DNA from: Candidatus Levyibacteriota bacterium
Lineage (GTDB): Bacteria; Patescibacteriota; Microgenomatia; Levybacterales; UBA12049
Direction of reading: 5' to 3'
Length of the DNA: 64,000 nucleotides
Assembly (NCBI GenBank): GCA_016182185.1
Contig: JACOXU010000001.1
Location: 274,915-338,914 of the forward strand
The position numbers and the translations under genes are program-made. Positions 1 to 64,000 of this stretch are shown here, piece after piece. How positions within the stretch are numbered: the stretch's first letter is position 1; every line of letters begins with the position of its first letter. The notes beneath the pieces are model-generated. The model did not search any database and had not been told where the DNA came from. It saw nothing but the letters and a program-made list of their open reading frames with translations.

Positions 1-1300
1 CCTTTGCATTGAAATAATTTTGCTGAACAAAATACTGATTTAAGTAATATAAAAAATTAAACATAAAAAATAAAAAACAAAAAGAGTATATAAAATATTT
101 TATTTGTATATTTGATATTTTATATTTGATATTTGATATTTTTTGTAAAGCAAAAAGAATTCCTATTGCTGTAAAAATTTGAAATGTTGGTAGAAAGTTA
201 AGTGTTCTGACAGCATGTGGTACTCCGCTTGTGACAGAAGCAGGAATCGGTGCTATTAAAAACCAGGCTAAAACTAAGAACTTTGTCTTTTTATCAAAAT
301 TTCCGAAAATTAAGCAGTATATTCCAATCAAAAGAAAAGGTAATTCAAAAAGATACAAAAGTCCCATATTGGGTGCATGATGCCTCGCAATATCACCTGT
401 GATAAAAAGCCAATTTAGATCAAAATGCGAAACATATCCAGAAACTACTGATTTAGCAAAAGCAATTCGTCTATTATCAAATAACAATCCTAACGTATCA
501 TTATTTTTTTGATCTTCTATTAGTTTTTTGGCATTCTCTTCAAGAAGATTGGTAGTTTCTGAAAAAACACTAACCCCCTTGGCTCTTCCCAGCGCGTTTT
601 TATCAGTTATCGTATAAGACACAATCGGAATCGAAATTAATAATCCAGCTATTGCTGCCAGGAAAATATATTTTTTGGGTATTGAAAAAAGTTCTTTTCT
701 AAAGATTATAATCATGGCCAAAAGTAGAATTGGGGCAAAAACTTTTTCGCTTTGATAAATGTATAGATTTATTGCCATAAAAAATGCCGAAAATACTAGA
801 AACCACGGTTTTTTGAGACCCTTAATAAAAAACAGCACTGAAAAAACATTGAAAGAAAGACCCACGTTTGACTCGAATGCAATTCTTGAAAACTGGATAT
901 GCCAAGGCGAAATAGCAAGCAAGAATGAAGATAAAAGTGCAATTTCTTCTTTTCTGAACAATTCTTTAATTAAAAAATATATTGCAAAAACTGTCATAAC
1001 TCCAAATACTGCAGAAGGAAAACGAACTGAAAAAACAGTCAGATCAAATATTGCAATTGAAGGAATAGTAAAGTAGGTGTAAAATGCAGGCTTATAGTCG
1101 TCAAAGGAACGTAAAATAACAGGAAATAGTTTTCCATATTCATCGCGCCCAGTTTGCATAATTGAGTATGCATTATACCCAAGAGCTACTTCATCCCAAT
1201 CTGGAGATATTGGAACCTCCCCAAGCTTCCAAAGTCTTAGAATTGTAGCTAGAGCTATTATTCCGATTAATAAAATTAAAATAACCTTTTTATTCATAAG
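1..1300 (-). CDS. ArnT/PMT-like (GT39/GT83-like) GT-C fold membrane glycosyltransferase, family A paralog; partial, C-terminus runs off window start
   Basis: Reverse-strand translation from ATG at 1300 is open through position 1: MNKKVILILLIGIIALATILRLWKLGEVPISPDWDEVALGYNAYSIMQTGRDEYGKLFPV...LLAISPWHIQFSRIAFE. It is collinear with the paralogs at 1316-2989, 2986-4650 and 4661-6331. It is absent from the ORF track because it has no stop inside the window. Confidence 0.65.
102..144. repeat. Heptanucleotide tandem repeat (ATTTGAT-like, about 6 units) inside the partial family A gene
   Basis: atttgta tatttga tatttta tatttga tatttga tattttt. It encodes ...QKISNIKYQISNIKY... on the minus strand. 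Confidence 0.7.
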
Positions 1301-1315
1301 TCATAAGGCTTACAC

Positions 1316-2989
1316 CTATCTTGTAAACGCCGCTAGAACAGGCTTACCATTCAACAAATAAAACGTTTTAAGCTGTTTAGATTTACTTGGAATTTTATCT
1401 GGCGTACTGATGAAAAGTATTTTTTTCTTATCATTATTTACCAAATCAAGTCTATCCATAAAACGGTATTTATCAAAGGAAAAAACATCAACAAAACCAT
1501 TTACATCTCTATTAATCTCTGCTGTTTCTCTAAACTTACTAGGATTGTAATTCGTGTAAAATAAGTAATATATGTACGGTCTTCCAAGTGAAGATATTAT
1601 TCTTACCTCATCATAGTTATCGTATTGCTGAGAAACGTAATGAATCGATTCCTTATATCCATACTGCCACTCACCAGAATAAATTCTTGGATAATGGACT
1701 ATATAATCACGGAAGAAATATAAAAAATTGAGAAATAATAGCGATAATAAGAGTAAAATTATAGCAATTCTATATTTTTTTACAAAACTTATTAAATTTA
1801 TAAAACCATAGGCAGTAATAATCTGAAAAGTTGGTAACGTCGCTTCAATTCGCAGAGCATGAGGAGTTTCCCGAGCCGTTCCTGCCGGAATTATTCCTAA
1901 AATCAGCCACAATGGAATAATCCACCAAAATCCTTCCTTTTTTTTTATCAGTAAAAATATTCCAGAAATTAAAAAGACTAAATCCCATAGATACATTTGA
2001 CCTACTGTTTGTGTGGAAAACTTGGGATTGCCATCGCCTTTTATGAAAAGAAAGTTAGGGTTTAAATTGTCAAAATAATGCTTAAGATATGAAACACCAT
2101 ATGCTAAGCGGCGATTATGAAGAATTTTTGACCAAAAGGAATTGTTGTCGTTTGCTATTTCTTGGTTTGTATTGGTAATAATTCCAATATCTGAGAAGAT
2201 GTTTACTTCCCTGAACCTAAGACTTGCTTGAGGAGAAAGTAAAAAATTGACTGATGGGATTATTAATAAAATGCCAAGAATAACTGCAAAAATAACTTGC
2301 TTCTTAATCTTGAATAACTCCTTTCGAAAACCTATTGCCAATGCCAAAATTAAAAGCGGGGAAACAATTCGTGCAGTGTTGAAAGTGTATAAAGAAATTG
2401 CAAGCGAGATTATTGAAAGGATAATAAACCATCTGCTTCCTTTAACCGCCCAGAGAAAAAAGATTACTCCCGCAATGATAAAAAACGTTGCGACATTTGC
2501 TTCAAAGGCGGCGCGGGAAAGCATAATATGCCAAGGACTGATTGCCAGAATTAAAGCTGAAAACAAAGCATATAACTCAGTATTTAGTATTTTGTATTTA
2601 GTATTTTGTATTTGTTTAGGATTTAAGATTTCGGATTCAGAATTTGTTTTGAATAGCGTTTTTACTAAAAAGTATGTCATCAATACAGTCAAAACTCCGA
2701 AAAAGGCAGATGGAAAGCGAACACTAAATTCCGAAAGACCAAAAATTTTCACAGGAATTATAGCAAGATATGCATAAACCGGAGGTTTAAAATCGCCAAA
2801 TGACTCCAGATAATCCAAGGGCAAAAATCTTCCGAATTCATCTCGGGCTTCTTTGCCCAGCGAATAAGCATTATATCCCCACGCTGCCTCATCCCAGGTT
2901 AGAGATGGCGGGTTCTGTCCCAGCTGATAAAACCGTAAAAAAGAAGCAATTAATAATATAAAAAATAGAAATATGTAAATTTTTTTCAT
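1316..2989 (-). CDS. ArnT/PMT-like (GT39/GT83-like) GT-C membrane glycosyltransferase, family A paralog
   Basis: 557 aa, multi-TM. The N-terminal loop carries the conserved D-E (WDEAAWGYNAYS) and ISPWH motifs typical of 4-amino-arabinose/dolichyl-P-mannose protein mannosyltransferase-like enzymes. Confidence 0.7.
   Translation of the reverse strand: MKKIYIFLFFILLIASFLRFYQLGQNPPSLTWDEAAWGYNAYSLGKEARDEFGRFLPLDYLESFGDFKPPVYAYLAIIPVKIFGLSEFSVRFPSAFFGVLTVLMTYFLVKTLFKTNSESEILNPKQIQNTKYKILNTELYALFSALILAISPWHIMLSRAAFEANVATFFIIAGVIFFLWAVKGSRWFIILSIISLAISLYTFNTARIVSPLLILALAIGFRKELFKIKKQVIFAVILGILLIIPSVNFLLSPQASLRFREVNIFSDIGIITNTNQEIANDNNSFWSKILHNRRLAYGVSYLKHYFDNLNPNFLFIKGDGNPKFSTQTVGQMYLWDLVFLISGIFLLIKKKEGFWWIIPLWLILGIIPAGTARETPHALRIEATLPTFQIITAYGFINLISFVKKYRIAIILLLLSLLFLNFLYFFRDYIVHYPRIYSGEWQYGYKESIHYVSQQYDNYDEVRIISSLGRPYIYYLFYTNYNPSKFRETAEINRDVNGFVDVFSFDKYRFMDRLDLVNNDKKKILFISTPDKIPSKSKQLKTFYLLNGKPVLAAFTR
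2581..2615. repeat. Heptanucleotide tandem repeat (TATTTAG/TATTTTG, 5 units) inside the family A gene 1316-2989
   Basis: tatttag tattttg tatttag tattttg tatttgt. It encodes QIQNTKYKILNTE in the loop before the ISPWH motif. Confidence 0.7.
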
Positions 2990-4650
2990 GATATAAGTTT
3001 TACAATATAATAAACAGATTTTGAATAAACTCCGTCAATCTTTTTCAAAACTTCAAACTTGTATTGTCTTTTTTCAGATTGAATTAAATTATTTTGAGAA
3101 TTAAAATCCTCAGAAGACAAAATAAATATTGTATTTCCCTTTATATATGATGACAAATCTGAAGTTGCAAAATTTATTCCCTCTCCCCTATCCCACTGTG
3201 AAATGCCAAAATGAATATTTTCAAATCCATCAATACTTCCACTTTTCTGGTATAAAGATGGCTGGTATTTAAGATAAAACAGCATATAAATATAAGGGCG
3301 CCAAAAGTAGCCTGTCACATAAATGTTATCGTACTTACTTTTATTTTCTTTTACAAACTGTGCCATTTGTTTATGCCCGTCGCCCCAAACTAGAGATGTA
3401 TGATATGGCTGATAATCAAAGTAAAGAACCAGAAAACGGATGAAAAAGAAGATAAAAACAATTACAAATAGGCTCAAATAAAATTTAAAAAATCTATTTT
3501 TTTTCAAAATATTATATAAATAATAAATTCCCATTGCTGAAAACAGAACTACGACAGGAACGTTAGGCAAAGTTCTGAATGGATTAGGCTGCTGCGTTGT
3601 AAGCCCTCCTACGATTGGGACTGCGAAAAACCAAGCAATAAAAATCCATTTCCATTTTTCTTTTATTCTAAATAAGAAATAGATTCCCAGAAGCACAAGG
3701 GGAGCTTCCCAAAGATACATAAGACCCATGGGTCCTGTACCAGTGGCAAAATAAAAATCCGGAGCCAAATTCTTAAGATAATTTTCTGAAAATTGCTGGA
3801 GATAGGCAATGCGCCTGTTATATATAATCTTTGAAAGTAAAGAATTATTATTTCTTAAAATTGCCTGTGAGTATGGATTAGTATAACTTTTATCCTCAAG
3901 AATGCTGACTGTATTTACTCTCGTTAAACCAACAGGATTAAGAATATTGAAAAGAATAGGAATAGAAAATATAACTCCCAGAATAATACCTGCTGTCACC
4001 CATTTCTTAATTTTTAAAAATCTGTCTTTATAGATAAGAAAGAAAACCAAAAAAACAATTGGGATTAAAATTCTTGAAGTATAGTAAAAATAAAACGAAA
4101 TAACTGCTGACATTACAGAAGCTATAAAGAAAGATGGATTTTTAAATGTTTTAACAAGAAGCAAAATTGAAAGTACAATAAAAAAGAGGCTTCCATTTGT
4201 TTCAAATGCTGCTCTTGAAAAATTAATATGCCAGGGAGATATAGCCAGAAGTAGAGCCGCTACTTCTGGAATTTCTAATTTCCAATTTTTAATTTCTAAT
4301 TTAAGGTTTGTATTACGAAATAATTCTTTGAGTAGAAAATAAAAAGCGATAATCGTGAGAACTCCAAGAAAGGCGGAGGGAAACCGAACACCAAATTCAT
4401 TAAGGCCGAATATTTTCTCGGAAATCGCAACTGAATAAATCATTCCTGGAAGCTTTGAATCATCAAAAGAACGAAAGAAAATCGGCCAAGGATTGCCGTA
4501 TTCATCTTTTCCCGTAGTCAATATTGAGTAGGCATTATAACCTATGGCAGCCTCATCATGTGAAACACCGGGAGGAATCTGACCTAAATCCCAAAACCGC
4601 AAAATAATACCTATAAAAATAATAACAGTCAGAAATATATATTTTTTCAT
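2986..4650 (-). CDS. ArnT/PMT-like GT-C membrane glycosyltransferase, family A paralog
   Basis: 554 aa with HDEAAIGYNAYS and ISPWH motifs. It overlaps its neighbour by 4 nt, consistent with translational coupling. Confidence 0.7.
   Translation of the reverse strand: MKKYIFLTVIIFIGIILRFWDLGQIPPGVSHDEAAIGYNAYSILTTGKDEYGNPWPIFFRSFDDSKLPGMIYSVAISEKIFGLNEFGVRFPSAFLGVLTIIAFYFLLKELFRNTNLKLEIKNWKLEIPEVAALLLAISPWHINFSRAAFETNGSLFFIVLSILLLVKTFKNPSFFIASVMSAVISFYFYYTSRILIPIVFLVFFLIYKDRFLKIKKWVTAGIILGVIFSIPILFNILNPVGLTRVNTVSILEDKSYTNPYSQAILRNNNSLLSKIIYNRRIAYLQQFSENYLKNLAPDFYFATGTGPMGLMYLWEAPLVLLGIYFLFRIKEKWKWIFIAWFFAVPIVGGLTTQQPNPFRTLPNVPVVVLFSAMGIYYLYNILKKNRFFKFYLSLFVIVFIFFFIRFLVLYFDYQPYHTSLVWGDGHKQMAQFVKENKSKYDNIYVTGYFWRPYIYMLFYLKYQPSLYQKSGSIDGFENIHFGISQWDRGEGINFATSDLSSYIKGNTIFILSSEDFNSQNNLIQSEKRQYKFEVLKKIDGVYSKSVYYIVKLIS
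4271..4305. repeat. Heptanucleotide tandem repeat (ATTTCTA-like, 5 units) inside the family A gene 2986-4650
   Basis: atttcta atttcca attttta atttcta atttaag. It encodes LKLEIKNWKLEI in the same loop position as the tract in the neighbouring paralog. Confidence 0.7.
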
Positions 4651-4660
4651 AAGCTTTCCT

Positions 4661-6331
4661 CTATTTTACCTTAAGAACCGAAAAAACATCTGAATTGTCA
4701 CCCCTTTTAATTTTTTTAAGTAATTTGAAACTATCTATATCTTTGCAAAGGAAACTGTTTACGTATAGAACATTTGTTTCTCCAACAAGAACCTTGCTAT
4801 CATTTTTCTTTTCTATTCTCAAAGGACATTCGTCTTGAGAGAAAACGTATTTTCCAAATCCAATTCTATCAAAATCATTAATCTTGGGGTTTCTTGTTTC
4901 CTCTTGAAAGGCAATAGGATCGTATTTGCTGTAAAACAAGAAAAAAATAGCCGGAGCTGATTCTCTGTCCGTAATTACTGCCCTTTTGTAGGTAGGTAAA
5001 AGATTATTTACGACAGCAACTAGCTCCTTATACCCATCTTGCCTATACCATGGTCTATAGTGACTAAGATGGACATAATACTGATGTAAATAGCTCAGAA
5101 GCCCAAAAAGAAAAAATATAAAAATAATCACTATTAAAAAAAGCGAAAAAAATGTTTGCTTTTTAAGTAATGAGTATAGAGAAAAAAATCCATAAGCACT
5201 TATAATTGAAAGAGCGGGAAAGAAAATTAAGGTTCTTTGTACATTGGGAACATCATCCGAAGTAAGCGCGCTTCCAACAGGAACAAGAAAAATCCATCCA
5301 AGCAAAAAGACACCCTTTCTAAAATTGTTTTTAAGAAGCATCCATATTCCGAATAGTAAAAACGGCAATTCTATTAAATAGATTGGACTTATCTGAGGAA
5401 CTCTATACCTATCAGGGAGGCCTTGGTCTTCGAAAAGAAAGTCAAAGGAAAAGTGAGCGAAATAATTTTGGAAAAATTGAGAGGTATAACCTATAACTTT
5501 ATTATGAAAAGTACGAGAAAGAAATATCGGAACATTCGAAACACCATCTTCTCTGATCTGCTGATTTACTTCAAGTTGTGTTTGACTGCTTGAAAAAATA
5601 CTTACAGTTTTTATTCGTAAAGTCAAACTATCTGAAGAAAGAATCAGAAAAACCGGAATAATTATAGTTAATATAAACAGAAAAATTGAAGTTTTGAATC
5701 TCTTAAGCTCTAATTTGGACCAAAATGAAATAATAAATAATAATGGTATGAAAAAAGGAAGAAAAGCTCTAGGCGCCTGGTAAAAAAAGAGCGTTAGGCT
5801 GAAAATTAAAAAGGAGGCTATTAATAAAATTAAATTCTTTTTTCTGACCCATAAAAAAAATAAAAGTGTTGTAACTGAAATCAAAAAAACAACAATTGTA
5901 TTTTCTGTCGCAGTTCTTGCCAGATTTATATTCCAGGGAGAAACTGCAATAAATAAAGAGGCAAGGAGTCCAATTTCGGATTTGTGTTTTTTCTCTCGAA
6001 AAATTTCCATCGTAAGGAAATAAGTTATCAAAATAGTCAGACTTCCAAAAAGAGCAGAGGCAAAACGCACAGAAAAAACCGATAATCCAAATAAATATAT
6101 AAATGGAATTGACAAGTAAGAATATCCCGCAGGGCTATATAGAAATGATTTGAGATGTAAAGGTAGAAAATTTCCCGTAATATCTTTACCCGTTAAAAGA
6201 ATTGAGTAGGCATTATAGCCTAGAAATGCTTCATCCCTATGAAGTCCAACAGGAATTTCTCCAAGCCTATAAAGCCTCAGCACTAATCCCAGAATGAAGA
6301 TTAAAACTAGAAAGAAAATATATTTTTTCAA
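4661..6331 (-). CDS. ArnT/PMT-like GT-C membrane glycosyltransferase, family A paralog
   Basis: 556 aa with RDEAFLGYNAYS and VSPWNI motifs and the same multi-TM architecture. Confidence 0.7.
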   Translation of the reverse strand: MKKYIFFLVLIFILGLVLRLYRLGEIPVGLHRDEAFLGYNAYSILLTGKDITGNFLPLHLKSFLYSPAGYSYLSIPFIYLFGLSVFSVRFASALFGSLTILITYFLTMEIFREKKHKSEIGLLASLFIAVSPWNINLARTATENTIVVFLISVTTLLFFLWVRKKNLILLIASFLIFSLTLFFYQAPRAFLPFFIPLLFIISFWSKLELKRFKTSIFLFILTIIIPVFLILSSDSLTLRIKTVSIFSSSQTQLEVNQQIREDGVSNVPIFLSRTFHNKVIGYTSQFFQNYFAHFSFDFLFEDQGLPDRYRVPQISPIYLIELPFLLFGIWMLLKNNFRKGVFLLGWIFLVPVGSALTSDDVPNVQRTLIFFPALSIISAYGFFSLYSLLKKQTFFSLFLIVIIFIFFLFGLLSYLHQYYVHLSHYRPWYRQDGYKELVAVVNNLLPTYKRAVITDRESAPAIFFLFYSKYDPIAFQEETRNPKINDFDRIGFGKYVFSQDECPLRIEKKNDSKVLVGETNVLYVNSFLCKDIDSFKLLKKIKRGDNSDVFSVLKVK

Positions 6332-7965
6332 ATTTTTTGGATATACGTATTTATTCTTTCTCTAAATATAAATATTAAACCTACTATTACTATTCCTATT
6401 AAACTGACATAATCTGCAAAGAGTCTTATTGGAGATTCTCCGAATTCAACTTTTACAAAGTGGTGTCCTCTTGGAACATTGAAAGTAATTAATCCTCTAT
6501 AATTAATATCTTGAAATTCAATGGGCACTTTTTTATTATCTACAAAAACTCTCCATCCCGGAAAATATACGGTACTATCAAGAATTTCAAGATTTTTTTC
6601 CGCTTGAACCTCAAAACTATGAAAATTGGATTTTCTGAATACATTATAAACTCTTCCTTTGCCTGATACTATCGTAATTGGAGCCTTTGGGTATGATGAT
6701 GCGTCTCCTGCAACCCAAATTGTTGTTGCCTCACTGTGATATGCAGCAGTGCCTGGGTAATTAAAATAATAACTATCAAGCCTGTCTTGATATGCAGCTA
6801 CCTTTGCCATGGGAATAGACAGGATAAATAAGAAAAGCAAAACAGTGAGTATTAATATTTTATTTTTAACTTTGGTAAAAAAGTAACCAGTAAGAACAGC
6901 AGTTGCAAAACTTGATATAGCAGTGAAACGCCAGGGAAACTGAAATTGCTGCAGGGTATGAATGTTTTTCCACAAAAATTCTGATAGCGGAGTCGAAAGA
7001 AATATAGCAAGTGATAAAATAACAAACCAGTATCCTACATGCAATTTATCTTTTATTTTTTTTCTGAGAAATAGTAAAAAGACTAATACTGAAAAAATCA
7101 TATGCAAAGGCCCTATTTGAGCAGATAAACCTCCTTGTGTATTAATATTACTTCCGAACCCCCAGCTTGAGTAGATTAATCCCTCAAATTTCAAAAAATG
7201 TTCTTTATACCACTCGCCAATCAGTAGTTTGCTGTTTATATATTTTGCCTCTATCAATGCAGGCAGCCAGAAATAAACTGTGATTATTAATCCGATTAAT
7301 AAGATGCTTGTATTCGCAAGTATTAACTTTTTATCTCTTAAGCTTTTAACTACAATGTATCCAAAAATAATAATTGAAAAAGAAAAGCTTAAAATATTAT
7401 GAGAAAGAATCAAAAATGCGTAAGATAATCCACCAATTAGAATATTGCCAACTGAAATTTTATGGCCGTTTTTTTCGATCGCGTATAGTATAAGAGGTGG
7501 AAAGATAAAAGCCAATGATTCTGCCAAATGTCCTCTGACAAATACGTCTAAAAAACTATATGGAGCAAGTCCATAAAATAAAGAAGAAACCAGAGCTGCC
7601 CACTCTTTAAAAATTTGCTTTGCCCATAGATAAAAGGACAAAGGTGCCAAAATAAATGTTGCTCCCATTAATATTTTATAACTGTCTTGCAGATTAAATC
7701 CGAAAAAGTGAATAATACCTGTGATGTAATTACTTAAAGAATAAAAAAATATCAGTCCGGGGTTCCCATAACCATAATTCAAACCTCCTGCCCATCGCGC
7801 GGGAAACTGTCCATCTGATACAGCTTTTATACTCGCGGCAATTCTGGCAATTTGAGGAATACCATCATGAGATGTATACAATCCAGGTTGCATAATTGGT
7901 AAAAGATACAAGGAGGAAACGATAATGATAAAAAAAGGAAATAACCAAATTGATAATTTTTTCAT
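6328..7965 (-). CDS. Uncharacterized polytopic membrane protein, family B (GT-C-like, 'HDG...DGQFP-RW' family)
   Basis: 545 aa with an N-terminal TM and the loop TSHDGIPQIARIAASIKAVSDGQFPARWAGGLNYGYGNPGLIFFY, then 10 or more TM segments. Paralogs lie at 25726, 27456 and 33108. Confidence 0.55.
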   Translation of the reverse strand: MKKLSIWLFPFFIIIVSSLYLLPIMQPGLYTSHDGIPQIARIAASIKAVSDGQFPARWAGGLNYGYGNPGLIFFYSLSNYITGIIHFFGFNLQDSYKILMGATFILAPLSFYLWAKQIFKEWAALVSSLFYGLAPYSFLDVFVRGHLAESLAFIFPPLILYAIEKNGHKISVGNILIGGLSYAFLILSHNILSFSFSIIIFGYIVVKSLRDKKLILANTSILLIGLIITVYFWLPALIEAKYINSKLLIGEWYKEHFLKFEGLIYSSWGFGSNINTQGGLSAQIGPLHMIFSVLVFLLFLRKKIKDKLHVGYWFVILSLAIFLSTPLSEFLWKNIHTLQQFQFPWRFTAISSFATAVLTGYFFTKVKNKILILTVLLFLFILSIPMAKVAAYQDRLDSYYFNYPGTAAYHSEATTIWVAGDASSYPKAPITIVSGKGRVYNVFRKSNFHSFEVQAEKNLEILDSTVYFPGWRVFVDNKKVPIEFQDINYRGLITFNVPRGHHFVKVEFGESPIRLFADYVSLIGIVIVGLIFIFRERINTYIQKI

Positions 7966-8036
7966 TTACAAATGCCAGCAACTTTGAATTTAGGATTATT
8001 ATAACCCATCATAAGATACTTATGCTTTCTAAATAG

Positions 8037-9740
8037 TTATTTTATGTAGTTTTTTTGAAGCAAAATTTTTACAACCTGATCGACGCTATCTTTGCGAATG
8101 TACAGTATGTCTGCTAAATTACCGGGATATAACCGATCAGGAAAAAAATAAATTAAATCACCTCTCTTTTTAACATCGGACAACTTTATATAATTCTGGT
8201 TTAAAAAATCTAGAAAAAAATCACTATATGTATAAGCTTTGTACGTAATGTAGGTAAAATCTTTATCAAATAATATTACTTTTGGCATATTCGTATTAAA
8301 ATCCGAAAGCATCTCGTTTCTCATTTTTTCAGACAAACCAATTCCTCTTATTAGGATATGGTATTTGGACGGGATTTTACGATTAAGATGAAATAATTCT
8401 TCGAATTCAAAAGGCCCTATCCAGGCATAATCGTCTTTGTCTGTAACCGTCTCAATAAGAGGTGTAAATCTAGGTCGATCGTAAATAAGAGGCATTTTAC
8501 CCATATATTTGGGAAACACTTTTTCATTAAATTTTCTAACTATAAATAATAAGGAAAAAACAAAATAGAATGAGGTCAGTAAGAGTAAAACAGAAAATAT
8601 GATTTTCTTACTTAAATCATTAATTTTATTAATATCCAAATACAAATTTGGCAGTACGAAAAAAATATTTAAAAATGAAAGATAAATGTATACTGCGGAC
8701 TGATAATCTGTTTCTCTTGAGGTAAGAGGATTGCTTCTGACATTTGAATAAACAAGGATCAAAAGAATAAGGATCGTCAATTTGTATTGTTTTTTAAAAA
8801 TTAAATAAAGTAGCAGTACTGTATTGCCGACTGCCATAGTCACATTCAAAGGATTACCAAAATTAAATTGATTAAACCCGGCAAGCAACGCATGAAAATT
8901 ATTGTAAAAATCATTAAATATTAATATTGCGTAACGAACTGGATTGATATTGCTTGAAATATCCCGTGGATAATTGTAGATATAATATCTTACATTAAAG
9001 GTGAAGTTTTGAAAATAATAATCCCCGAAACTTTTCGTTAATATCAGGTAAAAAATAAATAAAGCATGAGGAATTGCAAAAATAAGAATTGGCAATATAA
9101 ATTTTTTTGAAATCATAAATTTTATAGATTTAATTTGTTGTTGATAAACCAGATACATAACCGCTGGAAAGATTATCAAATATAAATAAGTATAAGTAAG
9201 AGAAGAGTAAAGTCCTATTGCGAAGAGAGAAGCAATAATTATAATATCTGCGGTGCTCAGTAATTTTTTATAAAAAACCTTAAAGACGATGAGGATATAA
9301 ACAGGCAAATAAACAAAAGCCGCAATATTATCTGCCAATAGCATATGGCTCCAATAATATGTAGCCAAAAAACCGATAAAAATTATAAAAAGTAAATAAA
9401 TTTTTCTTATTTGTTCTCCTAAAGATTTTCGAAGAAGATAATATGTAAAAATAAACCATCCTATCAGGAAAAGAGAGTATAGGATCCGAAATCTCACAAA
9501 TGACTGACCTGAGAAAATTTCAACAAGTGCCGCTATAAAATAGGGTATTGGACCGTGATGAGTAAAGAAACCTGTAAATGGAAGTTTTCCTTGCAGTATA
9601 AACCAGCCGCCAAGAATATTGTCAAATTCGTCCGGATAGCTTTCGTGAAAGGTATTCGCTAAAAACAAAAAAATTATAAAAACTCCAAAAAGTGCCTGCT
9701 GGAAAAAATTTCTATTCAATAATTTAATAATTCTTTTCAT
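8037..9740 (-). CDS. Polytopic integral membrane protein (possible GT-C-like glycosyltransferase)
   Basis: 567 aa, highly hydrophobic, embedded in the glycosylation operon. No recognisable catalytic motif. Confidence 0.4.
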   Translation of the reverse strand: MKRIIKLLNRNFFQQALFGVFIIFLFLANTFHESYPDEFDNILGGWFILQGKLPFTGFFTHHGPIPYFIAALVEIFSGQSFVRFRILYSLFLIGWFIFTYYLLRKSLGEQIRKIYLLFIIFIGFLATYYWSHMLLADNIAAFVYLPVYILIVFKVFYKKLLSTADIIIIASLFAIGLYSSLTYTYLYLIIFPAVMYLVYQQQIKSIKFMISKKFILPILIFAIPHALFIFYLILTKSFGDYYFQNFTFNVRYYIYNYPRDISSNINPVRYAILIFNDFYNNFHALLAGFNQFNFGNPLNVTMAVGNTVLLLYLIFKKQYKLTILILLILVYSNVRSNPLTSRETDYQSAVYIYLSFLNIFFVLPNLYLDINKINDLSKKIIFSVLLLLTSFYFVFSLLFIVRKFNEKVFPKYMGKMPLIYDRPRFTPLIETVTDKDDYAWIGPFEFEELFHLNRKIPSKYHILIRGIGLSEKMRNEMLSDFNTNMPKVILFDKDFTYITYKAYTYSDFFLDFLNQNYIKLSDVKKRGDLIYFFPDRLYPGNLADILYIRKDSVDQVVKILLQKNYIK

Positions 9741-10956
9741 TTGGCCAAAAATAAGCTGTTATAAATACCATCGACAGATACCCCAGATGACTATTGTTTA
9801 AGTATCTTGAAAAATACCAGAAGACAATAAGAAATATTCCATATGCTAATAAAAGTTTTTGAATAGTATTTTCTTTTCTCTGCCATTTTATCAAAAATAT
9901 AATTAGAGGTAATCCAACAGCAACTTGCCAAATCCAAAAGGGATAATAAGAGTAAACATCTGAAATTATGCCGAATTCTTTCAATACTGATCCAAAACCA
10001 TATCCTGATATCGGATAGCTATGGAGAGTATTTCCGGAAAGATAAAAAATAGTACTATCAAGATAGGCTCCCGGGTTCCAGAAAAAAAAGGGCAATACTA
10101 CTGTGGAAAAAGTGATTGCAAAAGGAATAATTTTAATAACTGTTTTTTTGAAATTTTTATTTTTGAAATAAAAGTAGGCAAAGTAAAAAGGGAAAATAGG
10201 CCAAACTGATTGCTTAACTGCAAAAGCAAGAGCTAACAAAATTCCTGCAAGTAAATCTTTCTTTTTATAAAATAAATATAAACCTGCAAGTAAAAACGAG
10301 AACATAAAAATATCATCTCTGCCTTCCAAAAAGTAGCCAAGTGTTGCGGGATTAAATGAAAGTAGTATTAAGAATTGCCGTTTTTTATCCTCATCTTTTA
10401 CCAGTCTTCCTGCTGTAATAAGCATTACAAAAAATAAGAATAAAAGCGGAATTCTCGCATCAAAAAAACCAGGATATCCATGTGCGGTAGCTAAATAAAA
10501 CGGTATAGCAAATAATATATAAAACGGTGGCGTGACAAAATGATAAAGAGCAGGGTTTATCTCCTTATCGGAATAGTTCCATCTTTCAAGCGGAGTTCCA
10601 AAGTATGTGGTTGCGTACGGATTTTTTCCATGCAAAAGGAAACGAATAGCTGATTCCTGCTGAAGTGGCATATCATGAATGCCATATTCAGGAACAGTCT
10701 GATGCCGGACAACAATTGCTGAATAAAAAGCACTTCCTATAATAGTAATTATCAAAATCCACAGTAAGCTATGCTTAATAATATTTAGAATCTTTTCTCT
10801 TAGATTGATTAAGTCAAAAATAATATATAACAAAAGCCCAAAAAAAATTAATCCGAATAACCAGTAAGGGGTGCCTCCGGGGCTTATTCTGTAAGTCATT
10901 ATAAATGGAATAACAAGAGCAAAAAGCAAAATGCTGTCAAGTTTTATATTTTTCAT
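9724..10956 (-). CDS. Polytopic integral membrane protein (possible GT-C/mannosyltransferase-like)
   Basis: 410 aa with 9 or more TM segments. It overlaps its upstream and downstream neighbours. Confidence 0.4.
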   Translation of the reverse strand: MKNIKLDSILLFALVIPFIMTYRISPGGTPYWLFGLIFFGLLLYIIFDLINLREKILNIIKHSLLWILIITIIGSAFYSAIVVRHQTVPEYGIHDMPLQQESAIRFLLHGKNPYATTYFGTPLERWNYSDKEINPALYHFVTPPFYILFAIPFYLATAHGYPGFFDARIPLLFLFFVMLITAGRLVKDEDKKRQFLILLSFNPATLGYFLEGRDDIFMFSFLLAGLYLFYKKKDLLAGILLALAFAVKQSVWPIFPFYFAYFYFKNKNFKKTVIKIIPFAITFSTVVLPFFFWNPGAYLDSTIFYLSGNTLHSYPISGYGFGSVLKEFGIISDVYSYYPFWIWQVAVGLPLIIFLIKWQRKENTIQKLLLAYGIFLIVFWYFSRYLNNSHLGYLSMVFITAYFWPNEKNY

Positions 10957-13361
10957 TATTTTTTAATCTTATGTAAAACAACAGCTAAAAATGAAAATAA
11001 CATTAAACCCAATAAGGTTGATGCTAGTCCAAGCTTGAATGATAATGGTTCGTATTTAAAGGTTACCATATGATTACCCCCCGGAACAACCACGGCTCGG
11101 AAAGAGTAATTAGCTCGATAAATTTTAGTTTTTTGATTATCTATATAAGCATTCCAACCAGGATAGAAATTATCTGAGAGAAAAAGAATAGAATTATTGT
11201 TAGTTTTTGTTTTAACTGAAATTAAATTTGGAGAGTATAAATTAATCTCAGAAGTTCCCTGAAAATCTTCAACCGAACTAAAATTAATTGGATTTTCTTC
11301 TAAAATTACTATTTTGGAAAGGTCTATATTTGGATCAAAAAGAGTATTTAAAATTTCTTGCGGCTTTTCTTTTTTTTCGAATTTCCCTACCAAAAAAGTC
11401 CTTGGCAAAGCAAGTTTATTTCTATATAGCAAAAATTTACCGTCGGACCATATTCTGTTTAAATTACTTCCAACATTATCCTCCTTAGGTTTTAAATCCC
11501 TATCTATTATGTAAGCCACAGAAAGAAGAGATAGTAATCTGTTTCTATAATGATCGCTCTCAATTGTCTCCATGTTCTCGGCAAAAGGGAGTTTGGCATC
11601 TGCCCTTGGTATCTCTTGTGAATATTTTCCTTTATTTGTTCCTGCAAAGAGCAATTCACCATATCTACTGATATAAAAGGAGTCATAACCCTCAGGAGAA
11701 TAAAGATTATAATAAGTTAAAAGATTGGATTCGACATAAGATTTTCCAACACTCCATACCCTACTAACACCGGCTACTCTTTTGGCTTGTTCCAGGATAG
11801 GCAAATTGGGAAAAACAAACTCTCTATCTGAAAAGTACAAATATTTATTTGCAAAGTATAAACTTCCAAAAAGCGAAATTATAATCATGAAATAGGCAAC
11901 ATGATTTGTGATTTTTTTAAAAAAGGCACTAATTAAAATAATAATTATTGACACTAGATAGAAAATAGAAGGAAGAATGAGATTCCTGAAACTTCGAGTC
12001 GCAAACTCACCGGAAGGATCGATAATTCTTTTATAAAAAACAAATCCCCAGGCAGCGATAAAAACAGAAGTTAAAATTAGAATTACTAACATAAAACTTT
12101 TTTTTGATATTTTTTGGGTTAAAAAATAATTTAGACCAAAAGCAGAAAGTACCGAAATCGAAAAAGTACTGATCAAAAAAATTCTTGATGGAATAATAGC
12201 TGATAAAAAGGGCATTTTTGAATAATAAAGCAAGAACCAGCTCGTTGGGAGAGACAGCCCTAAGGATAGCGTTACCAAAAAAACAATTCTAAAAAAAATT
12301 GAATATTTATGAGTTTTCGTCAGTAATGCAAATAAGCCGAAGATTAATCCTGGAATGCCAATATAGAGAACCCTTTCGTAAAAAAATCCTCCCCCAAAAT
12401 AATTATGGACTCCCGGATTCCCAAAAAAATCTGAAGAAATAAAAGTAACTAGTCTGTTTAAGGGGAGAAGGTATAAATCGAAAATAAATTTAGCATCAGT
12501 TGTTCCCCTGGCTGAGTAAATATATGCTTCAAGACTTGGGATTAAATGAATCCCTGCAATCAACAAAGAGATCAAAAATCCTGACAGAATCCAGACTAAT
12601 TTTTTAAAAGTAATTTCCTTTTTAACAAATAGATAAAATAACCAAAGAAAGGAAAAAAGAAATACATATAGACTCGTCTGAAACCAACCTGACAATATCG
12701 ACAAGGTTAATCCGGCAATTAAAATTGAAAAAGAAAAAGCTGAAAGTTTTTTTCTAAAGTTTAATATTGCAAATAGTACGATCGGAAGAAACACTGCCGA
12801 GTAAGTACTCATCAAAGACTCTTCCCACCACGCAATCATGAATCCTGAGAAAGTAAAAACAGTTGCCCCAAAAAAACTAGCTTTTTTATCCAAGGATAAT
12901 TCTTTCAAGAAAAGATACATAAAAACTCCTGTAGTAAGAGGTGTTAAGATAATAATTATTGACCACGCGTCAATTTGAGGCAAAAAAAGAAATAAAAAAC
13001 TTAAGGGATGGAAAGCTGCTGACTGATATGTAGCAAGGAGAGTATTTCCCGAAAAATAATAAGGATTCCAAAGAGGCAATGTAAAATTTTTTATTTGATC
13101 TGTGGTTATTTTTCTTAAAGGATAGAAAATTCTCAAATTATCAAATCCAATGGGCTTGCTGGGAGGACCAGACACATATCCCTTCCACTTATAGGAAGAA
13201 AAAGGTTCATAATAGGAGACAAGAAGATTGCCTGGAATAGGTACTTTTTTTTCAAAAAAATAAGGTTTAAAGAAAAGAAAAGTTAAAGTTATAAAAATAA
13301 GAATAACGAAAAGAATATCTTTCCTCATTATTGGGTAAAGCGGTATTTTAAAAGAGTCCAA
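10956..13361 (-). CDS. YfhO-like GT-C membrane glycosyltransferase, family C paralog
   Basis: 801 aa with an N-terminal TM, an LPLWNPYYFSGNTLLATYQSAAFHPL loop, about 14 TMs and a large C-terminal extracytoplasmic domain, the architecture of YfhO family proteins. Confidence 0.6.
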   Translation of the reverse strand: MDSFKIPLYPIMRKDILFVILIFITLTFLFFKPYFFEKKVPIPGNLLVSYYEPFSSYKWKGYVSGPPSKPIGFDNLRIFYPLRKITTDQIKNFTLPLWNPYYFSGNTLLATYQSAAFHPLSFLFLFLPQIDAWSIIIILTPLTTGVFMYLFLKELSLDKKASFFGATVFTFSGFMIAWWEESLMSTYSAVFLPIVLFAILNFRKKLSAFSFSILIAGLTLSILSGWFQTSLYVFLFSFLWLFYLFVKKEITFKKLVWILSGFLISLLIAGIHLIPSLEAYIYSARGTTDAKFIFDLYLLPLNRLVTFISSDFFGNPGVHNYFGGGFFYERVLYIGIPGLIFGLFALLTKTHKYSIFFRIVFLVTLSLGLSLPTSWFLLYYSKMPFLSAIIPSRIFLISTFSISVLSAFGLNYFLTQKISKKSFMLVILILTSVFIAAWGFVFYKRIIDPSGEFATRSFRNLILPSIFYLVSIIIILISAFFKKITNHVAYFMIIISLFGSLYFANKYLYFSDREFVFPNLPILEQAKRVAGVSRVWSVGKSYVESNLLTYYNLYSPEGYDSFYISRYGELLFAGTNKGKYSQEIPRADAKLPFAENMETIESDHYRNRLLSLLSVAYIIDRDLKPKEDNVGSNLNRIWSDGKFLLYRNKLALPRTFLVGKFEKKEKPQEILNTLFDPNIDLSKIVILEENPINFSSVEDFQGTSEINLYSPNLISVKTKTNNNSILFLSDNFYPGWNAYIDNQKTKIYRANYSFRAVVVPGGNHMVTFKYEPLSFKLGLASTLLGLMLFSFLAVVLHKIKK

Positions 13362-14038
13362 AGAGCAATTGTTCCATCTCTTACAGTATTTAGTTTTTTC
13401 CCCTCACCATAACCCCTTGGTTTAGTTTCTATAGGTATCTCCAAAATTTTATAATCTTTTTTAAGTAATTTTGCCGTAATTTCTGGCTCAAAATCGAAGC
13501 GGCGAGAATTAAGTTTTATATTTTCTAAAGCTTTTTTGGGAAAAAGTTTATAACAGGTTTCCATGTCTGTAATCCACTGACCGTATAAAACGCTTGTAAT
13601 AAGACTTAAAAATCTATTACCAAAATAGTGAAGGAGAAAAAGTGGGCTTTTTTCGTCCTTTGTCAGATTAGGTAACCGGTTAAGTCGTGTGCCATACACG
13701 ACCTTTGCCATTTTTTTTTGAATAGGGATAAAAAGTTTCTTAATATCATTGGGATCATATTCAAGGTCTGCATCTTGAATCACTATATAATCCCCTGAAG
13801 AGTTTTCGATTCCTGTTCGAACCGCAGTGCCTTTTCCTAAATTTTTTTTATGATGAATAATCTTAAGACCCGATATATTAAAGCCTGAAAGTTTTGCTGC
13901 TGTTTTATCAGTTGATCCATCATCAACGACAACAATTTCTTTTTCAGCGTTCGGAATCTTAAGTTTTGTAACTTTTTCAAGAATCTTAGATATTGTCTTT
14001 TCTTCATTAAAGACTGGTATTACAATAGATAATTTCAT
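13328..14038 (-). CDS. GT2 glycosyltransferase, polyprenyl-phosphate sugar synthase-like (DPM1/GtrB/CsbB-like)
   Basis: MKLSIVIPVFNEE...VVDDGSTDKT...IQDADLEYDP. A short GT-A fold enzyme that overlaps the downstream YfhO-like gene by 34 nt. Confidence 0.7.
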   Translation of the reverse strand: MKLSIVIPVFNEEKTISKILEKVTKLKIPNAEKEIVVVDDGSTDKTAAKLSGFNISGLKIIHHKKNLGKGTAVRTGIENSSGDYIVIQDADLEYDPNDIKKLFIPIQKKMAKVVYGTRLNRLPNLTKDEKSPLFLLHYFGNRFLSLITSVLYGQWITDMETCYKLFPKKALENIKLNSRRFDFEPEITAKLLKKDYKILEIPIETKPRGYGEGKKLNTVRDGTIALWTLLKYRFTQ

Positions 14039-14079
14039 AAATTAATCAGCTCGCAATGGCTTTAAGCTAAATCAACGGG

Positions 14080-15009
14080 TCATTCAATAAATTCTGTAAT
14101 TTCTCTATCGGTTTTGCTAAATAATTTTTGAGCCCTGAAACTTGATTTTATAATTTTTGGAAATAAAATTAAAGCCCTAAAAAAACCTAGAAAAAAAGCT
14201 GAGTCTAATCTCAATATTGCCATGATCAAATGATAAGGTAGCCACAATATATGAAGTATTTGTAAATCAAAATCTGTCGCATTTTCCCATACGAAAATAA
14301 ATTGATTTCTGTATGATACTACTTTTATTTCATAATCTGAATATTTACTCTTTATTGATCCTTTTTCATGCTCGTGAACAACGATACTTTTAGGTTCAAA
14401 TTGTATTTTGTATCCTGATTTAAGAGCCCTATAGGAAAGATCAATGTCCTCCCAGTAAAAAGGTGAATAAAGTTCATTAAATCCTGAAAGTTTATCCCAA
14501 ATAAATTTTCTAAATGACCCGCTTCCGCCGCTTACCCAAAGAGTGTCATTTTTACCTACTTCTCCTCTTTGATGGACTAGAAACCCTTTCTGCCATCTGC
14601 CTATGCCTCTACCCCGAAGCACTGCTTTACTCTTCTCAATACTTTTATCCATACAACCTACTGCAAAAATCCTTTCATCATCAAAATGCTCTATCAATGG
14701 CTCAAGAAAATTCTTTTCAGGAGCAACATCCGTATTTAATAGTACTAAAATATCCCCACTTGCATCTTCTACCCCACGATTTACACTTCTTGCAAATCCC
14801 AAATTCCTTTCATTCTTAATTAGTTTGAGGTTTGAGATTTGAGGTTTGAGATTTGAGACTGTTGATATACTTTCATCAGTTGATGCATCATCAACTATTA
14901 TTATTTCCACATCCCCATGATAAAACTTTGCAGCCTCTATAACCCTTGGTAAATTTTTTTTTAGAAGAACTTCTCCATTATAATTTGGAATAATAATACT
15001 TAGATTCAT
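14080..15009 (-). CDS. GT2 family glycosyltransferase
   Basis: MNLSIIIPNYNGEV...IIVDDASTDES...NTD (DXD). It contains a heptamer repeat tract at 14824-14858. Confidence 0.65.
   Translation of the reverse strand: MNLSIIIPNYNGEVLLKKNLPRVIEAAKFYHGDVEIIIVDDASTDESISTVSNLKPQISNLKLIKNERNLGFARSVNRGVEDASGDILVLLNTDVAPEKNFLEPLIEHFDDERIFAVGCMDKSIEKSKAVLRGRGIGRWQKGFLVHQRGEVGKNDTLWVSGGSGSFRKFIWDKLSGFNELYSPFYWEDIDLSYRALKSGYKIQFEPKSIVVHEHEKGSIKSKYSDYEIKVVSYRNQFIFVWENATDFDLQILHILWLPYHLIMAILRLDSAFFLGFFRALILFPKIIKSSFRAQKLFSKTDREITEFIE
14824..14858. repeat. Heptanucleotide tandem repeat (TTTGAGR, 5 units) inside the GT2 gene 14080-15009
   Basis: tttgagg tttgaga tttgagg tttgaga tttgaga. It encodes SNLKPQISNLK. 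Confidence 0.75.
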
Positions 15010-17285
15010 AATAAAGAATTAGAAAAAACTACCTCGTGTTTTCCCTCTTCAATCACAATGCCTCTAAAATCGAAGTTTGTGAGATATATCTTGGTAGATA
15101 CACCATCAATCTCCGCACGCCAAGTTGGATAAAAACTATCAGTCAAAACCAGGAATCCTTTATTCTCATTTTCTGTATTGATAATAATTTTATTAGAACG
15201 ATATTCAACAATATTTACTTTTCCGTTTTTATTACCAACCTGTGAATCTTCAAAGTTTTCAACTATTGCTGTTTTGAAGGGATCGAAATCGGATCTAAAT
15301 ATCTCATTAATTGCCTCTGTTTTACCAGCAACATTTTTCACTTCATTGACAAAAAAAGCTCGAGGTAGTACATTTTTATTTTCATAAACTCTTGCTTCTC
15401 CTTCCTGAAAAACTTTAACTAAAGCACCTGATTTAAGATCAGCCAAACTTAGAATATATTTAACTCCCAAAAGATCTATAATTTTCGAAGAATAATTATA
15501 CGGAGTAATAATTCTATTGAAGCCAAACGGAGGTTTGATGTTCGGCACTCCTCTTTTTGATGCAGTAATTAATTCAGCATATCTGCGTAAATATAAAGGG
15601 TCATAACCTTCTATGCTCTGGATTTTATATATTATCGAAAAGTTAGGAGGCAAAATTCTTGAATCCGTACTCATAACTCTAAAATTATCATTTTTTTCTT
15701 GAAGGAAGGACAAAATTTTCGTTTGTGGAAATAAATAATCTTTTTTTGTAAAAGGCGTGAATTTCCAGCCGGCTCTAAACAAATCAAAAATAGTTATGGA
15801 TAATACTAGAACGGAAAAAACAAGAAAAACATTTTTGTTTTTTTTATGAAAAAAAATATAAAAAAATATTGATAAACTAGACAAAAGAAAAATTAGAGTC
15901 GGTAAGACAATATTTCTTTTTGCAACGAGTAAGTTATCAATAATTAAATTTTTATCGATGTTTCTTCCGTAATAAACAAATAACCAAAGACAAATTAATA
16001 TTATCAAAATAAATATGATCGGATGGAAAATTTCCTTCTTATTTTTCATTTTCAAGAAGTAGTCAAAACCAAATGAAGCAAGAACTGCCAAAGAAAAATC
16101 AGTCAGAAATAGCAATCGCGTAGGTTGGGTTGTATTTATAAAAGGAATGTTTAGAATAAAAGGAATTTTCGCAAATATTGTTGGGAGTGCAAGAATAAGT
16201 GAGAGAAAAAATATTGTACCAAAAAATAGAGTTTTCCTATCGCGACGAAAGAAAAGAGAATACAGGGAAAAAATAAGCGGAAAGACACCGATATAACCTA
16301 AAAATTCTCCATAATTCCATTCTCCCCAGTAATTAAGCGTCGTAGGGTTTCCAAAAAAATCAGGAGCAATAAATTGAATTAAATTCTGCCAGGGAATAAA
16401 CCAACCGGGGTTTTGCCATGGAATTTGATCAACGCTTCGCGCTGAAAATAAAATAAATTGAAAGAGCGGATACCACTGAACGAAAGTTAATATAAAAAAT
16501 AAAAGATAAAAAATCAAAAAAATAAACAAAATTTTTTTTATTCTACCGTACTGAGCCCATCTTACAATTAAGTACACCGTAGAAGTAATAAATAAATAGA
16601 AGAATGTTTGCAAATGTCCCGCAAAGAATGCTGATGTCAGAGAAAGTACGAATATTAAACCCCAAATTAAAAAATTTTTATTTTTGATACTTAATACTGA
16701 ATACTTAATACTGAATACTATTTTATCCGTCGCTAATAATATAAGGGGTAGCCAAAGAGCGGTATGCAGGATTGTGTTCCATTCCATCCAAGCAATCGAA
16801 AATCCGGAAAATGAGAATGTAATCGAACCTATTATACCTGCCCATCTATTTAATTTAAAATTATTTAGATATAAAAATAAAAATATTCCAGCTAAAAGAG
16901 GCTGGAGAATAATTAGAATACTCCAAGAGAAATTAAATGGGAGTATAAAAAATAATAAATTTAACGGATAAAGTGCTGCCGATTGGTGATTTGCCAAAAG
17001 CGGTGTTCCTGCAAAATTATACGGATTCCATAATGGCAGCTCTAAGTTCTTCTCAAGATTAATTGCTAAATACCTCCATGGGTATTGCTGCCTCACTGGA
17101 TCCGTAATCAGGAAATTTTTAAATGGCACTCCTCGAGGAAATTCTTTTGAGTATAAATCGCGGAATGGATGATAAAGCCCTACAATTGTGTCGGATGGAA
17201 TAGGATACAAACTTTTAAAAATAAATTGCCAAAAAAATGTAAAAGCAATAAAAATTATAAAAAATATTGGTAATAATCTTTTCAC
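15006..17285 (-). CDS. YfhO-like GT-C membrane glycosyltransferase, family C paralog
   Basis: 759 aa with LPLWNPYNFAGTPLLANHQSAALYPL and the same architecture as 10956-13361. It overlaps the GT2 gene by 4 nt. Confidence 0.6.
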   Translation of the reverse strand: MKRLLPIFFIIFIAFTFFWQFIFKSLYPIPSDTIVGLYHPFRDLYSKEFPRGVPFKNFLITDPVRQQYPWRYLAINLEKNLELPLWNPYNFAGTPLLANHQSAALYPLNLLFFILPFNFSWSILIILQPLLAGIFLFLYLNNFKLNRWAGIIGSITFSFSGFSIAWMEWNTILHTALWLPLILLATDKIVFSIKYSVLSIKNKNFLIWGLIFVLSLTSAFFAGHLQTFFYLFITSTVYLIVRWAQYGRIKKILFIFLIFYLLFFILTFVQWYPLFQFILFSARSVDQIPWQNPGWFIPWQNLIQFIAPDFFGNPTTLNYWGEWNYGEFLGYIGVFPLIFSLYSLFFRRDRKTLFFGTIFFLSLILALPTIFAKIPFILNIPFINTTQPTRLLFLTDFSLAVLASFGFDYFLKMKNKKEIFHPIIFILIILICLWLFVYYGRNIDKNLIIDNLLVAKRNIVLPTLIFLLSSLSIFFYIFFHKKNKNVFLVFSVLVLSITIFDLFRAGWKFTPFTKKDYLFPQTKILSFLQEKNDNFRVMSTDSRILPPNFSIIYKIQSIEGYDPLYLRRYAELITASKRGVPNIKPPFGFNRIITPYNYSSKIIDLLGVKYILSLADLKSGALVKVFQEGEARVYENKNVLPRAFFVNEVKNVAGKTEAINEIFRSDFDPFKTAIVENFEDSQVGNKNGKVNIVEYRSNKIIINTENENKGFLVLTDSFYPTWRAEIDGVSTKIYLTNFDFRGIVIEEGKHEVVFSNSLL
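16687..16721. repeat. Heptanucleotide tandem repeat (ATACTKA, 5 units) inside the YfhO-like gene 15006-17285
   Basis: atactta atactga atactta atactga atactat. It encodes SIKYSVLSIKN. Confidence 0.7.
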
Positions 17286-18349
17286 AATTCAAGAATATGC
17301 CTAAGATCAGAGCAAAATCTATCTCCTCCGAAAAAATTTGCCCTTTTTATTGCCTCTTTAGACATCTTACTCCACAAATCTTGATCTTCGGTTAATATTT
17401 TGGTCTTATCTATCAATTCTTCCAGCGTATTCCAGAGGAATCCATTTTTTTTATCCTCTACTATTTCTTTTTGACCACCAGCATTTATCACAACGGGAAC
17501 ATTTCCTGCGCCCATTGCCTCAACTGTCGATATACCGAAGTGCTCAGCGTATTCAGGATGCCTTAACAAATCTTCACCAAGCCCTGAAGCATGCCAATAA
17601 ATCTTGGCTTTTGAATATATATTCCAAAGATGATCGTTTGTATTATTGATTGAAAACTCAATCGGAAAATTTTCCGTTCGTTTTTTAAATTCATTAAAAA
17701 TTTTTTCTTCGTTCTTCTTAACACTTACTGCAAGCACAAATTTCCAATTAAGAAGCCCTCTCTTAATCATTTCTTTAAAAGCTTCAATCATTACACCTTG
17801 CTTTTTATAATCATCCGCATTTACGTTTCGCACCCTAAATCTTCCTACATGAAGAATAATATTTTCCTTGTTGTCTTTCGTAGGTCTTAGGCTAACAGGA
17901 GGATACAGAATCGAACTATCAATATTCAAAGATCTATCAATGTAAGATTTTGTATATTTTGAATTACAAAAAAATTTGGTTATTTTTTTAATTTTAAATT
18001 TATCTTTAAAATTTAATCGGAGTTCTGAAATTGGCTGCTGAAAATGAATAAATGTTTTTTTTGATAGAGTTATGGGAATACTCCCATCGCTGAGTAAAAT
18101 GATTACATCGTATTTCTTAGTTATAAGAAGTCTCCGAAAAGTACTTACTTTTGGTGAAAATATGTTTTTTGCAAAATTTATTCGTGATAAATTAAACGAA
18201 AATCTTCTTTTAAGCTCTTCTACATCATTATTATTGTCCCAGAATACATCCACGTTATGATTGGAGGCCAAACACTGGGCTACCGTCATCATGTACTTCT
18301 CTCCACCGCCTAAATCATCAAAGTATGGATCAAAAATTCCAATCTTCAT
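17282..18349 (-). CDS. GT4 (group 1) glycosyltransferase
   Basis: C-terminal EAMGAGNVPVVINAGGQKEIVEDKKNGFL, the EX7E-type GT-B motif. 355 aa. Confidence 0.65.
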   Translation of the reverse strand: MKIGIFDPYFDDLGGGEKYMMTVAQCLASNHNVDVFWDNNNDVEELKRRFSFNLSRINFAKNIFSPKVSTFRRLLITKKYDVIILLSDGSIPITLSKKTFIHFQQPISELRLNFKDKFKIKKITKFFCNSKYTKSYIDRSLNIDSSILYPPVSLRPTKDNKENIILHVGRFRVRNVNADDYKKQGVMIEAFKEMIKRGLLNWKFVLAVSVKKNEEKIFNEFKKRTENFPIEFSINNTNDHLWNIYSKAKIYWHASGLGEDLLRHPEYAEHFGISTVEAMGAGNVPVVINAGGQKEIVEDKKNGFLWNTLEELIDKTKILTEDQDLWSKMSKEAIKRANFFGGDRFCSDLRHILEL

Positions 18350-18412
18350 GAGTTAATTCTACCAACTTTTATACTCCTTGCAAAGTTATTTGAGCTATGA
18401 TATCGTCAGAAT

Positions 18413-18664
18413 ATGAATTATTTTGATTCGCTTAATCAGATTTCACCCCTTGCTCTCTTTGCAGTATTCCTCTGGTCACTCTTGTGGAAAGGCGTTGCCT
18501 TGTGGAGAGCTGTAAAAAATGATCAAAGAAATTGGTTTATTGCAATCCTTGTTATCAATTCAATTGGAATACTCGAAATTACTTACCTTTTTGGATTCGC
18601 GAAAAAAAAGATGAAATTAGAAGAACTTAAATTTTGGGAATTACTTCAAAAATCTTCTTCTTGA
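18413..18664 (+). CDS. Small 2-TM membrane protein of unknown function, plus-strand ORF embedded in the minus-strand cluster
   Basis: 83 aa with two hydrophobic helices. It is convergent with the 3' end of the YfhO-like gene at 18641-21004 and overlaps it by 24 nt. Confidence 0.35.
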   Translation: MNYFDSLNQISPLALFAVFLWSLLWKGVALWRAVKNDQRNWFIAILVINSIGILEITYLFGFAKKKMKLEELKFWELLQKSSS

Positions 18665-21004
18665 TAATACTGTACTTACTATAGTAATTAATATTAAACC
18701 CGTAAAAAAACTATATATTCCAACTCTAAAACTTAGCGGATTATAGGTAAATTCAACAGTGTGTTTTCCCTTTGATACAGGAACTGCCCTAAAGATATAA
18801 TCTGCCCTATAGACTTCTGATTTTCTTCCGTCAACGTAAGCCTCCCAACCCTTGTAATAAACGTCAGATAAAAACAGCAGGCCATCGTCATTTGTGTCAA
18901 CCGATATTTTTATCTTATTTGGAGTATAACTTATAATTTCTGCATTACCAATCTCTCCTTCAGACTGCTGAATACTTGGATTTTTCTCAAGAATAATTTC
19001 GTTTCTTAAATTAAAATTGTCGCTAAACATAGTACTTAAAATTTTTTGATCGTCCTGAATAACTCTGTACTTTCCAACCATAAATACTCTTGGAAATACC
19101 TCTTTATTTTCAAAAAATTTATAGTGTTTATCAGCGTAAACCAATTTAAATCTATCTTGAGGGTATTTCCAGACTGGAAATGTCCAACCCATATTGTCAT
19201 CAGAAATTTTATGAATGATATATTTTATTCCCAATAAATTAATAGAATCGGATGTGGATTTTCCATCTCTTGAGAAAATAACTACTGATGCCCATAATTC
19301 ATCTCTTAATCCCGCATTTATAAATGAAATAAACTCTCCATATCTTTTTATATAAACTGCATCATAACCCTCAATAGACGGAACTTTATAGTAAACCAAG
19401 GCCTCGGCTCCAAGATTTCCCAAGACCCTTTCATAGCCCGAAATTCTTTTAAACTCCTGCGTTGTTTTCGTATCTGGAAAAACTAAATGTTTTGGATCAA
19501 ATGCTTGCCATTTTATGGCAAAACGAAGCATGTCAAAAGAAACAATAAAAAGAAAAAATAAAGATAAAAATGAAAGTATTAATCCTTTATTGTCTTTAGT
19601 CTTTTTAAGATATAAAACGGAAAAAAGAACAGATATAGATACCAGAATAAAAAGCCCTGTCGGAAGAATTAAATTTTGCCGTGCCACCACCAGCCTGTCT
19701 TGGGGGATGTATATCCTGAAAACAACTATCAACCAAAGTAATGAAAAAACAACAGTAAAAGATCCTATCCAAATTAAAATTTTTTTAATCTTATATTTTT
19801 TTATATCAACTAATAGTTCCTCTAATCCAAATGCTGCAAGAATTGCGAATAAAAAACTATAAACTACGATAATTCTGCTTGCGGCACTTGTTGATAAAAC
19901 TGGAATATGAAGATTTACCAGAAAAGTTAATAAGGGTGTGTTAAAAGCCAAAAGTAAAATAAAAATACCAAATATGAATAAAAAAAATGTTTGAACTTTT
20001 TTTTTACTTGTTAATCCATAAATAGAGAGGATTAAAGGCAAAACTCCAATATAACCATTCCACTCAGCATAGTGGCCAAACCAATCATTCCTAGTTATTG
20101 GGTTACCAAAAAAATCAGGTGCAATAAAAGTTGCAATATATTCCCAAGGAATTATCTCTCCTACCCTGAATAGTCCACTCCTGAAAGTTTGAAAATATAA
20201 TTCTATAGAAGGAAAAAGTTGGGGTGATGACAATAATACTCCTAAAAAAGTGTAAGATATTAAATACAGTGCATGATAGATATTTTTACTAACAATTGAT
20301 TTGTAAAAAATATAAATTACAACTGTCAGCAAGAAATATAAACTCATTTGAAAATGGCCACTAAAAAATGATAAAGGAATTGTAATGCTTAAAAGTGCAA
20401 GGAATATAATTTTCTTTTCCTTAATATAATTTTCTATGGCAAATATAGCCAGAGGTAAAAATAAAATTGCGTAAGCAAGTGTTCCATATCCCATCCAAAC
20501 TGTAATAAACCCGCAAAACATAAAAGAAATCGATGAGATCAGGCCTATTAACTTACTAAAATTAAAAGCTCTAATGAGCAAATACATAAATAACCCTGCC
20601 AGTAGAGGTTGAAGAAGTATTAAAATACTCCATGCATCAATAAAGGGCAAGATAAAAAATAAAAAGTTAAATGGAGAAAAAACAGCAGACTGGTAATTTG
20701 CAAGATGAGGCGTTCCTGAAAAACTGTATGGATTCCAAAGAGGAACTTGTCCGCTCTTCAAAGTATCGATAGTAAAATATTTCCAAGGATAAATTTGCGT
20801 AATAACGTCTGGCATTGCACCATTTTTGACTGGCCCCCAGAATTCTGGATATGCGCTCCAAGGCGCAAAATTATTTACTTGATAAGTCGAAGTAAACGGA
20901 ACTCTGTTTTGCAAAAAATACGGACTTGCAAATATAAACCAGATTATTACGAGAACTAACAATGGCCAAGTTTTTAGCAAAAATTTTTGAATTTTAAATT
21001 TCAC
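18641..21004 (-). CDS. YfhO-like GT-C membrane glycosyltransferase, family C paralog
   Basis: 787 aa with VPLWNPYSFSGTPHLANYQSAVFSPF and a multi-TM region followed by a C-terminal domain. Confidence 0.6.
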   Translation of the reverse strand: MKFKIQKFLLKTWPLLVLVIIWFIFASPYFLQNRVPFTSTYQVNNFAPWSAYPEFWGPVKNGAMPDVITQIYPWKYFTIDTLKSGQVPLWNPYSFSGTPHLANYQSAVFSPFNFLFFILPFIDAWSILILLQPLLAGLFMYLLIRAFNFSKLIGLISSISFMFCGFITVWMGYGTLAYAILFLPLAIFAIENYIKEKKIIFLALLSITIPLSFFSGHFQMSLYFLLTVVIYIFYKSIVSKNIYHALYLISYTFLGVLLSSPQLFPSIELYFQTFRSGLFRVGEIIPWEYIATFIAPDFFGNPITRNDWFGHYAEWNGYIGVLPLILSIYGLTSKKKVQTFFLFIFGIFILLLAFNTPLLTFLVNLHIPVLSTSAASRIIVVYSFLFAILAAFGLEELLVDIKKYKIKKILIWIGSFTVVFSLLWLIVVFRIYIPQDRLVVARQNLILPTGLFILVSISVLFSVLYLKKTKDNKGLILSFLSLFFLFIVSFDMLRFAIKWQAFDPKHLVFPDTKTTQEFKRISGYERVLGNLGAEALVYYKVPSIEGYDAVYIKRYGEFISFINAGLRDELWASVVIFSRDGKSTSDSINLLGIKYIIHKISDDNMGWTFPVWKYPQDRFKLVYADKHYKFFENKEVFPRVFMVGKYRVIQDDQKILSTMFSDNFNLRNEIILEKNPSIQQSEGEIGNAEIISYTPNKIKISVDTNDDGLLFLSDVYYKGWEAYVDGRKSEVYRADYIFRAVPVSKGKHTVEFTYNPLSFRVGIYSFFTGLILITIVSTVLSRRRFLK

Positions 21005-21006
21005 TT

Positions 21007-21795
21007 TTAATTTTTTTTTGGGTTAATTTTAACTTTATTCTGAAACTCCCAAAGTCTTGCATAGGTAATAAAAATGCTAAAAGCCTGATAAATACTCTCA
21101 ATGATCCCTGCGGTGCCTGCTTTCCATCCGCTTTGTTTTATATAAGAATCTAAAAAGGCAGAAAGCATCACTCTGGGAAAACGCCACCATGTCATTTTGG
21201 GATGATTGTTGCTAAATTTAAGACCCGCCTCAATTTCCGACCAGCTTAATGTTTTTGTAACCATTGATGATAGGTCATGATGAGTAAAGTGGAGAAGAAA
21301 ACCCTCTAATTCTTTTATATCTCCATCAAAGATTGGACTCTCATGAAGCTTACCTTTCCATGATTTCAATTTTTTCCTTAAAAATAATCTTTCCATTTTT
21401 TCTATATAGGGCCATTCATGATTTCCAAAGTAAAAATTCTTTCTCTTGAATCTATAGGAAACAATGCCATTTCTAAAATTATTCACTGCCAAACTTATTT
21501 CTTCCCTAAGTTTTTCCGATACTCTTTCATCTGCATCAACATACAAAATCCACTCAAAAGATGCTTTTTCAAGACCAAAATTTCTAAGATCAGAGAAACT
21601 ATCTGATTTTAAACTGAAAACCTTAGCTCCCATCTTATGAGCTATTTCACAGGTTTTATCCTGAGAATTGTTGTCAACAATAATAATCTCGTCGCAGAAA
21701 GAAATTGACTCTATGCAATCTTTAATCTTCTCTTCTTCATTTTTGGTAATTACAACAGCAGATATCTTACTCATATTGAAAACTTCCTTTTCCAA
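21007..21795 (-). CDS. GT2 family glycosyltransferase
   Basis: MSKISAVVITKNEEEKIKDCIESI...IIIVDNNSQDKT...VDADE. A paralog of 22689-23588. Confidence 0.65.
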   Translation of the reverse strand: MEKEVFNMSKISAVVITKNEEEKIKDCIESISFCDEIIIVDNNSQDKTCEIAHKMGAKVFSLKSDSFSDLRNFGLEKASFEWILYVDADERVSEKLREEISLAVNNFRNGIVSYRFKRKNFYFGNHEWPYIEKMERLFLRKKLKSWKGKLHESPIFDGDIKELEGFLLHFTHHDLSSMVTKTLSWSEIEAGLKFSNNHPKMTWWRFPRVMLSAFLDSYIKQSGWKAGTAGIIESIYQAFSIFITYARLWEFQNKVKINPKKN

Positions 21796-22687
21796 ATTTA
21801 CCCGAATAGAAATCTCTTACTCCCTTTTTTTGCCATTTTCTTCCTTTTGTCAAGAGTATAATACTTTCTTTCAAAAGAGCTAGTTTTGATCTATATGGAG
21901 CATATTTCATTCCAAACAGCAAACGATTTCGAGTCAAATAATAATCCTGAAGTTCTGAACCTGATCCACCCGCAGACCCGGCGTTCTTGTGCCATAAAAT
22001 TGCGCGAGGAGCATATATTGTTTTATAGCCCGTCTTTTTGCTTCTTTGACAAAAATCGGCATCTTCATAGTACAGAAAATATTTTTCATCAAATTTTCCA
22101 ATTTTTTCAATTAACTCTCTTTTTATCAACATACAAGCACCGCTTGCAAATTCGGTTTCTAAAATATGATTGTATTGTCCATTATCTACTTCATCAACAC
22201 CAGTATGTTTTCCTATAATATTGTTCCAATCAATTTGTCCTCCGGCATACCAAATCACTCTTCCTAATTCATCTTTTTTGTATCTGTCTTTATGAAATTC
22301 GAAACCCGGAAAAAAATAAATTTTTGGCGTAGCAATTCCTACTTTACTATTTTTCTCTAATTCTCTTAACAATTCTTGAACTAAATTTGAATCAACAATA
22401 GTGTCATTATTTAAAATCAATATATAATCTGCATCCTTTGAGAGTGCAAAATCTATTCCTACATTATGGCCCCCGGAAAACCCTAGATTTTGCTCATTTC
22501 TTATTATTTTAATTTGATTTTTAAATCGTAAATCACGAATAGTAAATTTTTCTTTTGAATTGTTATCAATCACAACTACATTCAATTTTGGGCCAGCTGA
22601 GTTAAGTTTCTCTATGGACTCTAAACAATCAATAGTATTTTGTCTTCCATTGAAATTAATCAGGGAGATAAAGATGTTTTTCATCAA
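21767..22687 (-). CDS. GT2 family glycosyltransferase
   Basis: FISLINFNGRQNTIDCLESI...VVIDNNS...YYEDADF. GT-A fold with a DXD-type motif. Confidence 0.6.
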   Translation of the reverse strand: MMKNIFISLINFNGRQNTIDCLESIEKLNSAGPKLNVVVIDNNSKEKFTIRDLRFKNQIKIIRNEQNLGFSGGHNVGIDFALSKDADYILILNNDTIVDSNLVQELLRELEKNSKVGIATPKIYFFPGFEFHKDRYKKDELGRVIWYAGGQIDWNNIIGKHTGVDEVDNGQYNHILETEFASGACMLIKRELIEKIGKFDEKYFLYYEDADFCQRSKKTGYKTIYAPRAILWHKNAGSAGGSGSELQDYYLTRNRLLFGMKYAPYRSKLALLKESIILLTKGRKWQKKGVRDFYSGKFGKGSFQYE

Positions 22688-22688
22688 T

Positions 22689-23588
22689 TTATTTATTCAA
22701 AAAGCGGTAGATAATTTTTTTGATTGGACTTTTTGTTTGATTTATTTTTACCTCCAAAAACCAATGCTTAAACTCGATACCAAAATTCTTTAACTCTTTT
22801 TCTAATTCAGTTAATAAATTATTATCTGAGATATCTTTAAAACCGAGTTTTTGCCAAATATTTATAAATATAACTAAATGATAAAAAGCCATAAGTATAG
22901 ATAAGGCAATGCCATGTAAACCGTCTTTATATCCTTTTCTTGCAAAAAACCTGCTCAAAAATTCCTTAATCGGAAATCTTATTATATCTTGCCATTTTAA
23001 TTCGTACCCATTCTTAATAAGTTGAGTTGCTTCATTTTCTGTATAAATAATTAATTTTTGCAAAAACTGGGTAATAGTTTCATAATTTCTATGAATCATT
23101 GGGTTTTTAAGATATTCAGACTTTCCCTCAAGCTTTATCATCTCATGAACATGTTTCTCCTCAAATTTCCCTTTATTTCTTCTAAATAATCTTAATTGAT
23201 GATCAGGGTACCAACCGGTATGTTCAATCCATTTCCCGAAAATTATGTTTTTTCGAGGAACCCAATAACCATTTATTTTGGCATTCGATGCTTTAAGCGT
23301 GGATTTAATTTCACCAACTAAATCATCTGAAATTTCTTCATCAGCATCTAATGACAGTATCCAATCACCGGTTGCCTTTGTGAAACCGAAGTTTTTATTT
23401 ACATTAAGCATCGGATTATTGGGTCTTTTAAAAATTTTAGAAGTAAATTTTTGGGCAATTTCTACTGTTCTATCAGCGGACATATTATCTACCAGGATAA
23501 TCTCATCGGCAAACCTAACTGATTCAAGACAATCTTTAATCTTACTTTCTTCATTAAACGCTGAAATTACTACAGAAAGTTTTGTCAT
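22689..23588 (-). CDS. GT2 family glycosyltransferase
   Basis: MTKLSVVISAFNEESKIKDCLESV...ILVDNMSADRT...LDADE. Confidence 0.65.
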   Translation of the reverse strand: MTKLSVVISAFNEESKIKDCLESVRFADEIILVDNMSADRTVEIAQKFTSKIFKRPNNPMLNVNKNFGFTKATGDWILSLDADEEISDDLVGEIKSTLKASNAKINGYWVPRKNIIFGKWIEHTGWYPDHQLRLFRRNKGKFEEKHVHEMIKLEGKSEYLKNPMIHRNYETITQFLQKLIIYTENEATQLIKNGYELKWQDIIRFPIKEFLSRFFARKGYKDGLHGIALSILMAFYHLVIFINIWQKLGFKDISDNNLLTELEKELKNFGIEFKHWFLEVKINQTKSPIKKIIYRFLNK

Positions 23589-23593
23589 ATAAT

Positions 23594-25045
23594 TTATGTT
23601 AAGTTTTCTTTTATTAGATTTATATCTGCTATCAATTCTTTCTTTGCAATTAAGAATATTAATCCAAAATATAGTATAGCACCCATCATGATCATTATCA
23701 GTAAAGTTACAATATTCCTTACTATCAATGGGCTAAGAAAATAAATAACAACACCCATTACCAATGTGCAGAATGCAGGATATTTAATTATTGTGAAGAT
23801 GTTGAAATCTATGTGTTTTTTTGCTAAATAAACAACTACTCCTAGTGAAAGAGCAATAAAAGCTGATGCTGCTGATACACCATTGAAACCAAAAATAACT
23901 ATAGCTATGGGGGTCAATATCCAGGTTGCAATAGTCCAAAAAACCATCAAATATAATGTAATTTTAATTTTTCCTATCGCGTTTAAAGCGTTTGTCAATG
24001 GCGTTGAGATTGATGACAAGACTGCGTTTAAAGAGAAAAGAGATAAGGATATTAATGCGGGTTCCCATTTTGTATATTTAGGAATAATCTTAACAAAATA
24101 AGGAAATAAAACTATAAGCCCCATGAGAGAAGGGAAAATTAAAAAGCTGGAAGCAAAAATTGATTTCTCTAGTGCCTTACTAAGAATATTTTTATCATGC
24201 TGAAGTCTTGAAAAAGACGGAAATGTTATACGTATTACGTTATCCATTATCAAGCGCAGTGGAGTAAATGCCCATTTTTGGGCAAAACCTATGTAGCCTA
24301 CCTGAGCAATGGGTAGAACTTTTCCAAGATATGCTATCAAAAGATCATCCTTAATAAGAGCCAGAAAACTATTCATCTGAAAAGGGACTCCAAATGATAA
24401 AAGTTTCGAGGCTGATTTTTTTGAAAATCCAAATCTTATTCTCCAGGGACTAATGATATAGATTGTTATAAGTCCCGATAGTCCCCTTGCCAAAACTGCC
24501 AAGGAAAAACTGGTCACCCCGAACCCATTTATAGCAAGCAGAACTACAATAACGTTAAAAAAAATGTTTTCTACTATTTGAGGGACAACTAATTTTTCAA
24601 AATTTAAGTTTCTTTCAAGAATAATCGAAGGAATTGTCTTAAGCGAAGAAAGAAAAAAAGAAACAATCAACGCCTGAAATAAAAACACTCCATCATTCCC
24701 CAGATTATAAAAAGACTTAATAAAATTAGAAGAAAGTAATGCAATCACGACAAGAGTTGCAACAAGAATTTGCTGGATTGTAAACGTTGTTGAGAGATCC
24801 TCATCCGTTATTGCTTCTTTCTTTTGAATTAATGCTGCGGCAAGTCCAATATCTGAAAAGTATGAAAGAAAGGCAATTGCGGCAGAAACTACAAAAAATA
24901 CACCAAAAACAGACGGGGAAAGAAAAATTGTAAGAAGAAAGTTTGCACCAAATCCCAAAATTTGTATTGCAAAAGTACGATAAACCAAGGCAAAAATTCC
25001 ACGAACTGATCTTTTTGTGATTAGAGCAAGATCAACTTCTTCCAT
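23594..25045 (-). CDS. Wzx-like polysaccharide/oligosaccharide flippase (MOP superfamily)
   Basis: 483 aa with about 12-14 TM segments and no soluble domains. It sits between GT2 genes, as flippases typically do in glycan clusters. Confidence 0.5.
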   Translation of the reverse strand: MEEVDLALITKRSVRGIFALVYRTFAIQILGFGANFLLTIFLSPSVFGVFFVVSAAIAFLSYFSDIGLAAALIQKKEAITDEDLSTTFTIQQILVATLVVIALLSSNFIKSFYNLGNDGVFLFQALIVSFFLSSLKTIPSIILERNLNFEKLVVPQIVENIFFNVIVVLLAINGFGVTSFSLAVLARGLSGLITIYIISPWRIRFGFSKKSASKLLSFGVPFQMNSFLALIKDDLLIAYLGKVLPIAQVGYIGFAQKWAFTPLRLIMDNVIRITFPSFSRLQHDKNILSKALEKSIFASSFLIFPSLMGLIVLFPYFVKIIPKYTKWEPALISLSLFSLNAVLSSISTPLTNALNAIGKIKITLYLMVFWTIATWILTPIAIVIFGFNGVSAASAFIALSLGVVVYLAKKHIDFNIFTIIKYPAFCTLVMGVVIYFLSPLIVRNIVTLLIMIMMGAILYFGLIFLIAKKELIADINLIKENLT

Positions 25046-25745
25046 AATTCAGATCTTTCCATAAAATAAAACTCTCTTTTATTGCTCGCAAAATTACTCT
25101 TAGATTCCCTCCGCTTTGATCTCCATAAATTCTAGGATAGTGAGATACATTCACCTGACTTATTTTAAGTTTTTCTTTTTTGGCCTTGGCTAATATCTCT
25201 GTCGTAATCATTGCGCCCTCTGATCTTAGAGGGGTAATTCTTTCAAGTGCCTGTTTTTTAAACATTTTAAATCCGCAATCAATATCTCTGAAAACGAAAC
25301 CAAAAAATACGAAATCCCAAATCTTGAGTAGATTCATTAAGATATGTCTAATAGGATGATCGTGTCTTTTCTGCCTGTAGCCAATTACTATATCCGAGTT
25401 TTTAATTTTAGGAAAAAATCTTGAAACTTGGGAAAAATCAAATTGACCGTCACCGTCCGTAAATACAACCAGGTTATATTTTGCTGCCTCAAAACCTGAC
25501 CTGAGTGAGGCACCGTAGCCACGATTTATTTTATGAGCAACGACCTTAAGATTAGAGTCTTTTCCTGCAATGCTTGTGGCAATTTTTAAAGTATCATCAG
25601 ATGAACCGTCATCCACCATGATTATCTCCCAATCCTGAGCACTTTTTTTTGCAACTCTAATTGCACTGTCAACAACCTTTTCAATATTTTTTTCTTCGTT
25701 CCAAAAAGGGAAAAAAATAGAAAGTTCAGCGATTTTTTTGTCCAT
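25032..25745 (-). CDS. GT2 glycosyltransferase, GtrB/DPM1-like polyprenyl-phosphate sugar synthase
   Basis: LSIFFPFWNEEKNI...IIMVDDGSSDDT...VFTDGDGQFD. Confidence 0.7.
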   Translation of the reverse strand: MDKKIAELSIFFPFWNEEKNIEKVVDSAIRVAKKSAQDWEIIMVDDGSSDDTLKIATSIAGKDSNLKVVAHKINRGYGASLRSGFEAAKYNLVVFTDGDGQFDFSQVSRFFPKIKNSDIVIGYRQKRHDHPIRHILMNLLKIWDFVFFGFVFRDIDCGFKMFKKQALERITPLRSEGAMITTEILAKAKKEKLKISQVNVSHYPRIYGDQSGGNLRVILRAIKESFILWKDLNYGRS

Positions 25746-27459
25746 AGACTATTTTTCTAGTAGAAAAGATTATACCAATAATAAATACAAATAAGCCAGT
25801 AAGTGAGAGGGCATTGGCGAATTTCTCAATAGACGTTTGAACAAATTCTGCATACAATTCATGCCTTCCCGGCTCAATTATCAGGCTTATTCCATTCTCT
25901 AAAATGCTGGGTGTTGTTTTTTTACCATCTATGTAAAATTGCCACGCAGGAAAATAAGCTATATTTAATTGTATTTCTGATCGCTTTGAAATATCAAAAA
26001 AATAGCGAAGAGTTTTCGAATTTTCTAATTCAAAAAGTGTTCTTCCCTCATCCTCCTTAATTTCAATGATTTTACTGGGAATATCTTCTCTATTCCTAGG
26101 TTTGTTAAAGCCTTTTGGCATGTATTCATCTGAAATCTTTGATATTCTCCATCTTAAATTACTAGGACTTGTATAATCTTTTTCTGTTTTAAACTCTGTT
26201 GTTTGGGGATTAAAGAGTTTTGCATTAAAGAAGATAAGAGAAAATAACAAAATAGATACAACGAGAGGTATAATAAATTTGTTGGTCTTAAGCGTTTTGA
26301 GCTTTTTTTCCGTAAACCATAGAAAAAATCCTGTAAGAACTGCTGAAAAGAACGAAGTCAACAAAAGAAATCTCCACGGATACTGAAAAAATGCCATAAG
26401 AGGAATCTGTTCCCAAATAGGCTTTGAAATCTCAAGCATCAAAAAAATTGATAATAGTATTCCGGCTGTAGAAAAAAATGTAAATAATATCGTATTTTTG
26501 TACTTATCATTGTCAAATTTTGTTTTTAATACAAGCCATATTAAGCTTAAAAAGCCAAGAAGAGACAGTAGTAAATGCATCTTGCCAATCTTAAATGATA
26601 ATCCGTCTATGCAACCGGGTGCTGACCCTCCAAAGCCCCAGGGACTTTGCCAAAGCTGCTCAACACAAACAAAGTGATCTCGAAAATCCGCTCCTCCTCC
26701 AATTTGAGAAATTACATTTGTATATTTCATCTCAAAAAGTGCAGGAATCCAGTAAAATGCAGAAATCATTAAGCCTAGAACTATAGCAATTAGCGGATTG
26801 ATGAAAGTATTTATTCTTTTTTCTCTATAATAATTTAAAAAATAAAATAATATGAAAACCAATATGAAAGGCGTGATCATCATTGCGGTTAAGTTATGTG
26901 AAAGAATGACCCCTGCGTAACTTATTGCACCAATTGCGATATATTTCCATTTTTTTTCAAAAGCACTCCTCAAGAGTCCATAAAAAACAAGTGGAATAAA
27001 AGTATATGCCCAGGATTCTGAAATATCCCCTCTAATATAAATGTCTAAGGCGTGGAATGGGGCATACATATAAAAAAGAGCTGATGTGACACCTGCAATT
27101 TTCCCAAATAGGTAAGATGTTAATATATACATAAAAATTCCAGAAAGGATAATTCCTAAGCCCATTATAATTTTTGTTGAAATTAAAGCATCAAAACCAA
27201 AAATATTTATAATTGACCCTGCATAATATGTAAGGGGTGCATAGAAATTAAAAATCGGATAACCGTATCCGTATCCAAGATCAGGAACCCATCTGACCGG
27301 AAACTGTCCATCTAGAAGAGCCAGTTTCATTTCAAATACCCTTGCCACTTGAGTATCATCGTGTATGGGAAAGAATCCGGGATTAAAAAGAGGTTTTATT
27401 GTCAAAAAAGAAAGTATAATAACAAACAGAAAAGGTGCAATTTTTTTAAAAAAAATCAT
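25726..27459 (-). CDS. Family B polytopic membrane protein (GT-C-like)
   Basis: 577 aa with PIHDDTQVARVFEMKLALLDGQFPVRWVPDLGYGYGYPIFNFYAPLTYY. Confidence 0.55.
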   Translation of the reverse strand: MIFFKKIAPFLFVIILSFLTIKPLFNPGFFPIHDDTQVARVFEMKLALLDGQFPVRWVPDLGYGYGYPIFNFYAPLTYYAGSIINIFGFDALISTKIIMGLGIILSGIFMYILTSYLFGKIAGVTSALFYMYAPFHALDIYIRGDISESWAYTFIPLVFYGLLRSAFEKKWKYIAIGAISYAGVILSHNLTAMMITPFILVFILFYFLNYYREKRINTFINPLIAIVLGLMISAFYWIPALFEMKYTNVISQIGGGADFRDHFVCVEQLWQSPWGFGGSAPGCIDGLSFKIGKMHLLLSLLGFLSLIWLVLKTKFDNDKYKNTILFTFFSTAGILLSIFLMLEISKPIWEQIPLMAFFQYPWRFLLLTSFFSAVLTGFFLWFTEKKLKTLKTNKFIIPLVVSILLFSLIFFNAKLFNPQTTEFKTEKDYTSPSNLRWRISKISDEYMPKGFNKPRNREDIPSKIIEIKEDEGRTLFELENSKTLRYFFDISKRSEIQLNIAYFPAWQFYIDGKKTTPSILENGISLIIEPGRHELYAEFVQTSIEKFANALSLTGLFVFIIGIIFSTRKIVYGQKNR

Positions 27460-29009
27460 AACTTTATTAAATATTTCTTTTTACTAATTAGAAGAAAAAT
27501 AATAAATAGTAAACTGATAATAGAAATTACATCACTTAAAAACCTAATTCTAGTTTCGGAAAATTTAACTTCAACGTGATGATTGCCCGACGAAACATTA
27601 AATCTGATCAATCCATTCTCATCATAAATAATTGGTACGGACCTTCTGTTTATTTCCAACATCCATCCCGGAAAATAAACTGTGTTTATCTGAATTTGAC
27701 TTTCCTTATTTGAAAAAAAATTAAAAATAAATTTATTTCCGTTTGTTGAAAAATTACTTATTTCCCCTTCCCCGCTTATTATTTCTATCTTTTTTTCAGG
27801 CATCTTAGCAGGAACCTGTCTGATCCATCTTGGCATATATTCATTTTTAACAGTTGTGGTATCTTGATTGGTAGAATAATAAGAATCGGGATAATTCTCG
27901 AAATTTTGAGGTTTCAAAAAATCCTTTGCAGAAAAAAATATTGCTAGAAGGTATATAATCCCAATTATTATCTTTGCTTTATTTTTAAAATGACTCAGTT
28001 GCGATGCGGAAAGAAATGCAATGCTTAAGGTAATTAAAGATAAAAACCTAAAAGGAAATTGAATTAGAGCAACAAATGGTAAATTTCTCCACAAAAATTC
28101 ACTAAATGGAATTATTAAAAATAAAGATACAACAGTTATTGATAGAAAATAAATATCAACCTTATTTCTTCTTTTATAAAAAGGGGTAAGGCTAAGTACT
28201 AATACTAAAATAAAAATAAATCCGAGTAGATTATAATTACTCAAAGACACAAAATAATCTGAATAATTTGAAACGCTTACAGAATCAAATATTGTAAATT
28301 GTTTATCATATATGGCTGGGATCCAAAAGAATGCACCAAGACCCAATCCAAGAATTAAAGGGGATAGTATCTTTAAAAAAACTTTTTTATTAATTTTTGG
28401 GCTTGAGAGAATATGATATAAAAAAATTATAGGTAAAAATAATAACGCAAGTGAATTATGCGAGGTTATCAAAAGCCCATATCCAATTCCGGCTAGTATT
28501 AAATTTTGTTTTTCTATCGACCATAAAATAAAAGGAACAATTGCAAGTGCAAGCACTTCTCCAACTGATCCTCTTTTATACACATCCCACAGGTGGTATG
28601 GAAAATATAAATATAAAAGCGATCCCACAAAAGATGCAAAATAATCAAATCTCTTTCTCAACCACAAAAAACAGAAAACAGCTGAGAATATTAAACTAGT
28701 GCCTAATATTACTTTTATCGTATCAACGAAACTTGCACCCAAAATATGAATCGGTACGCCAATATACATGAAGAGAGGGTAAAGGAAATTCGAGACTGGA
28801 TAACCATATCCGTTGTTGAGGCGCGAAAGAAAACGCACAGGGAACTGACCATTCCTCAACGATTCATAAAATGCTGAAAATCGTATAACCATCCAGTTTC
28901 CGTCATCACTCTGAAAATATCCCGGTTGAAAAAGATAAAATATTGCAGGAATTGAAAATAAGATTAGTAAAATTATTGAAATTTTTTTGAAAATATTTAA
29001 ATATTTCAT
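27456..29009 (-). CDS. Family B polytopic membrane protein (GT-C-like)
   Basis: 517 aa with SDDGNWMVIRFSAFYESLRNGQFPVRFLSRLNNGYGYPVSNFLYPLFMY. Confidence 0.55.
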   Translation of the reverse strand: MKYLNIFKKISIILLILFSIPAIFYLFQPGYFQSDDGNWMVIRFSAFYESLRNGQFPVRFLSRLNNGYGYPVSNFLYPLFMYIGVPIHILGASFVDTIKVILGTSLIFSAVFCFLWLRKRFDYFASFVGSLLYLYFPYHLWDVYKRGSVGEVLALAIVPFILWSIEKQNLILAGIGYGLLITSHNSLALLFLPIIFLYHILSSPKINKKVFLKILSPLILGLGLGAFFWIPAIYDKQFTIFDSVSVSNYSDYFVSLSNYNLLGFIFILVLVLSLTPFYKRRNKVDIYFLSITVVSLFLIIPFSEFLWRNLPFVALIQFPFRFLSLITLSIAFLSASQLSHFKNKAKIIIGIIYLLAIFFSAKDFLKPQNFENYPDSYYSTNQDTTTVKNEYMPRWIRQVPAKMPEKKIEIISGEGEISNFSTNGNKFIFNFFSNKESQIQINTVYFPGWMLEINRRSVPIIYDENGLIRFNVSSGNHHVEVKFSETRIRFLSDVISIISLLFIIFLLISKKKYLIKL

Positions 29010-29011
29010 AA

Positions 29012-30742
29012 TTATTCTCCTGATTTAATTAAAACATAAGCATTTTCCTCTACCGGGTACTGGATGATTTTTTGTTTCAAGGAAAAAACTACCGGTCGGC
29101 TTGGGAAATTAAAAACTTCAACTGTTGAGACTTCCTTCGGCTTTCTATTTTCTGAAGTTATGATCAATGTCCTTTGGAGGCTCAGATCTTTTCCCCAATC
29201 AATATCTCTGAATTCATATTTACCAAACGACTTGACTTCGCTGAAACCCTCTGAATCATCAGGAAGACGTTCTGTTGTTTTCTGAAATTCCCAAGGAGAA
29301 TAAGGTATATAAAAAAGAAGTGAAGTATAAATAAAACCTGCATATTTATCGAAAATAATTTTTTCATATTCTGTCTCATGTTCTTTAATAAAAAGGGCTA
29401 CTTTCTTATCTTCTGATCTCCATGCTTTTGCATAAATTACTGGAAACCGAATATAGTAAGATGTAAAGTAAAATATTAGATTGTAGATGATGATAGACCC
29501 AATAACAACAAATAGAGCAACCTTTAATTTGTAATTTTTAATATCATTAAGCCATTTGGTAAAAAAGATAAACCCATAAGCTGAGAAAATTACAAATGGT
29601 GCAATAAGAAAAAAACTGCGCGTTGCGTGAGGTGATTCGCGCGTTAAAGCTGCAACCAGAATTGTTAAAACTGACCAACCAAACAAAAGAAAACCCCATC
29701 GGTATTTTTTATTAAATATTTCAATAGCACCCAAAGATATAAAAAGAATTTCAATTAAATAGAATTGTCCAACGTTCCCAATACCATGATTTCCATGTGT
29801 TGATCCAGTAATAAAGAAGAAAGAAGAAGAGAGATACGAAGCAATATTTTCAATATATTTCCAAAGAGTTAATAATTTTAAATTGAAAAATATTTTTGTA
29901 AATAAACTCGATAAATCAACAAGATAAGCTCTAAACTCTAAAAGATTTGCCTGTATTTGGGCGCTTGTAGTAATAAGCGTTCCGCTTGAGGAAGAAATTC
30001 CTCCGCCTGAAAAAAATGTTTTTAAGAATGGCACGAGAAAGATAAAAGATATTATAAATGTCGATATTATTTCGATTTTTTTTATGTTGCCCATTTGTTT
30101 CTTGTAAGTCATTACGAACAACAAATAGAGTGCAGGGGCCAGTAATCTTGTCAAATTATAAGAATAAAAAGATATGATAAAGCATATTGTACCCATTAAA
30201 AACGCACCTTTACTTCTTTTATTAAAAGATTTCAATAGCAGGAGTCCGCCAACTATAAATAAAAATAGCGAGATGCTAACCTCAAAAGTTGCCCTGCTGT
30301 AATGCAGATGCCAGGGATTTATAGCCAGTATAAAAGAACTTATTAGAGCAAAATAATTTGTATCTATCTCCTTTCCTCTTATTGTTAATCTTTTTTCGTT
30401 TATTAATTCTTTTATAAAAAAATAGAACATAATTACTGTCAGAAATCCAAAAAATGCAGAGGGGAAGCGAACTGCAAATTCAGTCAACCCAAAAATTTTT
30501 ATAGATAAAACTGTTGAATAAATATAAACAGGGAGCTTCCAATCACCAAATGATTTAAAGTAAAGAGGCATAAACTTACCATATTCATCTCTTCCAGTCT
30601 CGAGTATCGAATAGGCATTATAACCAATGGCTGATTCATCTTGATAAAATCCGTATGGAATTTCACCTAGTTTATAGAATCTTAAAAAAAAGGAAGTAAA
30701 AATGATCAAAGTAAAAAGTATAATTTCAATCTTTCTATTCAT
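29012..30742 (-). CDS. ArnT/PMT-like GT-C membrane glycosyltransferase, family A paralog
   Basis: 576 aa with YQDESAIGYNAYS and INPWHL motifs. Confidence 0.7.
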   Translation of the reverse strand: MNRKIEIILFTLIIFTSFFLRFYKLGEIPYGFYQDESAIGYNAYSILETGRDEYGKFMPLYFKSFGDWKLPVYIYSTVLSIKIFGLTEFAVRFPSAFFGFLTVIMFYFFIKELINEKRLTIRGKEIDTNYFALISSFILAINPWHLHYSRATFEVSISLFLFIVGGLLLLKSFNKRSKGAFLMGTICFIISFYSYNLTRLLAPALYLLFVMTYKKQMGNIKKIEIISTFIISFIFLVPFLKTFFSGGGISSSSGTLITTSAQIQANLLEFRAYLVDLSSLFTKIFFNLKLLTLWKYIENIASYLSSSFFFITGSTHGNHGIGNVGQFYLIEILFISLGAIEIFNKKYRWGFLLFGWSVLTILVAALTRESPHATRSFFLIAPFVIFSAYGFIFFTKWLNDIKNYKLKVALFVVIGSIIIYNLIFYFTSYYIRFPVIYAKAWRSEDKKVALFIKEHETEYEKIIFDKYAGFIYTSLLFYIPYSPWEFQKTTERLPDDSEGFSEVKSFGKYEFRDIDWGKDLSLQRTLIITSENRKPKEVSTVEVFNFPSRPVVFSLKQKIIQYPVEENAYVLIKSGE

Positions 30743-33104
30743 TTTTTACTAAACGGGGAATTAGTATTAAAAACCCCGATAATGCAATTAGACTTATTAT
30801 ACTAACTTTTATACCTAAAACGAAGGAATCAGGTGTATAACTGAAGATAACAGTATGTTTCCCGGATGGCACAATAATTGCTCTGAAGGCATAATTTGCG
30901 CGATAAATTTTTGTCTCTTTTCCATCAACAAATGCTTTCCATGAGGGATAAAAAACATCCGAGATAAATAATAGCTGTTTTCTTTCAGTCTTTGAGTTAA
31001 GTATAACCTTATTGGGGTTGTAAGAAATGAGTCCTACTTGCCCAGAAGATCCCTGATCAATATTTTCTGCAAGATTTTCCTCGAGTAAAATTGTCCTTCG
31101 AGGATCAAAATTTTCTGAAAAGAAATTGTTTTCGAATTCCTGATCAGTTTTAAAAACTTTATAATTTGACGCCAGGAATACCCGGGGCAGAGCTTTTTGA
31201 TTTTCTAAAACTAGCCAATTGTTAGTTTCATGAATCAGCTTGAATCTTTCTTTGGGAAATGTGATTTCCGTACTCCCATTTTCTACCCTATCAAGAATAT
31301 ATTTAATACCGAGAATATCTAAAATTCTTAATCTGTAAATATTTGACGGCAGATCTTTTTCTCCAAAACCAGGAGCAATTATTGCATCAGAACGATTTTC
31401 ATTTATAAAAACTTTTTTAATTTTTCCGTTTTTTGAACTTTGAATAAATTCACCATATCTTTTGGGATAAATGGGGTCATATCCGTCTGGGGAGAAAAAC
31501 TCAAACTGCGTTGCAAAATTCGCTTCAATTGCCGCTCCCCCATATCCCCAAACTCTGTCTATTCCTGCTGTTTTTTTTAGATAATCTATTATAGAGGCTT
31601 GAGGGAAAACCAAGTTTTTGGGAACAAAAGGATTAAATTTTTGAAAAAAATAAAAAAGGTCAAAAACTGTAACGATAACAAAAATCAGAGCAATAAACTT
31701 GCGGTTTAATTTGAATATCTTAGCAATTAAAATAAGGAGTATAAATGTTCCGAGAATTAAACTTGAATAAATAAAATTCTTTGTGCTAGTTTGGGAATGA
31801 ATTGCCAAAATATATATCCATAAAAATAAAAATAAAAGTCCAATGAAAGTAGCTACTCTATATAATTTACCTTCATTTTTAATAAACCTTTCTATTCCAA
31901 AACCTGCCAAGATACTCAAGGAAAATGAAAGCAGAAATAAAGCATTCGTCGGAGATCCAGTTGAAAAAAATGGAATATTAACTGAATAAAGTAATTCTGT
32001 TAAAAAAGATCTTGTTAGAAAGACCAATAACACAATAAAAGCTATTAAAAAAAATTTAATCTGGTACTTTTTTTTAAAATCAAAGAGGGAGAAAATAGCA
32101 AAGATTAAAGGAATTAAACCAACATACATCGCATTTCCGGGATACGAATCTGATAAAAGATAATTTTGAGAAGCTGGATTACCGAAAAAATCCGGGGACA
32201 CAAAAAGAATTAGTTGATTGAACTGAATAAGTAAATTTTCTAGTAAAAATTTGTAATCTTGACTCGTACGCGCTGACAGATTTATCAGTTCTATTGTTGG
32301 AAAAAGCTGAAAGGAAGAAATTCCCCAAAAAAGAATAATTAAAGAAAAAAAGACTGCTAAAAGTATATTTCTTCTATTATTTTTAAAGTCGTTATAAATA
32401 ATTCTTGTTGTTGCGTAAATTACAATAAATATTAATGAGAAAACGAAAATTTGAATATGTCCTGCTAAAAATGAGAACAAAAGTGAGACAATAAAAAAAA
32501 TAATATTCCAAGAATTTATTTTTTTTATTAGACGTTCAACAAAATACAGGCTTAAGGGCAGCCATAGAATTACATGCCCGATCGTATTGTATTGACTAAA
32601 GACAGTCATAAATAATGAATAAGGAAAAATGATGGCCGAAAAAATTGAACCATATTTTCCCATCTTTATTTCTCTTGCAAAAAGATAACTAAAAATTCCA
32701 GCAAGAAGCGGTTGAAGCATCACCAACAGGCTCCAGGCAGTCACTTGTGAAAAAAAGAAATATAATATAGTAAATGGATAGAATACTGCAGACTGAGAGT
32801 TAGCAAGAATAGGAGAGCCTGAAAAATTATATGGATTCCAAAAAGGAATTTCTCCTTTTTTTAAACTATCGATGGAAAGAGTCCTCCAGGGATAAATTTG
32901 CTTAAGCGTATCAAAATACTGAGCCTTATCAGGATATGTTCCTGGATTATAACCAAGATATGAATATGTCTTCCAGGGAGAATAATGAGTTATTAAATTA
33001 TCTGCGGGAAAAGGAATAAGTCCATTTAAAAAGGATTTATAGAAAAAAAATATTAGTATAAAAAGAAAAATACCGATTGCAAAAATAAATTCTCTAATTT
33101 TCAT
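30735..33104 (-). CDS. YfhO-like GT-C membrane glycosyltransferase, family C paralog
   Basis: 789 aa with IPFWNPYNFSGSPILANSQSAVFYPF. Confidence 0.6.
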   Translation of the reverse strand: MKIREFIFAIGIFLFILIFFFYKSFLNGLIPFPADNLITHYSPWKTYSYLGYNPGTYPDKAQYFDTLKQIYPWRTLSIDSLKKGEIPFWNPYNFSGSPILANSQSAVFYPFTILYFFFSQVTAWSLLVMLQPLLAGIFSYLFAREIKMGKYGSIFSAIIFPYSLFMTVFSQYNTIGHVILWLPLSLYFVERLIKKINSWNIIFFIVSLLFSFLAGHIQIFVFSLIFIVIYATTRIIYNDFKNNRRNILLAVFFSLIILFWGISSFQLFPTIELINLSARTSQDYKFLLENLLIQFNQLILFVSPDFFGNPASQNYLLSDSYPGNAMYVGLIPLIFAIFSLFDFKKKYQIKFFLIAFIVLLVFLTRSFLTELLYSVNIPFFSTGSPTNALFLLSFSLSILAGFGIERFIKNEGKLYRVATFIGLLFLFLWIYILAIHSQTSTKNFIYSSLILGTFILLILIAKIFKLNRKFIALIFVIVTVFDLFYFFQKFNPFVPKNLVFPQASIIDYLKKTAGIDRVWGYGGAAIEANFATQFEFFSPDGYDPIYPKRYGEFIQSSKNGKIKKVFINENRSDAIIAPGFGEKDLPSNIYRLRILDILGIKYILDRVENGSTEITFPKERFKLIHETNNWLVLENQKALPRVFLASNYKVFKTDQEFENNFFSENFDPRRTILLEENLAENIDQGSSGQVGLISYNPNKVILNSKTERKQLLFISDVFYPSWKAFVDGKETKIYRANYAFRAIIVPSGKHTVIFSYTPDSFVLGIKVSIISLIALSGFLILIPRLVKNE

Positions 33105-33107
33105 ATA

Positions 33108-34766
33108 TTAACTTCTATATTTCCGAAGTATTTTTTTGAAATTATTAGACGCTACTCCGATAAGAATGATTGCTATAAACGAAAAGAGGCTTAATAAATT
33201 CGCGAATAATCGCAACCTAGTCTCAGTAAAAATAACTTTTATATTATGTTCTCCTTTTGGAACTTTAAATTCTATCTCTCCTCTATAATTTATGTCTTGA
33301 AATTCTATCTCAACAGGCTTTTCATCAACATAAGCCCTCCATCCCGGAAAATATTGAGTATGATCAACTAGAGTCGTATTTGATTTAGCATCTACTTCAA
33401 ATATATGCAAGTTTGATTTCTTAGAAAAACCTTTTATTACTGCACTACCGTCAATAACTTCTACTCTTTGCTTGGGATACGACTTCGCCGGACCAGCCGA
33501 CCAAATAACATCAGCCTCTCCATAATAAGTAGTATTAAGAGGGAAATTCCAGTAATATTTCTCATCAATTTGATCGTATCCCTCCTTAGTCTGCCAAAAG
33601 GGAATACTTAAGGCAATTATTATAAAAATCAATGATAAATATATCCATTTTTTTTTAAAAAAACTAAAGGATAGAAAACTTGAAGCCGCAAAAGATGTAG
33701 AAAAAACTATACCAGACAAAAATCTCCATGGAAATTGAAATTGTCGAAGTAATGAAATTTTTCTCCAGACAATATTTGAAATGGGGCTCATAAACAATAA
33801 AGAAATCCCGAATATAAAAAGAGAGAAAATAAGTATTTTTTTTATTGTCGGATCTATTTTTCTTCTAATAATTATAAATATCGAAAAAATAACCGTTAAA
33901 ACATGAGGAATTCCAATTTGAACTGGCACATTTCCAGTCCAGAACATTGGGCTATTAATGATATTGGGAGTAAAAAGATTTTTAAAAGAGGGAAAATTAT
34001 TAAGATACACATCTTTCATAAATAAATCTCCATAGGTATACTTATGTTCCAAAATTGCAGGCAGGGAGTAAAAAGCAGACGAAGAAATTCCAAGAGAAAC
34101 AGCAATAAATGCCCAAATTAAATCTTTTTTTCTTTTGGCAAAAAATAAAATGTAGCCAACCGAAATTACAAAAAATATCAAGCTTATCGAATTATGAGAA
34201 ATAATAAGAAGAAAAGTTGCCAAAGAAGTGATGACCAAACCTCTTCTGTAAAATTTTTTAAAGATAAGCGTAATTCCGTACAAAACAAGAGGTAAAAAAG
34301 CATAAGTATATGTCTCTCCAAATGCTCCACGAGTTGTTATCTCAACGATTCTAAAGGTTGCAAACTGATAAAAAATAGTAACCAAAAAAGCTCTCTTGAG
34401 ATCCTCAAAAAACTCTTTTGCGAACATAAACATAAAAAGCCCCGAAAGAATATAGCTTAATGATATTGTTAGCTTAAAGGTGCCCACAAGCCCGAAGCCT
34501 AAAAATAGAAAAATTGATGAAAGTAAATAAGGTAGCGGATAAATAAAATTAAAAAGAGGCATGCCATATCCGTAATTCAAATCCCCTGCAAATCGTACTG
34601 GAAACTGACCATCTTGTAGTGCTTTAAAATATGCCGCGATTCGAGGCAAATGCACCAATCCATCATGAGTATGAACTAATTTATCCGTCAGAAAAATGTT
34701 TATTAGAGGAAGGATTGATAATATTGTGATTAATAAAAAGGGGACTGCGGTATTTCGGAATTTCAT
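33108..34766 (-). CDS. Family B polytopic membrane protein (GT-C-like)
   Basis: 552 aa with VHTHDGLVHLPRIAAYFKALQDGQFPVRFAGDLNYGYGMPLFNFIYPLPY. Confidence 0.55.
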   Translation of the reverse strand: MKFRNTAVPFLLITILSILPLINIFLTDKLVHTHDGLVHLPRIAAYFKALQDGQFPVRFAGDLNYGYGMPLFNFIYPLPYLLSSIFLFLGFGLVGTFKLTISLSYILSGLFMFMFAKEFFEDLKRAFLVTIFYQFATFRIVEITTRGAFGETYTYAFLPLVLYGITLIFKKFYRRGLVITSLATFLLIISHNSISLIFFVISVGYILFFAKRKKDLIWAFIAVSLGISSSAFYSLPAILEHKYTYGDLFMKDVYLNNFPSFKNLFTPNIINSPMFWTGNVPVQIGIPHVLTVIFSIFIIIRRKIDPTIKKILIFSLFIFGISLLFMSPISNIVWRKISLLRQFQFPWRFLSGIVFSTSFAASSFLSFSFFKKKWIYLSLIFIIIALSIPFWQTKEGYDQIDEKYYWNFPLNTTYYGEADVIWSAGPAKSYPKQRVEVIDGSAVIKGFSKKSNLHIFEVDAKSNTTLVDHTQYFPGWRAYVDEKPVEIEFQDINYRGEIEFKVPKGEHNIKVIFTETRLRLFANLLSLFSFIAIILIGVASNNFKKILRKYRS

Positions 34767-34780
34767 ATTCTGTCATGAGC

Positions 34781-36298
34781 TCAAATTTCTACTCTATAAA
34801 GTCTCGTGTAAGAATCTCCAACGCCCTTTTTATACTCAAGAATCAATTTAAGCGGCCAATCTTTCGAAGCATCTTCAAATTCATGCTGGTTTGATATCAA
34901 TACATACACTGGTATAGTTTTGGCTCTTTCAATTAGATCTTCAGGAATTTTTGAAGGTACAGGAAAAATTCCACGCTTACCAACATTTTTATTATCACCG
35001 AAATATATTTCAATTGAATAAGTTGGGAGAGATCCGAAGGTTCCCAGTGAAGCCACGTAGATTTTGCCCTTTTTGACTTCTTTATCAAGATAACTAACAA
35101 CCTCTTTTATACCTCCGCCTGCCGGCCAGTCATTAATATACTGACCAAGGTCTGCCTTTGGAATTGGAGCATTAGCAAAATCAGTAAGAATAAAATAATC
35201 ACTACGTATGGCTGCAAAAGAAAATAAAAACAGTAGCACATAAAATATATATTTGTTGTTTAACCTATTGAAGATTTCATAGGTTAAAAAGGCAATAAGA
35301 GGAAGTAAGGACAACGTCATGAAGAAAATAAATCTCGGATAAAGAACTCTCCCAAATAGTGCGAGCGCAACAAAGGGAATAATAAACCAAAGAAAAAGAA
35401 GGATTTTTTCCTTTGTAAATTTTAGGGAAATAAAGAAAGACAATACGATAAGAATAAGAAATGGCCAGGTCATGTAATTAATAAACCAATCAAAAATACC
35501 CTTTATATTTCCAATAAGATAAGTAAAAGGGTGACCCAGCCAATCTCGAAGTGGATAAACAAAAATTGAATTTTTTTCTGCTATAACATGAAAAAGTGGT
35601 GAGAGACGTTGAATTGAATAATAGCCGTAAGAAGCTATAATGACTATAACCGCAAGCCCTATCCATTTTAGCAGTCTCTCCAAACGTCTTTTTTTCGACC
35701 AATCAAAAATTATCAATACAAATGGCGCAAGATAAATATTGAAAAATCCTGACGTCTTAGTAAGAACTCCTCCACCTATTACCATTCCCAGAATAAGAGC
35801 TACATCAAGTCTTGGTTTTTTTACAAGAAGTATCCAAAGATACAAACTCCAAACAGCAAATGCACCTACTAAACTGTCGTAAAGAGCCATGCGATCATAA
35901 ACCAAGGCAAAAGGATAAATTATATAAAGCCCCGCGGACAAAATTCCAATCCATCGATTTTTAAAAATTTCTTTTCCCAAAAGAAAGAGCCCGATCATTG
36001 TAAAAAAACCTGCAACTGTAGAAACCATTCTTCCAGACAATAAGGGATCTTGAATAAAACGCATTAAAATCATATCGAACCAAACAAATAGAGGTTGCTT
36101 TCCATCACTTAGTGAAATAAATCTCCAGTTTGCATCATATCGGGCTATTTGAGACCAGCGGGTATAGATCGCCTCATCTGTAAAAATCGGGAGCGACATT
36201 ATATTGTAAAGTCTGAGGAAAAAATAAGAAACGACTCCTAGAAAAGAGGCAATTATCTCTGTCTGGAATTTTTTGATATCTTTAAAAAAAACTTTCAC
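34781..36298 (-). CDS. ArnT/PMT-like GT-C membrane glycosyltransferase (divergent family A member)
   Basis: 505 aa with an N-terminal loop PIFTDEAIYTRW (the D-E motif) and a multi-TM region. Confidence 0.55.
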   Translation of the reverse strand: MKVFFKDIKKFQTEIIASFLGVVSYFFLRLYNIMSLPIFTDEAIYTRWSQIARYDANWRFISLSDGKQPLFVWFDMILMRFIQDPLLSGRMVSTVAGFFTMIGLFLLGKEIFKNRWIGILSAGLYIIYPFALVYDRMALYDSLVGAFAVWSLYLWILLVKKPRLDVALILGMVIGGGVLTKTSGFFNIYLAPFVLIIFDWSKKRRLERLLKWIGLAVIVIIASYGYYSIQRLSPLFHVIAEKNSIFVYPLRDWLGHPFTYLIGNIKGIFDWFINYMTWPFLILIVLSFFISLKFTKEKILLFLWFIIPFVALALFGRVLYPRFIFFMTLSLLPLIAFLTYEIFNRLNNKYIFYVLLFLFSFAAIRSDYFILTDFANAPIPKADLGQYINDWPAGGGIKEVVSYLDKEVKKGKIYVASLGTFGSLPTYSIEIYFGDNKNVGKRGIFPVPSKIPEDLIERAKTIPVYVLISNQHEFEDASKDWPLKLILEYKKGVGDSYTRLYRVEI

Positions 36299-36313
36299 AA
36301 ACTAATTCTATCA

Positions 36314-37519
36314 TTATTTTTTAGCTCTTACTATATTATTTAAAGCATATACTGCTCCTGTTAATGCCAGTGATAATATTATCCCAGCTGAGGTAAGCCA
36401 AAACAATATTTGAGGAACAGGATAATTCCAGTCGCCTTTTAATAAAAATGGGATATATTGTGAAAGCGAGAAAAAAGACATAGTCAAAACAGGAATTAAA
36501 ATATAATATTTTTTGCTTGTTAGACTTACAAAAGGAATTACCAGAAGTAAATACCACGGTTGAAAATTCGTTCTGATAGATACAACAACTACCGCCCCTA
36601 CCATCATAACAGTAATTAAATTTATCAAAAACACGAAATTAATTTGTCGTTTTTTGTAGAAAAAGTAACTTGCTAAATAAACTGGGAATATTAAACCGGT
36701 GGCAAATTTAATTCCTGCCGATAATCCAAGTCCGATCCATGAAAAAATATTTTTTTTATTCAAAAAAAGAAATAGGGAAAAAATTGCAAAAAACATCATG
36801 AGAATATCGTTATGAGAGGAGACTAATCCTTCAATAATTATCAATGGGTTAAATGCGAAAAAAGCAAGTCCAAAAAGACTTTCCTTTGGAGAAACCTTAA
36901 TTAAAATCTTTTCAATAAAATAGGCTGTTCCTAAATAACCTAGGCTCATTAAAAATTTAAAAAGAAAAAAAGTGGGAAGAAAAAAATTGAGTCCGATGAA
37001 TGAAAGTGGAATCGTCAATACCAACCAGAAGGGGCCATATGGATAAAATCTGTGAGTCCAATGCATAAATGAAAGCATGGGGTCATTGGGAAAATCCAAT
37101 GCTTTGTGGGTATATGGATTTTGCTGGTAATAAGTTACGATCTTTGCATCAAAAATATAGTTGAATAAATCATGAGAAAACGCATTGTAAGAAAAGGATA
37201 GAATTATACCTGTAGCAATAATTAAAATCCACAACTGCTGCCTTTTGAATCTATGACTATTAATAAATATCAAATGTAATCCATAGAAAACAAACAACAA
37301 AAATATTATTAAACTGTAAAATCCCGTAGATAATGGACGGTTGAAATATCCAATTTGCTGAAAAAATTTTTGTACTACCTGCCAATATGACCATTGAGAC
37401 AAGGTAAGACTTAAATCGACTTGGGTAAAAGAGTAAAGGAATAATCCGACAATGGTTAATAAATATCCAATGCTAATAAATTTTAAATTTGAAATTTGAA
37501 ATTTGAAATTGGACATCAT
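36314..37519 (-). CDS. Polytopic membrane protein (possible GT-C-like mannosyltransferase)
   Basis: 401 aa with about 10 TM segments. The N-terminus carries a heptamer repeat (MMSNFKFQISNLKFISIG). Confidence 0.4.
   Translation of the reverse strand: MMSNFKFQISNLKFISIGYLLTIVGLFLYSFTQVDLSLTLSQWSYWQVVQKFFQQIGYFNRPLSTGFYSLIIFLLFVFYGLHLIFINSHRFKRQQLWILIIATGIILSFSYNAFSHDLFNYIFDAKIVTYYQQNPYTHKALDFPNDPMLSFMHWTHRFYPYGPFWLVLTIPLSFIGLNFFLPTFFLFKFLMSLGYLGTAYFIEKILIKVSPKESLFGLAFFAFNPLIIIEGLVSSHNDILMMFFAIFSLFLFLNKKNIFSWIGLGLSAGIKFATGLIFPVYLASYFFYKKRQINFVFLINLITVMMVGAVVVVSIRTNFQPWYLLLVIPFVSLTSKKYYILIPVLTMSFFSLSQYIPFLLKGDWNYPVPQILFWLTSAGIILSLALTGAVYALNNIVRAKK
37478..37512. repeat. Heptanucleotide tandem repeat (AAATTTG, 5 units) at codons 3-13 of gene 36314-37519
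   Basis: aaatttt aaatttg aaatttg aaatttg aaattgg. It encodes SNFKFQISNLKF immediately after the start codon. Confidence 0.75.
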
Positions 37520-38283
37520 TATCTGTAAGTTCCTTTTATTGAATTTATTTTTATTTTAATAAGATCAAAAAATCCATCTATTGAATCCCTGAGAGGGCTG
37601 ACTCTTCTTGTTTCAACATAAAGCCAATTTACGGGAACTTCCTTTATCTTATATTTCATTTTCTGGGCAAGAAATAAAAGTTCTACATCAAAACCGGCAG
37701 AAACTTTTGATCCGGAAACTTCAGAAAATCCTTTGTTAATTCTATTTATCTTTTCAAAAAGTTTTTTTGCAACATCATGACGGAATGCCTTAAATCCGCA
37801 CTGAGTATCAGAAATGCCTTTTATTCCTACTATTATACTTCGCAATAACATCATTCCTCTTGCCATCACAAGTCTTGTCCAAGGGGCTCCCTTTCTTTTT
37901 GAATTTCGAGATCCAATAACAATATCAAAACCCTTATCTAAATACGGCATGATTTTGTCAATTTCCTCAATTGGTGTTGCTTGATCCATATCAGTAAAAA
38001 CGACGTATTCTCCTGAAGCTTCAAGTACTCCTTTTGTAACCGCTCCTGCCTTGCCGAGATGGTTATTCTTAATGATTCTAAACTCTGGATTATCTTTTAC
38101 AAACTTTTCCGCAAAATCCACACTTCCATCGGTTGATCCGTCATCTACAATGATAACTTCGAAGCTGTATTTTTGTTTTGTCAGAAAATGTAAAACTTTA
38201 TCCAAAACACCCTTTTGTAGATTGGCCATCTCGTTATAAGAAGGAATGACTACCGAGAGAAAAGGATTATTCATCCTATCCAT
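37519..38283 (-). CDS. GT2 glycosyltransferase, dolichyl/polyprenyl-phosphate sugar synthase-like; first gene of the array
   Basis: LSVVIPSYNEMANL...IIVDDGSTDGS...VFTDMDQATP. TGTATAAT lies directly upstream of the ATG, suggesting a leaderless or near-leaderless start. Confidence 0.7.
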   Translation of the reverse strand: MDRMNNPFLSVVIPSYNEMANLQKGVLDKVLHFLTKQKYSFEVIIVDDGSTDGSVDFAEKFVKDNPEFRIIKNNHLGKAGAVTKGVLEASGEYVVFTDMDQATPIEEIDKIMPYLDKGFDIVIGSRNSKRKGAPWTRLVMARGMMLLRSIIVGIKGISDTQCGFKAFRHDVAKKLFEKINRINKGFSEVSGSKVSAGFDVELLFLAQKMKYKIKEVPVNWLYVETRRVSPLRDSIDGFFDLIKIKINSIKGTYR

Positions 38284-38342
38284 TATACAAAACTACACTT
38301 TCTTTTAAAATAGAAGCTGAAAAAGATTATAGGCACGTTATC

Positions 38343-38371
38343 TTGTTTTTTGACTTAAAATATCCTATAAT
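38343..38371 (+). promoter_or_regulatory. Putative sigma70-like promoter (TTGTTT-17-TATAAT) for the cmk-like gene
   Basis: -35 TTGTTT at 38343-38348 and -10 TATAAT at 38366-38371, 8 nt before the GTG at 38380. Confidence 0.35.
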
Positions 38372-38379
38372 GTGTCACC

Positions 38380-39081
38380 GTGAGCAGAAGGTTGGAAGCC
38401 AGAGGGCAATCTGAAGACATCGTCCCAAAGGAAAGATGGGGGGTTTCTTTTTGCGTGGTTACAATTTCTGGAAAACCCGGTTCCGGAAACACTGCGCTTG
38501 GGCAAGGGCTTGGAGACAAATACGGAGTCGAAGTTAGCCATGTAGGAGAGGCGTATAGAAAAGGAATTGAAGAACATAATATTCCGGTTATAGACTACTC
38601 CAGAAGACCGGTAAAAACAGATGAGGAAATTGACGAGATGCAGGCTCAAGCTATTAGACGCGCGATAGAGATGACCGGTCATCCGATTATAAAAGAATCA
38701 AAACTCGCAGGAGTTATAGCCACAGAGGTTTTGGACAAAACCGATGCAGGACAAAAAGCCTTATCTCCTGTTGCCAGAATTTTAGTGGTGGCAGATGAAA
38801 ATGTGAGAGCAGAAAGGATTCAAAAAAGAGAAAGCGAAAAAAATCCAGGACTTGAGGTTACGCAGGAAGAGATTCAGGACAGAACAAAAAACCGTTGGAA
38901 AAGAGACCTTACAAGATACAGAATTATACATCCTCAACTGGCGGATATTGACCCTTGGGATCCGGAAAGCGCGGATAAATTTTATGATTTTGTAATTGAT
39001 ACGACCGATTTAACTCCTGAAGAGGCAGTTCAAAAAGTACATGAGTTTTTAGCAAGCCGCGGGATGGTTAACTTAACTTAA
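38380..39081 (+). CDS. Archaeal-type cytidylate kinase-like P-loop NMP kinase; true start may be the internal GTG near 38455
   Basis: Walker A VVTISGKPGSGNTALGQGLGDKYGVEV resembles archaeal Cmk (ITISGxPGSGKTT). The ORF is visibly higher in GC than its surroundings. Confidence 0.5.
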   Translation: MSRRLEARGQSEDIVPKERWGVSFCVVTISGKPGSGNTALGQGLGDKYGVEVSHVGEAYRKGIEEHNIPVIDYSRRPVKTDEEIDEMQAQAIRRAIEMTGHPIIKESKLAGVIATEVLDKTDAGQKALSPVARILVVADENVRAERIQKRESEKNPGLEVTQEEIQDRTKNRWKRDLTRYRIIHPQLADIDPWDPESADKFYDFVIDTTDLTPEEAVQKVHEFLASRGMVNLT

Positions 39082-39468
39082 AATCTTCCCCGCCCATTTT
39101 TACCAAAAGACGGATTTGTGCCTATCGAGATAAGATCATGCTCTATCTTTTCTCTCATGAAACGGGTGTGTTTATTACCACAAGAAAGTTTTTGCTCAAG
39201 CTCCCCTAAAACATCATAATCTAGTGTTTCTACTCCTCTGGTACCACATCCCGGCTTAAATTCACAATTATTCCCTCTGGCAACAAGTCTAAATGCAGTC
39301 CTGCCCGCATTGCCCGGACCAAAGTTTCTTCTCCATTCTTTAAAGTTATTGAATCCTCTTCCTTCAATCTTTGACATATTTAATCGAAAATTATATCCTA
39401 TAAACCAAAAATTATCAAGTTCAATTCCTTGTATTTTGAGGTCATTTTGAGTAAAATAAGAAGGCTGC

Positions 39469-39476
<8 letters not shown>
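39078..39476 (-). CDS. Hypothetical protein (Cys-containing, possible Zn-ribbon); doubtful
   Basis: 132-aa ORF in the GC-rich island. Its start codon overlaps tRNA-Glu by 8 nt on the opposite strand. It has no recognisable motifs apart from CEFKPGC...SCGNKH. Confidence 0.25.
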
Positions 39477-39544
<68 letters not shown>

Positions 39545-39583
39545 AACAATCCTCCTCTTAATATTATTTGAAATTGAAGGTGG

Positions 39584-41278
39584 TTGTGCTATCATAATTT
39601 TATGGTCCTGCCCAATGAACAAGTAAACGATCTTTTGACCAAAGTCGGCGTTGATCAAAAAACCCTCAATGACCTTATAATCTTCACCGACAATGCCAAG
39701 ATCTCGCTTCAGGAAGCGGCAATTGAAAAAAATGTAATTACAGATGAAAAGCTGGGAATGTTGATTGCCGCTTCCCTTAAAATGCCCTTTATTTCTCTGT
39801 CAAAAGTCAGTATCCCTGAACCTGTCTTTCGTATCATCCCTGAAAGAATTGCAAGAAAATATAAGGTCCTTGCATTCGGCCGTGATGGCACCGGAATAAA
39901 ACTTGCTATGGCCAATCCCAAAGAAACCCAGCTTCAGGAAATGGTTATAAAAAAAACCGGACAAAAAATTGTTCCCTATTATGCAACTGAAAGAGACATT
40001 GAAAATTCAATGCAGCTTTATAAAAAAAACCTTCAAGAGCTATTCGATGACCTACTCCAGACCGAAGTTCCCACCAAAACTACCTCAGATGATGCCCCGA
40101 TTGTAAAAATGATCGAAATTTTAGTAACTCGCGCTTATCAAGATAAGGCATCAGATATTCATATAGAACCCCAGGAGAAAAATATTATAATCAGATTTAG
40201 AATTGACGGCATTTTGCACGATGTCTTAAGCCTTGAAAAAAGACATCATGACAGGATTGTTACTAGGATAAAAATACTTTCCAAATTAAGAACCGATGAG
40301 CACCTGAGCCCTCAGGATGGAAAAATGAGAATGCAGGTGGATGACGAAAACTTAGATATTAGAACTTCGATTATTCCAATTGCAGACGGAGAAAAAGTAG
40401 TGTTAAGACTTCTTTCCTCCCACTTTAGACAGTTCTCTTTGCAAGATCTTGGAATGAGTGATACAGATCTTAAAAAAATTAATAATGCAATCAATAAATC
40501 ATATGGAATGATTCTTTCAACCGGTCCTACAGGGTCTGGAAAAACAACTTTGATCTATTCGATACTTAAAATTTTAAACACCAGACAAAAAAACATTACT
40601 ACTATCGAAGATCCGGTTGAATACCGAATAAAAGCCGTCAACCAAATCCAGGTAAATACCAAAACAAAACTGACATTTGCTAACGGATTAAGGTCTATTT
40701 TAAGACAGGATCCAGATATTATTTTTGTGGGGGAAATACGTGACAGCGAAACAGCGGGAATTGCTGTAAATGCCGCCCTTACAGGCCATCTGGTCCTTTC
40801 AACAATTCATACCACCAATGCTGCAACTGCACTTCCCAGGCTTATTGATATGGAGATTGAACCATTTTTGGTTGCTTCAACTGTTGATATTATTGTTGCA
40901 CAGAGACTCGTGAGACGAATCTGCGAATCTTGTAAGATAAAGGCTTTGGCGAAACGAAGCGACCTTCTTAAAAATTTTCCGGAAAAAAGCATTACTAAGT
41001 ATTTCGGTTCGCAGGACAACATCAAGGTGATGCAGGGACAAGGATGTAAGATGTGTCACTACACGGGCTTTTCAGGTCGAATAGGCATTTTTGAAGTAAT
41101 AGACGTCTCAAACACGGTTAGAAAACTTATAACACAAAAGAGTGATTCAGATGTGATAAATAAAGCGGCTATTGAAGAAGGTATGACAACTATGCTTGAG
41201 GACGGACTCGAAAAAGTAGCAAAAGGAGTAACAACAATAAGTGAAGTACTAAGGGTTACCAAAGTAGAATCTGCATGA
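39584..41278 (+). CDS. pilB: Type IV pilus assembly ATPase PilB (GspE family)
   Basis: N-terminal GSPII_E-like domain, Walker A GPTGSGKTT, the tetracysteine motif CESCK...CKMCHYTG, and Asp/His boxes. The start may be the ATG at 39603. Confidence 0.85.
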   Translation: MCYHNFMVLPNEQVNDLLTKVGVDQKTLNDLIIFTDNAKISLQEAAIEKNVITDEKLGMLIAASLKMPFISLSKVSIPEPVFRIIPERIARKYKVLAFGRDGTGIKLAMANPKETQLQEMVIKKTGQKIVPYYATERDIENSMQLYKKNLQELFDDLLQTEVPTKTTSDDAPIVKMIEILVTRAYQDKASDIHIEPQEKNIIIRFRIDGILHDVLSLEKRHHDRIVTRIKILSKLRTDEHLSPQDGKMRMQVDDENLDIRTSIIPIADGEKVVLRLLSSHFRQFSLQDLGMSDTDLKKINNAINKSYGMILSTGPTGSGKTTLIYSILKILNTRQKNITTIEDPVEYRIKAVNQIQVNTKTKLTFANGLRSILRQDPDIIFVGEIRDSETAGIAVNAALTGHLVLSTIHTTNAATALPRLIDMEIEPFLVASTVDIIVAQRLVRRICESCKIKALAKRSDLLKNFPEKSITKYFGSQDNIKVMQGQGCKMCHYTGFSGRIGIFEVIDVSNTVRKLITQKSDSDVINKAAIEEGMTTMLEDGLEKVAKGVTTISEVLRVTKVESA

Positions 41279-42321
41279 GTAGTCTAACGCTTTCCGGAAA
41301 TGATAAATTAGGCCTTATCAGTAACCTTGCTACGATGATCGCAGCAGGTATTCCCATACTTGAAACTATTGATTCATTACTCGAAGACGCAAAAGGAAAT
41401 ACAAAAAAAATCCTTGAAAAAGTTCGAGAGGACCTGACTCAAGGAAGATATTTGTATAGTTCATTTGCAAACTTTCCGAATGTTTTTGATAAGGTAAGTG
41501 TAAATATAATTAAGGCAGCTGAGGAGGCAGGAACTTTGGACGTAACTCTTAAAGACTTGAAGGAGCTTATCAAAAAAGAACTTGAGTTTGCCGATGAAAT
41601 AAAAGGCGCCCTTTCCTATCCTGTTTTGATTATTATTGTATTTGTAATAATTCTATTTCTTATACTCGTTGTAGTTATCCCTAAGATTTCTGTGGTATTT
41701 CTGCAGCTTGGAGTTTCTCTTCCTCTTCCGACAAAAGTTCTGATTTATTTGTCTAATCTGTTAACCAAAAATACACTCCCCGTCATGGGGATAATTATAC
41801 TTTTTCTCGCCGGGTTGTTTTTCATTTATAAATTTAAAAAGGAATGGTTTCATTCGATCCTATACTCATTGCCTATTGTCTCTGGACTTATTAACTATAT
41901 TGATCTTATACGCTTCTCAAGAAGTATGAATTTACTGCTTTCTTCAGGAATCACCATTACAACAGCACTTGAATTTGCAGAAGATGTTGTAGTAAAGAAA
42001 GATATGGTCAAAGCAATTCATGCAACTAGAAAATCTATACTTGTAGGAAAAGATCTTTCAGATGGATTCAAAGAAAATAAAAAAATTTTTCCAAGTATTA
42101 TGATAAAAATTATTGAAGCAGGCGAAAAAACAGGAACTCTTGAAACATCCATGCAGGACATTTCAGACTATCTTAATTATCAAATAACCAACAAGCTTAA
42201 AACTCTTACAACTCTTCTTGAACCAATAATGCTTATCGTTATTGGCGTGATGGTTGGAGGAATGATGTTGTCAATTTTCGGTCCGATGTATGGATTAATA
42301 ACCAACATTGGCGGCCGATAA
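41275..42321 (+). CDS. pilC: Type IV pilus platform protein PilC (GspF family)
   Basis: 348 aa with three TM segments and a T2SS-F-like cytoplasmic domain. It overlaps pilB by 4 nt. Confidence 0.7.
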   Translation: MSSLTLSGNDKLGLISNLATMIAAGIPILETIDSLLEDAKGNTKKILEKVREDLTQGRYLYSSFANFPNVFDKVSVNIIKAAEEAGTLDVTLKDLKELIKKELEFADEIKGALSYPVLIIIVFVIILFLILVVVIPKISVVFLQLGVSLPLPTKVLIYLSNLLTKNTLPVMGIIILFLAGLFFIYKFKKEWFHSILYSLPIVSGLINYIDLIRFSRSMNLLLSSGITITTALEFAEDVVVKKDMVKAIHATRKSILVGKDLSDGFKENKKIFPSIMIKIIEAGEKTGTLETSMQDISDYLNYQITNKLKTLTTLLEPIMLIVIGVMVGGMMLSIFGPMYGLITNIGGR

Positions 42322-42323
42322 CT

Positions 42324-42812
42324 ATGGTATCTTCAAAGCAAAAGGGATTTACCTTATTAGAAATTCTAATCAGTCTAACAATATTTGCTACTCTATTAGG
42401 CTTTGCTACGGTAAGCTTCTTAAACACTCGACAGACGAGTTCAATTAACAGTTCTTTAGAAAAGATAGTCTCAGACATAAAGAGCCAGCAGCTTAAAGCA
42501 ATGGCAGGCTCATCCGATGGGGGTGAAAGCGGTTCAAGTTACGGAATCTATTTTGCGGTAAGTAGCTACACTCTTTTTCGGGGAAGTTCATACAATCCTT
42601 CAGATTCAACAAATTTAACTATTGACTTAAATGAAAATATCAATATGACCAGCATTCTACTGCCTAGCAATTCGGTTGTCTTCTCCCAGCAAAGCGGAGA
42701 GATCTTAGGTTTTGACAGTAATAATAATTCCATAACTCTTAAAAATATTTCAGCAAATGAACAAAAAACCATTACCATCAATCGATATGGTGCAACTTCA
42801 TTATCGCCTTAA
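42324..42812 (+). CDS. Type IV pilin / pseudopilin (prepilin-type N-terminal cleavage/methylation domain)
   Basis: MVSSKQKG|FTLLEILISLTIFATLLG, a class III signal with F at +1 and E at +5. Confidence 0.8.
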   Translation: MVSSKQKGFTLLEILISLTIFATLLGFATVSFLNTRQTSSINSSLEKIVSDIKSQQLKAMAGSSDGGESGSSYGIYFAVSSYTLFRGSSYNPSDSTNLTIDLNENINMTSILLPSNSVVFSQQSGEILGFDSNNNSITLKNISANEQKTITINRYGATSLSP

Positions 42813-42816
42813 TTTA

Positions 42817-44745
42817 ATGAAAAATCGATTTTTTGAAAAGGGTCAATTTATAATAGAACTTCTTATAACCATAGGTCTTACTTCAATGATTCTTCCTGCC
42901 ATTCTCACGGGTTTTTTTGCTGTAAGATCAGGAAGCATCAATCAGGATCAAAAAATTCAAGCGATATCTTACCTTAAAGAGGCGGCAGAAGCTGTTCGAA
43001 TTGTACGTGATGCAGATTGGGCTCAAATTGCGACAAACGGAACCTTTCATCCAGTAGTGTCTGGTTCATCCTGGTCACTTGTATCCGGGAGTGAAACACT
43101 AAGTCCTTATAACCTTACTCGGCAAATTGTAATTAGTGATACCTATCGGGATTCAAACGGTGCTATAGTCACAAGTGGAGGAACCCAAGATCCCTCGACT
43201 AAGAAAATTACTATTACTGTTTCGTGGAATAATCCTCTTCTTTCATCCGTTGAATCTATAATGTATTTAACTCGTTATCATGAAAATGCTTCATTTATTC
43301 AATCATCGGAAACTGATTTTAATTCGGGAACTTTATCAAGCACTGTAGTAACAAATACAGATGGCGGGGAGATTACTTTGGGGGCTGGGGGAAGCGGGAG
43401 TTGGTGCAGTCCGAATTTATCAATAACTGCTCTTGATCTTCCCAAAAATGGAGTTGCAAATGCAGTATCGGCCATCGAGGGCGGTGCTTTTACGGGAACC
43501 GGAGAAAATGCATCCGGGGTTTCATTTGCAAATGTATCAATAAGTAATACCAATCCTCCAGTAGCAAGTATTTTAGGAACTTTTGACGGATACAAAACTA
43601 ATGGGGTTTTTGGCGAAACAAACTATGCATATCTTGCTACTGATACCGGATCAAAAGAAATCGTAATCATCGACCTGACTCAATTAACAAACGGGAAATA
43701 TGCAGAAGCCGGATATTTTAATGCTCCGGGAAACGGCAGGGGAGAAAGTATTTTTGTCTCAGACAATATAGGCTACATGAATGACGGAAATAAATTATAC
43801 ACATTTGATCTCTCAAGTAAGTCCGGTTCAAGACCACAGTTGGGAAACGTTACGCTCGCCGCAACCGGAAGCAAGGTTGTTGTTATGGGAAATTATGCGT
43901 ATGTTGCTATCGCCGGTGCCGCACAAGAGCTTCAAATTATCCAAGTCAGCAATGGAGGACGAACTTTATCTATAGTTGGATCGGCAGATGTAAACGGTCA
44001 GGCCGCATTTGATGTCTTTGTTAATTCAACTGCTACCCGAGCTTATCTTGCAACAGGAGCCTCCTCATCCCAAAGAGAATTATTCATTGTGGATATCTCA
44101 ACCAAGACTGGAAGTAGACCAAGTATAGGAAACTACGATTCGAATGGCATGAATCCAAGAGGAATTACTGTTGTTCCCGGCAACAAAGCAATTCTAGCTG
44201 GGAGCGGGGGTCAGGAGTATCAAGTTATAGATATAACCAATGAAGCAAATCCCGTAGAATGCGGAGGTCTTCAGATCGACACGGGAGTACGGGGAGTCTC
44301 AGGAGTCACCGAACAAGACGGTGATGCCTATGCATATATAGTTACTGGAGATGCGACCACAGAATTTAAGATAATTGAAGGCGGACCGGGCGGACAATAT
44401 TCAAGTTCTGGAACATTCACCTCAGCTGCCTTTGATGCAGGTTCAACTGTAACCTACAATCGATTTATTCCGACATTTTCACAACCCAGTCAGACAAACA
44501 TTCAGTTTCAAGTTGCAGTGGCCGATGCCGTAAACGGATCATGCACCGATTCAACCTATTATTTTGTCGGACCGGATGGAGCCTCCAACACTTATTTTTC
44601 CCAAGAAGGTCCAATTCCGCTTCTTACCAACGAGCAGGGTTACAAAAATCCAGGAAGATGCATAAAATATAAAGCGTATTTGTCAACTACTGATTTAAGC
44701 CAGGCGCCCATCCTATACGATGTAAGCTTTAACTATTCACCATGA
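42817..44745 (+). CDS. Large pilin-like protein with LVIVD-like beta-propeller repeats (candidate tip adhesin); ORF-track start 42757 is probably too early
   Basis: From the ATG at 42817, MKNRFFEKG|QFIIELLITIGL is a prepilin signal. The body carries repeated motifs AYLATDTGSKEIVIIDL, AYVAIAGAAQELQIIQV, AYLATGASSSQRELFIVDIS and AYIVTGDATTEFKIIEG, which are LVIVD-repeat-like. Confidence 0.6.
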   Translation: MKNRFFEKGQFIIELLITIGLTSMILPAILTGFFAVRSGSINQDQKIQAISYLKEAAEAVRIVRDADWAQIATNGTFHPVVSGSSWSLVSGSETLSPYNLTRQIVISDTYRDSNGAIVTSGGTQDPSTKKITITVSWNNPLLSSVESIMYLTRYHENASFIQSSETDFNSGTLSSTVVTNTDGGEITLGAGGSGSWCSPNLSITALDLPKNGVANAVSAIEGGAFTGTGENASGVSFANVSISNTNPPVASILGTFDGYKTNGVFGETNYAYLATDTGSKEIVIIDLTQLTNGKYAEAGYFNAPGNGRGESIFVSDNIGYMNDGNKLYTFDLSSKSGSRPQLGNVTLAATGSKVVVMGNYAYVAIAGAAQELQIIQVSNGGRTLSIVGSADVNGQAAFDVFVNSTATRAYLATGASSSQRELFIVDISTKTGSRPSIGNYDSNGMNPRGITVVPGNKAILAGSGGQEYQVIDITNEANPVECGGLQIDTGVRGVSGVTEQDGDAYAYIVTGDATTEFKIIEGGPGGQYSSSGTFTSAAFDAGSTVTYNRFIPTFSQPSQTNIQFQVAVADAVNGSCTDSTYYFVGPDGASNTYFSQEGPIPLLTNEQGYKNPGRCIKYKAYLSTTDLSQAPILYDVSFNYSP

Positions 44746-45239
44746 TAAAAAACAAAATAAAACAAAAGGGATCGTCATTTATAGAAATCATTTTATATAT
44801 GGCTATTTTTTCAATGCTTTTGGTAATTCTGCTTCAGATGTTTACTTCAATTATTGACATCCAGCTTGAATCCCAAACTAGATCAAGTGTGCTTCAGGAT
44901 GAAAGATTTATCCTTCAGAGATTAACTTTTGATATAAGGCGTGCCCAGAGCATAAATATTCCCGCAGCACCCGGAGAGCAAGGATCCACACTGCAGCTTG
45001 TTATTGATGGAATAAACTATACTTATAGTTTGGATGGAAATGATTTGACTCTTAATAATAATTTGGGTACTGATTCTATAAATAGTTCCGAAACAGCAGT
45101 TTCAAGCATCAATTTCACAAGACTCGGAGAAGCAAGCGGCAAAAACAGTCTTCAGGCCTTATTCACTCTGACGAGTAATGCAAAGAGAAGATCAGGGCCG
45201 GAGCAGGAAGTGTTCAGCGCAACGATTGGAACAAGATGA
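44742..45239 (+). CDS. Type IV pilin-like protein
   Basis: MIKNKIKQKG|SSFIEIILYMAIFSMLL with E at +5. Overlaps its neighbour by 4 nt. Confidence 0.65.
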   Translation: MIKNKIKQKGSSFIEIILYMAIFSMLLVILLQMFTSIIDIQLESQTRSSVLQDERFILQRLTFDIRRAQSINIPAAPGEQGSTLQLVIDGINYTYSLDGNDLTLNNNLGTDSINSSETAVSSINFTRLGEASGKNSLQALFTLTSNAKRRSGPEQEVFSATIGTR

Positions 45240-45619
45240 AAAAGAGAATTCAAGAACGCGGACAAGCATTGATAACATTTCTGTATATTATGATTATTGG
45301 CATGACCATCTCTTCGGCCTCGGCGGTAATTATGTTGATAAATTTAATGGGAGGGGGAACAATGGAAAGAGGGGAAATTACTTATTATATTGCAGAATCA
45401 GGAATTGAAAATGCAATTCTTAAGCTCTTACGCGATCCTGATTATTCGGGTGAAACTTTGAGTGTGGGTGGAGGAAACGTAACTACGGAAATAACGAGCC
45501 AAAACCCCCTAACAATTGTTGCCACCGGAAGATATAATAATATAGTACGCAAGATTGAAGTACAGACGTTGTATAATAATAATGTATTAACAATTTCATC
45601 ATGGAGGGAAATTAATTAA
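45236..45619 (+). CDS. Minor pilin-like protein (PilX/ComGF-like N-terminus without E at +5)
   Basis: MKKRIQERG|QALITFLYIMIIGMTISSASAVIML. Overlaps its neighbour by 4 nt. Confidence 0.5.
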   Translation: MKKRIQERGQALITFLYIMIIGMTISSASAVIMLINLMGGGTMERGEITYYIAESGIENAILKLLRDPDYSGETLSVGGGNVTTEITSQNPLTIVATGRYNNIVRKIEVQTLYNNNVLTISSWREIN

Positions 45620-46282
45620 ATGGATTTTTCCGCAAAACAATCAGGAATTTTTTATATTGAAAGGGTAAGAGCCTTCTATTATGACAACAGTCTTTCATCT
45701 CCTCTTAAAATAGAATTTCCCGAAGATGTATTTATCCATTCTGAAGTTATAGACAGAAAAAAATTTTATGTCTTGATTCATGATTTTCTTGTAAAAAACA
45801 AGATAAATTATCATAAGGTTATCTATATAATCCTTTCGCCTCAAATTACTTTCGAAAAAGATTTCGATAAGAAAACCGTTATTTCGGAAGCTGAATTTGC
45901 GGAATTACAAGATATGATTCCGTTTGAGGAAGTAATTAATAAAGAATATCGTCTAGGTAATAAGATAAAAATTGTAAACGCCAATAAACATTTGTGTAAT
46001 GTATTATTTGGTATTTTTGAAGAGGGTAAATTTCTGGTGGGGGGAATTACTCCCCTTTCTATTTTGAAAGAGTTAGTTTCAGGGCTTGACAAAAATCTTA
46101 ATTTAGATCTTCTTATCGGTAAAACTGAACTTTTAAGATCCTACAGTTTATTTGATGTAGAAGATCCAAGTGCTGCAAATCAATCCAGGAAAAAGAACGC
46201 TTTAAATATCCGCTATATAATTTTACTGGGAATTCTTGGCTCCTTAATAATTCTTCTGACCGCGCTTCTACTTCTTCGATAA
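45620..46282 (+). CDS. Pilus-operon-associated hypothetical protein with C-terminal TM anchor
   Basis: 220 aa, immediately following the pilin genes, with C-terminal TM IILLGILGSLIILLTALLLL. Confidence 0.4.
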   Translation: MDFSAKQSGIFYIERVRAFYYDNSLSSPLKIEFPEDVFIHSEVIDRKKFYVLIHDFLVKNKINYHKVIYIILSPQITFEKDFDKKTVISEAEFAELQDMIPFEEVINKEYRLGNKIKIVNANKHLCNVLFGIFEEGKFLVGGITPLSILKELVSGLDKNLNLDLLIGKTELLRSYSLFDVEDPSAANQSRKKNALNIRYIILLGILGSLIILLTALLLLR

Positions 46283-46311
46283 TAGCTGGTTAAGAGGGTC
46301 AAAATAGGATT

Positions 46312-48690
46312 TTAGTCAACTTGATATGGGGAGGGGGCGTGAAGAACAGGACGCGGAGGAGTTTGGGCCTCATGTTCTTTTACGCGTTGCAATTGTTTTA
46401 CTAAGGCAATATTTAATACCTCATCCATATGATTTACAAAAACAAATTTCAAATCCTTCAATACTTCTTTAGGCACATCCTCAAGGTCTTTCTTGTTGTC
46501 TTTTGGCAGAACCACAGTCTTAAGCCCTGCACGGTGAGCCGCAATTACCTTTTCCTTTACTCCGCCAATTTCAAGCACTCTTCCTCTTAGAGTCACTTCT
46601 CCAGTCATCCCAACTTTTCTATTCACGGGGATTCTGGTCAGGGCCGACACGATTGCAGTTGTTATGGCAATTCCCGCAGACGGTCCGTCCTTGGGAACTG
46701 CTCCTTCTGGAACGTGCACATGGACATCAATTTTCTGATAAAACTTTTCAGGAAGACCTAATAGTCTTGCTCTTGCTCTTATGTAAGACATGGCTGCCTG
46801 ACAAGATTCTTTCATAACTTCACCAAGTTGTCCGGTGAGAATTAAATTCCCCTTCCCCGGCATGAGCGCCACTTCTATAAACAGTATGTCTCCTCCTGCC
46901 TCAGTCCAGGCAAGCCCAGTAGACATTCCTATCTCATCCTTTTTCTCAAGAATATTTGACCTTATCTTAATCGGTCCCAAGAATTTTGGTACATTTTTTT
47001 CAGTTACGATAACTTTTTTTTCTTTTCCTTCTGCAATCATTTTGGCAATCTTACGGAATATCTTTGCGATCTGTCGTTCAAGACTTCTTACCCCTGCTTC
47101 TCTTGTATAGTGCTGAATTATAAATCTTATTGCCTCATCTTTTATTTCAGATGTCTTTTCCGATAACCCGTGGCTTTCCATTTGCTTCTTCATCAAGAAA
47201 TTCTTGGCAATTTTAAATTTCTCAAATTGTGTATATCCGGCAAAGTGAATTATCTCAAGTCTATCTCGAAGTGCAGGAGGAATAGTATCAAGCACATTTG
47301 CAGTCGTGACAAACATAACGTCAGAAAGATCAAAGGGAACTTCAAGGTAATGATCCGAAAATTGATTATTTTGCTCAGGATCCAATGCCTCAAGAAGAGC
47401 AGACGATGGATCGCCTCTAAAATCTGTCCCGACCTTGTCTATCTCGTCCAGCATAAACACCGGGTTTTTCGTGCCTGAATCTTTTATGCCTTGGATTATT
47501 CTTCCAGGCAGTGCGCCGACATAAGTTCTCCTGTGTCCTCTTATTTCTGCCTCATCACGAATTCCGCCAAGTGAAACCCGGATAAACTTTCTGCTAAGAG
47601 ATCTTGCGATTGATTTTCCGATCGATGTTTTTCCTACTCCGGGCGGTCCGACAAAACAAAGAATAGGACCCTTCATTTTTCCTGCTAATTTGTGGACTGC
47701 CAAATATTCAACGATTCTTTCTTTTACCTTCTCAAGTCCATAGTGGTCTTCATCAAGAATCTTCTCAGCAGACTTAATATCAATATTGCTCTTACTTTCA
47801 AGACTCCAAGGAAGACTTATCAGCCAATCCAAATAATTCCTGATATAACCTGCCTCAGGATTAAATTGATTCATCTGTCTTAATTTTCTTAATTCTTTTC
47901 TGGCTTTTTCTTCCACGTCTTCGGGCATTCCTGCCTTTTTGATTTTTTCAGAAAGCTCTCTTATTTCACTGTCTTCATCGCTTTGACCAAGCTCTTTTTC
48001 GATGGTTTTGAGCCTTTCTCTAAGAAGCGCCTCTCTTGCACCTTTTTCAAATCTTTCTTGAGTTTTTGAAGAAAGTTTCCTTTCAATCTCCAAAATTTTT
48101 ATTTCCTTGGTAAGAAAATCAGAAACTTTTCCAAGTCTTATCTTTGCACGTGTCTCTTCAAGCATTTCCTGCTTATCTTGAGGCTTAATATCCAAAACTG
48201 AGGCAATAAGATCTGACAATTCAGAAGGGGAGTTGTCTGACATTATATTCATAAAGGTTAGAAAATCTACAGACTTTCCCAAATTTATGGCTTTTCTGAA
48301 TTGATTTGTTACGTGATTACAGAGCGCTTTAACTTCGGCAGAATCGTCAGTTATCTCAGGCATTTCTACAACTTTGGCTACCAGAAATTGATCGTGCTCC
48401 TCATAGGAAATAATCTTGACTCTTGATATTCCCTTAACTTGAGCATTTATCTCTCCATCTGTCCTTATCATTCTCTCAATTCGGGAAAGTGTACCAATAT
48501 CGTATAAGTCTTCGGAAGTAGGTTCATTTAACTTTGAGTTTCTTTGAAGAACAAAACAAACGATTCTTTCATGCTGAAATGAACTCTCTAGCGCGGCCAG
48601 GCTTTTGGGTCTCCCAAACGTAAGAACAGAATCTATATTGGGGAAAATTATTCCGTCTCTGATCGGTATAACTGGTACAAGTTTTTCCAT
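46312..48690 (-). CDS. lon: ATP-dependent Lon protease (LonA)
   Basis: N-terminal LON substrate-binding domain, AAA+ Walker [10 protein letters not shown], and the Ser-Lys dyad region [10 protein letters not shown]...K. 792 aa. Confidence 0.9.
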
Positions 48691-48706
48691 ATTTCCTAGC
48701 GCAACA

Positions 48707-48733
48707 TTAGCACTCTATCAAAATATCTGCTAA
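48707..48733 (-). promoter_or_regulatory. CIRCE-like inverted repeat (candidate HrcA operator) in the lon 5' region
   Basis: TTAGCACTC-N9-ATCTGCTAA against consensus TTAGCACTC-N9-GAGTGCTAA: the left half is perfect and the right half matches 6 of 9. It overlaps the minus-strand promoter TTGACA(48735-48740)-17-TAGAGT(48712-48717). AGGAAAT lies 2 nt upstream of the lon ATG. Confidence 0.5.
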
Positions 48734-48758
48734 TTGTCAAGACCCTGTAGTTTTGGGG

Positions 48759-48788
48759 TTGACAGCCTCATCTTAAGGCGCCTACAAT
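48759..48788 (+). promoter_or_regulatory. Sigma70-like promoter TTGACA-18-TACAAT for the MgtE-N/CBS and NRAMP genes
   Basis: TTGACA at 48759-48764 and TACAAT at 48783-48788. The ATG at 48798 is only 9 nt downstream with no SD, indicating a leaderless or near-leaderless transcript. Confidence 0.5.
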
Positions 48789-48797
48789 TAAAATAAC

Positions 48798-49985
48798 ATG
48801 ATCTATTTCAGCCAGCTGGTAAATAAAAATATATATTTTAATAAAAAGATTTTCGGCAAAATTATTGATGCGGCTGTGTTTGAGAACTATCCTATGCCCT
48901 CTTTATCAAAGATTGCCATCAAAAAGAATAATAAAAAGGTAACAATTACGCCTGAGGCTATTAATTTTTCTCACAAATTTCCTATCTTAAAGTCCGCACA
49001 TGCACCGCTTTTGCCCTTTGATGAAAAAGATTTCTATTTGAAAGAAGATCTTTTAGACAAACAGGTTATAGATATTGATGGAAAAAGGCTTGTCCGAGTA
49101 AATGACATAATTTTGGAGAGTAACGGTGAACTTAAGGTGATCGGGATCGATATAGGCCTGTCTGGAATCTTAAGAAGACTTGGAGTGGGAAAATTAGCAA
49201 AATTAAAAGATAGAGTCTTGCCATGGCAGATGATTGAGGCATTTGACTACGAAACTGGCAATATAAAAATAAAGTTAACTCAAAATAAATTAAATTCTCT
49301 CCATCCGGCAGAGCTTGCAGATATTCTTGAGGAACTCGGAACCAAAGAAAGACTTGGTATTATTGAAGTTTTAAACCCGGATACGGCTGCCAAAGCGATT
49401 GAGGAGGCAAATCCTGAAACGCAGGAGGCAATTCTTGAACAGTTGCCAACATCGCCTCTTAAAACAATCGTTGAAAAAATGCATTTGTCCGAGTTTGCCG
49501 ATATTTTTTATAAGATTAATCCTTTGAGAATCAGGGAAATTCTCGGTCTTTTGGGAATTGAAAAAGCAAGACGTGTAGAAAAACTTCTTGACTTTGGCAT
49601 GGATACGGCAGGAGGCATAATGACACTAGACTTTTATACAGTAAGCGGCGACAAAACTGCCAAAGAGATACTTATTGAGCTTTCCAATCTTAGTCATAAA
49701 CCCGAAGCCATATTAATTACAAACGGGCATGAGAAACTAATCGGCACTCTTCTTACAAAAGATCTTGTTAATTGCGACCAGCTGTCCGTTGTGAAAGACA
49801 TTGTAAGCGACAGAAAATTTACATATGCCAATATAGATTTCTCCCAAATCTTGAGAATCTTTTCTCAGTATCACTTAAGACTTCTTCCTGTCGTTGACAA
49901 GGAAAAAAAACCAATCGGAGTGATATCTATCGACTCTGTTCTGGGCAACATAGAAGAAAGACAAGAGGAAAATGAATCTATTTAG
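48798..49985 (+). CDS. Soluble PRC-barrel + MgtE-N + CBS-pair protein (stand-alone MgtE cytoplasmic regulatory module, no TM domain)
   Basis: PRC-barrel-like VIDIDGKRLVRVNDIILESNGELKVIGIDIG. MgtE_N-like helical region LHPAELADILEELGTKERLGIIEVLNPDTAAKAIEEANPETQEAILEQL. C-terminal CBS-like repeats. No hydrophobic segments. Confidence 0.6.
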   Translation: MIYFSQLVNKNIYFNKKIFGKIIDAAVFENYPMPSLSKIAIKKNNKKVTITPEAINFSHKFPILKSAHAPLLPFDEKDFYLKEDLLDKQVIDIDGKRLVRVNDIILESNGELKVIGIDIGLSGILRRLGVGKLAKLKDRVLPWQMIEAFDYETGNIKIKLTQNKLNSLHPAELADILEELGTKERLGIIEVLNPDTAAKAIEEANPETQEAILEQLPTSPLKTIVEKMHLSEFADIFYKINPLRIREILGLLGIEKARRVEKLLDFGMDTAGGIMTLDFYTVSGDKTAKEILIELSNLSHKPEAILITNGHEKLIGTLLTKDLVNCDQLSVVKDIVSDRKFTYANIDFSQILRIFSQYHLRLLPVVDKEKKPIGVISIDSVLGNIEERQEENESI

Positions 49986-51219
49986 AAGACACTTTCGTAG
50001 AATTCTTCCCGTTCTCGCAATCATCGGACCCGGAATTATTTCAGGATCTGTTGATAATGATGCGGGTGGAATCACAACTTATTCAGTTGCAGGAGCCAGA
50101 TTTGGCTATTCTCTTTTGTGGGTTTTATTTTTAACCACATTTTCCCTGGCAATTACACAAGAAATTGGAGCAAGGATGGGACTTGTTACAGGAAAAGGTC
50201 TGGCTTCCTTGATCCGGGAAAAATTTGGCCTTAACTGGACCGCAATTGTTATGGTAATTTTGTTTATTGCCAACATGGGAACAATTGCTGCTGAGTTTGC
50301 GGGGATCGCAGGGGCTTTGGAAATATTTAATGTTCCACGATTTGCCTCTGTGCTTATAGCAATTACTGCCGTTTATTTTCTGGTCACAAGAGGAAATTTT
50401 AAAAGACTGGAAAGAATCTTCTTAGTTATTTCGTTTTTTTATATTTCTTATATTATTTCTGCATTTATCATTAATCCTAGCTGGGGAATCGCAGTCAAAA
50501 GTCTTGTAATGCCGAGCTTTCAGCTAAATAATGCATATATTTTAACCCTCATGGCAGTAGTAGGTACGACAATCACACCTTGGGGCCAGTTTTTTATACA
50601 GGATTATGTCGTGGATAAAAAGCTTTCGAAGGAGGATCTAAAAATAGAGCGAGGCGATGTATTTTTAGGTTCTTTTCTGACGAATTTTATCGCTTTTTTT
50701 ATAGTTGTTGCTACAGCGGGAACACTTTTTGCTCAGGGAATTAATATCACTGAAGCAAAAGATGCGGCAATTGCTCTGAAACCATTAGCAGGAAATTTTG
50801 CGGCCGTACTTTTCTCATTTGGACTTCTAAATGCTTCTCTTTTTGGCGCTGCTTTAGTACCGGTTACTACTTCCTACGTAATTACCGAAGCATTTGGAAT
50901 GGAATCGGGGCTCAATTTTAGAGTCAGGCAAGCTCCGTATTTTTATGGTCTTTTTGCCTTTTCTCTTGTCTTGGGAGGTCTTATGGTAATAATTCCCTCA
51001 TTTCCTCTTCTCACGATTCTTATAGTCTCTCAGGCCTTAAATGCAGTGCTACTTCTTCCTATTTTTATATTTCTCTACCTCCTTTCAAATGACAAAAAGA
51101 TTTTGGGCAATTACGTAAACAACAGGCTAATAAATGCAGTTCTTATAATTACCTTTACAGGGGTCGCAATTGCCTCATCTATCTATCTCTTCTCCCTCTT
51201 CTTCCCAAAGGGATTTTAA
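49972..51219 (+). CDS. NRAMP (SLC11) family transporter with non-canonical metal-site residues (NRMT-like candidate Mg2+ transporter)
   Basis: TM1 GPGIISGSVDNDAGG against canonical GPG...DPGN. The TM6 region GTTITPWGQFF against canonical A-x-MPHN: Met is replaced by Thr and His by Trp. 415 aa with about 11 TM segments. Overlaps the upstream ORF by 14 nt. Confidence 0.65.
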   Translation: MNLFRRHFRRILPVLAIIGPGIISGSVDNDAGGITTYSVAGARFGYSLLWVLFLTTFSLAITQEIGARMGLVTGKGLASLIREKFGLNWTAIVMVILFIANMGTIAAEFAGIAGALEIFNVPRFASVLIAITAVYFLVTRGNFKRLERIFLVISFFYISYIISAFIINPSWGIAVKSLVMPSFQLNNAYILTLMAVVGTTITPWGQFFIQDYVVDKKLSKEDLKIERGDVFLGSFLTNFIAFFIVVATAGTLFAQGINITEAKDAAIALKPLAGNFAAVLFSFGLLNASLFGAALVPVTTSYVITEAFGMESGLNFRVRQAPYFYGLFAFSLVLGGLMVIIPSFPLLTILIVSQALNAVLLLPIFIFLYLLSNDKKILGNYVNNRLINAVLIITFTGVAIASSIYLFSLFFPKGF

Positions 51220-51282
51220 TCGATCATATCAAGCCCTACGCATTGTCTGTTAGCTTCTACATCTGGTAACGAATCTTTAATA

Positions 51283-52371
51283 TTGATTAATTGTAAATCA
51301 TGTAGTATATTGCGAGCATTGTTTATGGGCAATGCCTTAGAAGAAAGAGAAAGAAAAGAACAAAGAAGTTTTGGTGTAGTGCAAGTTGTAGTAGACGGAT
51401 CACCCTTGTTTAAACCCGATTACGCTGCAGATCTTTCTGATAGAAGTTTCATAAATTATCTTAAGAACTCAGAGTCGGTGTGGAAATACGGTTCGGCAGC
51501 TTGGATGGACAGAAAACCAGAAGATATAAAACTGCTTGAAAGAATTGCGAAAGACAAGAGATTTCCTGAATTCTTAGCAGGCGTTATTAGAAACGGAGAA
51601 GACTATTTTGCAACACAAGCTGCCTCAGATTTAGCCGATATGATTGCGGGCAGCAATCAAGCTCTTGAAATCATTCCCTCAGAAGATTTAAGGCTACCTG
51701 AAAAAACTCCTGAGGATCCTGAGAATAAAGATAATTCTTTAGACAAGATAACAAAATCTATCAGGAGATTGGGATTATTTTTAAGAAAAGGGATGATAAT
51801 TTGTAGAGGAAATGTCGGCGAGGTAGAGGCCCTGCGAGGAGGAACTCTGTATATTGACGGGGATGTAGAGAAATTATCTCAACCCGAATACGGAATAGTT
51901 TATATAAATGGCGATCTTCATCATCTTGGAAATTCAGATAAAATCATTTTGATTGTAACTGGAAAAATTCATGAGTATGTCCAGCCGAAATACTCAGCGG
52001 GTGGTCTTGGATTAGAAATAACCCCTTCTCCTTTTATTTTCACTTCTGAGGAAATTAGAGGACATCGGGTCGGAGTAAAAGATCATCACGGAGGAACTCA
52101 ATTGACACACGCTGAAGAATTTTCCGGAGGTTTGGTTGTCTCTCCTGATTCTATATCTGGATGGCAACCTCAAGATGTGAAAAGAAGAGCCATGGACCTT
52201 TGCAGGAAGCGGGTGGATACGGATCTTGAAAGCATTCGAAAAATCGCAGGAAACATAAGCGACCCAAAAAATATGGCGGAATTTTACGAGAAGTATATTT
52301 TGGGATACATAACAGCTCGAGTTAAAGGAAACTATGAAGGAGCGAGCCGTCACGCTATATCTTTTGACTAG
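51283..52371 (+). CDS. Hypothetical protein with a central beta-helix-like (bactofilin-reminiscent) repeat region
   Basis: 362 aa with higher GC than neighbours. The segment ICRGNVGEVEALRGGTLYIDGDVEKL...GIVYINGDLHHLGNSDKIILIVTGKIHEY has alternating G/V/I periodicity. The start is uncertain. Confidence 0.35.
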   Translation: MINCKSCSILRALFMGNALEERERKEQRSFGVVQVVVDGSPLFKPDYAADLSDRSFINYLKNSESVWKYGSAAWMDRKPEDIKLLERIAKDKRFPEFLAGVIRNGEDYFATQAASDLADMIAGSNQALEIIPSEDLRLPEKTPEDPENKDNSLDKITKSIRRLGLFLRKGMIICRGNVGEVEALRGGTLYIDGDVEKLSQPEYGIVYINGDLHHLGNSDKIILIVTGKIHEYVQPKYSAGGLGLEITPSPFIFTSEEIRGHRVGVKDHHGGTQLTHAEEFSGGLVVSPDSISGWQPQDVKRRAMDLCRKRVDTDLESIRKIAGNISDPKNMAEFYEKYILGYITARVKGNYEGASRHAISFD

Positions 52372-52423
52372 TGCTGGGCATACCGCTCTAGACCCATTTA
52401 GTCATTATAGCAATCAGCTGCTC

Positions 52424-52848
52424 TCACTTATTCAAAATAACTATAGATACGTTAAGAAGGGTTGCAAATGCAACCCACAAAGCATAAGGTAAAAGAAGAT
52501 ACATGGCAAACTTGGATATTTTATTAAACTTAATCATAGTTAAAATTAGTGCGACAAATAGAACAGTAGTAAAAATAAATATAGTGCTATTTTTATTTTT
52601 TTGCTTTTGGAATCCTCTCTCCAAATTAAATAAGCTGATAAGCCCATCAGAAAATATAATATTATCCAGACCGGACCAAAAATCCAGTTGGGTGGAGAAA
52701 ATGGCGGTTTTATAAGTTGTGCGTACCATGTAGGTATTGAACCAATAGTAAATGGAGTACCCGCTAGTCCTACTAACTCACAACCTATGATTGAAATTAT
52801 AACCTTGTAAATATCTCTCACATTTTTAGTATGAGAAATGATTGTCAT
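52424..52848 (-). pseudogene. tspO: TspO/MBR (tryptophan-rich sensory protein) gene split by a frameshift
   Basis: The N-terminal part (ORF 52546-52848) reads GSIPTWYAQLIKPPFSPPNWIFGPVWIILYFLMGLSAYLIW. The C-terminal part (ORF 52424-52729) lies in another frame and reads LLPYALWVAFATLLNVSI. The two overlap in an A/T homopolymer-rich stretch, so this is either a true frameshift or a sequencing error. Confidence 0.6.
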
Positions 52849-53063
52849 TATGTCAATTAAAAAATTCTTAATTAAGGGACTAAACGGTCTGGAACCATTT
52901 GATCATTATAACTGCATTAATTCCGCTTTTTATCAAATAAATTCCTATTTTCCCAGTAATTTGCTAAGGATTATAAGCTTCGCAGGAGTGGTGAATCGAA
53001 GCTTTAGGGTTATAGTCCGCGTGTGCTGAGCATATCGGTCTCGAACCGTTTGAACTTTATAGC

Positions 53064-53693
53064 TTAATGTCGTCTGTCAATAAAATCTTTCCACGAACGC
53101 ATTTTTAGTTTTGCAAACCCTTTTGGTTTAAAATGAACCTTCTTGTGAGAATAAATAAATTTTAATCTCTGATAACCAATATAGCTCAAGATAATACCAG
53201 TGCTCGTACCCAAATTTAGACTCTCAACAATGCCACCCATTGGTATTTGAATACACATATCTGAGCTATTAACTGCTTCATCAGATATGCCTCCAGATTC
53301 ATTACCAAACCAGATAGCAAGACGCCGTTGCGTGAATGTCTCTTCATATAAATTTATATTATTCTTCCCCTTTTTATGTGATGAAGTTACAGCAATGGTA
53401 TAAAGATTTTTCTTAAGATGATCTATGCACTCACTAGTAGAATTAAAATATTTTACGAAAACCCATTTATTTGCCCCAACACTAATATTTGATAAATGTT
53501 TATCTTTTCGAGACGTTTCAAAATCTTTTAAGATATCTGCGCCACCAATAACATATAGTTTTTCAACACCGAATGCTGAAATATTCCTTATTGCAGAAGC
53601 AATATTGACTAAGTTGTCTGGATTTTCTAATACGCAAATGAAATACTTATTTTGCAGATGCTTTACTTGTCTAATTCTTTCTCTTATGGCCAT
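53064..53693 (-). CDS. SpoU/TrmH-family RNA 2'-O-methyltransferase
   Basis: 209 aa with the C-terminal SPOUT motifs IQIPMGGIVESLNLGTSTGIILSY. Confidence 0.7.
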   Translation of the reverse strand: MAIRERIRQVKHLQNKYFICVLENPDNLVNIASAIRNISAFGVEKLYVIGGADILKDFETSRKDKHLSNISVGANKWVFVKYFNSTSECIDHLKKNLYTIAVTSSHKKGKNNINLYEETFTQRRLAIWFGNESGGISDEAVNSSDMCIQIPMGGIVESLNLGTSTGIILSYIGYQRLKFIYSHKKVHFKPKGFAKLKMRSWKDFIDRRH

Positions 53694-53749
53694 ATTTATA
53701 CTTATAATTTTGCTGCCGGAGTTGGATTTTTTTTATCTTCTTGCCAGAG

Positions 53750-53820
53750 CTGCTGGGTTTGGATTCGAACCAAAATAAACGGATTCAGAGTCCGTTGTCC
53801 TACCATTAGACGACCCAGCA
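53750..53820 (-). tRNA. tRNA-Gln (anticodon CUG), U1:A72, no encoded CCA
   Basis: The minus-strand reading is TGCTGGGTCGTCTAATGGTAGGACAACGGACTCTGAATCCGTTTATTTTGGTTCGAATCCAAACCCAGCAG. It has a 7-bp acceptor stem, anticodon stem ACGGA/TCCGT with loop CTCTGAA, and T-arm TTTGG-TTCGAAT-CCAAA. Confidence 0.8.
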
Positions 53821-53888
53821 ATGTCAAGCTAATTTTATCAGATTTTCCAAGGCATAACAAACTTAATTATTAATGCTATAATTACTCT

Positions 53889-54671
53889 ATGAAATCAGAT
53901 AATATTAATAATTATAAAAGGGTTGCATTAGGTCTTGCACATCAAGCTGGGAAAATTATGCGGAAAAATTTCTCACTTGGTAGCAAAAAGACCTGGAAAA
54001 AAGACAATACTCCAGTTACCGAAACCGATATTACAGTCAACAAACTAGTAATAAAAACTCTTTCAAAAAATTTTCCAGAGTACGGAATAATCGGAGAAGA
54101 AGAGAGTCTTAAAAAAAACTCCCAGTATCAATGGGTATGTGATCCCCTTGATGGCACAGTGCCCTTTTCTCACGGTTACCCAATGTTTACTTTTGTACTG
54201 GCATTGGTTAAAAATGGCGATCCTATATTGGGAGTAATTTATGACCCAATTTTAGACAGGCTTTTCTACGCTGAAAAGAGGAAAGGTACTTTTCTTAATG
54301 GCAAAAGGATCAGGGTTTCCGATCAAAAAACACTTGGCAAATATTCAGTCGTAGAAGTAAATGCACGCAATAGATATAAAAACCTTCAAGATATAATTTC
54401 GGAAAGAGCACATTATACTGTTAACTTTATTTCAGCATCTTACGCTGCAAGCCTGGTTGCATCCGGAGCTTTCGTTGCCAATGTTTATGAATATGAGAAT
54501 CCATGGGATGGAGCTGCTGCAAAAATAATTGTTGAAGAGGCAGGTGGAAAGGTAACTGACATTACCGGAAAAGAACAAAGATATGACCGCGATATAAACG
54601 GCTTTATCGCAAGTAACGGCCTAGTCCACAAAGAACTTTTAAAACTTTGTGAAATCGCCCGAGAGAATTAG
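53889..54671 (+). CDS. Inositol monophosphatase / FBPase-family phosphatase (SuhB-like)
   Basis: Metal-binding motifs EEE (GIIGEEES), WVCDPLDGT, and a C-terminal WDGAAA region. 260 aa. Confidence 0.75.
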   Translation: MKSDNINNYKRVALGLAHQAGKIMRKNFSLGSKKTWKKDNTPVTETDITVNKLVIKTLSKNFPEYGIIGEEESLKKNSQYQWVCDPLDGTVPFSHGYPMFTFVLALVKNGDPILGVIYDPILDRLFYAEKRKGTFLNGKRIRVSDQKTLGKYSVVEVNARNRYKNLQDIISERAHYTVNFISASYAASLVASGAFVANVYEYENPWDGAAAKIIVEEAGGKVTDITGKEQRYDRDINGFIASNGLVHKELLKLCEIAREN

Positions 54672-54751
54672 AAAACAATCTCCTCTCTGTTATAATTAAC
54701 ATCTAATATTTCTCTTCACCTTTTTGTCTCCAATAGGACTATAATGTATTT

Positions 54752-55123
54752 ATGGATGGCAAAACCCAACCAAGCTTAATTCTTCTGACATATAAAAATA
54801 AGGTTCTCCTCATGCATAAGAGTGATAATTCAATTGACAAAGAAAAACATCCGTGGTGTCTTATCGGCGGAATTAAAGAAGAAAAAGAGTCTTTTGAAAA
54901 TGCGATGACAAGACGGGTAGAAAAAGAAATGGGTATAAAAGTTGATAAAGTTGAATATGTCTCTGAATCTTGTTATCATGCCAGACTAACCGATGATAAT
55001 GTCAATAAGATTCAAAGGGCAGAAAATCAACTGCTTGATTTTTTTACTCTTGGAGAAGTGAAAAAGCTTTTTCTTTCAAGCACAACAGCGCAATTTATTT
55101 CAAAACACAGCGCCCTTATATAA
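54752..55123 (+). CDS. NUDIX hydrolase
   Basis: Nudix box GGIKEEKESFENAMTRRVEKEMGI, fitting GX5EX7REUXEEXGU. Confidence 0.7.
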   Translation: MDGKTQPSLILLTYKNKVLLMHKSDNSIDKEKHPWCLIGGIKEEKESFENAMTRRVEKEMGIKVDKVEYVSESCYHARLTDDNVNKIQRAENQLLDFFTLGEVKKLFLSSTTAQFISKHSALI

Positions 55124-55147
55124 AAAGGGGGGAAGCGACCCTCAGTA

Positions 55148-55167
55148 AACGGAGGGTTATTTGGATA
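55148..55167. terminator. Hairpin between convergent NUDIX and dgkA genes (candidate bidirectional terminator)
   Basis: ACCCTC-agtaaacg-GAGGGT, a 6-bp stem followed by TTATTT on the plus strand. A T-run also follows on the minus side at a distance of 11 nt. Confidence 0.35.
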
Positions 55168-55169
55168 GT

Positions 55170-55538
55170 TTATCTAATTAACTTCATTATGTGGGGGATG
55201 AAGATGAGGAGGCCGACGATCACAGCGCCCATTGAAGCGACAAGCACCATGCCCGCTCCGACATCTTTGGCGATCTTGGCTTCTTTTCGATGCTCACTGA
55301 TAATAAGATCTACCATCTCTTCAAGTGCTGAATTGATCATTTCTGTACAAATAACCAAAACTATCATAACGCCTAAGATTCCCATTTCAAATGGAGTAAC
55401 TTTAAAATAAACGCTCGCAACAACTACAACAACTGCGGCTGCCAAATGAATTCTTAAGTTTCTGTTGTGTCTTATTGAGAAAAATATTCCCTCAAAGGCA
55501 TACTTGAATGATTGAATAAGTGTAGTATTTGTATTCAT
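55170..55538 (-). CDS. dgkA: Diacylglycerol/undecaprenol kinase (DgkA family)
   Basis: 122 aa with 3 TM segments and signature EMINSALEEMVD (family consensus ExxNSAIEAxVD). Confidence 0.75.
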   Translation of the reverse strand: MNTNTTLIQSFKYAFEGIFFSIRHNRNLRIHLAAAVVVVVASVYFKVTPFEMGILGVMIVLVICTEMINSALEEMVDLIISEHRKEAKIAKDVGAGMVLVASMGAVIVGLLIFIPHIMKLIR

Positions 55539-56122
55539 TTTAAATAAGTTTTTGCAATTATATAAACTATTATAGTTATAATTGTACCCAGAACTCCACC
55601 CGTTACTGCCTCTGTCGGCGTATGTTTTTTAATTTTAATCCTTGACCAAGCCATAATCGGAATAAGAACAAGCGAAAGAATAAACCACCCGCCATAAAGA
55701 ATTGCCAAAGAAATACTAAGGGCAGAAACAGTTGCCGTATGAATACTTACTTTAATCCATTGATTGGCAATTCCAAGTACGATTATTCCCAAAATAATAG
55801 CAAAGATGGCAATAAAAAGTATTTTTGGACCATTTAATACAAAAAGAGAAGCAAGGTAAAAAAAGGTAACAAGTCCTGAAAAAAAGAACAATAAGGGCCT
55901 TTGCTCCTTTTTGGAAACATCAAAATCAGAAAAAACTCCCAAGAAGGTTCCGGCAATCACGAACAAAACTACTGAAAAAAGGAAAATATAAGAGAACAAT
56001 GCCCATTTGAGAGCATAAATATCATTATTGCTTACCTTATCTACTAGGATGTATGGCGCAGGCAAAAGAATTATCAGAGGACTCGAGAATAAAGATATTA
56101 TCCTTGCAATAAAATTACTCAT
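55535..56122 (-). CDS. PAP2-family membrane phosphatase (undecaprenyl-diphosphatase/PgpB-like)
   Basis: 195 aa with 5-6 TM segments, motif 2 VSIHTAT (PSGH-like), and motif 3 WSRIKIKKHTPTEAV (SRx5Hx3D/E). Overlaps dgkA by 4 nt. Confidence 0.55.
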   Translation of the reverse strand: MSNFIARIISLFSSPLIILLPAPYILVDKVSNNDIYALKWALFSYIFLFSVVLFVIAGTFLGVFSDFDVSKKEQRPLLFFFSGLVTFFYLASLFVLNGPKILFIAIFAIILGIIVLGIANQWIKVSIHTATVSALSISLAILYGGWFILSLVLIPIMAWSRIKIKKHTPTEAVTGGVLGTIITIIVYIIAKTYLK

Positions 56123-57425
56123 TTAAATTCTTGAAAAAAAATTCTTTTCCGTAAATTTGATTAAGCTCCAAAACGCCTATTCCGTGCTCTTTTCCCGTCA
56201 AGAGAAAATATATTTTTTTAAATGAGATGTTATTTCCCTTACTGAAATTTTTAAGAACCTTGAGAAGTTTCTCATCCTGCCAGGAATCCTTTAATTCATT
56301 TTTAAGATAAACCGATAAATTATTGGCAATTCTTTTTTCTTCCGAGGTCATTTTTCTTTCTCTTCTGATACTCATTAAATTTTTAAAATCTTTTAAAGTT
56401 TTTATTCTTGATCTTGCAGAATCAACTACCAGATCTCCTTTTGACGAATTAAGAAGAGATATTATATCTTTATCTTTGGAATAAAAATCAGTCAATCTTT
56501 GCTTGAGATCCTTAATCTCTCTAATCCACATTCCATTTAACCATTCAAGCTTTTTAAGATCAAAAATCGGATTTGCAGTATTAATATCTTTAAGATCAAA
56601 CAGTCGGATTAATTCCTTAATAGAGAATATTTCTTTATCTCGCCCACGCCTGTCTTCGCTTGCGCTCCGCAGGCGAGATCCGTCGCTTCGCTCGTCCGCT
56701 CCAGGATTCCAGCCAAGAAGCGCCATGTAGTTTAATAAAGTTTCTTTAAGATATCCTTCATCTTTATAATCCAGTACTGCTTTTGCACCGTGCCTCTTAG
56801 AAAGCTTTGTCTTATCAGTTCCTAAGATGATGGGCAAATGACACCAAACAGGTTCTTTCCATAGGAAAGCTTTATATAATTGAACATGTTTTGGTGTCGA
56901 GGAAATAAATTCCTCACCTCTAATTATATGGGTTATTTTCATAAGATAATCATCAACTACATTGGCAAAATTATAGGTTGGATATCCGTCAGACTTCATA
57001 ATTATGAAGTCTTCCTGTGTATTATTTTTAAACACAATTTTTTTATTTCCTACCGCGTCCTGCCAAAAAGTTTCGCCTGTCTTTGGCATCCTAAATCTTA
57101 GAGCGCCTTCTTCTCTATAAGCTAACTTTTTCTTTTCCAAAATATCTGCATATTCTTTGTAAACAGACAGTCTCTCGGATTGAACATATTTTTCATCAAA
57201 GGAAAGACCCAGCCATTCTAAGGTTTTAATTATTATAGTTTCTGCTTCTTTTAAAAATCTAGTTCTGTCTGTATCCTCAATTCGCAGAATAAATTTCCCG
57301 CTGTTATGACGTGCAAAAAGAAAATTAAAAAGCGCAGTTCTTGTATTTCCGATATGAGGGATGCCTGTCGGACTCGGCGCAAACCTTACTCTAATCATAG
57401 TTATTATTCCCGCGGGGTATTTCAA
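56115..57425 (-). CDS. gltX: Glutamyl-tRNA synthetase (class I), short form, with a GC-rich internal insertion
   Basis: HIGH motif (FAPSPTGIPHIGNTRTALFN) and KMSKS-type KLSKRHG. 436 aa. Insertion ADERSDGSRLRSASEDRRGRDK is encoded by a GC-rich patch at about 56640-56710. Confidence 0.85.
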   Translation of the reverse strand: MKYPAGIITMIRVRFAPSPTGIPHIGNTRTALFNFLFARHNSGKFILRIEDTDRTRFLKEAETIIIKTLEWLGLSFDEKYVQSERLSVYKEYADILEKKKLAYREEGALRFRMPKTGETFWQDAVGNKKIVFKNNTQEDFIIMKSDGYPTYNFANVVDDYLMKITHIIRGEEFISSTPKHVQLYKAFLWKEPVWCHLPIILGTDKTKLSKRHGAKAVLDYKDEGYLKETLLNYMALLGWNPGADERSDGSRLRSASEDRRGRDKEIFSIKELIRLFDLKDINTANPIFDLKKLEWLNGMWIREIKDLKQRLTDFYSKDKDIISLLNSSKGDLVVDSARSRIKTLKDFKNLMSIRRERKMTSEEKRIANNLSVYLKNELKDSWQDEKLLKVLKNFSKGNNISFKKIYFLLTGKEHGIGVLELNQIYGKEFFFKNLNE

Positions 57426-57575
57426 AATTTTGTAAAATCAAAGCGAGAAATAAATTTTTTCGCTGGACGCAAGCGAACTGCGTTTTCCTTGAAAAAATTT
57501 GATTTCGAGCAAATATTACAATTGACCTCAGCGGTACACTTGCATTGTACCTTAAGTTTTTCTTATACTCAAGAC

Positions 57576-58619
57576 ATGCTCACTTTGGGCCAAGCTTCAG
57601 CTATTACCAAAACTTTTGCCAAGTGGACAATAGGGATAATTGGCGCAATTCTGTTAATCCTAATTGCCTTCAGAGTCGGAAAAATAGTAAAAGAAATTAT
57701 TTCGCCTACTCCTCCTGCGCCGCCAACAGTTACATTCGGAAAACTACCCAAGATTGCATTTCCTGAAAAAAATATAGAAGGTCAATTCAGCTTCAGAATT
57801 GACACGCTAACCGGGGCTCTTCCTTCTTTTTCTGACCGGGCAAAAGTATTCAAGATGGTTCCTGACAGACCAGATCTTCTTGCAACTCAAAGAGCAAAAG
57901 ATAAAGTTACAAAGGTAGGATTTAAAGCTGATAGCATTCAAGTTTCAGAAAACATTTACGAGTGGACGGATGATACCCCTCTTGCCAGAAAATTGGTGTT
58001 AAACACTCTTACTTCCAATTTTACGCTTACATCTTCTTTTTTTACCGACCAGACAATTCTTGCCGCTACCAACCTTCCCGATCAAAATAAAGCCGTGTCA
58101 CTTGCTCAATCCTTTTTATCAAACATGTCGTCTCTCCCTGTTGATCTTGACGCTGAGAAAACAAAAGCTACTCTTTTCTCGATAAGAAACGGGACATTGG
58201 TTCCCTCAACAAGTTACTCAGAAACACAAATAGTCAGGGTCGATTTTTTTCAAAAAAATATAGAAAAAATGCCGATCTACTATTCAAATCCGGTAGTTCC
58301 AAATATAAGCTTTTTGGTCGGAGGCGGAGAAAATGATCCTCAAATTGTTCAAGCAAATTATACATATCAAGGAGTAACAGAGGAAAGTGCCACCTATCCG
58401 ATAAAAACTGCCCAAGAAGCCTACTCAGAGCTTGAGGAAGGAAATGCTTATACTGCCTCAAATAATAAGCCCGGGACCGTATCGATAACTAATATTTTTC
58501 TTGCATATTATATAGGAGAAGAAAGACAAGAGTATCTTTTGCCAATCGTTGTCTTTGAAGGAGAAAATAATTTTGTTGCTTATATTTCAGCCGTTAAGGA
58601 CGGATGGTTAAGTAATTAA
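57576..58619 (+). CDS. Hypothetical N-terminally membrane-anchored protein (ORF-track start 57306 overlaps gltX; ATG 57576 preferred)
   Basis: MLTLGQASAITKTFAKWTIGIIGAILLILIAF is a TM anchor, followed by a Pro-rich linker (SPTPPAPPTVTFGKLP) and a roughly 300-aa domain with no recognisable motifs. Confidence 0.4.
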   Translation: MLTLGQASAITKTFAKWTIGIIGAILLILIAFRVGKIVKEIISPTPPAPPTVTFGKLPKIAFPEKNIEGQFSFRIDTLTGALPSFSDRAKVFKMVPDRPDLLATQRAKDKVTKVGFKADSIQVSENIYEWTDDTPLARKLVLNTLTSNFTLTSSFFTDQTILAATNLPDQNKAVSLAQSFLSNMSSLPVDLDAEKTKATLFSIRNGTLVPSTSYSETQIVRVDFFQKNIEKMPIYYSNPVVPNISFLVGGGENDPQIVQANYTYQGVTEESATYPIKTAQEAYSELEEGNAYTASNNKPGTVSITNIFLAYYIGEERQEYLLPIVVFEGENNFVAYISAVKDGWLSN

Positions 58620-59541
58620 TATTTCCGGAAATAAAATCAATGAGTCTTAAGGTATCGGAAAATCTATCATCGCTTCTTAAAACTACAATAATTAAAGTGT
58701 GATCTTTCTCAACTTTTGAAGTAATAAGTACACCGCCTGCCTCGTCTGTAAATCCGGTTTTTACCCCGTTGACGCCGTAGGCTCCCAAAAGTTTGTTTAA
58801 ATTCGAAATGTCATAGATATTCACGCCATCAATGTCTGAGATTATCTTTCTTTTGGTAGCAACAATTTGGGATAAGGTTTTATTATCAAGAGATATTGAT
58901 GCAAGCCTGGCCAGATCAATTGGGCTCGCGTAATCCTCATAATCCAGAAGGCCGGCAGGATCTTCAAAATGCATATTGTAAAGATGGAGCCGTCTGGTGT
59001 TCTCATTCATCTTGTCTATAAATGCTTTTTCTCCTCCTGGAAAGTTTTGAGCAATAACGAAAGCGGCATCATTGGCAGATGGCAAAAGCATCGCATATAA
59101 TAAATCTCCGAAAGTCATTCTCTCGCCCTCTGATAAGCCAATCACTGATCCTTCTATTCCGGTTGATTTGACAGTTAAAATATCAGTCAAATCAAAATAT
59201 TCAAGAGCAGTCAGTGCCGTCATTATCTTCGTAGTTGAGGCCGGTGAGAAACGTAAATTTGGATTTTTGCTAAAAAGAACAACAGATGAATCCTTATCCA
59301 TGATAATTGCAGCTTTGGCAGAAATTTCGGGCGGATTTGTATTTTTTAAAAGCGGATAACTATTTACCTTTGTTGTAATTGGGATCGGCAGTATTTGATT
59401 ATTTAATAAAACCTGCTGAATATAGATATCATAGACAGAAATCATAATTAACAACACTACTACAAAAAGAGGGATTAAGAATATATTGGGTTTTGTGAAG
59501 TTTAATACTGCGTGGTCAACTGACCTGAGAATATCTTTCAT
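58594..59541 (-). CDS. D-alanyl-D-alanine carboxypeptidase (S11 peptidase, PBP5/DacA-like)
   Basis: SxxK (SPASTTKIMTA), SxN (LPSANDAA) and KTG (VKTGFTDEAG) motifs, with an N-terminal TM/signal. Confidence 0.8.
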   Translation of the reverse strand: MKDILRSVDHAVLNFTKPNIFLIPLFVVVLLIMISVYDIYIQQVLLNNQILPIPITTKVNSYPLLKNTNPPEISAKAAIIMDKDSSVVLFSKNPNLRFSPASTTKIMTALTALEYFDLTDILTVKSTGIEGSVIGLSEGERMTFGDLLYAMLLPSANDAAFVIAQNFPGGEKAFIDKMNENTRRLHLYNMHFEDPAGLLDYEDYASPIDLARLASISLDNKTLSQIVATKRKIISDIDGVNIYDISNLNKLLGAYGVNGVKTGFTDEAGGVLITSKVEKDHTLIIVVLRSDDRFSDTLRLIDFISGNINYLTIRP

Positions 59542-60871
59542 CGACTCTCTCCATATCTCTTGGGAAAAGACTTGCCTCTCTAATATTTGACAGTCCTAAA
59601 ATATCCTTAGTCAATCTCTCAAGTCCCATGGCAAATCCTCCCTCAGGCGGCATACCATATGAGAATGCCTGAAGATAAATCCCAAAATTTTCAGGCTTGT
59701 TTTTCCATTTGACAATATTTTCCATCAGTCTGTTATAGTCATTGATTCTTTGACTTCCTGTAACCCATTCCTCATTTATACCCAAAAGATCAAAACTTAA
59801 AGTGTAATCGGGGTTTTCTGAATCAGGCATGGTATAAAACGGTCTTTTTTTAGTCGGATAATGAGTTATAAATACAAATGGCGCACCGTATTCCTCCTTG
59901 GCCCATTTGCATATTTCTTTCTCATCAAAGGGGTCAAGATCCATTTCCTTTCTGTGATCAGTTTTGGTTCTCTTGAAAATTATTTCTTGGGCTTCCTGCA
60001 TCTTAATTCTTGGGATTTTCTTTTTTATCTGAAAGACTGAAGTATTGAATAGTCTAAGTTCATTTTGATTCTTGCTATTAACCTCTTCAAGCATATTTAA
60101 GACTATTTTTTCTGCCATATCCATAAGTTCTTTCCATGAATTGATAAACCCGAATTCCGCATCAAGACTTATGTATTCTGATAAATGTCTGGTTGTCACC
60201 GAAGGTTCTGCTCTATAGGCATGTGCGATTGTAAAAACCCGTTCATAAATTGAAGTCATGATTTGCTTATACATTTGAGGTGATTGAGCAAGATAAGCCT
60301 TGTGATTATAATAGTCAACAGGAAATACTTCCGCTCCTCCTTCAGTTGCAGTTGGAACAAGGGTAGGAACAAAAATTTCTGTAAAATTTTCCTTCTTCAG
60401 CGTTTCCCTAAATGATCCAACAAGTGTTTCCTGAACTTTAAAAATGGCTGAGACTTTGGGATGGCGAAGCGTTAAAGAACGATTATCAAGAAGAGTAGGC
60501 AGTTCAAGATTTAATTCTTCTCCCCCCATGTCAAAGGGCAATGGATTTGCTTTTGCGATAACCTTAATATCTTTTACTTCGATTTCTATTTCTCCGGTCG
60601 GTAAATCCTTATTCACCGTTCCTGATGGTCTTGCTTTTACATTTCCCATTATCTCTATTACAAATTCCGGTTTTATATCCAAGGCAGTTTTATAGGTATT
60701 TTCGGCTATTTTAGGATTTACAACCAATTGAACGATTCCACCTCTGTCTCTTAAATCAAAAAAAATAAGTTTTCCATGATCTCTTCTGGTCTTAACCCAG
60801 CCTTTTAGTAGCACCTCTTTACCTATCAACTCAGGGGCTCCAGAGGAAAGACTTCTTTTTAATTGTTCCAT
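59516..60871 (-). CDS. aspS: Class IIb aspartyl(/asparaginyl)-tRNA synthetase, archaeal/eukaryal-type AspRS-like
   Basis: N-terminal OB-fold LLKGWVKTRRDHGKLIFFDLRDRGGIVQLVV, AQSPQMYKQ, motif 2 AHAYRAEPSVTTRHLSEYISLDAE and motif 3 GGFAMGLERL. 451 aa. Confidence 0.7.
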   Translation of the reverse strand: MEQLKRSLSSGAPELIGKEVLLKGWVKTRRDHGKLIFFDLRDRGGIVQLVVNPKIAENTYKTALDIKPEFVIEIMGNVKARPSGTVNKDLPTGEIEIEVKDIKVIAKANPLPFDMGGEELNLELPTLLDNRSLTLRHPKVSAIFKVQETLVGSFRETLKKENFTEIFVPTLVPTATEGGAEVFPVDYYNHKAYLAQSPQMYKQIMTSIYERVFTIAHAYRAEPSVTTRHLSEYISLDAEFGFINSWKELMDMAEKIVLNMLEEVNSKNQNELRLFNTSVFQIKKKIPRIKMQEAQEIIFKRTKTDHRKEMDLDPFDEKEICKWAKEEYGAPFVFITHYPTKKRPFYTMPDSENPDYTLSFDLLGINEEWVTGSQRINDYNRLMENIVKWKNKPENFGIYLQAFSYGMPPEGGFAMGLERLTKDILGLSNIREASLFPRDMERVDERYSQVS

Positions 60872-60901
60872 TAGCTCTCATTTTACCTTGATTTTACCCT
60901 C

Positions 60902-60930
60902 TTGACAAGGTATATTTAACTTGATATATA
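60902..60930 (+). promoter_or_regulatory. Sigma70-like promoter TTGACA-17-TATATA upstream of a candidate leader peptide
   Basis: TTGACA at 60902-60907 and TATATA at 60925-60930. The ATG of a 16-codon ORF lies at 60943. Confidence 0.45.
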
Positions 60931-60942
60931 TTGATATAGAAC

Positions 60943-60993
60943 ATGAAATTATCTTTGCACACAATTAAGCCTATTTCCCTCTTTATTGTATAA
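60943..60993 (+). CDS. Candidate leader peptide (MKLSLHTIKPISLFIV) of an attenuator
   Basis: 16 codons plus TAA. The stop codon lies inside the loop of the first of three overlapping alternative hairpins. Confidence 0.3.
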   Translation: MKLSLHTIKPISLFIV

Positions 60994-61016
60994 GAGGGAG
61001 GAGGTTTTGTGAAAAT

Positions 61017-61050
61017 CCTCCCAATATTTAAAAACGGGAGGTTTTTTATT
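61017..61050 (+). terminator. Intrinsic terminator-like hairpin (CCTCCC-N13-GGGAGG + TTTTTTATTT) with an upstream competing antiterminator pairing
   Basis: Segment 60996-61004 (GGGAGGAGG) can pair with 61017-61022 (CCTCCC), which alternatively pairs with 61036-61041 (GGGAGG) followed by a T-run. Hairpin 60977-60983 / 60992-60998 (CCCTCTT/AAGAGGG) overlaps the first segment. Confidence 0.4.
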
Positions 61051-61059
61051 TAAGAAACT

Positions 61060-61359
61060 ATGAATAGACAAGAGAAAATAAATGGTTCAAGAAGAATCTC
61101 TGTGCATGATATGCCTGATTTTACTGCCGCACTGGAGCAGTACGGAGAGATATTAAAAACGACAGGGGTGCCTCCTGCCCGCGCAGAAGCATGTACAATG
61201 GGTATTATAGATAAAGCATCAACAAAAAGAGAAGAGGCTAATAGGTTTATTAATTTTGTTGCAAAATTATCTAAAGAAATTCAGAATGGAAATGGAAATC
61301 ACCAAGAAGAGGTCGTCGTTTTCAGCGCTAAAAATGGTTCAGGGAATGGATCGGCGTAA
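61060..61359 (+). CDS. Hypothetical 99-aa protein downstream of the attenuator-like leader
   Basis: ORF with higher GC than neighbours and no recognisable motifs. It overlaps the recJ 3' end convergently by 21 nt. Confidence 0.35.
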   Translation: MNRQEKINGSRRISVHDMPDFTAALEQYGEILKTTGVPPARAEACTMGIIDKASTKREEANRFINFVAKLSKEIQNGNGNHQEEVVVFSAKNGSGNGSA

Positions 61360-63135
61360 ATCCTTGATCTTAAGCTGGAGCTTGCTGTTTCCATTCCATT
61401 CATTTTTTTCAATTTGATAGACAAGATCAATTCTGTCGCCTATTCGAATTTCATTTGAACGCTCACCCATCCCAAACCCTATGCCTTCAATTTTGAGATT
61501 TGAAATTTGAGTTTTGAGATTTAATTTTAGGTGCCTCCCATCCATTCCGACCAGTCTCATATCTTCAATAATTATATTTTTACTCACAAAGGCAGGTTGG
61601 GAATTCCCCATTCCAAACGGAGCAAGTTTTTGCAAAACATTATAGAATTCTTCATTCAAATAATTAATATCAAATTCACAATCGATATAAAGACTTCTGA
61701 CAAACAAGTCTTGAGTTAAAATTTTATCCGCGAGTTTTTCAAGTTTTTTTTGAAGAAGCTCAAGGTTTATTGTTTCGACTGTAAATCCTGCAGCCATCGG
61801 ATGGCCTCCGACATCGACTAATAAATCTGATGCGCTTCTGATAAACTCGACTATATTGAATCCGCTGATCGACCTTGCTGATGCCTTAGAATAAATTTCT
61901 CCTTTTGAGATAACAATAGAGGGTCGATAAAATTCCTCAACTAATTTTCCTGCTATCAATCCGATGACTCCCTGCTGGTACGATTTATCTGCTATTAAAA
62001 GAAGTTTTGGAATTTGTGATTTGGAATTTGTGATTTGAAGTCTTGCGTGTTCAAAAGATTTAAGTGTGATTTCTTGTCTTTTTCTATTGGTATGCCCTAA
62101 TTTGTAAGCCAGATCTTTCGCTCTTTCTTTACTCTTAGTACAAAGGAGTCTTAAGCTATCCATTGCGTACTCAAGCCTGCCCATGGCATTAAGACGCGGA
62201 GCAATAATATGTCCAATTTCATATACGCCAATTAAAACTTGATCGATTCCCGTTTCTTCAATTATTGCCAAAAGGCCGGGTCTTTTGGTTTTCCTTAATT
62301 CCTCAAGACCGAATTTTACAAAAGTCCTATTTGCACCCTTTAAAGGAACCAGATCCGCAATTGTTGCCAAAGCAACAAGTTCAAGATGTCCAAGCGAGGA
62401 GTCCACAAAATTTTCGTTGTGAGCTTTTGCGCCACCTGCGTTTCGGGTTGAGGGAGATTTGACCGCACTGCGAACACGAAAATTTTTGCGGGCGACTTCA
62501 GCATTTATTTCTTGCGCCAGCAAGAATGCTACTCCTGCCCCGCAGACTTGTGTAGTATGGACAAAACTGTAGGCTTTGGGCAATTTTTGTGCCGATACAT
62601 GATGATCTGTAATAATTACATCAATCCCCTCTCTATTGGCAAGATCGACGGCATCATTTGCTACAATTCCATTATCAACAGTGATAATCAAAGAACAATT
62701 TTTTCCGTCCAACTGGCGGATTAAATTTTTAATTCCTGTCTTCGACAGTCCGTACCCTTCATCCATTCTGTGAGGAATATATGGCAATACTTTTGCACCT
62801 AAATCATTTAAGGTTTCCCATAAAATAGCAGTCCCGCAAATTCCATCTACATCATAATCACCATAAATAACAATTTCCTCCTTGCTTATAATCGCTCTAT
62901 TGATTCGGGCAATCGCTTTCTTAAGCTGTTTTTTATCGATGCCAACACTTGAAATCGTTACATCTGAAAGCTTTGGATTTAAAAATTTTTCCTTTTCTTT
63001 TTCGGTTTTAATTCCCCGATTTTCAAGAAGAACGTTTAAAATTTCTTCGATCTTTAATTTTTTATTTTTTATTTTGCCCGCCCCGCTTCGCTTGTCGAGG
63101 CCGGGGAATTTATTTACGATTTTCCATTTTTTCAT
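61339..63135 (-). CDS. recJ: Single-stranded-DNA-specific exonuclease RecJ (DHH/DHHA1)
   Basis: DHH motifs IYGDYDVDGICGTAIL and VIITDHH, a DHHA1-like region (GGHPMAAG) and a C-terminal OB-like domain. 598 aa. It contains two heptamer repeat tracts and GC-rich insert patches. Confidence 0.85.
   Translation of the reverse strand: MKKWKIVNKFPGLDKRSGAGKIKNKKLKIEEILNVLLENRGIKTEKEKEKFLNPKLSDVTISSVGIDKKQLKKAIARINRAIISKEEIVIYGDYDVDGICGTAILWETLNDLGAKVLPYIPHRMDEGYGLSKTGIKNLIRQLDGKNCSLIITVDNGIVANDAVDLANREGIDVIITDHHVSAQKLPKAYSFVHTTQVCGAGVAFLLAQEINAEVARKNFRVRSAVKSPSTRNAGGAKAHNENFVDSSLGHLELVALATIADLVPLKGANRTFVKFGLEELRKTKRPGLLAIIEETGIDQVLIGVYEIGHIIAPRLNAMGRLEYAMDSLRLLCTKSKERAKDLAYKLGHTNRKRQEITLKSFEHARLQITNSKSQIPKLLLIADKSYQQGVIGLIAGKLVEEFYRPSIVISKGEIYSKASARSISGFNIVEFIRSASDLLVDVGGHPMAAGFTVETINLELLQKKLEKLADKILTQDLFVRSLYIDCEFDINYLNEEFYNVLQKLAPFGMGNSQPAFVSKNIIIEDMRLVGMDGRHLKLNLKTQISNLKIEGIGFGMGERSNEIRIGDRIDLVYQIEKNEWNGNSKLQLKIKDLRRSIP
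61492..61526. repeat. Heptanucleotide tandem repeat (TTTGARA-like, 5 units) inside recJ
   Basis: tttgaga tttgaaa tttgagt tttgaga tttaatt. It encodes KTQISNLKIEG. Confidence 0.7.
62005..62039. repeat. Heptanucleotide tandem repeat (ATTTGTG/ATTTGGA, 5 units) inside recJ
   Basis: ttttgga atttgtg atttgga atttgtg atttgaa. It encodes QITNSKSQIPK. Confidence 0.7.
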
Positions 63136-63146
63136 CTGATTTCTTC

Positions 63147-63163
63147 TGCTATACTATAGCAGA
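63147..63163. promoter_or_regulatory. Perfect 8-1-8 palindrome CTGCTATA-C-TATAGCAG in the recJ/cca divergent intergenic region
   Basis: Exact inverted repeat lying 12 nt from the recJ start and 23 nt from the cca start. It contains TATACT/TATAGC -10-like hexamers on both strands. Confidence 0.35.
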
Positions 63164-63185
63164 CACTTTCAAAGCGTGGCAAGGT

Positions 63186-64000
63186 ATGAATATTCCAGCT
63201 GAAATTATCAAAATCTATAAAAAGTTTGAAGAGGCTGGTTTTGAAATTTATCTGGTCGGTGGCTGTGTAAGAAACCTGCTTCTCAAAAAACATGTAAAAG
63301 ACTGGGACATGGCCACAAATGCAACCCCTGAAGACATGCTAAAGCTCTTTCCTAATGCTTTTTACGACAACCAGTTTGGGACAGTTGGAATTCCCCTTAA
63401 AGACTTCAGAATTGCAGATACACCTGAACATCCAGGAGTAGTTGAAACAACAACTTATAGAACTGAGCATGGTTATATAGATCGTAGGCATCCTCAAAAA
63501 GTCTCCTGGGGAAAAACAATCGAGGAAGATCTATCTCGTCGTGATTTCACGATCAATGCAATCGCTCTAAAGATTGAAAATGGCACTACCTCAGATAAAA
63601 TAATTGATCCCTTTGATGGGTCATCTGATTTAAAAAAGAAAATAATTAAAGCCGTTGGCGACCCTAAAAAACGCTTTAAGGAAGATGCTCTCCGCCTTAT
63701 GAGGGCAATAAGATTTGCCGCACAGTTATCGTTTACGATAGATGAGCAAACGTGGATTGAAATTACAAAAGATGCATCTTTGATAAAGGAAATTTCAAGT
63801 GAACGAGTAAGAGATGAACTCTTAAAAATAATAGGAAGTAACTTTCCTTATGAAGGCATTATTCTTCTTAGGAATAGCACTCTTTTGGATCATATAATGC
63901 CTGAGCTTATCGAAGGAATTGATGTTTCGCAAGTCCGCCCTGGAAGGCATCATACAACTGATGTTTTTACTCACAATCTTTTATCTCTCAAATTTTGTCC
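63186..64000 (+). CDS. cca: CCA-adding enzyme / tRNA nucleotidyltransferase (PolyA_pol head domain), partial at window end
   Basis: YLVGGCVRNLLLKKHVKDWDMATNATPEDMLKLF (GG-x-VRD, D-x-D) and RRDFTINA. Open to position 64000. Confidence 0.8.
   Translation, partial: MNIPAEIIKIYKKFEEAGFEIYLVGGCVRNLLLKKHVKDWDMATNATPEDMLKLFPNAFYDNQFGTVGIPLKDFRIADTPEHPGVVETTTYRTEHGYIDRRHPQKVSWGKTIEEDLSRRDFTINAIALKIENGTTSDKIIDPFDGSSDLKKKIIKAVGDPKKRFKEDALRLMRAIRFAAQLSFTIDEQTWIEITKDASLIKEISSERVRDELLKIIGSNFPYEGIILLRNSTLLDHIMPELIEGIDVSQVRPGRHHTTDVFTHNLLSLKFC

What the first reader, a model, noticed from the sequence alone, without database searches (positions are those of the whole stretch)
37478..37519. Heptamer tract immediately after the start codon of gene 36314-37519: possible translational on/off switch
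The AAATTTG x5 tract occupies codons 3-13 (MMSNFKFQISNLKF). A one-unit change would shift the frame almost at the N-terminus and abolish the protein entirely. This is the geometry used by classical phase-variable genes, in which repeats sit in the 5' coding region.
Basis: partly seen in the sequence, partly recalled or inferred. Interest (0 to 1): 0.55.

Follow-up and report, generated by a model that had tools for sequence, protein, structure and literature searches.

The report
In-frame heptamer repeat at gene start
A short 7-base repeat does sit just after the start codon of a membrane glycosyltransferase gene in a Levybacteria (CPR) genome, but it is one of many in-frame heptamer repeats in this lineage, and the evidence favours a tolerated slippage product that changes in 21-base (7-amino-acid) steps over a dedicated on/off switch.

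Summary
The tract is real: mRNA ATG ATG TCC (AATTTCA)x3 AATTTAA AATTT at window 37478-37510, codons 4-14 of a 401-aa GT-C glycosyltransferase whose ATG overlaps the stop of the upstream GT2 gene. No alternative start lies downstream, so the tract is coding. A change of 1 or 2 units gives a 9-24 aa peptide with no rescuing start.

It is not a one-off. The window holds about 10 period-7 arrays (0.03 expected), all in frame inside ORFs, including mid-gene sites and RecJ. Another 1.27 Mb of Levybacteria DNA holds 34 (0 expected).

Across 120 homologue clusters the N-terminal tail is bimodal, 20 or 27 aa, a difference of exactly three heptamers. All 24 long orthologous tracts are in frame with the conserved start, and no OFF allele was found.

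Indirect evidence of heterogeneity exists: 8 of 23 contig ends in five metagenome assemblies of this strain fall inside four tracts, including this one. Neither the allele nor its frame could be resolved.

Verdict: a lineage-typical coding heptanucleotide repeat encoding a dispensable N-terminal extension. It is capable of frameshift knock-out, but use as a switch is not shown. With only three perfect units it is below the usual phase-variation criterion.

The parts
37478..37510 (-). Heptanucleotide tract, mRNA (AATTTCA)x3 AATTTAA AATTT. Encodes NFKFQISNLKF (codons 4-14).
37514..37519 (-). Tandem ATG ATG start codons. The first ATG overlaps the TAA stop (37519-37521) of the upstream GT2 gene (TAATG), suggesting translational coupling.
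37530..37536 (-). Shine-Dalgarno-like AAAGGAA, 11 nt upstream of the first ATG, inside the 3' end of the GT2 gene.
   Evidence: read directly from the sequence; not tested further
36314..37519 (-). Host gene: 401-aa polytopic GT-C glycosyltransferase (Pfam GT87 borderline, precomputed PF26314 MptA_B_family; NCBI name 'DUF2029 domain-containing protein', Candidatus Levybacteria MAG).
37519..38283 (-). Upstream GT2 family glycosyltransferase gene (254 aa), coupled to the host gene.
2579..2613 (-). Sister tract (AATACAA/AATACTA alternating, perfect 14-nt period) in the GT39/PMT_2 gene 1316-2989, codons 126-137. It is a loop insertion relative to paralogues, and a Logan contig ends at 2584.
4270..4302 (-). 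Sister tract (imperfect) in the GT39/PMT_2 gene 2986-4650, codons 117-127. It adds 7 aa relative to paralogue 4661-6331.
14824..14858 (-). Sister tract (CTCAAAT/CTCAAAC) in the GT2 gene 14080-15009, codons 51-62, peptide VSNLKPQISNLK. Two Logan contigs start at 14855.
16687..16719 (-). Sister tract (AGTATTC/AGTATTA) in the YfhO-family gene 15006-17285, codons 189-200. It assembled through in SRR12113430.
61492..61522 (-). Sister tract (imperfect) in RecJ 61339-63135, codons 538-548, inside the OB domain. It adds about 4 aa relative to solved RecJ.
62006..62037 (-). Sister tract (perfect 14-nt period) in RecJ, codons 367-377. It aligns without gaps to ordinary residues of solved RecJ. Two Logan contigs start at 62035.
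49..141 (-). Two further period-7 arrays (49-83 and 101-141) within an open frame that runs off the window start.

Best explanation
The tract is a coding heptanucleotide simple-sequence repeat, one of many produced by a lineage-wide bias toward 7-nt slippage in Levybacteria. Selection then filters these repeats so that only stop-free, in-frame versions in tolerant protein segments persist.

At this locus the ancestral N-terminal coding sequence ATG TCA AAT TTC AAA TT (MSNFKL, already about 2 units) has gained three units (21 nt). This adds one 7-residue heptad (FQISNLK) to a short, poorly constrained cytoplasmic tail before transmembrane helix 1.

The tract evolves by in-frame 21-nt steps. Slips of 1 or 2 units would abolish the protein and are removed by selection rather than used as a regulated switch.

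Shown: the tract is real, coding and non-random; the phenomenon is lineage-wide; tail length is quantised in 7-aa steps; all orthologous tracts are in frame; out-of-frame alleles would be null.

Inferred: slippage as the generating mechanism, the dispensability of the tail, and the absence of adaptive switching.
For: - Period-7 arrays: 9-10 in the window against 0.03 expected, and 34 in 1.27 Mb of other Levybacteria against 0 in shuffles, with periods 4-6 essentially absent.
- All 10 window tracts lie in frame in long ORFs, at codon positions from 4 to 548 and in unrelated proteins (GT-C, GT2, PMT_2, YfhO, RecJ).
- Tracts are loop insertions of +7 aa and about +18 aa in two PMT_2 paralogues. 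In RecJ they fall in a linker and an OB-domain hairpin.
- The N-tail length of 120 homologue clusters is bimodal: 20 aa (46 clusters) and 27 aa (21 clusters). The two heptads are more alike within a lineage than between lineages.
- Of 133 distinct orthologous 5' regions, 24 have long tracts of 20-39 nt, and all 24 are in frame with the conserved junction start. That start is canonical in 16 and CTG or ATA in 8.
- No tract-length differences occur within same-species contig sets.
- AlphaFold gives pLDDT 57 for residues 1-10 and above 92 for TM1.
- Many homologues have shorter tails.
- Published background: heptanucleotides are the most abundant long SSR class in many bacteria, attributed to polymerase slippage (Mrazek 2007, as summarised in PMC4679880 and PMC4692102).
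Against: - Contig ends in Logan assemblies of this same strain are strongly enriched at tracts. Eight of 23 mapped ends fall in four tracts that together with the other tracts make up about 0.5% of the window.
- In SRR12113420 the two contigs overlap by exactly k-1 = 30 nt inside this tract. That requires a real graph branch, i.e. a second allele present at 2 or more reads.
- The break coordinates at three tracts equal those predicted for longer alleles. The tracts may therefore be considerably more mutable than 'stable coding sequence' implies.
- Repeats recur at this N-terminus across many species while their unit sequences turn over. This could reflect selection to keep a repeat there.
- The host gene is of the class typically phase-varied in pathogens (cell-envelope glycosyltransferases).
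- Consensus assemblies cannot reveal minority OFF subpopulations.
Confidence: 0.6

Rival explanations
1. Genuine contingency locus. The tract slips by single units at appreciable frequency, switching this GT-C glycosyltransferase (and perhaps the other tract-bearing envelope genes) ON and OFF in subpopulations and so diversifying the cell surface of the CPR bacterium.
For: - The unit length is not a multiple of 3, the tract covers codons 4-14, and there is no rescue start. States with 1, 2, 4, 5 or 7 units give 9-24 aa products.
- The host is an envelope glycosyltransferase in a gene cluster of about 37 kb of such enzymes.
- Assemblies break at this tract in 3 of 5 samples with a k-1 overlap, at coordinates predicted for expansion alleles. 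The same holds at the 62006 and 2579 tracts.
- N-terminal SSR enrichment is a recognised signature of phase variation.
Against: - There are only 3 perfect units, below the cut-off of 5 or more used for long units.
- All 24 long orthologous tracts are in frame, where one third would be expected if the phase were sampled at random.
- Tail lengths differ by exactly 3 units.
- Equivalent tracts sit mid-gene and in RecJ, where switching makes little sense.
- No truncated or length-variant proteins exist in the 90% clusters.
- The break coordinates are also compatible with in-frame +21 alleles and with many other variants that start at the same base.
- One perfect tract (16687-16719) assembled through.
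Confidence: 0.22
2. Peptide-level function. The encoded heptad (hydrophobic residues at positions i and i+4 or i+3, with Lys and Asn between) forms a short amphipathic N-terminal helix needed for membrane insertion, topology or partner binding. The nucleotide periodicity is a by-product of duplicating that heptad.
For: - The same type of peptide (..NLKxQISNLK..) recurs in three unrelated proteins of the window and in many orthologues.
- The lysines precede TM1, which fits the positive-inside rule (established knowledge).
- The model draws residues 3-33 as one continuous helix.
Against: - Two thirds of homologue clusters lack the second heptad, and some have almost no tail.
- pLDDT is low for residues 1-10.
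- Peptide similarity follows automatically from related AT-rich stop-free heptamers read in all three phases.
- Identical tracts also occur in intergenic DNA in other Levybacteria.
Confidence: 0.06
3. Cis-acting nucleic-acid element. The array of 7-nt units just downstream of the start codon is bound, one protein per heptamer, by an RNA- or ssDNA-binding protein (for example a cold-shock or S1-like OB-fold protein), or it keeps the initiation region unstructured and so tunes translation initiation.
For: - The tract abuts the start codon, and the mRNA around it has no significant structure (MFE -9.7 kcal/mol, z = -0.63).
- A comparable idea was proposed for TAACTGA heptamer repeats directly upstream of start codons in Beggiatoaceae, with CspB noted to bind heptamer repeats.
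Against: - Most sister tracts are hundreds of codons from any start.
- Unit sequences differ between tracts.
- There is no Rfam family and no conserved structure.
- No candidate binding protein was identified here.
Confidence: 0.05

Closest known systems
SSR-mediated translational phase variation (contingency loci), e.g. tetranucleotide repeats in Haemophilus influenzae LOS and mod genes, the CTCTT repeat in Neisseria opa, and poly-G tracts in Campylobacter surface-glycan genes
   Same: A repeat whose unit is not a multiple of 3 lies in the 5' coding region of a cell-envelope glycosyltransferase. A one-unit change shifts the frame and gives a null allele.
   Different: - It has only 3 perfect units, against typically 5 to more than 30.
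- No OFF alleles were found in 24 long orthologous tracts.
- Equivalent tracts are scattered mid-gene and in housekeeping genes.
- The organism is an environmental CPR bacterium, not a host-adapted pathogen.
- Reversibility and switching rate are untested.
Over-represented heptanucleotide long SSRs in bacterial genomes (Mrazek et al. 2007), including cyanobacterial STRR heptamers, Xanthomonas/Nostoc GGGNATC repeats (PMC4692102) and Beggiatoaceae/cyanobacterial TAACTGA repeats (PMC4679880)
   Same: There is a specific genome-wide excess of period-7 tandem arrays with few copies each (about 4-5 here; a preference for 4 units or 2-6 copies in those systems), with no excess at neighbouring periods.
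   Different: - Those families use one dominant unit and are mainly intergenic and under-represented in ORFs.
- Here the units are diverse and AT-rich. In the window all tracts are intragenic and in frame, and 21 of 34 are in long ORFs in other loci.
- They cannot form G-quadruplexes.
7-bp repeats controlling hmw1A/hmw2A adhesin expression in H. influenzae (PMC8262952, listed; details from memory)
   Same: A heptanucleotide unit is used for expression variation of a surface factor.
   Different: Those repeats lie in the promoter or 5' region, number about 10-30 copies, and grade transcription. They are not a short in-frame coding tract.
Small dispersed repeats (SDR) inserted in tandem heptameric repeats of Nostoc (Elhai et al. 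2008, Genome Res 18:1484). The citation was confirmed, but the content is from memory because the paper is not held.
   Same: Very small (15-32 nt) GC-rich, hairpin-capable segments are found inside heptamer tracts. One 30-mer is identical in two species and in two different genes.
   Different: - The phylum differs.
- The elements here are in frame within coding sequence.
- Only two copies of the 30-mer were found in about 1.9 Mb examined.
- Mobility is inferred, not shown.

Membership tests
SSR-driven translational phase-variable (contingency) gene | The repeat unit is not a multiple of 3 and lies inside the CDS downstream of the real start codon | tested here: met
   The 7-nt unit covers codons 4-14. 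The only in-frame starts upstream of the invariant YSFTQVDL motif are the ATG ATG at 37514-37519, at the conserved junction with the upstream GT2 stop.
SSR-driven translational phase-variable (contingency) gene | The tract is long and perfect enough for high-frequency slippage (working cut-off of 5 or more repeats for units longer than 2 nt) | tested here: not met
   There are 3 perfect units plus 1 variant plus a partial unit. The cut-off is quoted from PhasomeIt.
SSR-driven translational phase-variable (contingency) gene | Repeat number varies between or within populations, including out-of-frame (OFF) alleles | tested here: inconclusive
   For variation: contig breaks with a k-1 overlap occur at the tract in 3 of 5 samples, at coordinates predicted for longer alleles. 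Against: no variant allele was recovered, all 24 long orthologous tracts are in frame, and the break coordinates are not specific to unit changes.
SSR-driven translational phase-variable (contingency) gene | Reversible ON/OFF expression at a rate well above the background mutation rate | not testable with these tools
   This needs read-level population data or a reporter assay.
SSR-driven translational phase-variable (contingency) gene | A frameshift yields a null product with no alternative start | tested here: met
   With 1, 2, 4, 5 or 7 units the product is 9-24 aa and there is no ATG/GTG/TTG in the body frame upstream of TM1.
Genome-wide heptanucleotide long SSRs (Mrazek 2007 class; STRR, GGGNATC, TAACTGA) | Statistical over-representation of period-7 tandem arrays specifically | tested here: met
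   The window has 9-10 against 0.03 expected. Other Levybacteria loci have 34 against 0, with periods 4-6 at about 0-1.
Genome-wide heptanucleotide long SSRs (Mrazek 2007 class; STRR, GGGNATC, TAACTGA) | One dominant unit sequence dispersed over the genome | tested here: not met
   Units differ between tracts (TCAAATT, CTCAAAT/C, AATACAA/TA, AGTATTC/A, ACTATCT, AGAATTC and others), although many contain CAAAT.
Genome-wide heptanucleotide long SSRs (Mrazek 2007 class; STRR, GGGNATC, TAACTGA) | Predominantly intergenic location | tested here: not met
   All 10 window tracts, and 21 of 34 in other loci, lie in frame in long ORFs.
Programmed -1 ribosomal frameshift site | A slippery X XXY YYZ heptamer in the zero frame followed by a stimulatory structure | tested here: not met
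   In the zero frame (AAU UUC AAA UUU CAA AUU UCA) no X XXY YYZ register occurs (read). There is no significant downstream structure.
GT-C fold glycosyltransferase using a lipid-linked sugar donor (GT87 / MptA-B-like) | Polytopic membrane protein with sequence or fold similarity to GT-C enzymes | tested here: met
   Pfam GT87 scores 24.5 bits, just under its cut-off of 25. PF26314 MptA_B_family is precomputed. The model has pTM 0.87. The most probable Foldseek PDB hits are GPI mannosyltransferase I, PimE, ALG12 and ArnT, but all have E above 0.001.

The most novel reading that the evidence does not exclude
Levybacteria (CPR/Patescibacteria) carry a dense set of hypermutable intragenic heptanucleotide tracts, about 150 per Mb in this genome. 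These tracts are length-polymorphic in natural populations and act as a 'phasome', stochastically knocking out and restoring cell-envelope glycosyltransferases. The tract at codons 4-14 of this GT-C gene would be the cleanest such switch. The tracts would also serve as landing sites for tiny (15-32 nt) in-frame GC-hairpin mobile elements shared between species.
Probability: 0.18. Interest if true: 0.7.

Novelty: new member of a known kind. Interest (0 to 1): 0.4.

Why it matters
If the tract were a working switch, it would be the first indication known to me that ultra-small, uncultivated CPR bacteria use SSR phase variation to diversify their surface glycans. That would bear on how these episymbionts attach to hosts or evade phages.

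Even under the conservative reading, the data document something little described: a lineage-wide excess of heptanucleotide repeats that lie mostly inside genes. The reading frame quantises them, giving 21-nt or 7-aa steps and a uniform size of about 33-35 nt. This is a clean natural example of mutation bias filtered by selection.

There is also a practical consequence. These tracts are recurrent breakpoints in k=31 metagenome assemblies. They can mislead gene callers about start codons: one lineage has three different called starts for identical DNA.

Tried and rejected
- **Downstream true start.** Rejected. There is no in-frame ATG/GTG/TTG between the tract and the invariant TM1 motif.
- **Assembly artefact.** Rejected. 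The identical tract is present in independent Logan assemblies and the NCBI MAG.
- **Coverage dropout as the cause of contig breaks.** Rejected for this tract. L003 and L006 from one sample overlap by exactly 30 nt, so both flanking 31-mers are present and a branch is required.
- **Using break coordinates to identify the alternative allele.** Expansions of +7, +14 and +21 all fit. Brute-force enumeration then showed that many SNPs and indels starting at the same base fit too, so the allele and its frame stay unresolved. The break at 14855 fits no unit change.
- **Prediction that every perfect tract breaks assemblies.** Failed for 16687-16719.
- **Search for length-variant or truncated proteins.** None found in the 90% clusters, nor through the downstream neighbour gene.
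- **Suspected frameshift allele in the P0057/P0061/P0110 lineage.** Rejected. The DNA is identical in more than 20 contigs, and only the gene-caller starts differ.
- **Same-species comparisons in 160 loci.** No tract differences were seen, but none of those species has a long perfect tract, so this is uninformative for this allele.
- **-1 PRF slippery site.** The register is not met.
- **RNA structure or a known RNA family.** None.
- **GCGAAGC mini-hairpin as a dispersed motif.** Not enriched: 5 matches against 3.1 expected.
- **GC-island scan for more mini-elements.** Dominated by conserved coding motifs and tRNAs.
- **The 30-mer in viral contigs.** Absent.
- **Literature.** No paper was found on heptamer repeats or phase variation in Patescibacteria. 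Elhai 2008 could not be read.
Full report
**Observation.** On the minus strand the mRNA reads AAAGGAACTTACAGATA ATG ATG TCC AATTTCA AATTTCA AATTTCA AATTTAA AATTT ATT AGC ATT GGA. TRF reports the array at 37478-37510: period 7, 4.7 copies, 96% matches. It has three perfect units, one variant unit and a partial unit, and covers codons 4-14 (NFKFQISNLKF) of ORF 36314-37519, which is 401 aa. The tract is far from chance. TRF finds 9-10 period-7 arrays in the window against 0.03 per window in 100 third-order Markov shuffles, with no excess at periods 4-6 or 8.

**Is the tract coding?** The first ATG overlaps the TAA stop of the upstream GT2 gene (TAATG), and an AAGGA lies 11 nt upstream. Between the tract and the invariant motif LYSFTQVDL (TM1; invariant columns in alignment A1) there is no in-frame ATG, GTG or TTG. 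Orthologues from 133 distinct loci start at the same junction with the upstream gene's stop.

**The host gene.** The protein is 100% identical to MBI2031296.1, a 'DUF2029 domain-containing protein' of a Candidatus Levybacteria MAG on a 617-kb contig. Pfam gives GT87 just under threshold, and the precomputed family is PF26314 MptA_B_family. An AlphaFold model (pTM 0.87) is an all-helical polytopic membrane protein. Its most probable PDB neighbours are GT-C enzymes (GPI mannosyltransferase I, PimE, ALG12, ArnT), though all have weak E-values. The gene lies in a run of about 37 kb of GT-C, GT2 and YfhO-type genes on the minus strand.

**Frame consequences.** With 0, 3 or 6 perfect units the product is 394, 401 or 408 aa. 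With 1, 2, 4, 5 or 7 units translation from the ATG ends after 9-24 aa, and the body frame has no start codon upstream of TM1. The tract is therefore mechanically able to act as an on/off switch.

**The tract is not special.** The other period-7 arrays in the window lie at:

- 49-83 and 101-141
- 2579-2613
- 4270-4302
- 14824-14858
- 16492-16526 and 16687-16719
- 61492-61522 and 62006-62037

All of them lie in frame inside long minus-strand ORFs, at codon positions up to 548. The hosts include two GT39/PMT_2 enzymes, a GT2, a YfhO protein and RecJ. Several encode nearly the same peptide (VSNLKPQISNLK, LNLKTQISNLK, NFKFQISNLKF), because related AT-rich, stop-free heptamers are read in all three phases over 21 nt. 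In the PMT_2 paralogues the tracts are insertions of +7 aa and about +18 aa at one loop. In RecJ one tract aligns without gaps to ordinary residues of solved RecJ, and the other adds about 4 residues in an OB-domain hairpin.

The phenomenon is lineage-wide. In 1.27 Mb around the orthologous gene from 80 other Levybacteria species there are 34 period-7 arrays against 0 in shuffles, while periods 4-6 are essentially absent. Of these, 21 lie in frame in long ORFs and 13 in short or no ORFs, and nearly all are 25-39 nt long.

**Comparative evidence at this N-terminus.** In 120 homologue clusters (57-74% identity) the distance from the start to YSFTQ is bimodal: 20 aa in 46 clusters (MSNFKL, MSKIKL and similar) and 27 aa in 21 clusters (MSNLKSQISNLK, MTNFKFQISNFKF, MSNVKCQMSNVKL and similar). 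The difference is exactly 7 aa, or 21 nt, or 3 units. The two heptads are more alike within a lineage than between lineages. This argues for recurrent in-frame expansion or homogenisation.

In 133 distinct orthologous 5' regions, 24 carry long tracts of 20-39 nt, many of them perfect. All 24 are in frame with the junction start, which is canonical in 16 and CTG or ATA at the same overlapping-stop position in 8. If the phase were sampled at random, one third would be in frame. Same-species contig sets show no tract differences, but none of them has a long uninterrupted tract.

**Population evidence.** Logan assemblies of five runs (SRR12113383, -384, -420, -422, -430) contain this strain at 100% identity. 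Of 23 mapped true contig ends, 8 fall inside four tracts: 37481 (twice) and 37510, 14855 (twice), 62035 (twice), and 2584. All tracts together make up only about 0.5% of the window.

In SRR12113420 one contig ends at ...AATTTAAAA and another starts at AATTTCAAATTTC..., overlapping by exactly 30 nt (k-1). Both flanking 31-mers are therefore present, and only a branch, meaning a second sequence sharing that 30-mer, can break the path.

A k=31 simulation shows that the observed coordinates at three tracts are those predicted for longer alleles (+7, +14 or +21), not for shorter ones. Several caveats apply:

- Exhaustive enumeration shows that many other variants starting at the same base give the same coordinate.
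- The break at 14855 fits no unit change.
- The second break predicted for a simple expansion is absent.
- The perfect tract at 16687-16719 assembled through.
- In-frame +21 alleles fit as well as frameshifting ones.
- Non-tract ends have ordinary causes: a tRNA shared between species at 39469-39541, a Nextera adapter, or featureless sequence.
- No alternative allele was recovered through neighbouring genes or protein clusters.

So heterogeneity at tract boundaries is likely, but its nature and frame are unknown.

**Interpretation.** The best-supported reading is that a lineage-wide 7-nt slippage bias generates these tracts. This matches the published observation that heptanucleotides are the most abundant long SSR class in many bacteria (Mrazek 2007, as summarised). 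Selection then keeps only stop-free, in-frame versions in tolerant segments. That accounts for four things: the uniform size of about 33-35 nt (a seed of about 2 units plus one 21-nt quantum), the 20/27-aa bimodality, the in-frame state of every orthologous tract, and the presence of tracts in housekeeping genes.

The tract here encodes an extra heptad on a short N-terminal tail that is poorly constrained (pLDDT 57 for residues 1-10) and absent from most homologues. The phase-variation reading remains possible, at about 0.2. It is weakened by the short perfect run (3 units against the cut-off of 5 or more), the lack of any OFF allele, and the lack of positional or functional specificity. A cis-regulatory RNA or protein-binding role and a peptide-level role are minor alternatives.

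**Comparison with known systems.** The tract works like a 5' coding SSR of a contingency gene but fails the tract-length criterion, and variation is unproven. It belongs to the class of over-represented heptanucleotide SSRs. It differs from the described families (cyanobacterial STRR, Xanthomonas/Nostoc GGGNATC, Beggiatoaceae TAACTGA), which use one unit and are mainly intergenic. I found no report of such repeats, or of phase variation, in Patescibacteria.

**Side observation.** GC-rich, hairpin-capable mini-inserts sit inside or next to these AT-rich tracts, and all are in frame:

- A 30-mer, CCCGGCCTCGACAAGCGAAGCGGGGCGGGC, is identical in the window's RecJ (63076-63105) and inside the N-terminal tract of this gene's orthologue in another species, L114.
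- A 15-nt hairpin, TCCGCC-ATG-GGCGGA, is invariant in more than 20 contigs.
- An insert of about 32 nt in L087 and L088 supplies a new ATG.

This recalls the small dispersed repeats in Nostoc heptamer repeats (Elhai 2008). That comparison is from memory; only the citation was confirmed.

**Verdict.** The tract is a new member of a known kind, a coding heptanucleotide SSR. Interest is moderate (0.4), mainly for the lineage-wide, frame-quantised repeat phenomenon and the hint of population heterogeneity, which read mapping would settle quickly.

Noticed in passing
window 63076-63105 (minus strand), and L114 at about 1001-1030: An identical 30-nt GC-rich segment, CCCGGCCTCGACAAGCGAAGCGGGGCGGGC (in frame, encoding PGLDKRSGAG), lies in the RecJ N-terminus next to a heptamer-like tract. 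It also lies inside the N-terminal heptamer tract of the target gene's orthologue in another Levybacteria species (about 59% protein identity). It looks like a tiny dispersed or mobile in-frame element. It is absent from viral contigs.
   Followed up: partly
L176-L184 (about 70 nt upstream of the YSFTQ motif); L087/L088 (5' region of the orthologue): Other GC-hairpin mini-inserts interrupt the orthologous heptamer tract. One is the 15-nt TCCGCC-ATG-GGCGGA (SAMGG), invariant in more than 20 contigs. The other is an insert of about 32 nt containing CTTGCGAAGCAAG, which puts the original ATG out of frame and supplies a new ATG. Gene callers gave three different starts (378, 392 and 400 aa) for identical DNA.
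   Followed up: partly
window 2579-2613, 14824-14858, 37478-37510, 62006-62037: Logan (k=31) contigs of the same strain from several SRA runs end inside these tracts: 8 of 23 mapped ends. Full-length RecJ, g1316 and g15006 proteins occur only in the NCBI MAG and never intact in a Logan contig.
   Followed up: yes
window 2582-2645: TRF also reports a degenerate 9.6-copy period-7 array (71% matches) extending the 2579-2613 tract. It is possibly an older, decayed expansion of two or three 21-nt quanta in the GT39 gene loop.
   Followed up: no
window 1316-38283 (minus strand): There is an almost uninterrupted run of about 25 glycosyltransferase-type genes (GT39/PMT_2, GT2, GT87-like, YfhO, PTPS-related membrane proteins), many with overlapping stop and start codons. 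This is an unusually large envelope-glycosylation cluster for a small CPR genome.
   Followed up: partly
L019, L093, L096, L101, L102, L134 (CTG); L110, L113, L120 (ATA), at the junction with the upstream GT2 stop: In about 10 orthologous loci the only in-frame codon at the conserved start position is CTG or ATA, overlapping the upstream stop (CTGA or ATAA). This suggests non-canonical initiation or termination-reinitiation coupling.
   Followed up: no
L008 17445-17478, L010 16112-16142, L014 9910-9939, L022 13659-13689, L038 18766-18790: A second recurrent tract site: five species carry heptamer tracts (ACTATCT/ACTATTT or GCTATAC units) at about codon 200-230 of a neighbouring protein of about 500-590 aa. 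This looks like another orthologous hot-spot for tracts. The window's own copy has none.
   Followed up: no
window 39469-39541: A tRNA gene. Three Logan contigs from three samples start inside it (39512-39514), the usual break at sequence shared between species. It served as a control for the tract-associated breaks.
   Followed up: yes
L170 positions 1-19: The Logan contig begins with the Nextera transposase mosaic-end sequence AGATGTGTATAAGAGACAG, which is adapter contamination in a public assembly.
   Followed up: yes

Follow-up and report, generated by a model that had tools for sequence, protein, structure and literature searches.

Most lineages of the CPR (Patescibacteria) are uncultured, and how these bacteria find partners and attach to them is largely unknown, with type IV pili as the main candidates. 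In the 64,000-nucleotide stretch of Candidatus Levyibacteriota DNA analyzed here (the window), a pilB-pilC locus encodes, between smaller pilins, a 642-amino-acid protein (hereafter the big pilin) that a first-pass annotation, made from the letters of the DNA, had described as a pilin bearing LVIVD-like repeats. What would a pilus do with such a subunit? We have high confidence that the big pilin is a propeller-bearing minor pilin of this pilus system and moderate confidence that it serves in tip display and binding; taken as a whole, we consider this account probable. The features of the locus are collected in Table 1.

Table 1. Genes of the pilus cassette and modules of the big pilin, with window coordinates
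Feature	Coordinates	Strand	Evidence or remark
PilB-type assembly ATPase, 564 aa, N-terminal MshEN domain	39584..41278	+	Pfam T2SSE 5.9e-127, MshEN 8.6e-15
PilC/GspF-type platform protein, 348 aa	41275..42321	+	Pfam T2SSF 1.9e-50, two stretches; 4 nt overlap with pilB
Pilin 1, 162 aa, canonical KG/FTLLE leader, probably minor pilin	42324..42812	+	Pfam N_methyl 1.4e-8
Big pilin, entire ORF, 642 aa	42817..44745	+	Identical to NCBI MBI2031303.1 (Candidatus Levybacteria hypothetical protein)
Big pilin leader peptide, residues 1-9 (MKNRFFEKG)	42817..42843	+	Predicted prepilin-peptidase cleavage after Gly9; conserved motif
Big pilin pilin module, residues 10-155	42844..43281	+	AlphaFold2 model m7894af237df8, DSSP: helix 9-66 and antiparallel beta-sheet 75-152
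Big pilin linker/neck, residues 156-215	43282..43461	+	Conserved GGE..LGAGG..WC.PNL..LDLPKNGVANA; invariant Cys197
Big pilin seven-bladed LVIVD-type beta-propeller, residues 216-525	43462..44391	+	Pfam LVIVD, AlphaFold2 strands, Foldseek, blade profiles
Big pilin C-terminal beta-sandwich, residues 526-642 and stop codon	44392..44745	+	Separate AlphaFold2 model mfb287338587b, pLDDT 91.2
Pilin 3, 165 aa, leader MIKNKIKQKG/SSFIE	44742..45239	+	N_methyl 7.6e-4, below cut-off; 4 nt overlap with big pilin gene
Pilin 4, 127 aa, leader MKKRIQERG/QALIT, without Glu+5, candidate capping subunit	45236..45619	+	Family leader conservation
ORF7, 220 aa, cytoplasmic N-domain of ~190 aa and one C-terminal TM segment (193-220)	45620..46282	+	Last gene of conserved cassette

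A longer reading frame for the big pilin, beginning at 42757, would run 56 nt into the upstream pilin gene. The start at 42817 agrees with the NCBI call (MBI2031303.1, 642 aa) and with a near-invariant Met1 in 120 homologues. The first-pass annotation had made its claim hinge on finding a prepilin peptidase cleavage motif once the start was settled, and from 42817, the motif is both present and conserved. The leader, MKNRFFEKG/QFIIELL (the slash marks the predicted cleavage site), is followed by ~20 hydrophobic residues (hydropathy window 9-37). Gly-1 and Glu+5 are each kept in 82 of 87 orthologues, which bears out the class III signal that the annotation had read here; Gln+1 is kept in 72 of 87, and Glu+5 is invariant in one alignment (A1). 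Using hhalign, the leader aligns in register with those of pilins 1 and 3 (probability 85-89%, E 3-7e-6). The Pfam N_methyl search proposed in the annotation came back empty, as neither PF07963 nor TIGR02532 matched the big pilin at E <= 1 in Pfam and NCBIfam scans. One homologue (P0112) carries a precomputed PF07963 match, and a profile of the N-terminal region matched solved pilins in the PDB over the first pilin helix alone, marginally (E 0.06). Residue +1 is Gln, not Phe or Met, which is unusual. Taken as a whole, the protein has the features of a type IV pilin: a basic leader with Gly-1, Glu+5, and, in the AlphaFold2 prediction, a lollipop of hydrophobic helix and sheet.

The surroundings of the gene are those of a pilus operon. 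The big pilin gene lies between pilin genes downstream of pilB-pilC, and its reading frames overlap or nearly abut those of its neighbors. PilB scores 510 bits against the NCBIfam type_IV_pilB profile over positions 12-563 of 564, below the equivalog cut-off. In the pilin 1 family, Gly-1 is found in 78/80 and Glu+5 in 79/80 members, and its profile matches type IV pilins of solved structure over their first helix (E 2.4e-7); a weak GspH match covers the N terminus only. The pilin 3 family keeps Glu+5 in 82/83 members (profile versus solved pilins, E 3.6e-4). Pilin 4 differs in that Gly-1 is universal in its family (80/80) and position +5 is T, M, V, or I, never Glu; the protein has weak Pfam matches to PilX_N (E 0.016) and ComGG (E 0.042), and its globular part has no match in a PDB profile search. 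Thus, of the four prepilin-signal proteins counted in the first-pass annotation, all have prepilin-type leaders (starting at 42324, 42817, 44742, and 45236), but the fourth is without Glu+5. GspK lacks Glu+5, as do PilX and ComGG, a parallel that the annotation had not drawn. By sequence, none of the four pilins could be assigned to the GspH, I, J, or K class.

ORF7 follows, with the C-terminal TM segment that had been described for it. Its N-domain has no Pfam, NCBIfam, or PDB match, and the sole Pfam finding in the family is an extracellular LytR_C domain added in 7 of the 25 members scanned, the longer homologues. From its topology, we would guess that the cytoplasmic domain is PilM- or GspL-like. 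ORF7 is also a conserved member of the cassette and not an incidental neighbor, which had gone unremarked. The annotation was right that other pilus components are missing from the window: Pfam scans of every ORF of at least 110 aa found no PilD (Peptidase_A24), PilT, or PilM/N/O/Q. Promoter-like sites (27 versus 22 +/- 5.1 in shuffled sequences) and terminator-like sites (8 versus 5.2 +/- 2.3) were within ~1 SD of expectation. A large glycosylation island that would modify envelope components lies near the cassette, and we claim no link between it and the big pilin.

What does the big pilin carry beyond its pilin module? The AlphaFold2 model (pLDDT 88.9, pTM 0.73) has four parts: pilin helix and sheet (1-155), linker, seven-bladed propeller (216-525), and beta-sandwich (526-642). 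The propeller is built of 28 strands in seven groups of four, with blades at residues 213-258, 259-302, 308-347, 348-391, 395-441, 444-486, and 489-524. A motif resembling xAYxAx...ExxIID occurs in six of the seven, blade 1 being divergent, and profiles made from single blades find the other blades in register (i-E 1e-3 to 1e-6). The Pfam LVIVD model (PF08309) matches with E 1.6e-8 and 34.2 bits, above its cut-off of 20.2, in a single stretch (353-379); just this one unit exceeds the Pfam domain threshold, the others being divergent. Many homologues have precomputed PF08309 matches. We take IPR013211 to be the LVIVD repeat entry. In Foldseek searches, the big pilin matched seven-bladed WD40/G-beta propellers (TM(target) 0.65-0.76, E 1e-8, ~340-350 alignment columns). 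The first-pass annotation had proposed LVIVD-like repeats and named a non-propeller fold as the outcome that would speak against them; the HMM score, the seven mutually detectable units, and the predicted seven-bladed propeller all uphold its proposal. The NCBIfam choice-of-anchor B model (TIGR04312) scored 21.4 bits, far below its cut-off of 100, and a Foldseek search of viral structures returned generic propeller proteins only, of the phage P22 gp10 type, which was uninformative. The module is swappable: in ~1020-aa variants, a second, tandem copy of the complete propeller is inserted between residue 524 and the sandwich.

The separate C-terminal sandwich was not part of the first-pass annotation. 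It contains invariant Cys576 and Cys615; Foldseek gave weak jelly-roll or CBM-like matches only (E >= 0.01), with no significant structural neighbor, and a sequence-profile search of the PDB gave no match. The head formed by propeller and sandwich is acidic, each module having a pI of ~4.4, and the mature protein contains 54 D+E versus 33 K+R. N-glycosylation sequons are not enriched (10 observed versus 8.2 +/- 2.6 in shuffles), and no ligand-binding site was identified in the big pilin. DNA-receptor and enzyme readings of the protein were ranked low, given the acidic head and the lack of a match to any catalytic family.

Is this arrangement peculiar to one genome? The family comprises 349 clusters at 50% identity (E <= 1e-30), and 123 or more species genomes encode a relative. 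Gene order was read in the 80 loci that were retained, and the arrangement PilB-PilC-pilin-big pilin-pilin-pilin (no Glu+5)-ORF7 is conserved across Microgenomates; 56 loci are complete and ~25 are truncated by contig ends, and they come from Levy-, Gottesman-, Roizman-, and Amesbacteria. The big pilin gene is always among the pilins behind pilB-pilC. ORF7 follows pilin 4 in 71/84 loci, including cassettes cut upstream by a contig end. After ORF7, ~58 of 84 related loci encode a further, canonical pilin (GFTLIE; 140-150 residues when mature; conserved sequence GFTLIELLVVIGILA...ISVTR), which is probably the major pilin. Since relatives add this pilin, the four pilins of the cassette are best read as a minor set. 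The window is without the canonical pilin; as conservation between genomes does not extend into the regions flanking the cassette, its absence is not traceable to a simple deletion. A regex search of the 84 related loci for the prepilin-peptidase GxGDxK motif, a heuristic only, found none. Median identity is 54% for the big pilin, equal to that of PilC, and 39-40% for the other pilins. Within the big pilin, conservation peaks in the propeller (59% identity), above all in blades 1, 2, 6, and 7.

Our best reading of these data is that the big pilin belongs to a four-pilin complex at the pilus tip and displays a ligand-binding head. A prepilin peptidase encoded outside the window would cleave it after Gly9, and the PilB/PilC machine of the same operon would then load it together with pilins 1, 3, and 4 as a complex that starts pilus assembly. 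Pilin 4 may sit on top of this complex, as GspK does in type II secretion. Polymerization of the major pilin beneath, from a gene that must lie elsewhere in this genome although it adjoins the cassette in most relatives, would leave the four-pilin complex at the tip. The acidic head would thereby be held away from the cell, where it could bind a ligand on some surface, probably that of a partner cell or of a substrate. Since the window is without a prepilin peptidase, major pilin, or retraction ATPase, processing and assembly of the big pilin are assumed here. The tip location is argued only from bulk and analogy, and we infer an adhesive function from the architecture of the protein and its analogues. 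Given that the head matches the platform protein in conservation, the ligand or partner of the head is probably conserved as well and not host-specific.

It is this conservation that gives the strongest alternative its force. An identity of 54% is unusual for a host-specific adhesin, and a structural or priming role would fit equally well. The propeller might act as PilY1 does, mainly as a conserved carrier that docks on the minor pilins to initiate assembly and perhaps to prevent retraction; it would then not bind the ligand itself, and any adhesion would be supplied by the sandwich or by other pilins. The propeller is indeed the most conserved module of a protein as conserved as PilC, in PilY1 and PilC it is the C-terminal propeller that serves as conserved carrier (PMC8179133), and none of the 84 loci encodes a second T2SSE-family ATPase (PilT) within 10 kb. 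However, the pilin module already attaches the big pilin to the filament, so that a propeller carrier is not needed. Moreover, the big pilin has no Pfam match to the PilY1/PilC propeller family (IPR008707), PilY1 is absent from the top 50 Foldseek matches, and TM7x forms pili without its propeller pilin, PilX2, while host binding falls (PMC11623550). We regard a PilY1-like role as unlikely.

Another possibility, which we judge improbable, is that the cassette builds a Com-like uptake pilus whose head captures DNA or another nutrient for a cell unable to make its own nucleotides. One ATPase, one platform protein, and four minor pilins plus one major pilin, without PilMNO or PilT, parallel the ComGA-GG set from which monoderm bacteria build their minimal ComG pilus. 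The pilins have weak matches in NCBIfam and Pfam to ComGD/GE/GF/GG, as do PilB to ComGA and PilC to ComGB, all of them below cut-offs. The prepilin peptidase would be encoded elsewhere, as with ComC, the Com-system peptidase, whose gene lies away from the pilin genes. ComZ of Thermus, a large minor pilin that serves as a DNA receptor, offers a precedent (cited in PMC8179133). Yet a head with a pI of ~4.4 is ill suited to binding DNA, PilB is of the full-length PilB/GspE type with MshEN and not the short ComGA type, the window contains no comEA or comEC, and the propeller-pilin system of TM7x does not affect competence (PMC11623550).

Least probable of all is that the big pilin is not a filament subunit and is instead a helix-anchored surface protein or part of a short pseudopilus whose propeller acts at the cell surface, e.g., as an enzyme or receptor: LVIVD repeats are found in many non-pilin surface proteins (Pfam family description), the N_methyl match is lacking, Gln+1 is unusual, and a large envelope-modifying glycosylation island is nearby, but the Gly-1 and Glu+5 kept in 82/87 orthologues would serve no purpose in a simple membrane anchor, and the gene always lies among pilins behind pilB-pilC, with a canonical major pilin following in most relatives.

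Going beyond the tip-pilin reading, one could speculate that the cassette represents a type IV filament subclass of its own, found throughout Microgenomates, in which an obligatory pilin-fused LVIVD propeller, as conserved as the platform protein, replaces a separate PilY1, ORF7, with its occasional wall-binding LytR_C domain, replaces the PilM/N/O alignment complex, and the head recognizes a universal envelope component (such as peptidoglycan or a common glycan) and not a host-specific receptor. We consider this unlikely.

As a large, strictly syntenic, and confidently modeled family, the big pilins are a candidate for the outward-contacting part of the pilus in Microgenomates, and the high conservation of the head makes it a practical target for antibodies, binding screens, and ligand searches. 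Current concepts are unchanged, as modular and propeller-bearing pilins have already been described (2021 catalogue; Saccharibacteria 2024). The novelty is modest, since pilins with IPR013211 repeats were catalogued in 2021 and a propeller pilin that promotes host binding was described in Saccharibacteria in 2024.

How does the big pilin compare with known systems? Modular pilins include PilB (vWA module) and PilC (lectin module) of Streptococcus sanguinis. Dataset S1 of the survey of modular pilins by Raynaud et al. (2021; PMC8179133) contains IPR012902+IPR013211 architectures in which the repeats number 1, 2, 5, and as many as 12, and CPR bacteria account for many of these. By its AlphaFold2 domain order, in which the pilin module precedes a distinct C-terminal module that is not specific to pilus biology, the big pilin is modular as Raynaud et al. 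(2021) define it. Like the S. sanguinis proteins, it begins with a small pilin module bearing a class III signal, continues through a linker into a bulky C-terminal module, and is encoded among minor pilins; unlike them, it carries a complete seven-bladed propeller and a further beta-sandwich. Since the Pfam N_methyl model misses the big pilin, a census built on InterPro would probably have passed it over. It also resembles LVIVD-repeat surface proteins (PF08309) in its above-cut-off HMM match, tandem units of ~45 residues, and predicted propeller on an extracellular protein.

The PilY1/PilC proteins of Pseudomonas, Neisseria, and Myxococcus are propeller proteins that prime the pilus with four minor pilins and reside at its tip (PMC8179133, PMC11623550). 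PilY1 itself is no pilin, and its docking is non-covalent; the propeller of the big pilin, in contrast, is part of a pilin with a class III motif. The four consecutive minor-pilin genes, the last without Glu+5 and the first with a weak GspH-like match, recall GspH-I-J-K, FimU-PilV-W-X, and ComGD-GG, although the bulky member is the second gene and not the Glu5-less one.

A natural comparison is with the RCC1-propeller pilin that promotes host binding in Saccharibacteria. Deletion of PilX2 in Nanosynbacter lyticus TM7x roughly halves host binding, and the protein is a proposed tip adhesin (PMC11623550). Both are large minor pilins of CPR bacteria, each with a C-terminal seven-bladed propeller and encoded with other minor pilins. 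As described, PilX2 differs in having RCC1 repeats, for which the big pilin has no Pfam match at E <= 1, and no predicted prepilin-peptidase signal, whereas the big pilin has LVIVD repeats, Gly-1/Glu+5, and an extra C-terminal domain. Finally, saccharibacterial pilins are reported to be poorly conserved (PMC11623550), in contrast to the highly conserved big pilin family.

The 642-aa protein of the pilus operon, here called the big pilin, matches MBI2031303.1 ("hypothetical protein HYT08_01680") from a Candidatus Levybacteria MAG at 100% identity; Levybacteria lie within the Microgenomates branch of the CPR (Candidate Phyla Radiation). The start used in the first-pass annotation, 42817, is correct, being also that of NCBI, and Met1 is near-invariant in 120 homologues. 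An alternative start at 42757, which would overlap pilin 1, was rejected. The class III leader read from this start, MKNRFFEKG/QFIIE (slash, predicted cleavage), likewise holds, with Gly at −1, Glu at +5 and a hydrophobic stretch next; among orthologues from 84 related loci, Gly-1 and Glu+5 each occur in 82 of 87 and Gln+1 in 72 of 87. The Pfam N_methyl model did not match the big pilin. In profile-profile comparisons, the leaders of pilins 1 and 3 line up in register with its N terminus (probability 85–89%), and for both of these pilin families the matches to solved type IV pilins are significant (E = 2.4e-7 and 3.6e-4).

Repeats resembling LVIVD units, and a propeller built from them, had been proposed from the sequence; the repeats were recovered, and the propeller is predicted. 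Since the Pfam LVIVD model scores 34.2 bits (threshold 20.2) and single-blade profiles from the family alignment detect other blades in register (i-E 1e-3 to 1e-6), the repeat is real, not a product of chance. We take IPR013211 to be the LVIVD repeat entry. The AlphaFold2 model, built on an alignment of the 120 homologues (pLDDT 88.9, pTM 0.73), predicts a beta-propeller of seven four-stranded groups, and Foldseek matched it in the PDB to the seven-bladed propellers of G-beta, WDR12 and the DDB1 BPB domain over ~340–350 alignment columns (TM(target) 0.65–0.76, identity ~10%). This predicted likeness is at the level of fold, not family. Modelled by itself, the C-terminal domain reached pLDDT 91.2; its structural neighbors were weak and jelly-roll or carbohydrate-binding-module-like (E >= 0.01, TM <= 0.5), and it had no PDB sequence match. 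Four cysteines are invariant (197, 482, 576 and 615), making two disulfides among them plausible. The head (propeller plus sandwich) is acidic, with a pI of ~4.4, which argues against DNA as its ligand.

Genes of the pilus operon, with median identity of each window protein to its orthologues, and segments of the big-pilin AlphaFold2 model
Feature	Position	Strand	Pfam	Median identity
pilB	39584-41278	+	T2SSE and MshEN	61%
pilC	41275-42321	+	T2SSF	54%
pilin 1	42324-42812	+		39%
big pilin	42817-44745	+		54%
helix	residues 9-66			
antiparallel sheet	residues 75-152			
neck	residues 156-215			
seven groups of four strands (28 strands)	residues 216-525			
beta-sandwich	residues 531-641			
pilin 3	44742-45239	+		39%
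pilin 4	45236-45619	+		40%
ORF7	45620-46282	+		26%

The operon consists of seven genes arranged head to tail directly downstream of a tRNA-Glu gene (39469-39544), in an AT-rich window (GC 0.29–0.40). Because the junctions are either 4-nt overlaps or gaps of 0–4 nt, their spacing indicates a single transcription unit; lon, on the opposite strand, starts 30 nt past ORF7. The listed TTG start of pilB lies within a promoter-like site with an extended −10 element (39568-39602), and the true start may be an ATG 18 nt downstream. A 132-aa ORF (39078-39476, − strand) that overlaps the tRNA matches no family and is unlikely to be a gene. Upstream, ~27 consecutive genes (1316-38283, − strand) form a very large glycosylation island, which encodes 15 or more paralogous glycosyltransferases of the multi-pass membrane kind (PMT_2, YfhO, PTPS_related and GT87 types) along with seven GT2 enzymes, one GT1/GT4 and a Polysacc_synt flippase (23594-25045); its GC content is 0.29–0.34, versus 0.35–0.40 in the remaining window. 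Three sizeable ORFs lack a Pfam family (51283-52371, +; 8037-9740, −; 57306-58619, +), the last overlapping by ~120 nt the 5′ end of an opposite-strand Glu/Gln-tRNA synthetase-family gene (tRNA-synt_1c).

A phmmer search of 1.84 billion representative proteins with the big pilin gave 2958 matches at E <= 1e-3 and 349 at E <= 1e-30, mostly full length (~640 aa). When one genome per species was scanned, relatives turned up in at least 123 genomes. Of their loci 80 were kept, from Levy-, Gottesman-, Roizman- and Amesbacteria as well as unclassified Microgenomates or Patescibacteria; some third-party assemblies bear what seem to be placeholder names ("uncultured Gammaproteobacteria", for example). 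The operon's order, PilB-PilC-pilin 1-big pilin-pilin 3-pilin 4-ORF7, is complete in 56 of 84 loci, and contig ends interrupt most of the others. Conservation inside the big pilin peaks in the propeller (59%), where blades 1, 2, 6 and 7 stand above blades 3–5 and blade 4 varies most. Whereas saccharibacterial pilins are reported to be poorly conserved (PMC11623550), the big pilin is conserved to a degree unusual for an exposed adhesin, which suggests either that the ligand is conserved or that the protein has a structural part in priming.

Variants of ~1020 aa (P0009, P0011, P0016, P0023 and others; L001:10001-13048) carry an insert of ~359 residues exactly after residue 524, before the C-terminal sandwich. 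As this insert is a tandem copy of the entire seven-blade propeller, blade for blade and including the preceding W-C-x-P motif, the propeller behaves as a movable module. The loci of these variants have an additional 306-aa gene after the big pilin. One Roizmanbacteria locus (L074, ~10001-13000) encodes two full-length paralogues in tandem (648 and 657 aa), and in L001 a 1262-aa protein with RCC1 (propeller) repeats and a Peptidase_M23 domain (17876-21664) lies directly downstream of three extra pilin genes.

What might the other pilins do? Pilins 1 and 3 have canonical leaders of the G/FTxxE type. Pilin 4 of the related loci always has Gly-1 and never Glu+5, with T, M, V or I at +5. The window's pilin 4 weakly matches Pfam PilX_N and ComGG. 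A missing Glu+5 is a hallmark of GspK, which caps the type II secretion minor-pilin complex, and also of PilX and ComGG. In ~58 of 84 related loci (L003, L007, L047, L059 and others), an eighth gene within ~100 nt after ORF7 encodes a strongly conserved canonical pilin (GFTLIELLVVIGILA...ISVTR; 140–150 mature residues), which we take to be the major pilin. The window has no such gene after ORF7 (46283-46311), where lon follows directly, and when nine of these pilins were run against the window by tblastn, matches were confined to pilin 1's first helix. Given this absence, the four window pilins are best read as the minor set, of the priming or tip kind, with another part of the genome coding for the fibre subunit. 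As first noted, PilM/N/O/Q, PilT and a prepilin peptidase (Peptidase_A24) were not found among window ORFs of at least 110 aa; no related locus has a second T2SSE-family ATPase within 10 kb. A secretin is not expected if CPR bacteria lack an outer membrane, as is generally assumed.

ORF7, already recognized as a 220-aa protein with a C-terminal membrane segment, has a cytoplasmic domain of ~190 aa and ends right after its single TM segment. It belongs to a family of conserved bitopic membrane proteins, in which longer homologues (330–397 aa; e.g., L018:12802-13956 and L079:12788-13969) add an extracellular LytR_C domain after this segment (7 of 25 members scanned). Nothing else matched in Pfam, NCBIfam or PDB. 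In topology it resembles GspL or a PilM-PilN fusion, a likeness offered purely as a guess.

The mechanism we envision builds on the pilin-type signal and fold, the head with its propeller and sandwich, operon membership, synteny and the Glu5-less fourth pilin. A peptidase encoded elsewhere would cleave the big-pilin leader, and the four minor pilins would co-assemble on PilC as an initiation complex with pilin 4 uppermost. As the major pilin extends the fibre, this complex would become its tip, displaying the big-pilin head so that it can bind. In experimental terms, the nearest precedent is TM7x PilX2, a minor pilin with an RCC1-type seven-bladed propeller; its deletion cut host binding by roughly half but did not stop pili from being made (PMC11623550). 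As in Streptococcus sanguinis modular pilins (PMC8179133), a functional module is grafted onto a pilin. A 2021 survey of modular pilins lists IPR012902+IPR013211 architectures with one to twelve copies, many from CPR, and describes the IPR013211 motif's function as unknown (PMC8179133). Since our literature search found no paper on the Microgenomates family and the survey lists such pilins, the family is well defined and new, within an already known kind of protein. Particular to it are a canonical signal motif that is conserved and carries Gln at +1, the added predicted beta-sandwich, the duplication of the whole propeller in some lineages and a conservation equal to that of the core machine.

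Follow-up and report, generated by a model that had tools for sequence, protein, structure and literature searches.

Most NrmT genes adjoin a gene for a stand-alone MgtE cytoplasmic domain, and feedback regulation of the transporter by this partner was proposed by Shin et al. (2014, PLoS Genet; PMC4072509). A subset of the NrmT-partner operons is controlled by an M-box (PMC4072509). The only published co-expression test used the partner of A. capsulatum, which left rescue unchanged (PMC4072509). The A. capsulatum NrmT, which has a partner and is without an M-box, acted chiefly as a Mn2+ transporter: it corrected a Mn2+ defect, but a Mg2+ defect only weakly (PMC4072509). NRAMP-related magnesium transporters (NRMTs) function without the partner, as seen by complementation (PMC4072509) and in proteoliposomes (PMC8806188). 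On its own, EleNRMT carries both Mg2+ and Mn2+, uncoupled from H+, and mutation at its T224 abolishes Mg2+ but not Mn2+ transport (PMC8806188). The NRMT consensus is DxxG-TxxA/T, replacing DPGN in TM1 and AxxM in TM6 (PMC8806188). The cytosolic Mg2+ ligands of MgtE include those of Mg4 (D91/D247), Mg5 (D226/D250) and Mg7 (E59) (PMC5882242, PMC10200709), and the ATP site of its CBS pair is formed by Y170, R187, D188, N203 and F227 (PMC5529423). What the MgtE-like partner does for NRMTs has been a question since 2014. No later paper treating the partner, and none linking PRC-barrel, MgtE and Nramp, was found in the literature searched; NRMT is not mentioned in a 2022 review of Mg transporters.

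The locus described here lies in a window of 64,000 nucleotides, the whole stretch of DNA analysed, to which all positions refer. It is very probably a two-gene mgtE-like/nrmT operon of Candidatus Levybacteria (Patescibacteria), of a known and widespread type, in which the first product (ORF1) would be accessory or regulatory to the NRMT encoded by the second (ORF2) by a route other than the classical Mg sites. The locus is an ordinary member of the published two-gene unit and not a new system; its distinctive trait is a partner that lacks the usual magnesium-binding residues.

By its sequence, ORF2 (49972-51219, forward strand, 415 aa) is a clear NRMT and not a canonical Mn2+ NRAMP. It matches the Nramp family (PF01566, E=1.9e-90) over profile positions 1-356 of 357. 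The alignment check called for in an earlier note on this DNA, which had described the protein as NRMT-like, was run and agreed with that description: EleNRMT (7qia) was matched at E=3.2e-99 and all other, canonical, NRAMP structures at 1e-31 or weaker. Across its whole length ORF2 shows about 50% identity to EleNRMT, with a match at all published site residues. In the alignment, D30 and G33 of the TM1 motif D28-N-D30-A-G-G33 (50053-50070, forward strand), which is identical across all Levybacteria orthologues, correspond to EleNRMT D55 and G58. In the TM6 motif G198-T199-T-I-T202-P-W204 (50563-50583, forward strand), T199 corresponds to T224, T202 to A227 at the Met position, and W204 to W229 at the His position; Q354 corresponds to Q379 in helix 10. 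The motifs noted earlier, DNDAGG and TITPWGQ, were read correctly, and the site (DNDAGG and GTTITPW) carries the NRMT consensus, with DxxG in TM1 and TxxA/T in TM6. The exchanges of Met for Thr and His for Trp, singled out earlier, are not special: Thr lies within the consensus (PMC8806188) and was found at the Met position in 21 of 80 sampled NRMT loci, and the Trp is shared with EleNRMT. The conserved T199 and Q354 and the Trp at the His position point to Mg2+ transport without H+ coupling. By homology to EleNRMT, ORF2 would take up hydrated Mg2+ (and Mn2+), driven by the electrochemical gradient, using D30, G33, the hydroxyl and backbone of T199, T202 and Q354.

ORF1 (48798-49985, forward strand, 395 aa) is MgtE-like and matches a deposited MAG protein of Candidatus Levybacteria with 100% identity. 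The architecture recognized earlier, with PRC, MgtE_N and CBS-pair domains and no membrane domain, was borne out by Pfam and TIGR00400. The Pfam matches are PRC at residues 79-160 (29.7 bits, cut-off 21.2), MgtE_N at residues 168-266 (E=1.4e-18) and CBS (E=1.5e-13), and the Pfam search gave no match to the PF01769 membrane (pore) domain. The TIGR00400 mgtE model is matched at positions 19-258 of 450 only (101.8 bits, cut-off 232.75). The AF2 model (pLDDT 74.9) superposes at residues of about 160-390 on MgtE cytosolic domains with TM of 0.8-0.85 (Foldseek), in keeping with the proposed relationship to MgtE. On the forward strand, an N-terminal beta-domain (48798-49022, residues 1-75) is followed by the PRC-barrel domain PRC2 (49032-49277; PF05239), the MgtE_N helical domain (49299-49595) and the CBS pair (49605-49952, residues of about 270-385). 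The protein stops just past CBS2, and the plug-helix sites Mg2 and Mg3 are without counterpart. Residues 1-75 are modelled as beta strands at pLDDT 75-90. Since homologues (P0261, P0254, P0299) have Pfam PRC matches at the equivalent N-terminus and the model is beta-rich, this segment is probably a first PRC-like barrel, making a tandem PRC. Family-wide, the PRC signature consists of D87, Q89, D92, R100, N102, D103, R126, R127 and W143; it is at least 95% conserved across 122 stand-alone representatives, and PRC-MgtE channels of about 600 aa have it as well. Some of these residues are probably common to PRC barrels in general. Within the Levybacteria clade PRC2 is the best-conserved segment of ORF1. 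The protein is the soluble counterpart of the cytoplasmic gating module of a PRC-barrel-bearing MgtE subfamily, and its likeliest role is that of a cytosolic subunit that assists or regulates the transporter.

The metal ligands of that module are largely replaced in ORF1. Relative to T. thermophilus MgtE (TtMgtE), E59 has become K199 and D91 has become S231 in MgtE_N, and D226, D247 and D250 have become H359, S380 and G383 in the CBS pair; the ligands of Mg4, Mg5 and Mg7 are all replaced and only D95, a ligand of Mg6, is kept, as D235. Across 118 clade homologues the positions are non-acidic and variable: K/M/R for E59, A/S/T for D91, N/H/K for D226, I/T/S/A/V for D247 and S/A/G for D250. The D95 position alone is often acidic, and H359 is not conserved (Asn in 103 of 118). 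The wider stand-alone family mostly keeps the ligands of Mg4, Mg6 and Mg7, with D91 in 95, D247 in 103, D95 in 116 and an acidic residue (D/E) for E59 in 92 of 123, and the ligand pattern EDDNDE/DDDNDD is also found in the partners of metagenomic pairs. In these alignments the loss of the acidic Mg4, Mg5 and Mg7 ligands is specific to the Levybacteria (CPR) clade; partners elsewhere keep them. Since those ligands are gone, regulation in the clade cannot run through the corresponding MgtE sites, and any sensing would use other residues or another ligand. ATP as a substitute ligand is unsupported by residue conservation: D188 and R187 are kept as D322 and K321, N203 is S337, the adenine-stacking F227 is L360 and Y170 is deleted. 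A link between Thr at the Met position and the loss of Mg2+ ligands in the partner was also considered and rejected; the partners of Thr-variant NRMTs from outside the Levybacteria have 3-5 acidic ligands, and two of these NRMTs have M-boxes.

The putative sigma-70-type promoter described earlier is present at 48759-48788 on the forward strand (TTGACA at 48759-48764, an 18-nt spacer, TACAAT at 48783-48788). It scores 11/12, the top score of the region in the promoter scan. Only 9 nt, without an SD, separate the end of its -10 box from the ORF1 ATG; the transcript is therefore probably leaderless or starts with a leader of 3 nt at most. The arrangement GGGGTTGACA-N18-TACAATTA-N7-ATG, with fixed spacing, recurs in about 20 of 22 related Levybacteria loci, in which the 7 nt preceding the ATG are variable. 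As the proteins of these loci are only 56-88% identical, the layout is more than chance, and the fixed spacing supports the leaderless translation that had been postulated. Expression would start from a strong promoter abutting the ATG. At the gene junction (49965-49985, forward strand) an SD-like GAGG (49965-49968) lies inside the 3' end of ORF1 and ORF2 starts with the ATG at 49972; the two genes share 14 nt (49972-49985), the overlap reported before. In 16 of the 17 related loci whose junction could be resolved, the genes likewise overlap (-14 or -23 nt). Translational coupling would allow ORF1 and the transporter to be made in fixed proportion. The downstream ORF at 51283-52371 was rejected as a third gene of the operon, having no Pfam match and being syntenic in no related locus.

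The gene-pair conservation check proposed in the earlier note found the pair, PRC region included, in 19 of 19 related Levybacteria loci (those with downstream DNA). That note had thought the pairing unusual as a combination of modules. It is, rather, the usual setting of NRMT genes, published in 2014 (PMC4072509), and was found here in 54 of 62 evaluable, diverse metagenomic NRMT loci, PRC region included, with the two genes within 300 nt in 48; the other 8 have no partner nearby. Paraeggerthella likewise has a PRC+MgtE_N+CBS gene upstream of an NRMT that is 91% identical to EleNRMT. An M-box precedes the operon in 6 of 18 other loci tested, including those of the Thr-variant NRMTs L041 and L045, whose GTTITPW site is identical. 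An Rfam scan of 48000-52000 gave no match to the M-box (RF00380) even at E<=1, and neither an M-box nor another relevant leader RNA was detected in this region or in the related loci L002, L007, L012 and L024. The intergenic region before ORF1, with 107 nt, is too short for an M-box. Among the loci compared, the lack of an M-box and the overlapping genes behind a conserved promoter at a fixed 9 nt from the ATG are specific to the Levybacteria (CPR) clade.

The earlier note had proposed a Mg2+-sensing module acting in trans; taken literally, ORF1 would then bind cytosolic Mg2+ as MgtE does and close the NRMT at high Mg2+. Both sequence and fold bore out the homology of ORF1 to the gating module of MgtE; the wider stand-alone family mostly retains the Mg4, Mg6 and Mg7 ligands, many NRMT-partner operons are under an M-box (one third of those tested here; PMC4072509), and a brake would be useful to an uncoupled uniporter (PMC8806188). 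The sensing itself fared less well, as the ligand positions are non-acidic and variable in ORF1 and its clade homologues, Mg2 and Mg3 have no counterpart in a protein ending just after CBS2, and the sole co-expression test was negative (PMC4072509). For the family as a whole, Mg2+ sensing in trans is plausible; for the Levybacteria copy it is weakly supported, and this reading is considered doubtful. It is unlikely that ORF2 is mainly a Mn2+ (transition-metal) importer with a partner whose role is unrelated to Mg2+, such as sensing of Mn2+ or another ligand, or metal chaperoning. Such a role would agree with the missing M-box at this and related loci, with the Mn2+ rescue by the A. capsulatum NrmT (PMC4072509), with the Mn2+ transport of EleNRMT (PMC8806188) and with a partner in which the Mg2+ ligands are lost and the D226 position is newly occupied by His. 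However, T199, needed for Mg2+ but not Mn2+ transport in EleNRMT (PMC8806188), is conserved, the same TM6 site occurs in M-box-controlled operons, and the His is mostly Asn in the clade.

The overlap-coupled translation kept in the clade, the high conservation of PRC2 and its signature, and the dispensability of metal and ATP ligands in the Levybacteria would also suit an obligate structural subunit, serving assembly, stability or oligomerisation via the PRC barrels and the CBS dimer, rather than a ligand-controlled regulator. Against this, NRMTs work alone (PMC4072509, PMC8806188) and some NRMT loci are without a partner. The PRC signature, moreover, is shared with PRC-MgtE channels, which argues against an NRMT-specific docking surface, and is probably in part generic; an obligate structural role is judged improbable. 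The preferred reading remains an accessory or regulatory subunit that does not act through the classical Mg sites. A further reading is put forward tentatively, as a less likely possibility: the Levybacteria partner, which is still strongly conserved and coupled in translation to its NRMT, may be a natural 'Mg-site-null' MgtE-like subunit, the conserved task of the family being not MgtE-type Mg2+ sensing but one of the near-invariant PRC signature, as another ligand site or as a contact controlling the transporter. If so, the feedback hypothesis of 2014 would need revising. Handles for a test are provided by the tandem PRC barrel conserved in partners of several phyla, and by the retention of Mg4, Mg6 and Mg7 ligands in most partners and their loss in one CPR clade that is also without an M-box. 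A comparison of a ligand-retaining pair (e.g. the Eggerthellaceae pair around EleNRMT) with the ligand-less Levybacteria pair could reveal whether the partner senses Mg2+ at all.

Among known systems, the mgtE-like/nrmT operons (e.g. C. acetobutylicum Ca_c0685 and the A. capsulatum pair; PMC4072509) share with this locus a homologue of the MgtE N-terminal domain encoded directly upstream and co-directionally. The Levybacteria locus differs from them in the absence of an M-box, the 14-nt overlap, the promoter abutting the start codon and a partner without the acidic Mg2+ ligands retained by partners from elsewhere. PMC4072509 makes no mention of the PRC-barrel extension, which was found here in further phyla as well. 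EleNRMT (Eggerthella lenta; PDB 7QIA/7QIC/7QJI/7QJJ; PMC8806188) shares with ORF2 the site residues D, G, T and Q and the Trp at the NRAMP His position; it has Ala227 where ORF2 has Thr202, both inside the published consensus. The MgtE channel of T. thermophilus (PDB 2YVX/2YVY) has the same MgtE_N and CBS-pair module as ORF1, in fold and domain arrangement (TM 0.8), whereas ORF1 has no plug helix or membrane domain, carries the additional tandem PRC barrel, and has replaced the Mg4, Mg5 and Mg7 ligands and the adenine-stacking Phe. The PRC-MgtE channels (P0261, P0294, P0354) combine the N-terminal architecture of ORF1 (PRC, MgtE_N and CBS, with the PRC2 signature) with the PF01769 pore domain of MgtE in the same polypeptide, and are probably the evolutionary source or the sister of the stand-alone partner.

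The locus comprises two plus-strand genes, ORF1 (48798-49985, 395 aa), encoding a soluble MgtE-like partner protein, and ORF2 (49972-51219, 415 aa), encoding an NRAMP-related magnesium transporter (NRMT). The coordinates bear out the 14-nt overlap of the earlier note; overlaps of 14 or 23 nt at this junction are specific to the Levybacteria-like (Patescibacteria) clade, with spacers of 0-250 nt elsewhere. The divergent lon protease gene (46312-48690, minus strand) shares a 107-nt intergenic region (48691-48797) with the operon, a synteny kept in 21 loci. The downstream 362-aa ORF (51283-52371, plus strand) has no Pfam match and no counterpart in 23 related loci, so the operon is taken to consist of two genes. 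Further downstream, a TspO/MBR gene (52424-52848, minus strand) looks split into two overlapping minus-strand ORFs, 52546-52848 and 52424-52729, matching Pfam profile positions 2-80 and 98-144, respectively; a frameshift, gene decay or misassembly could each account for the split.

ORF2 is an NRMT. It is a full-length NRAMP protein (Pfam, E=1.9e-90), and among all PDB sequences compared Eggerthella lenta NRMT (EleNRMT, 7QIA) was by far its top match (E=3.2e-99), aligning nearly gap-free with residues 9-400, followed by canonical NRAMPs at 1e-31 or weaker. Both site strings reported earlier are present (D28-N-D30-A-G-G33 and G198-T-T-I-T202-P-W204), and every NRMT-site residue defined by Ramanadane et al. 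(PMC8806188) has an equivalent: EleNRMT D55 and G58 correspond to D30 and G33 in TM1, T224 to T199 in TM6, A227 to T202 at the Met position, W229 to W204 at the His position and Q379 to Q354 in helix 10. The aligned site thus shows NRMT residues and not those of the canonical Mn2+ site, as the NRMT-like reading had it. The substitutions are not special, however: the NRMT consensus is described as DxxG-TxxA/T (PMC8806188), which makes Thr at the Met position a documented alternative, and the Trp is shared with EleNRMT. EleNRMT is reported to carry Mg2+ and Mn2+ but not Ca2+, with transport uncoupled from H+, and its T224A mutant to lose Mg2+ transport while keeping that of Mn2+ (PMC8806188). 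By homology, ORF2 would be an uncoupled carrier importing hydrated Mg2+ (and Mn2+).

A second NRAMP-like paralogue, about 30% identical and with the site strings DDDPSG (TM1) and GTTISPY (TM6), lies near the operon in some related Levybacteria (L004, 7550-8758, minus strand; L005, 3109-4317, minus strand; L007, 2660-3913, plus strand); the window has no copy of it. In a third NRMT site variant, AGNDAGG / GTTISPY, Ser occupies the Met position and Tyr the His position; this variant falls outside the published TxxA/T consensus. It is given as 21 loci (L047-L049, L051, L054, L055, L058, L059, L062-L064, L066, L070, L073, L076, L080-L083, L089, L092, L103); the partner lies 85-253 nt upstream in 20/21, with none in L076. 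Of these partners, 18 were of sufficient length for scoring, and each retains 4-5 acidic ligands.

The domain content noted for ORF1 was recovered with Pfam: a PRC barrel (PRC2, residues 79-160), MgtE_N (168-266) and CBS, with no MgtE pore domain found in this search. Only positions 19-258 of 450 of the NCBIfam mgtE model are covered, far under the cut-off. The cytosolic domain of the T. thermophilus Mg2+ channel TtMgtE aligns with residues 162-389 (E=5e-23). The AF2 model (pLDDT 74.9) has four parts, namely beta-domains at about 1-75 and 80-160, a helical MgtE_N domain and a CBS pair, and in Foldseek the C-terminal ~230 residues match five MgtE cytosolic-domain structures (target-normalised TM 0.8-0.85, rmsd about 2.5 A). 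These sequence and structure matches rule out a generic CBS protein.

Since Pfam PRC also matches the first beta-domain in ORF1 homologues, the N-terminal extension probably consists of two PRC barrels in tandem. An exhaustive search of representatives gave 322 ORF1-like clusters at E<=1e-30, most of them 400-440 aa long and alignable with ORF1 over its whole length, including the N-terminus. About a dozen relatives of ~600 aa carry the PF01769 pore domain in addition, and the partner therefore corresponds to the cytosolic half of an MgtE subfamily that bears PRC. These full-length channels (PRC, MgtE_N, CBS and PF01769; P0261, P0294, P0354 and others) are the likely evolutionary link from MgtE to the stand-alone NRMT partner. 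The PRC2 signature (D87, Q89, D92, R100, N102, D103, R126, R127, W143) is at least 95% conserved family-wide, forms the most conserved remainder of ORF1 and recurs in PRC-MgtE channels; because PRC barrels in general share part of it, it is treated as a lead only.

The gene pair is conserved among relatives: in all 19 of the 23 Levybacteria/Patescibacteria loci with an ORF1 relative that have downstream DNA, an NRMT gene with DNDAGG and GTTITPWGQF follows next. Paraeggerthella (Actinomycetota) has a 450-aa PRC+MgtE_N+CBS protein encoded 4 nt upstream of an NRMT with 91% identity to EleNRMT. A diverse set of 80 NRMT loci from metagenomes (identity mostly 44-51%) includes 62 with at least 1300 nt upstream; 54 of these carry a same-strand upstream partner (48 within 300 nt) and 8 none. 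The combination, which had been thought unusual, is thus the rule, and was published in 2014, when Shin et al. reported that most NrmT genes have a stand-alone gene for the MgtE cytoplasmic domain as a neighbour (PMC4072509). The partner is not universal, since eight loci (L060, L071, L076, L078, L096, L097, L099, L101), each with at least 2.1 kb upstream sequence, lack it anywhere. In L084, L087, L088, L090, L094 and L100 it lies 370-3056 nt upstream, hinting at a gene or other element in between.

The cytosolic Mg2+ sites of TtMgtE are Mg4 (D91/D247), Mg5 (D226/D250), Mg6 (D95) and Mg7 (E59) (PMC5882242); three MgtEs of solved structure share Mg4, Mg5 and Mg7 (PMC10200709). Stand-alone representatives (121 aligned, ligand counts given over 123) mostly retain them: D91 in 95/123, D247 in 103/123, D95 in 116/123, and D/E at E59 in 92/123. 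In metagenomic partners the six positions usually spell EDDNDE or DDDNDD. ORF1 has K199, S231, D235, H359, S380 and G383, and the positions are non-acidic and variable in 118 clade homologues; the loss is confined to this clade and independent of the Thr/Ala/Ser variant of the NRMT. In TtMgtE, F227 stacks on the adenine of ATP and Y170 belongs to the site (PMC5529423). Leu takes the place of F227 in 104/121 stand-alone members, and the clade lacks Y170 through a deletion; TtMgtE-like ATP sensing is not evident from these alignments. Of the proposed Mg2+-sensing module, the MgtE cytosolic homology stands, whereas the acidic Mg4/Mg5/Mg7 ligands are replaced in ORF1.

The promoter noted before ORF1 was confirmed by a scan (11/12): TTGACA (48759), 18 nt, TACAAT (to 48788), 9 nt, ATG. 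The arrangement GGGGTTGACA-N18-TACAATTA-N7-ATG recurs with unchanged spacing in about 20 of 22 loci of the clade; directly before the ATG stand 7 nt that differ among them and contain no SD, and the partner N-terminus is conserved from Met1. Fixed spacing and Met1 conservation support the annotated start and a predicted leaderless or near-leaderless mRNA, as had been proposed. The same layout occurs at a few other window genes; at 39568 (plus strand) and 60908 (minus strand), promoter-like hexamers end 3-8 nt before the start codons of long ORFs (558 and 451 aa), and leaderless-type starts may be common in the Levyibacteriota genome. The lon/ORF1 region also holds a minus-strand promoter, TTGACA-17-TAGAGT with extended TG (48740-48712). 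No M-box was found at the window locus or in the related loci searched; it was present in 6/18 other NRMT operons, among them L041 and L045, both Thr-variant loci.

ORF1 would, by homology, be co-produced with ORF2 and act on this transporter from the cytosol, as an accessory or regulatory module. A Mg2+-responsive brake is plausible for the family at large because of the retained MgtE ligands and the M-box association; the ORF1 copy, judged by sequence, is without the ligands for an MgtE-type brake. Shin et al. 2014 described M-box riboswitches in many MgtE-like fragment/NRMT operons and suggested that the fragment may give cytoplasmic feedback regulation or be a metal chaperone; they reported that complementation did not need it, that expressing it alongside the A. 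capsulatum transporter did not improve rescue, and that this M-box-less transporter seemed mainly a Mn2+ importer (PMC4072509). The locus, correctly described in the earlier note, is an unexceptional example of an operon type already known. Pairing, site substitutions and regulatory idea are already in the literature; what is new are clade-level traits only (partner ligand loss, no riboswitch, leaderless-type promoter, overlapping genes), together with the previously unremarked conserved PRC barrels of the NRMT partner.
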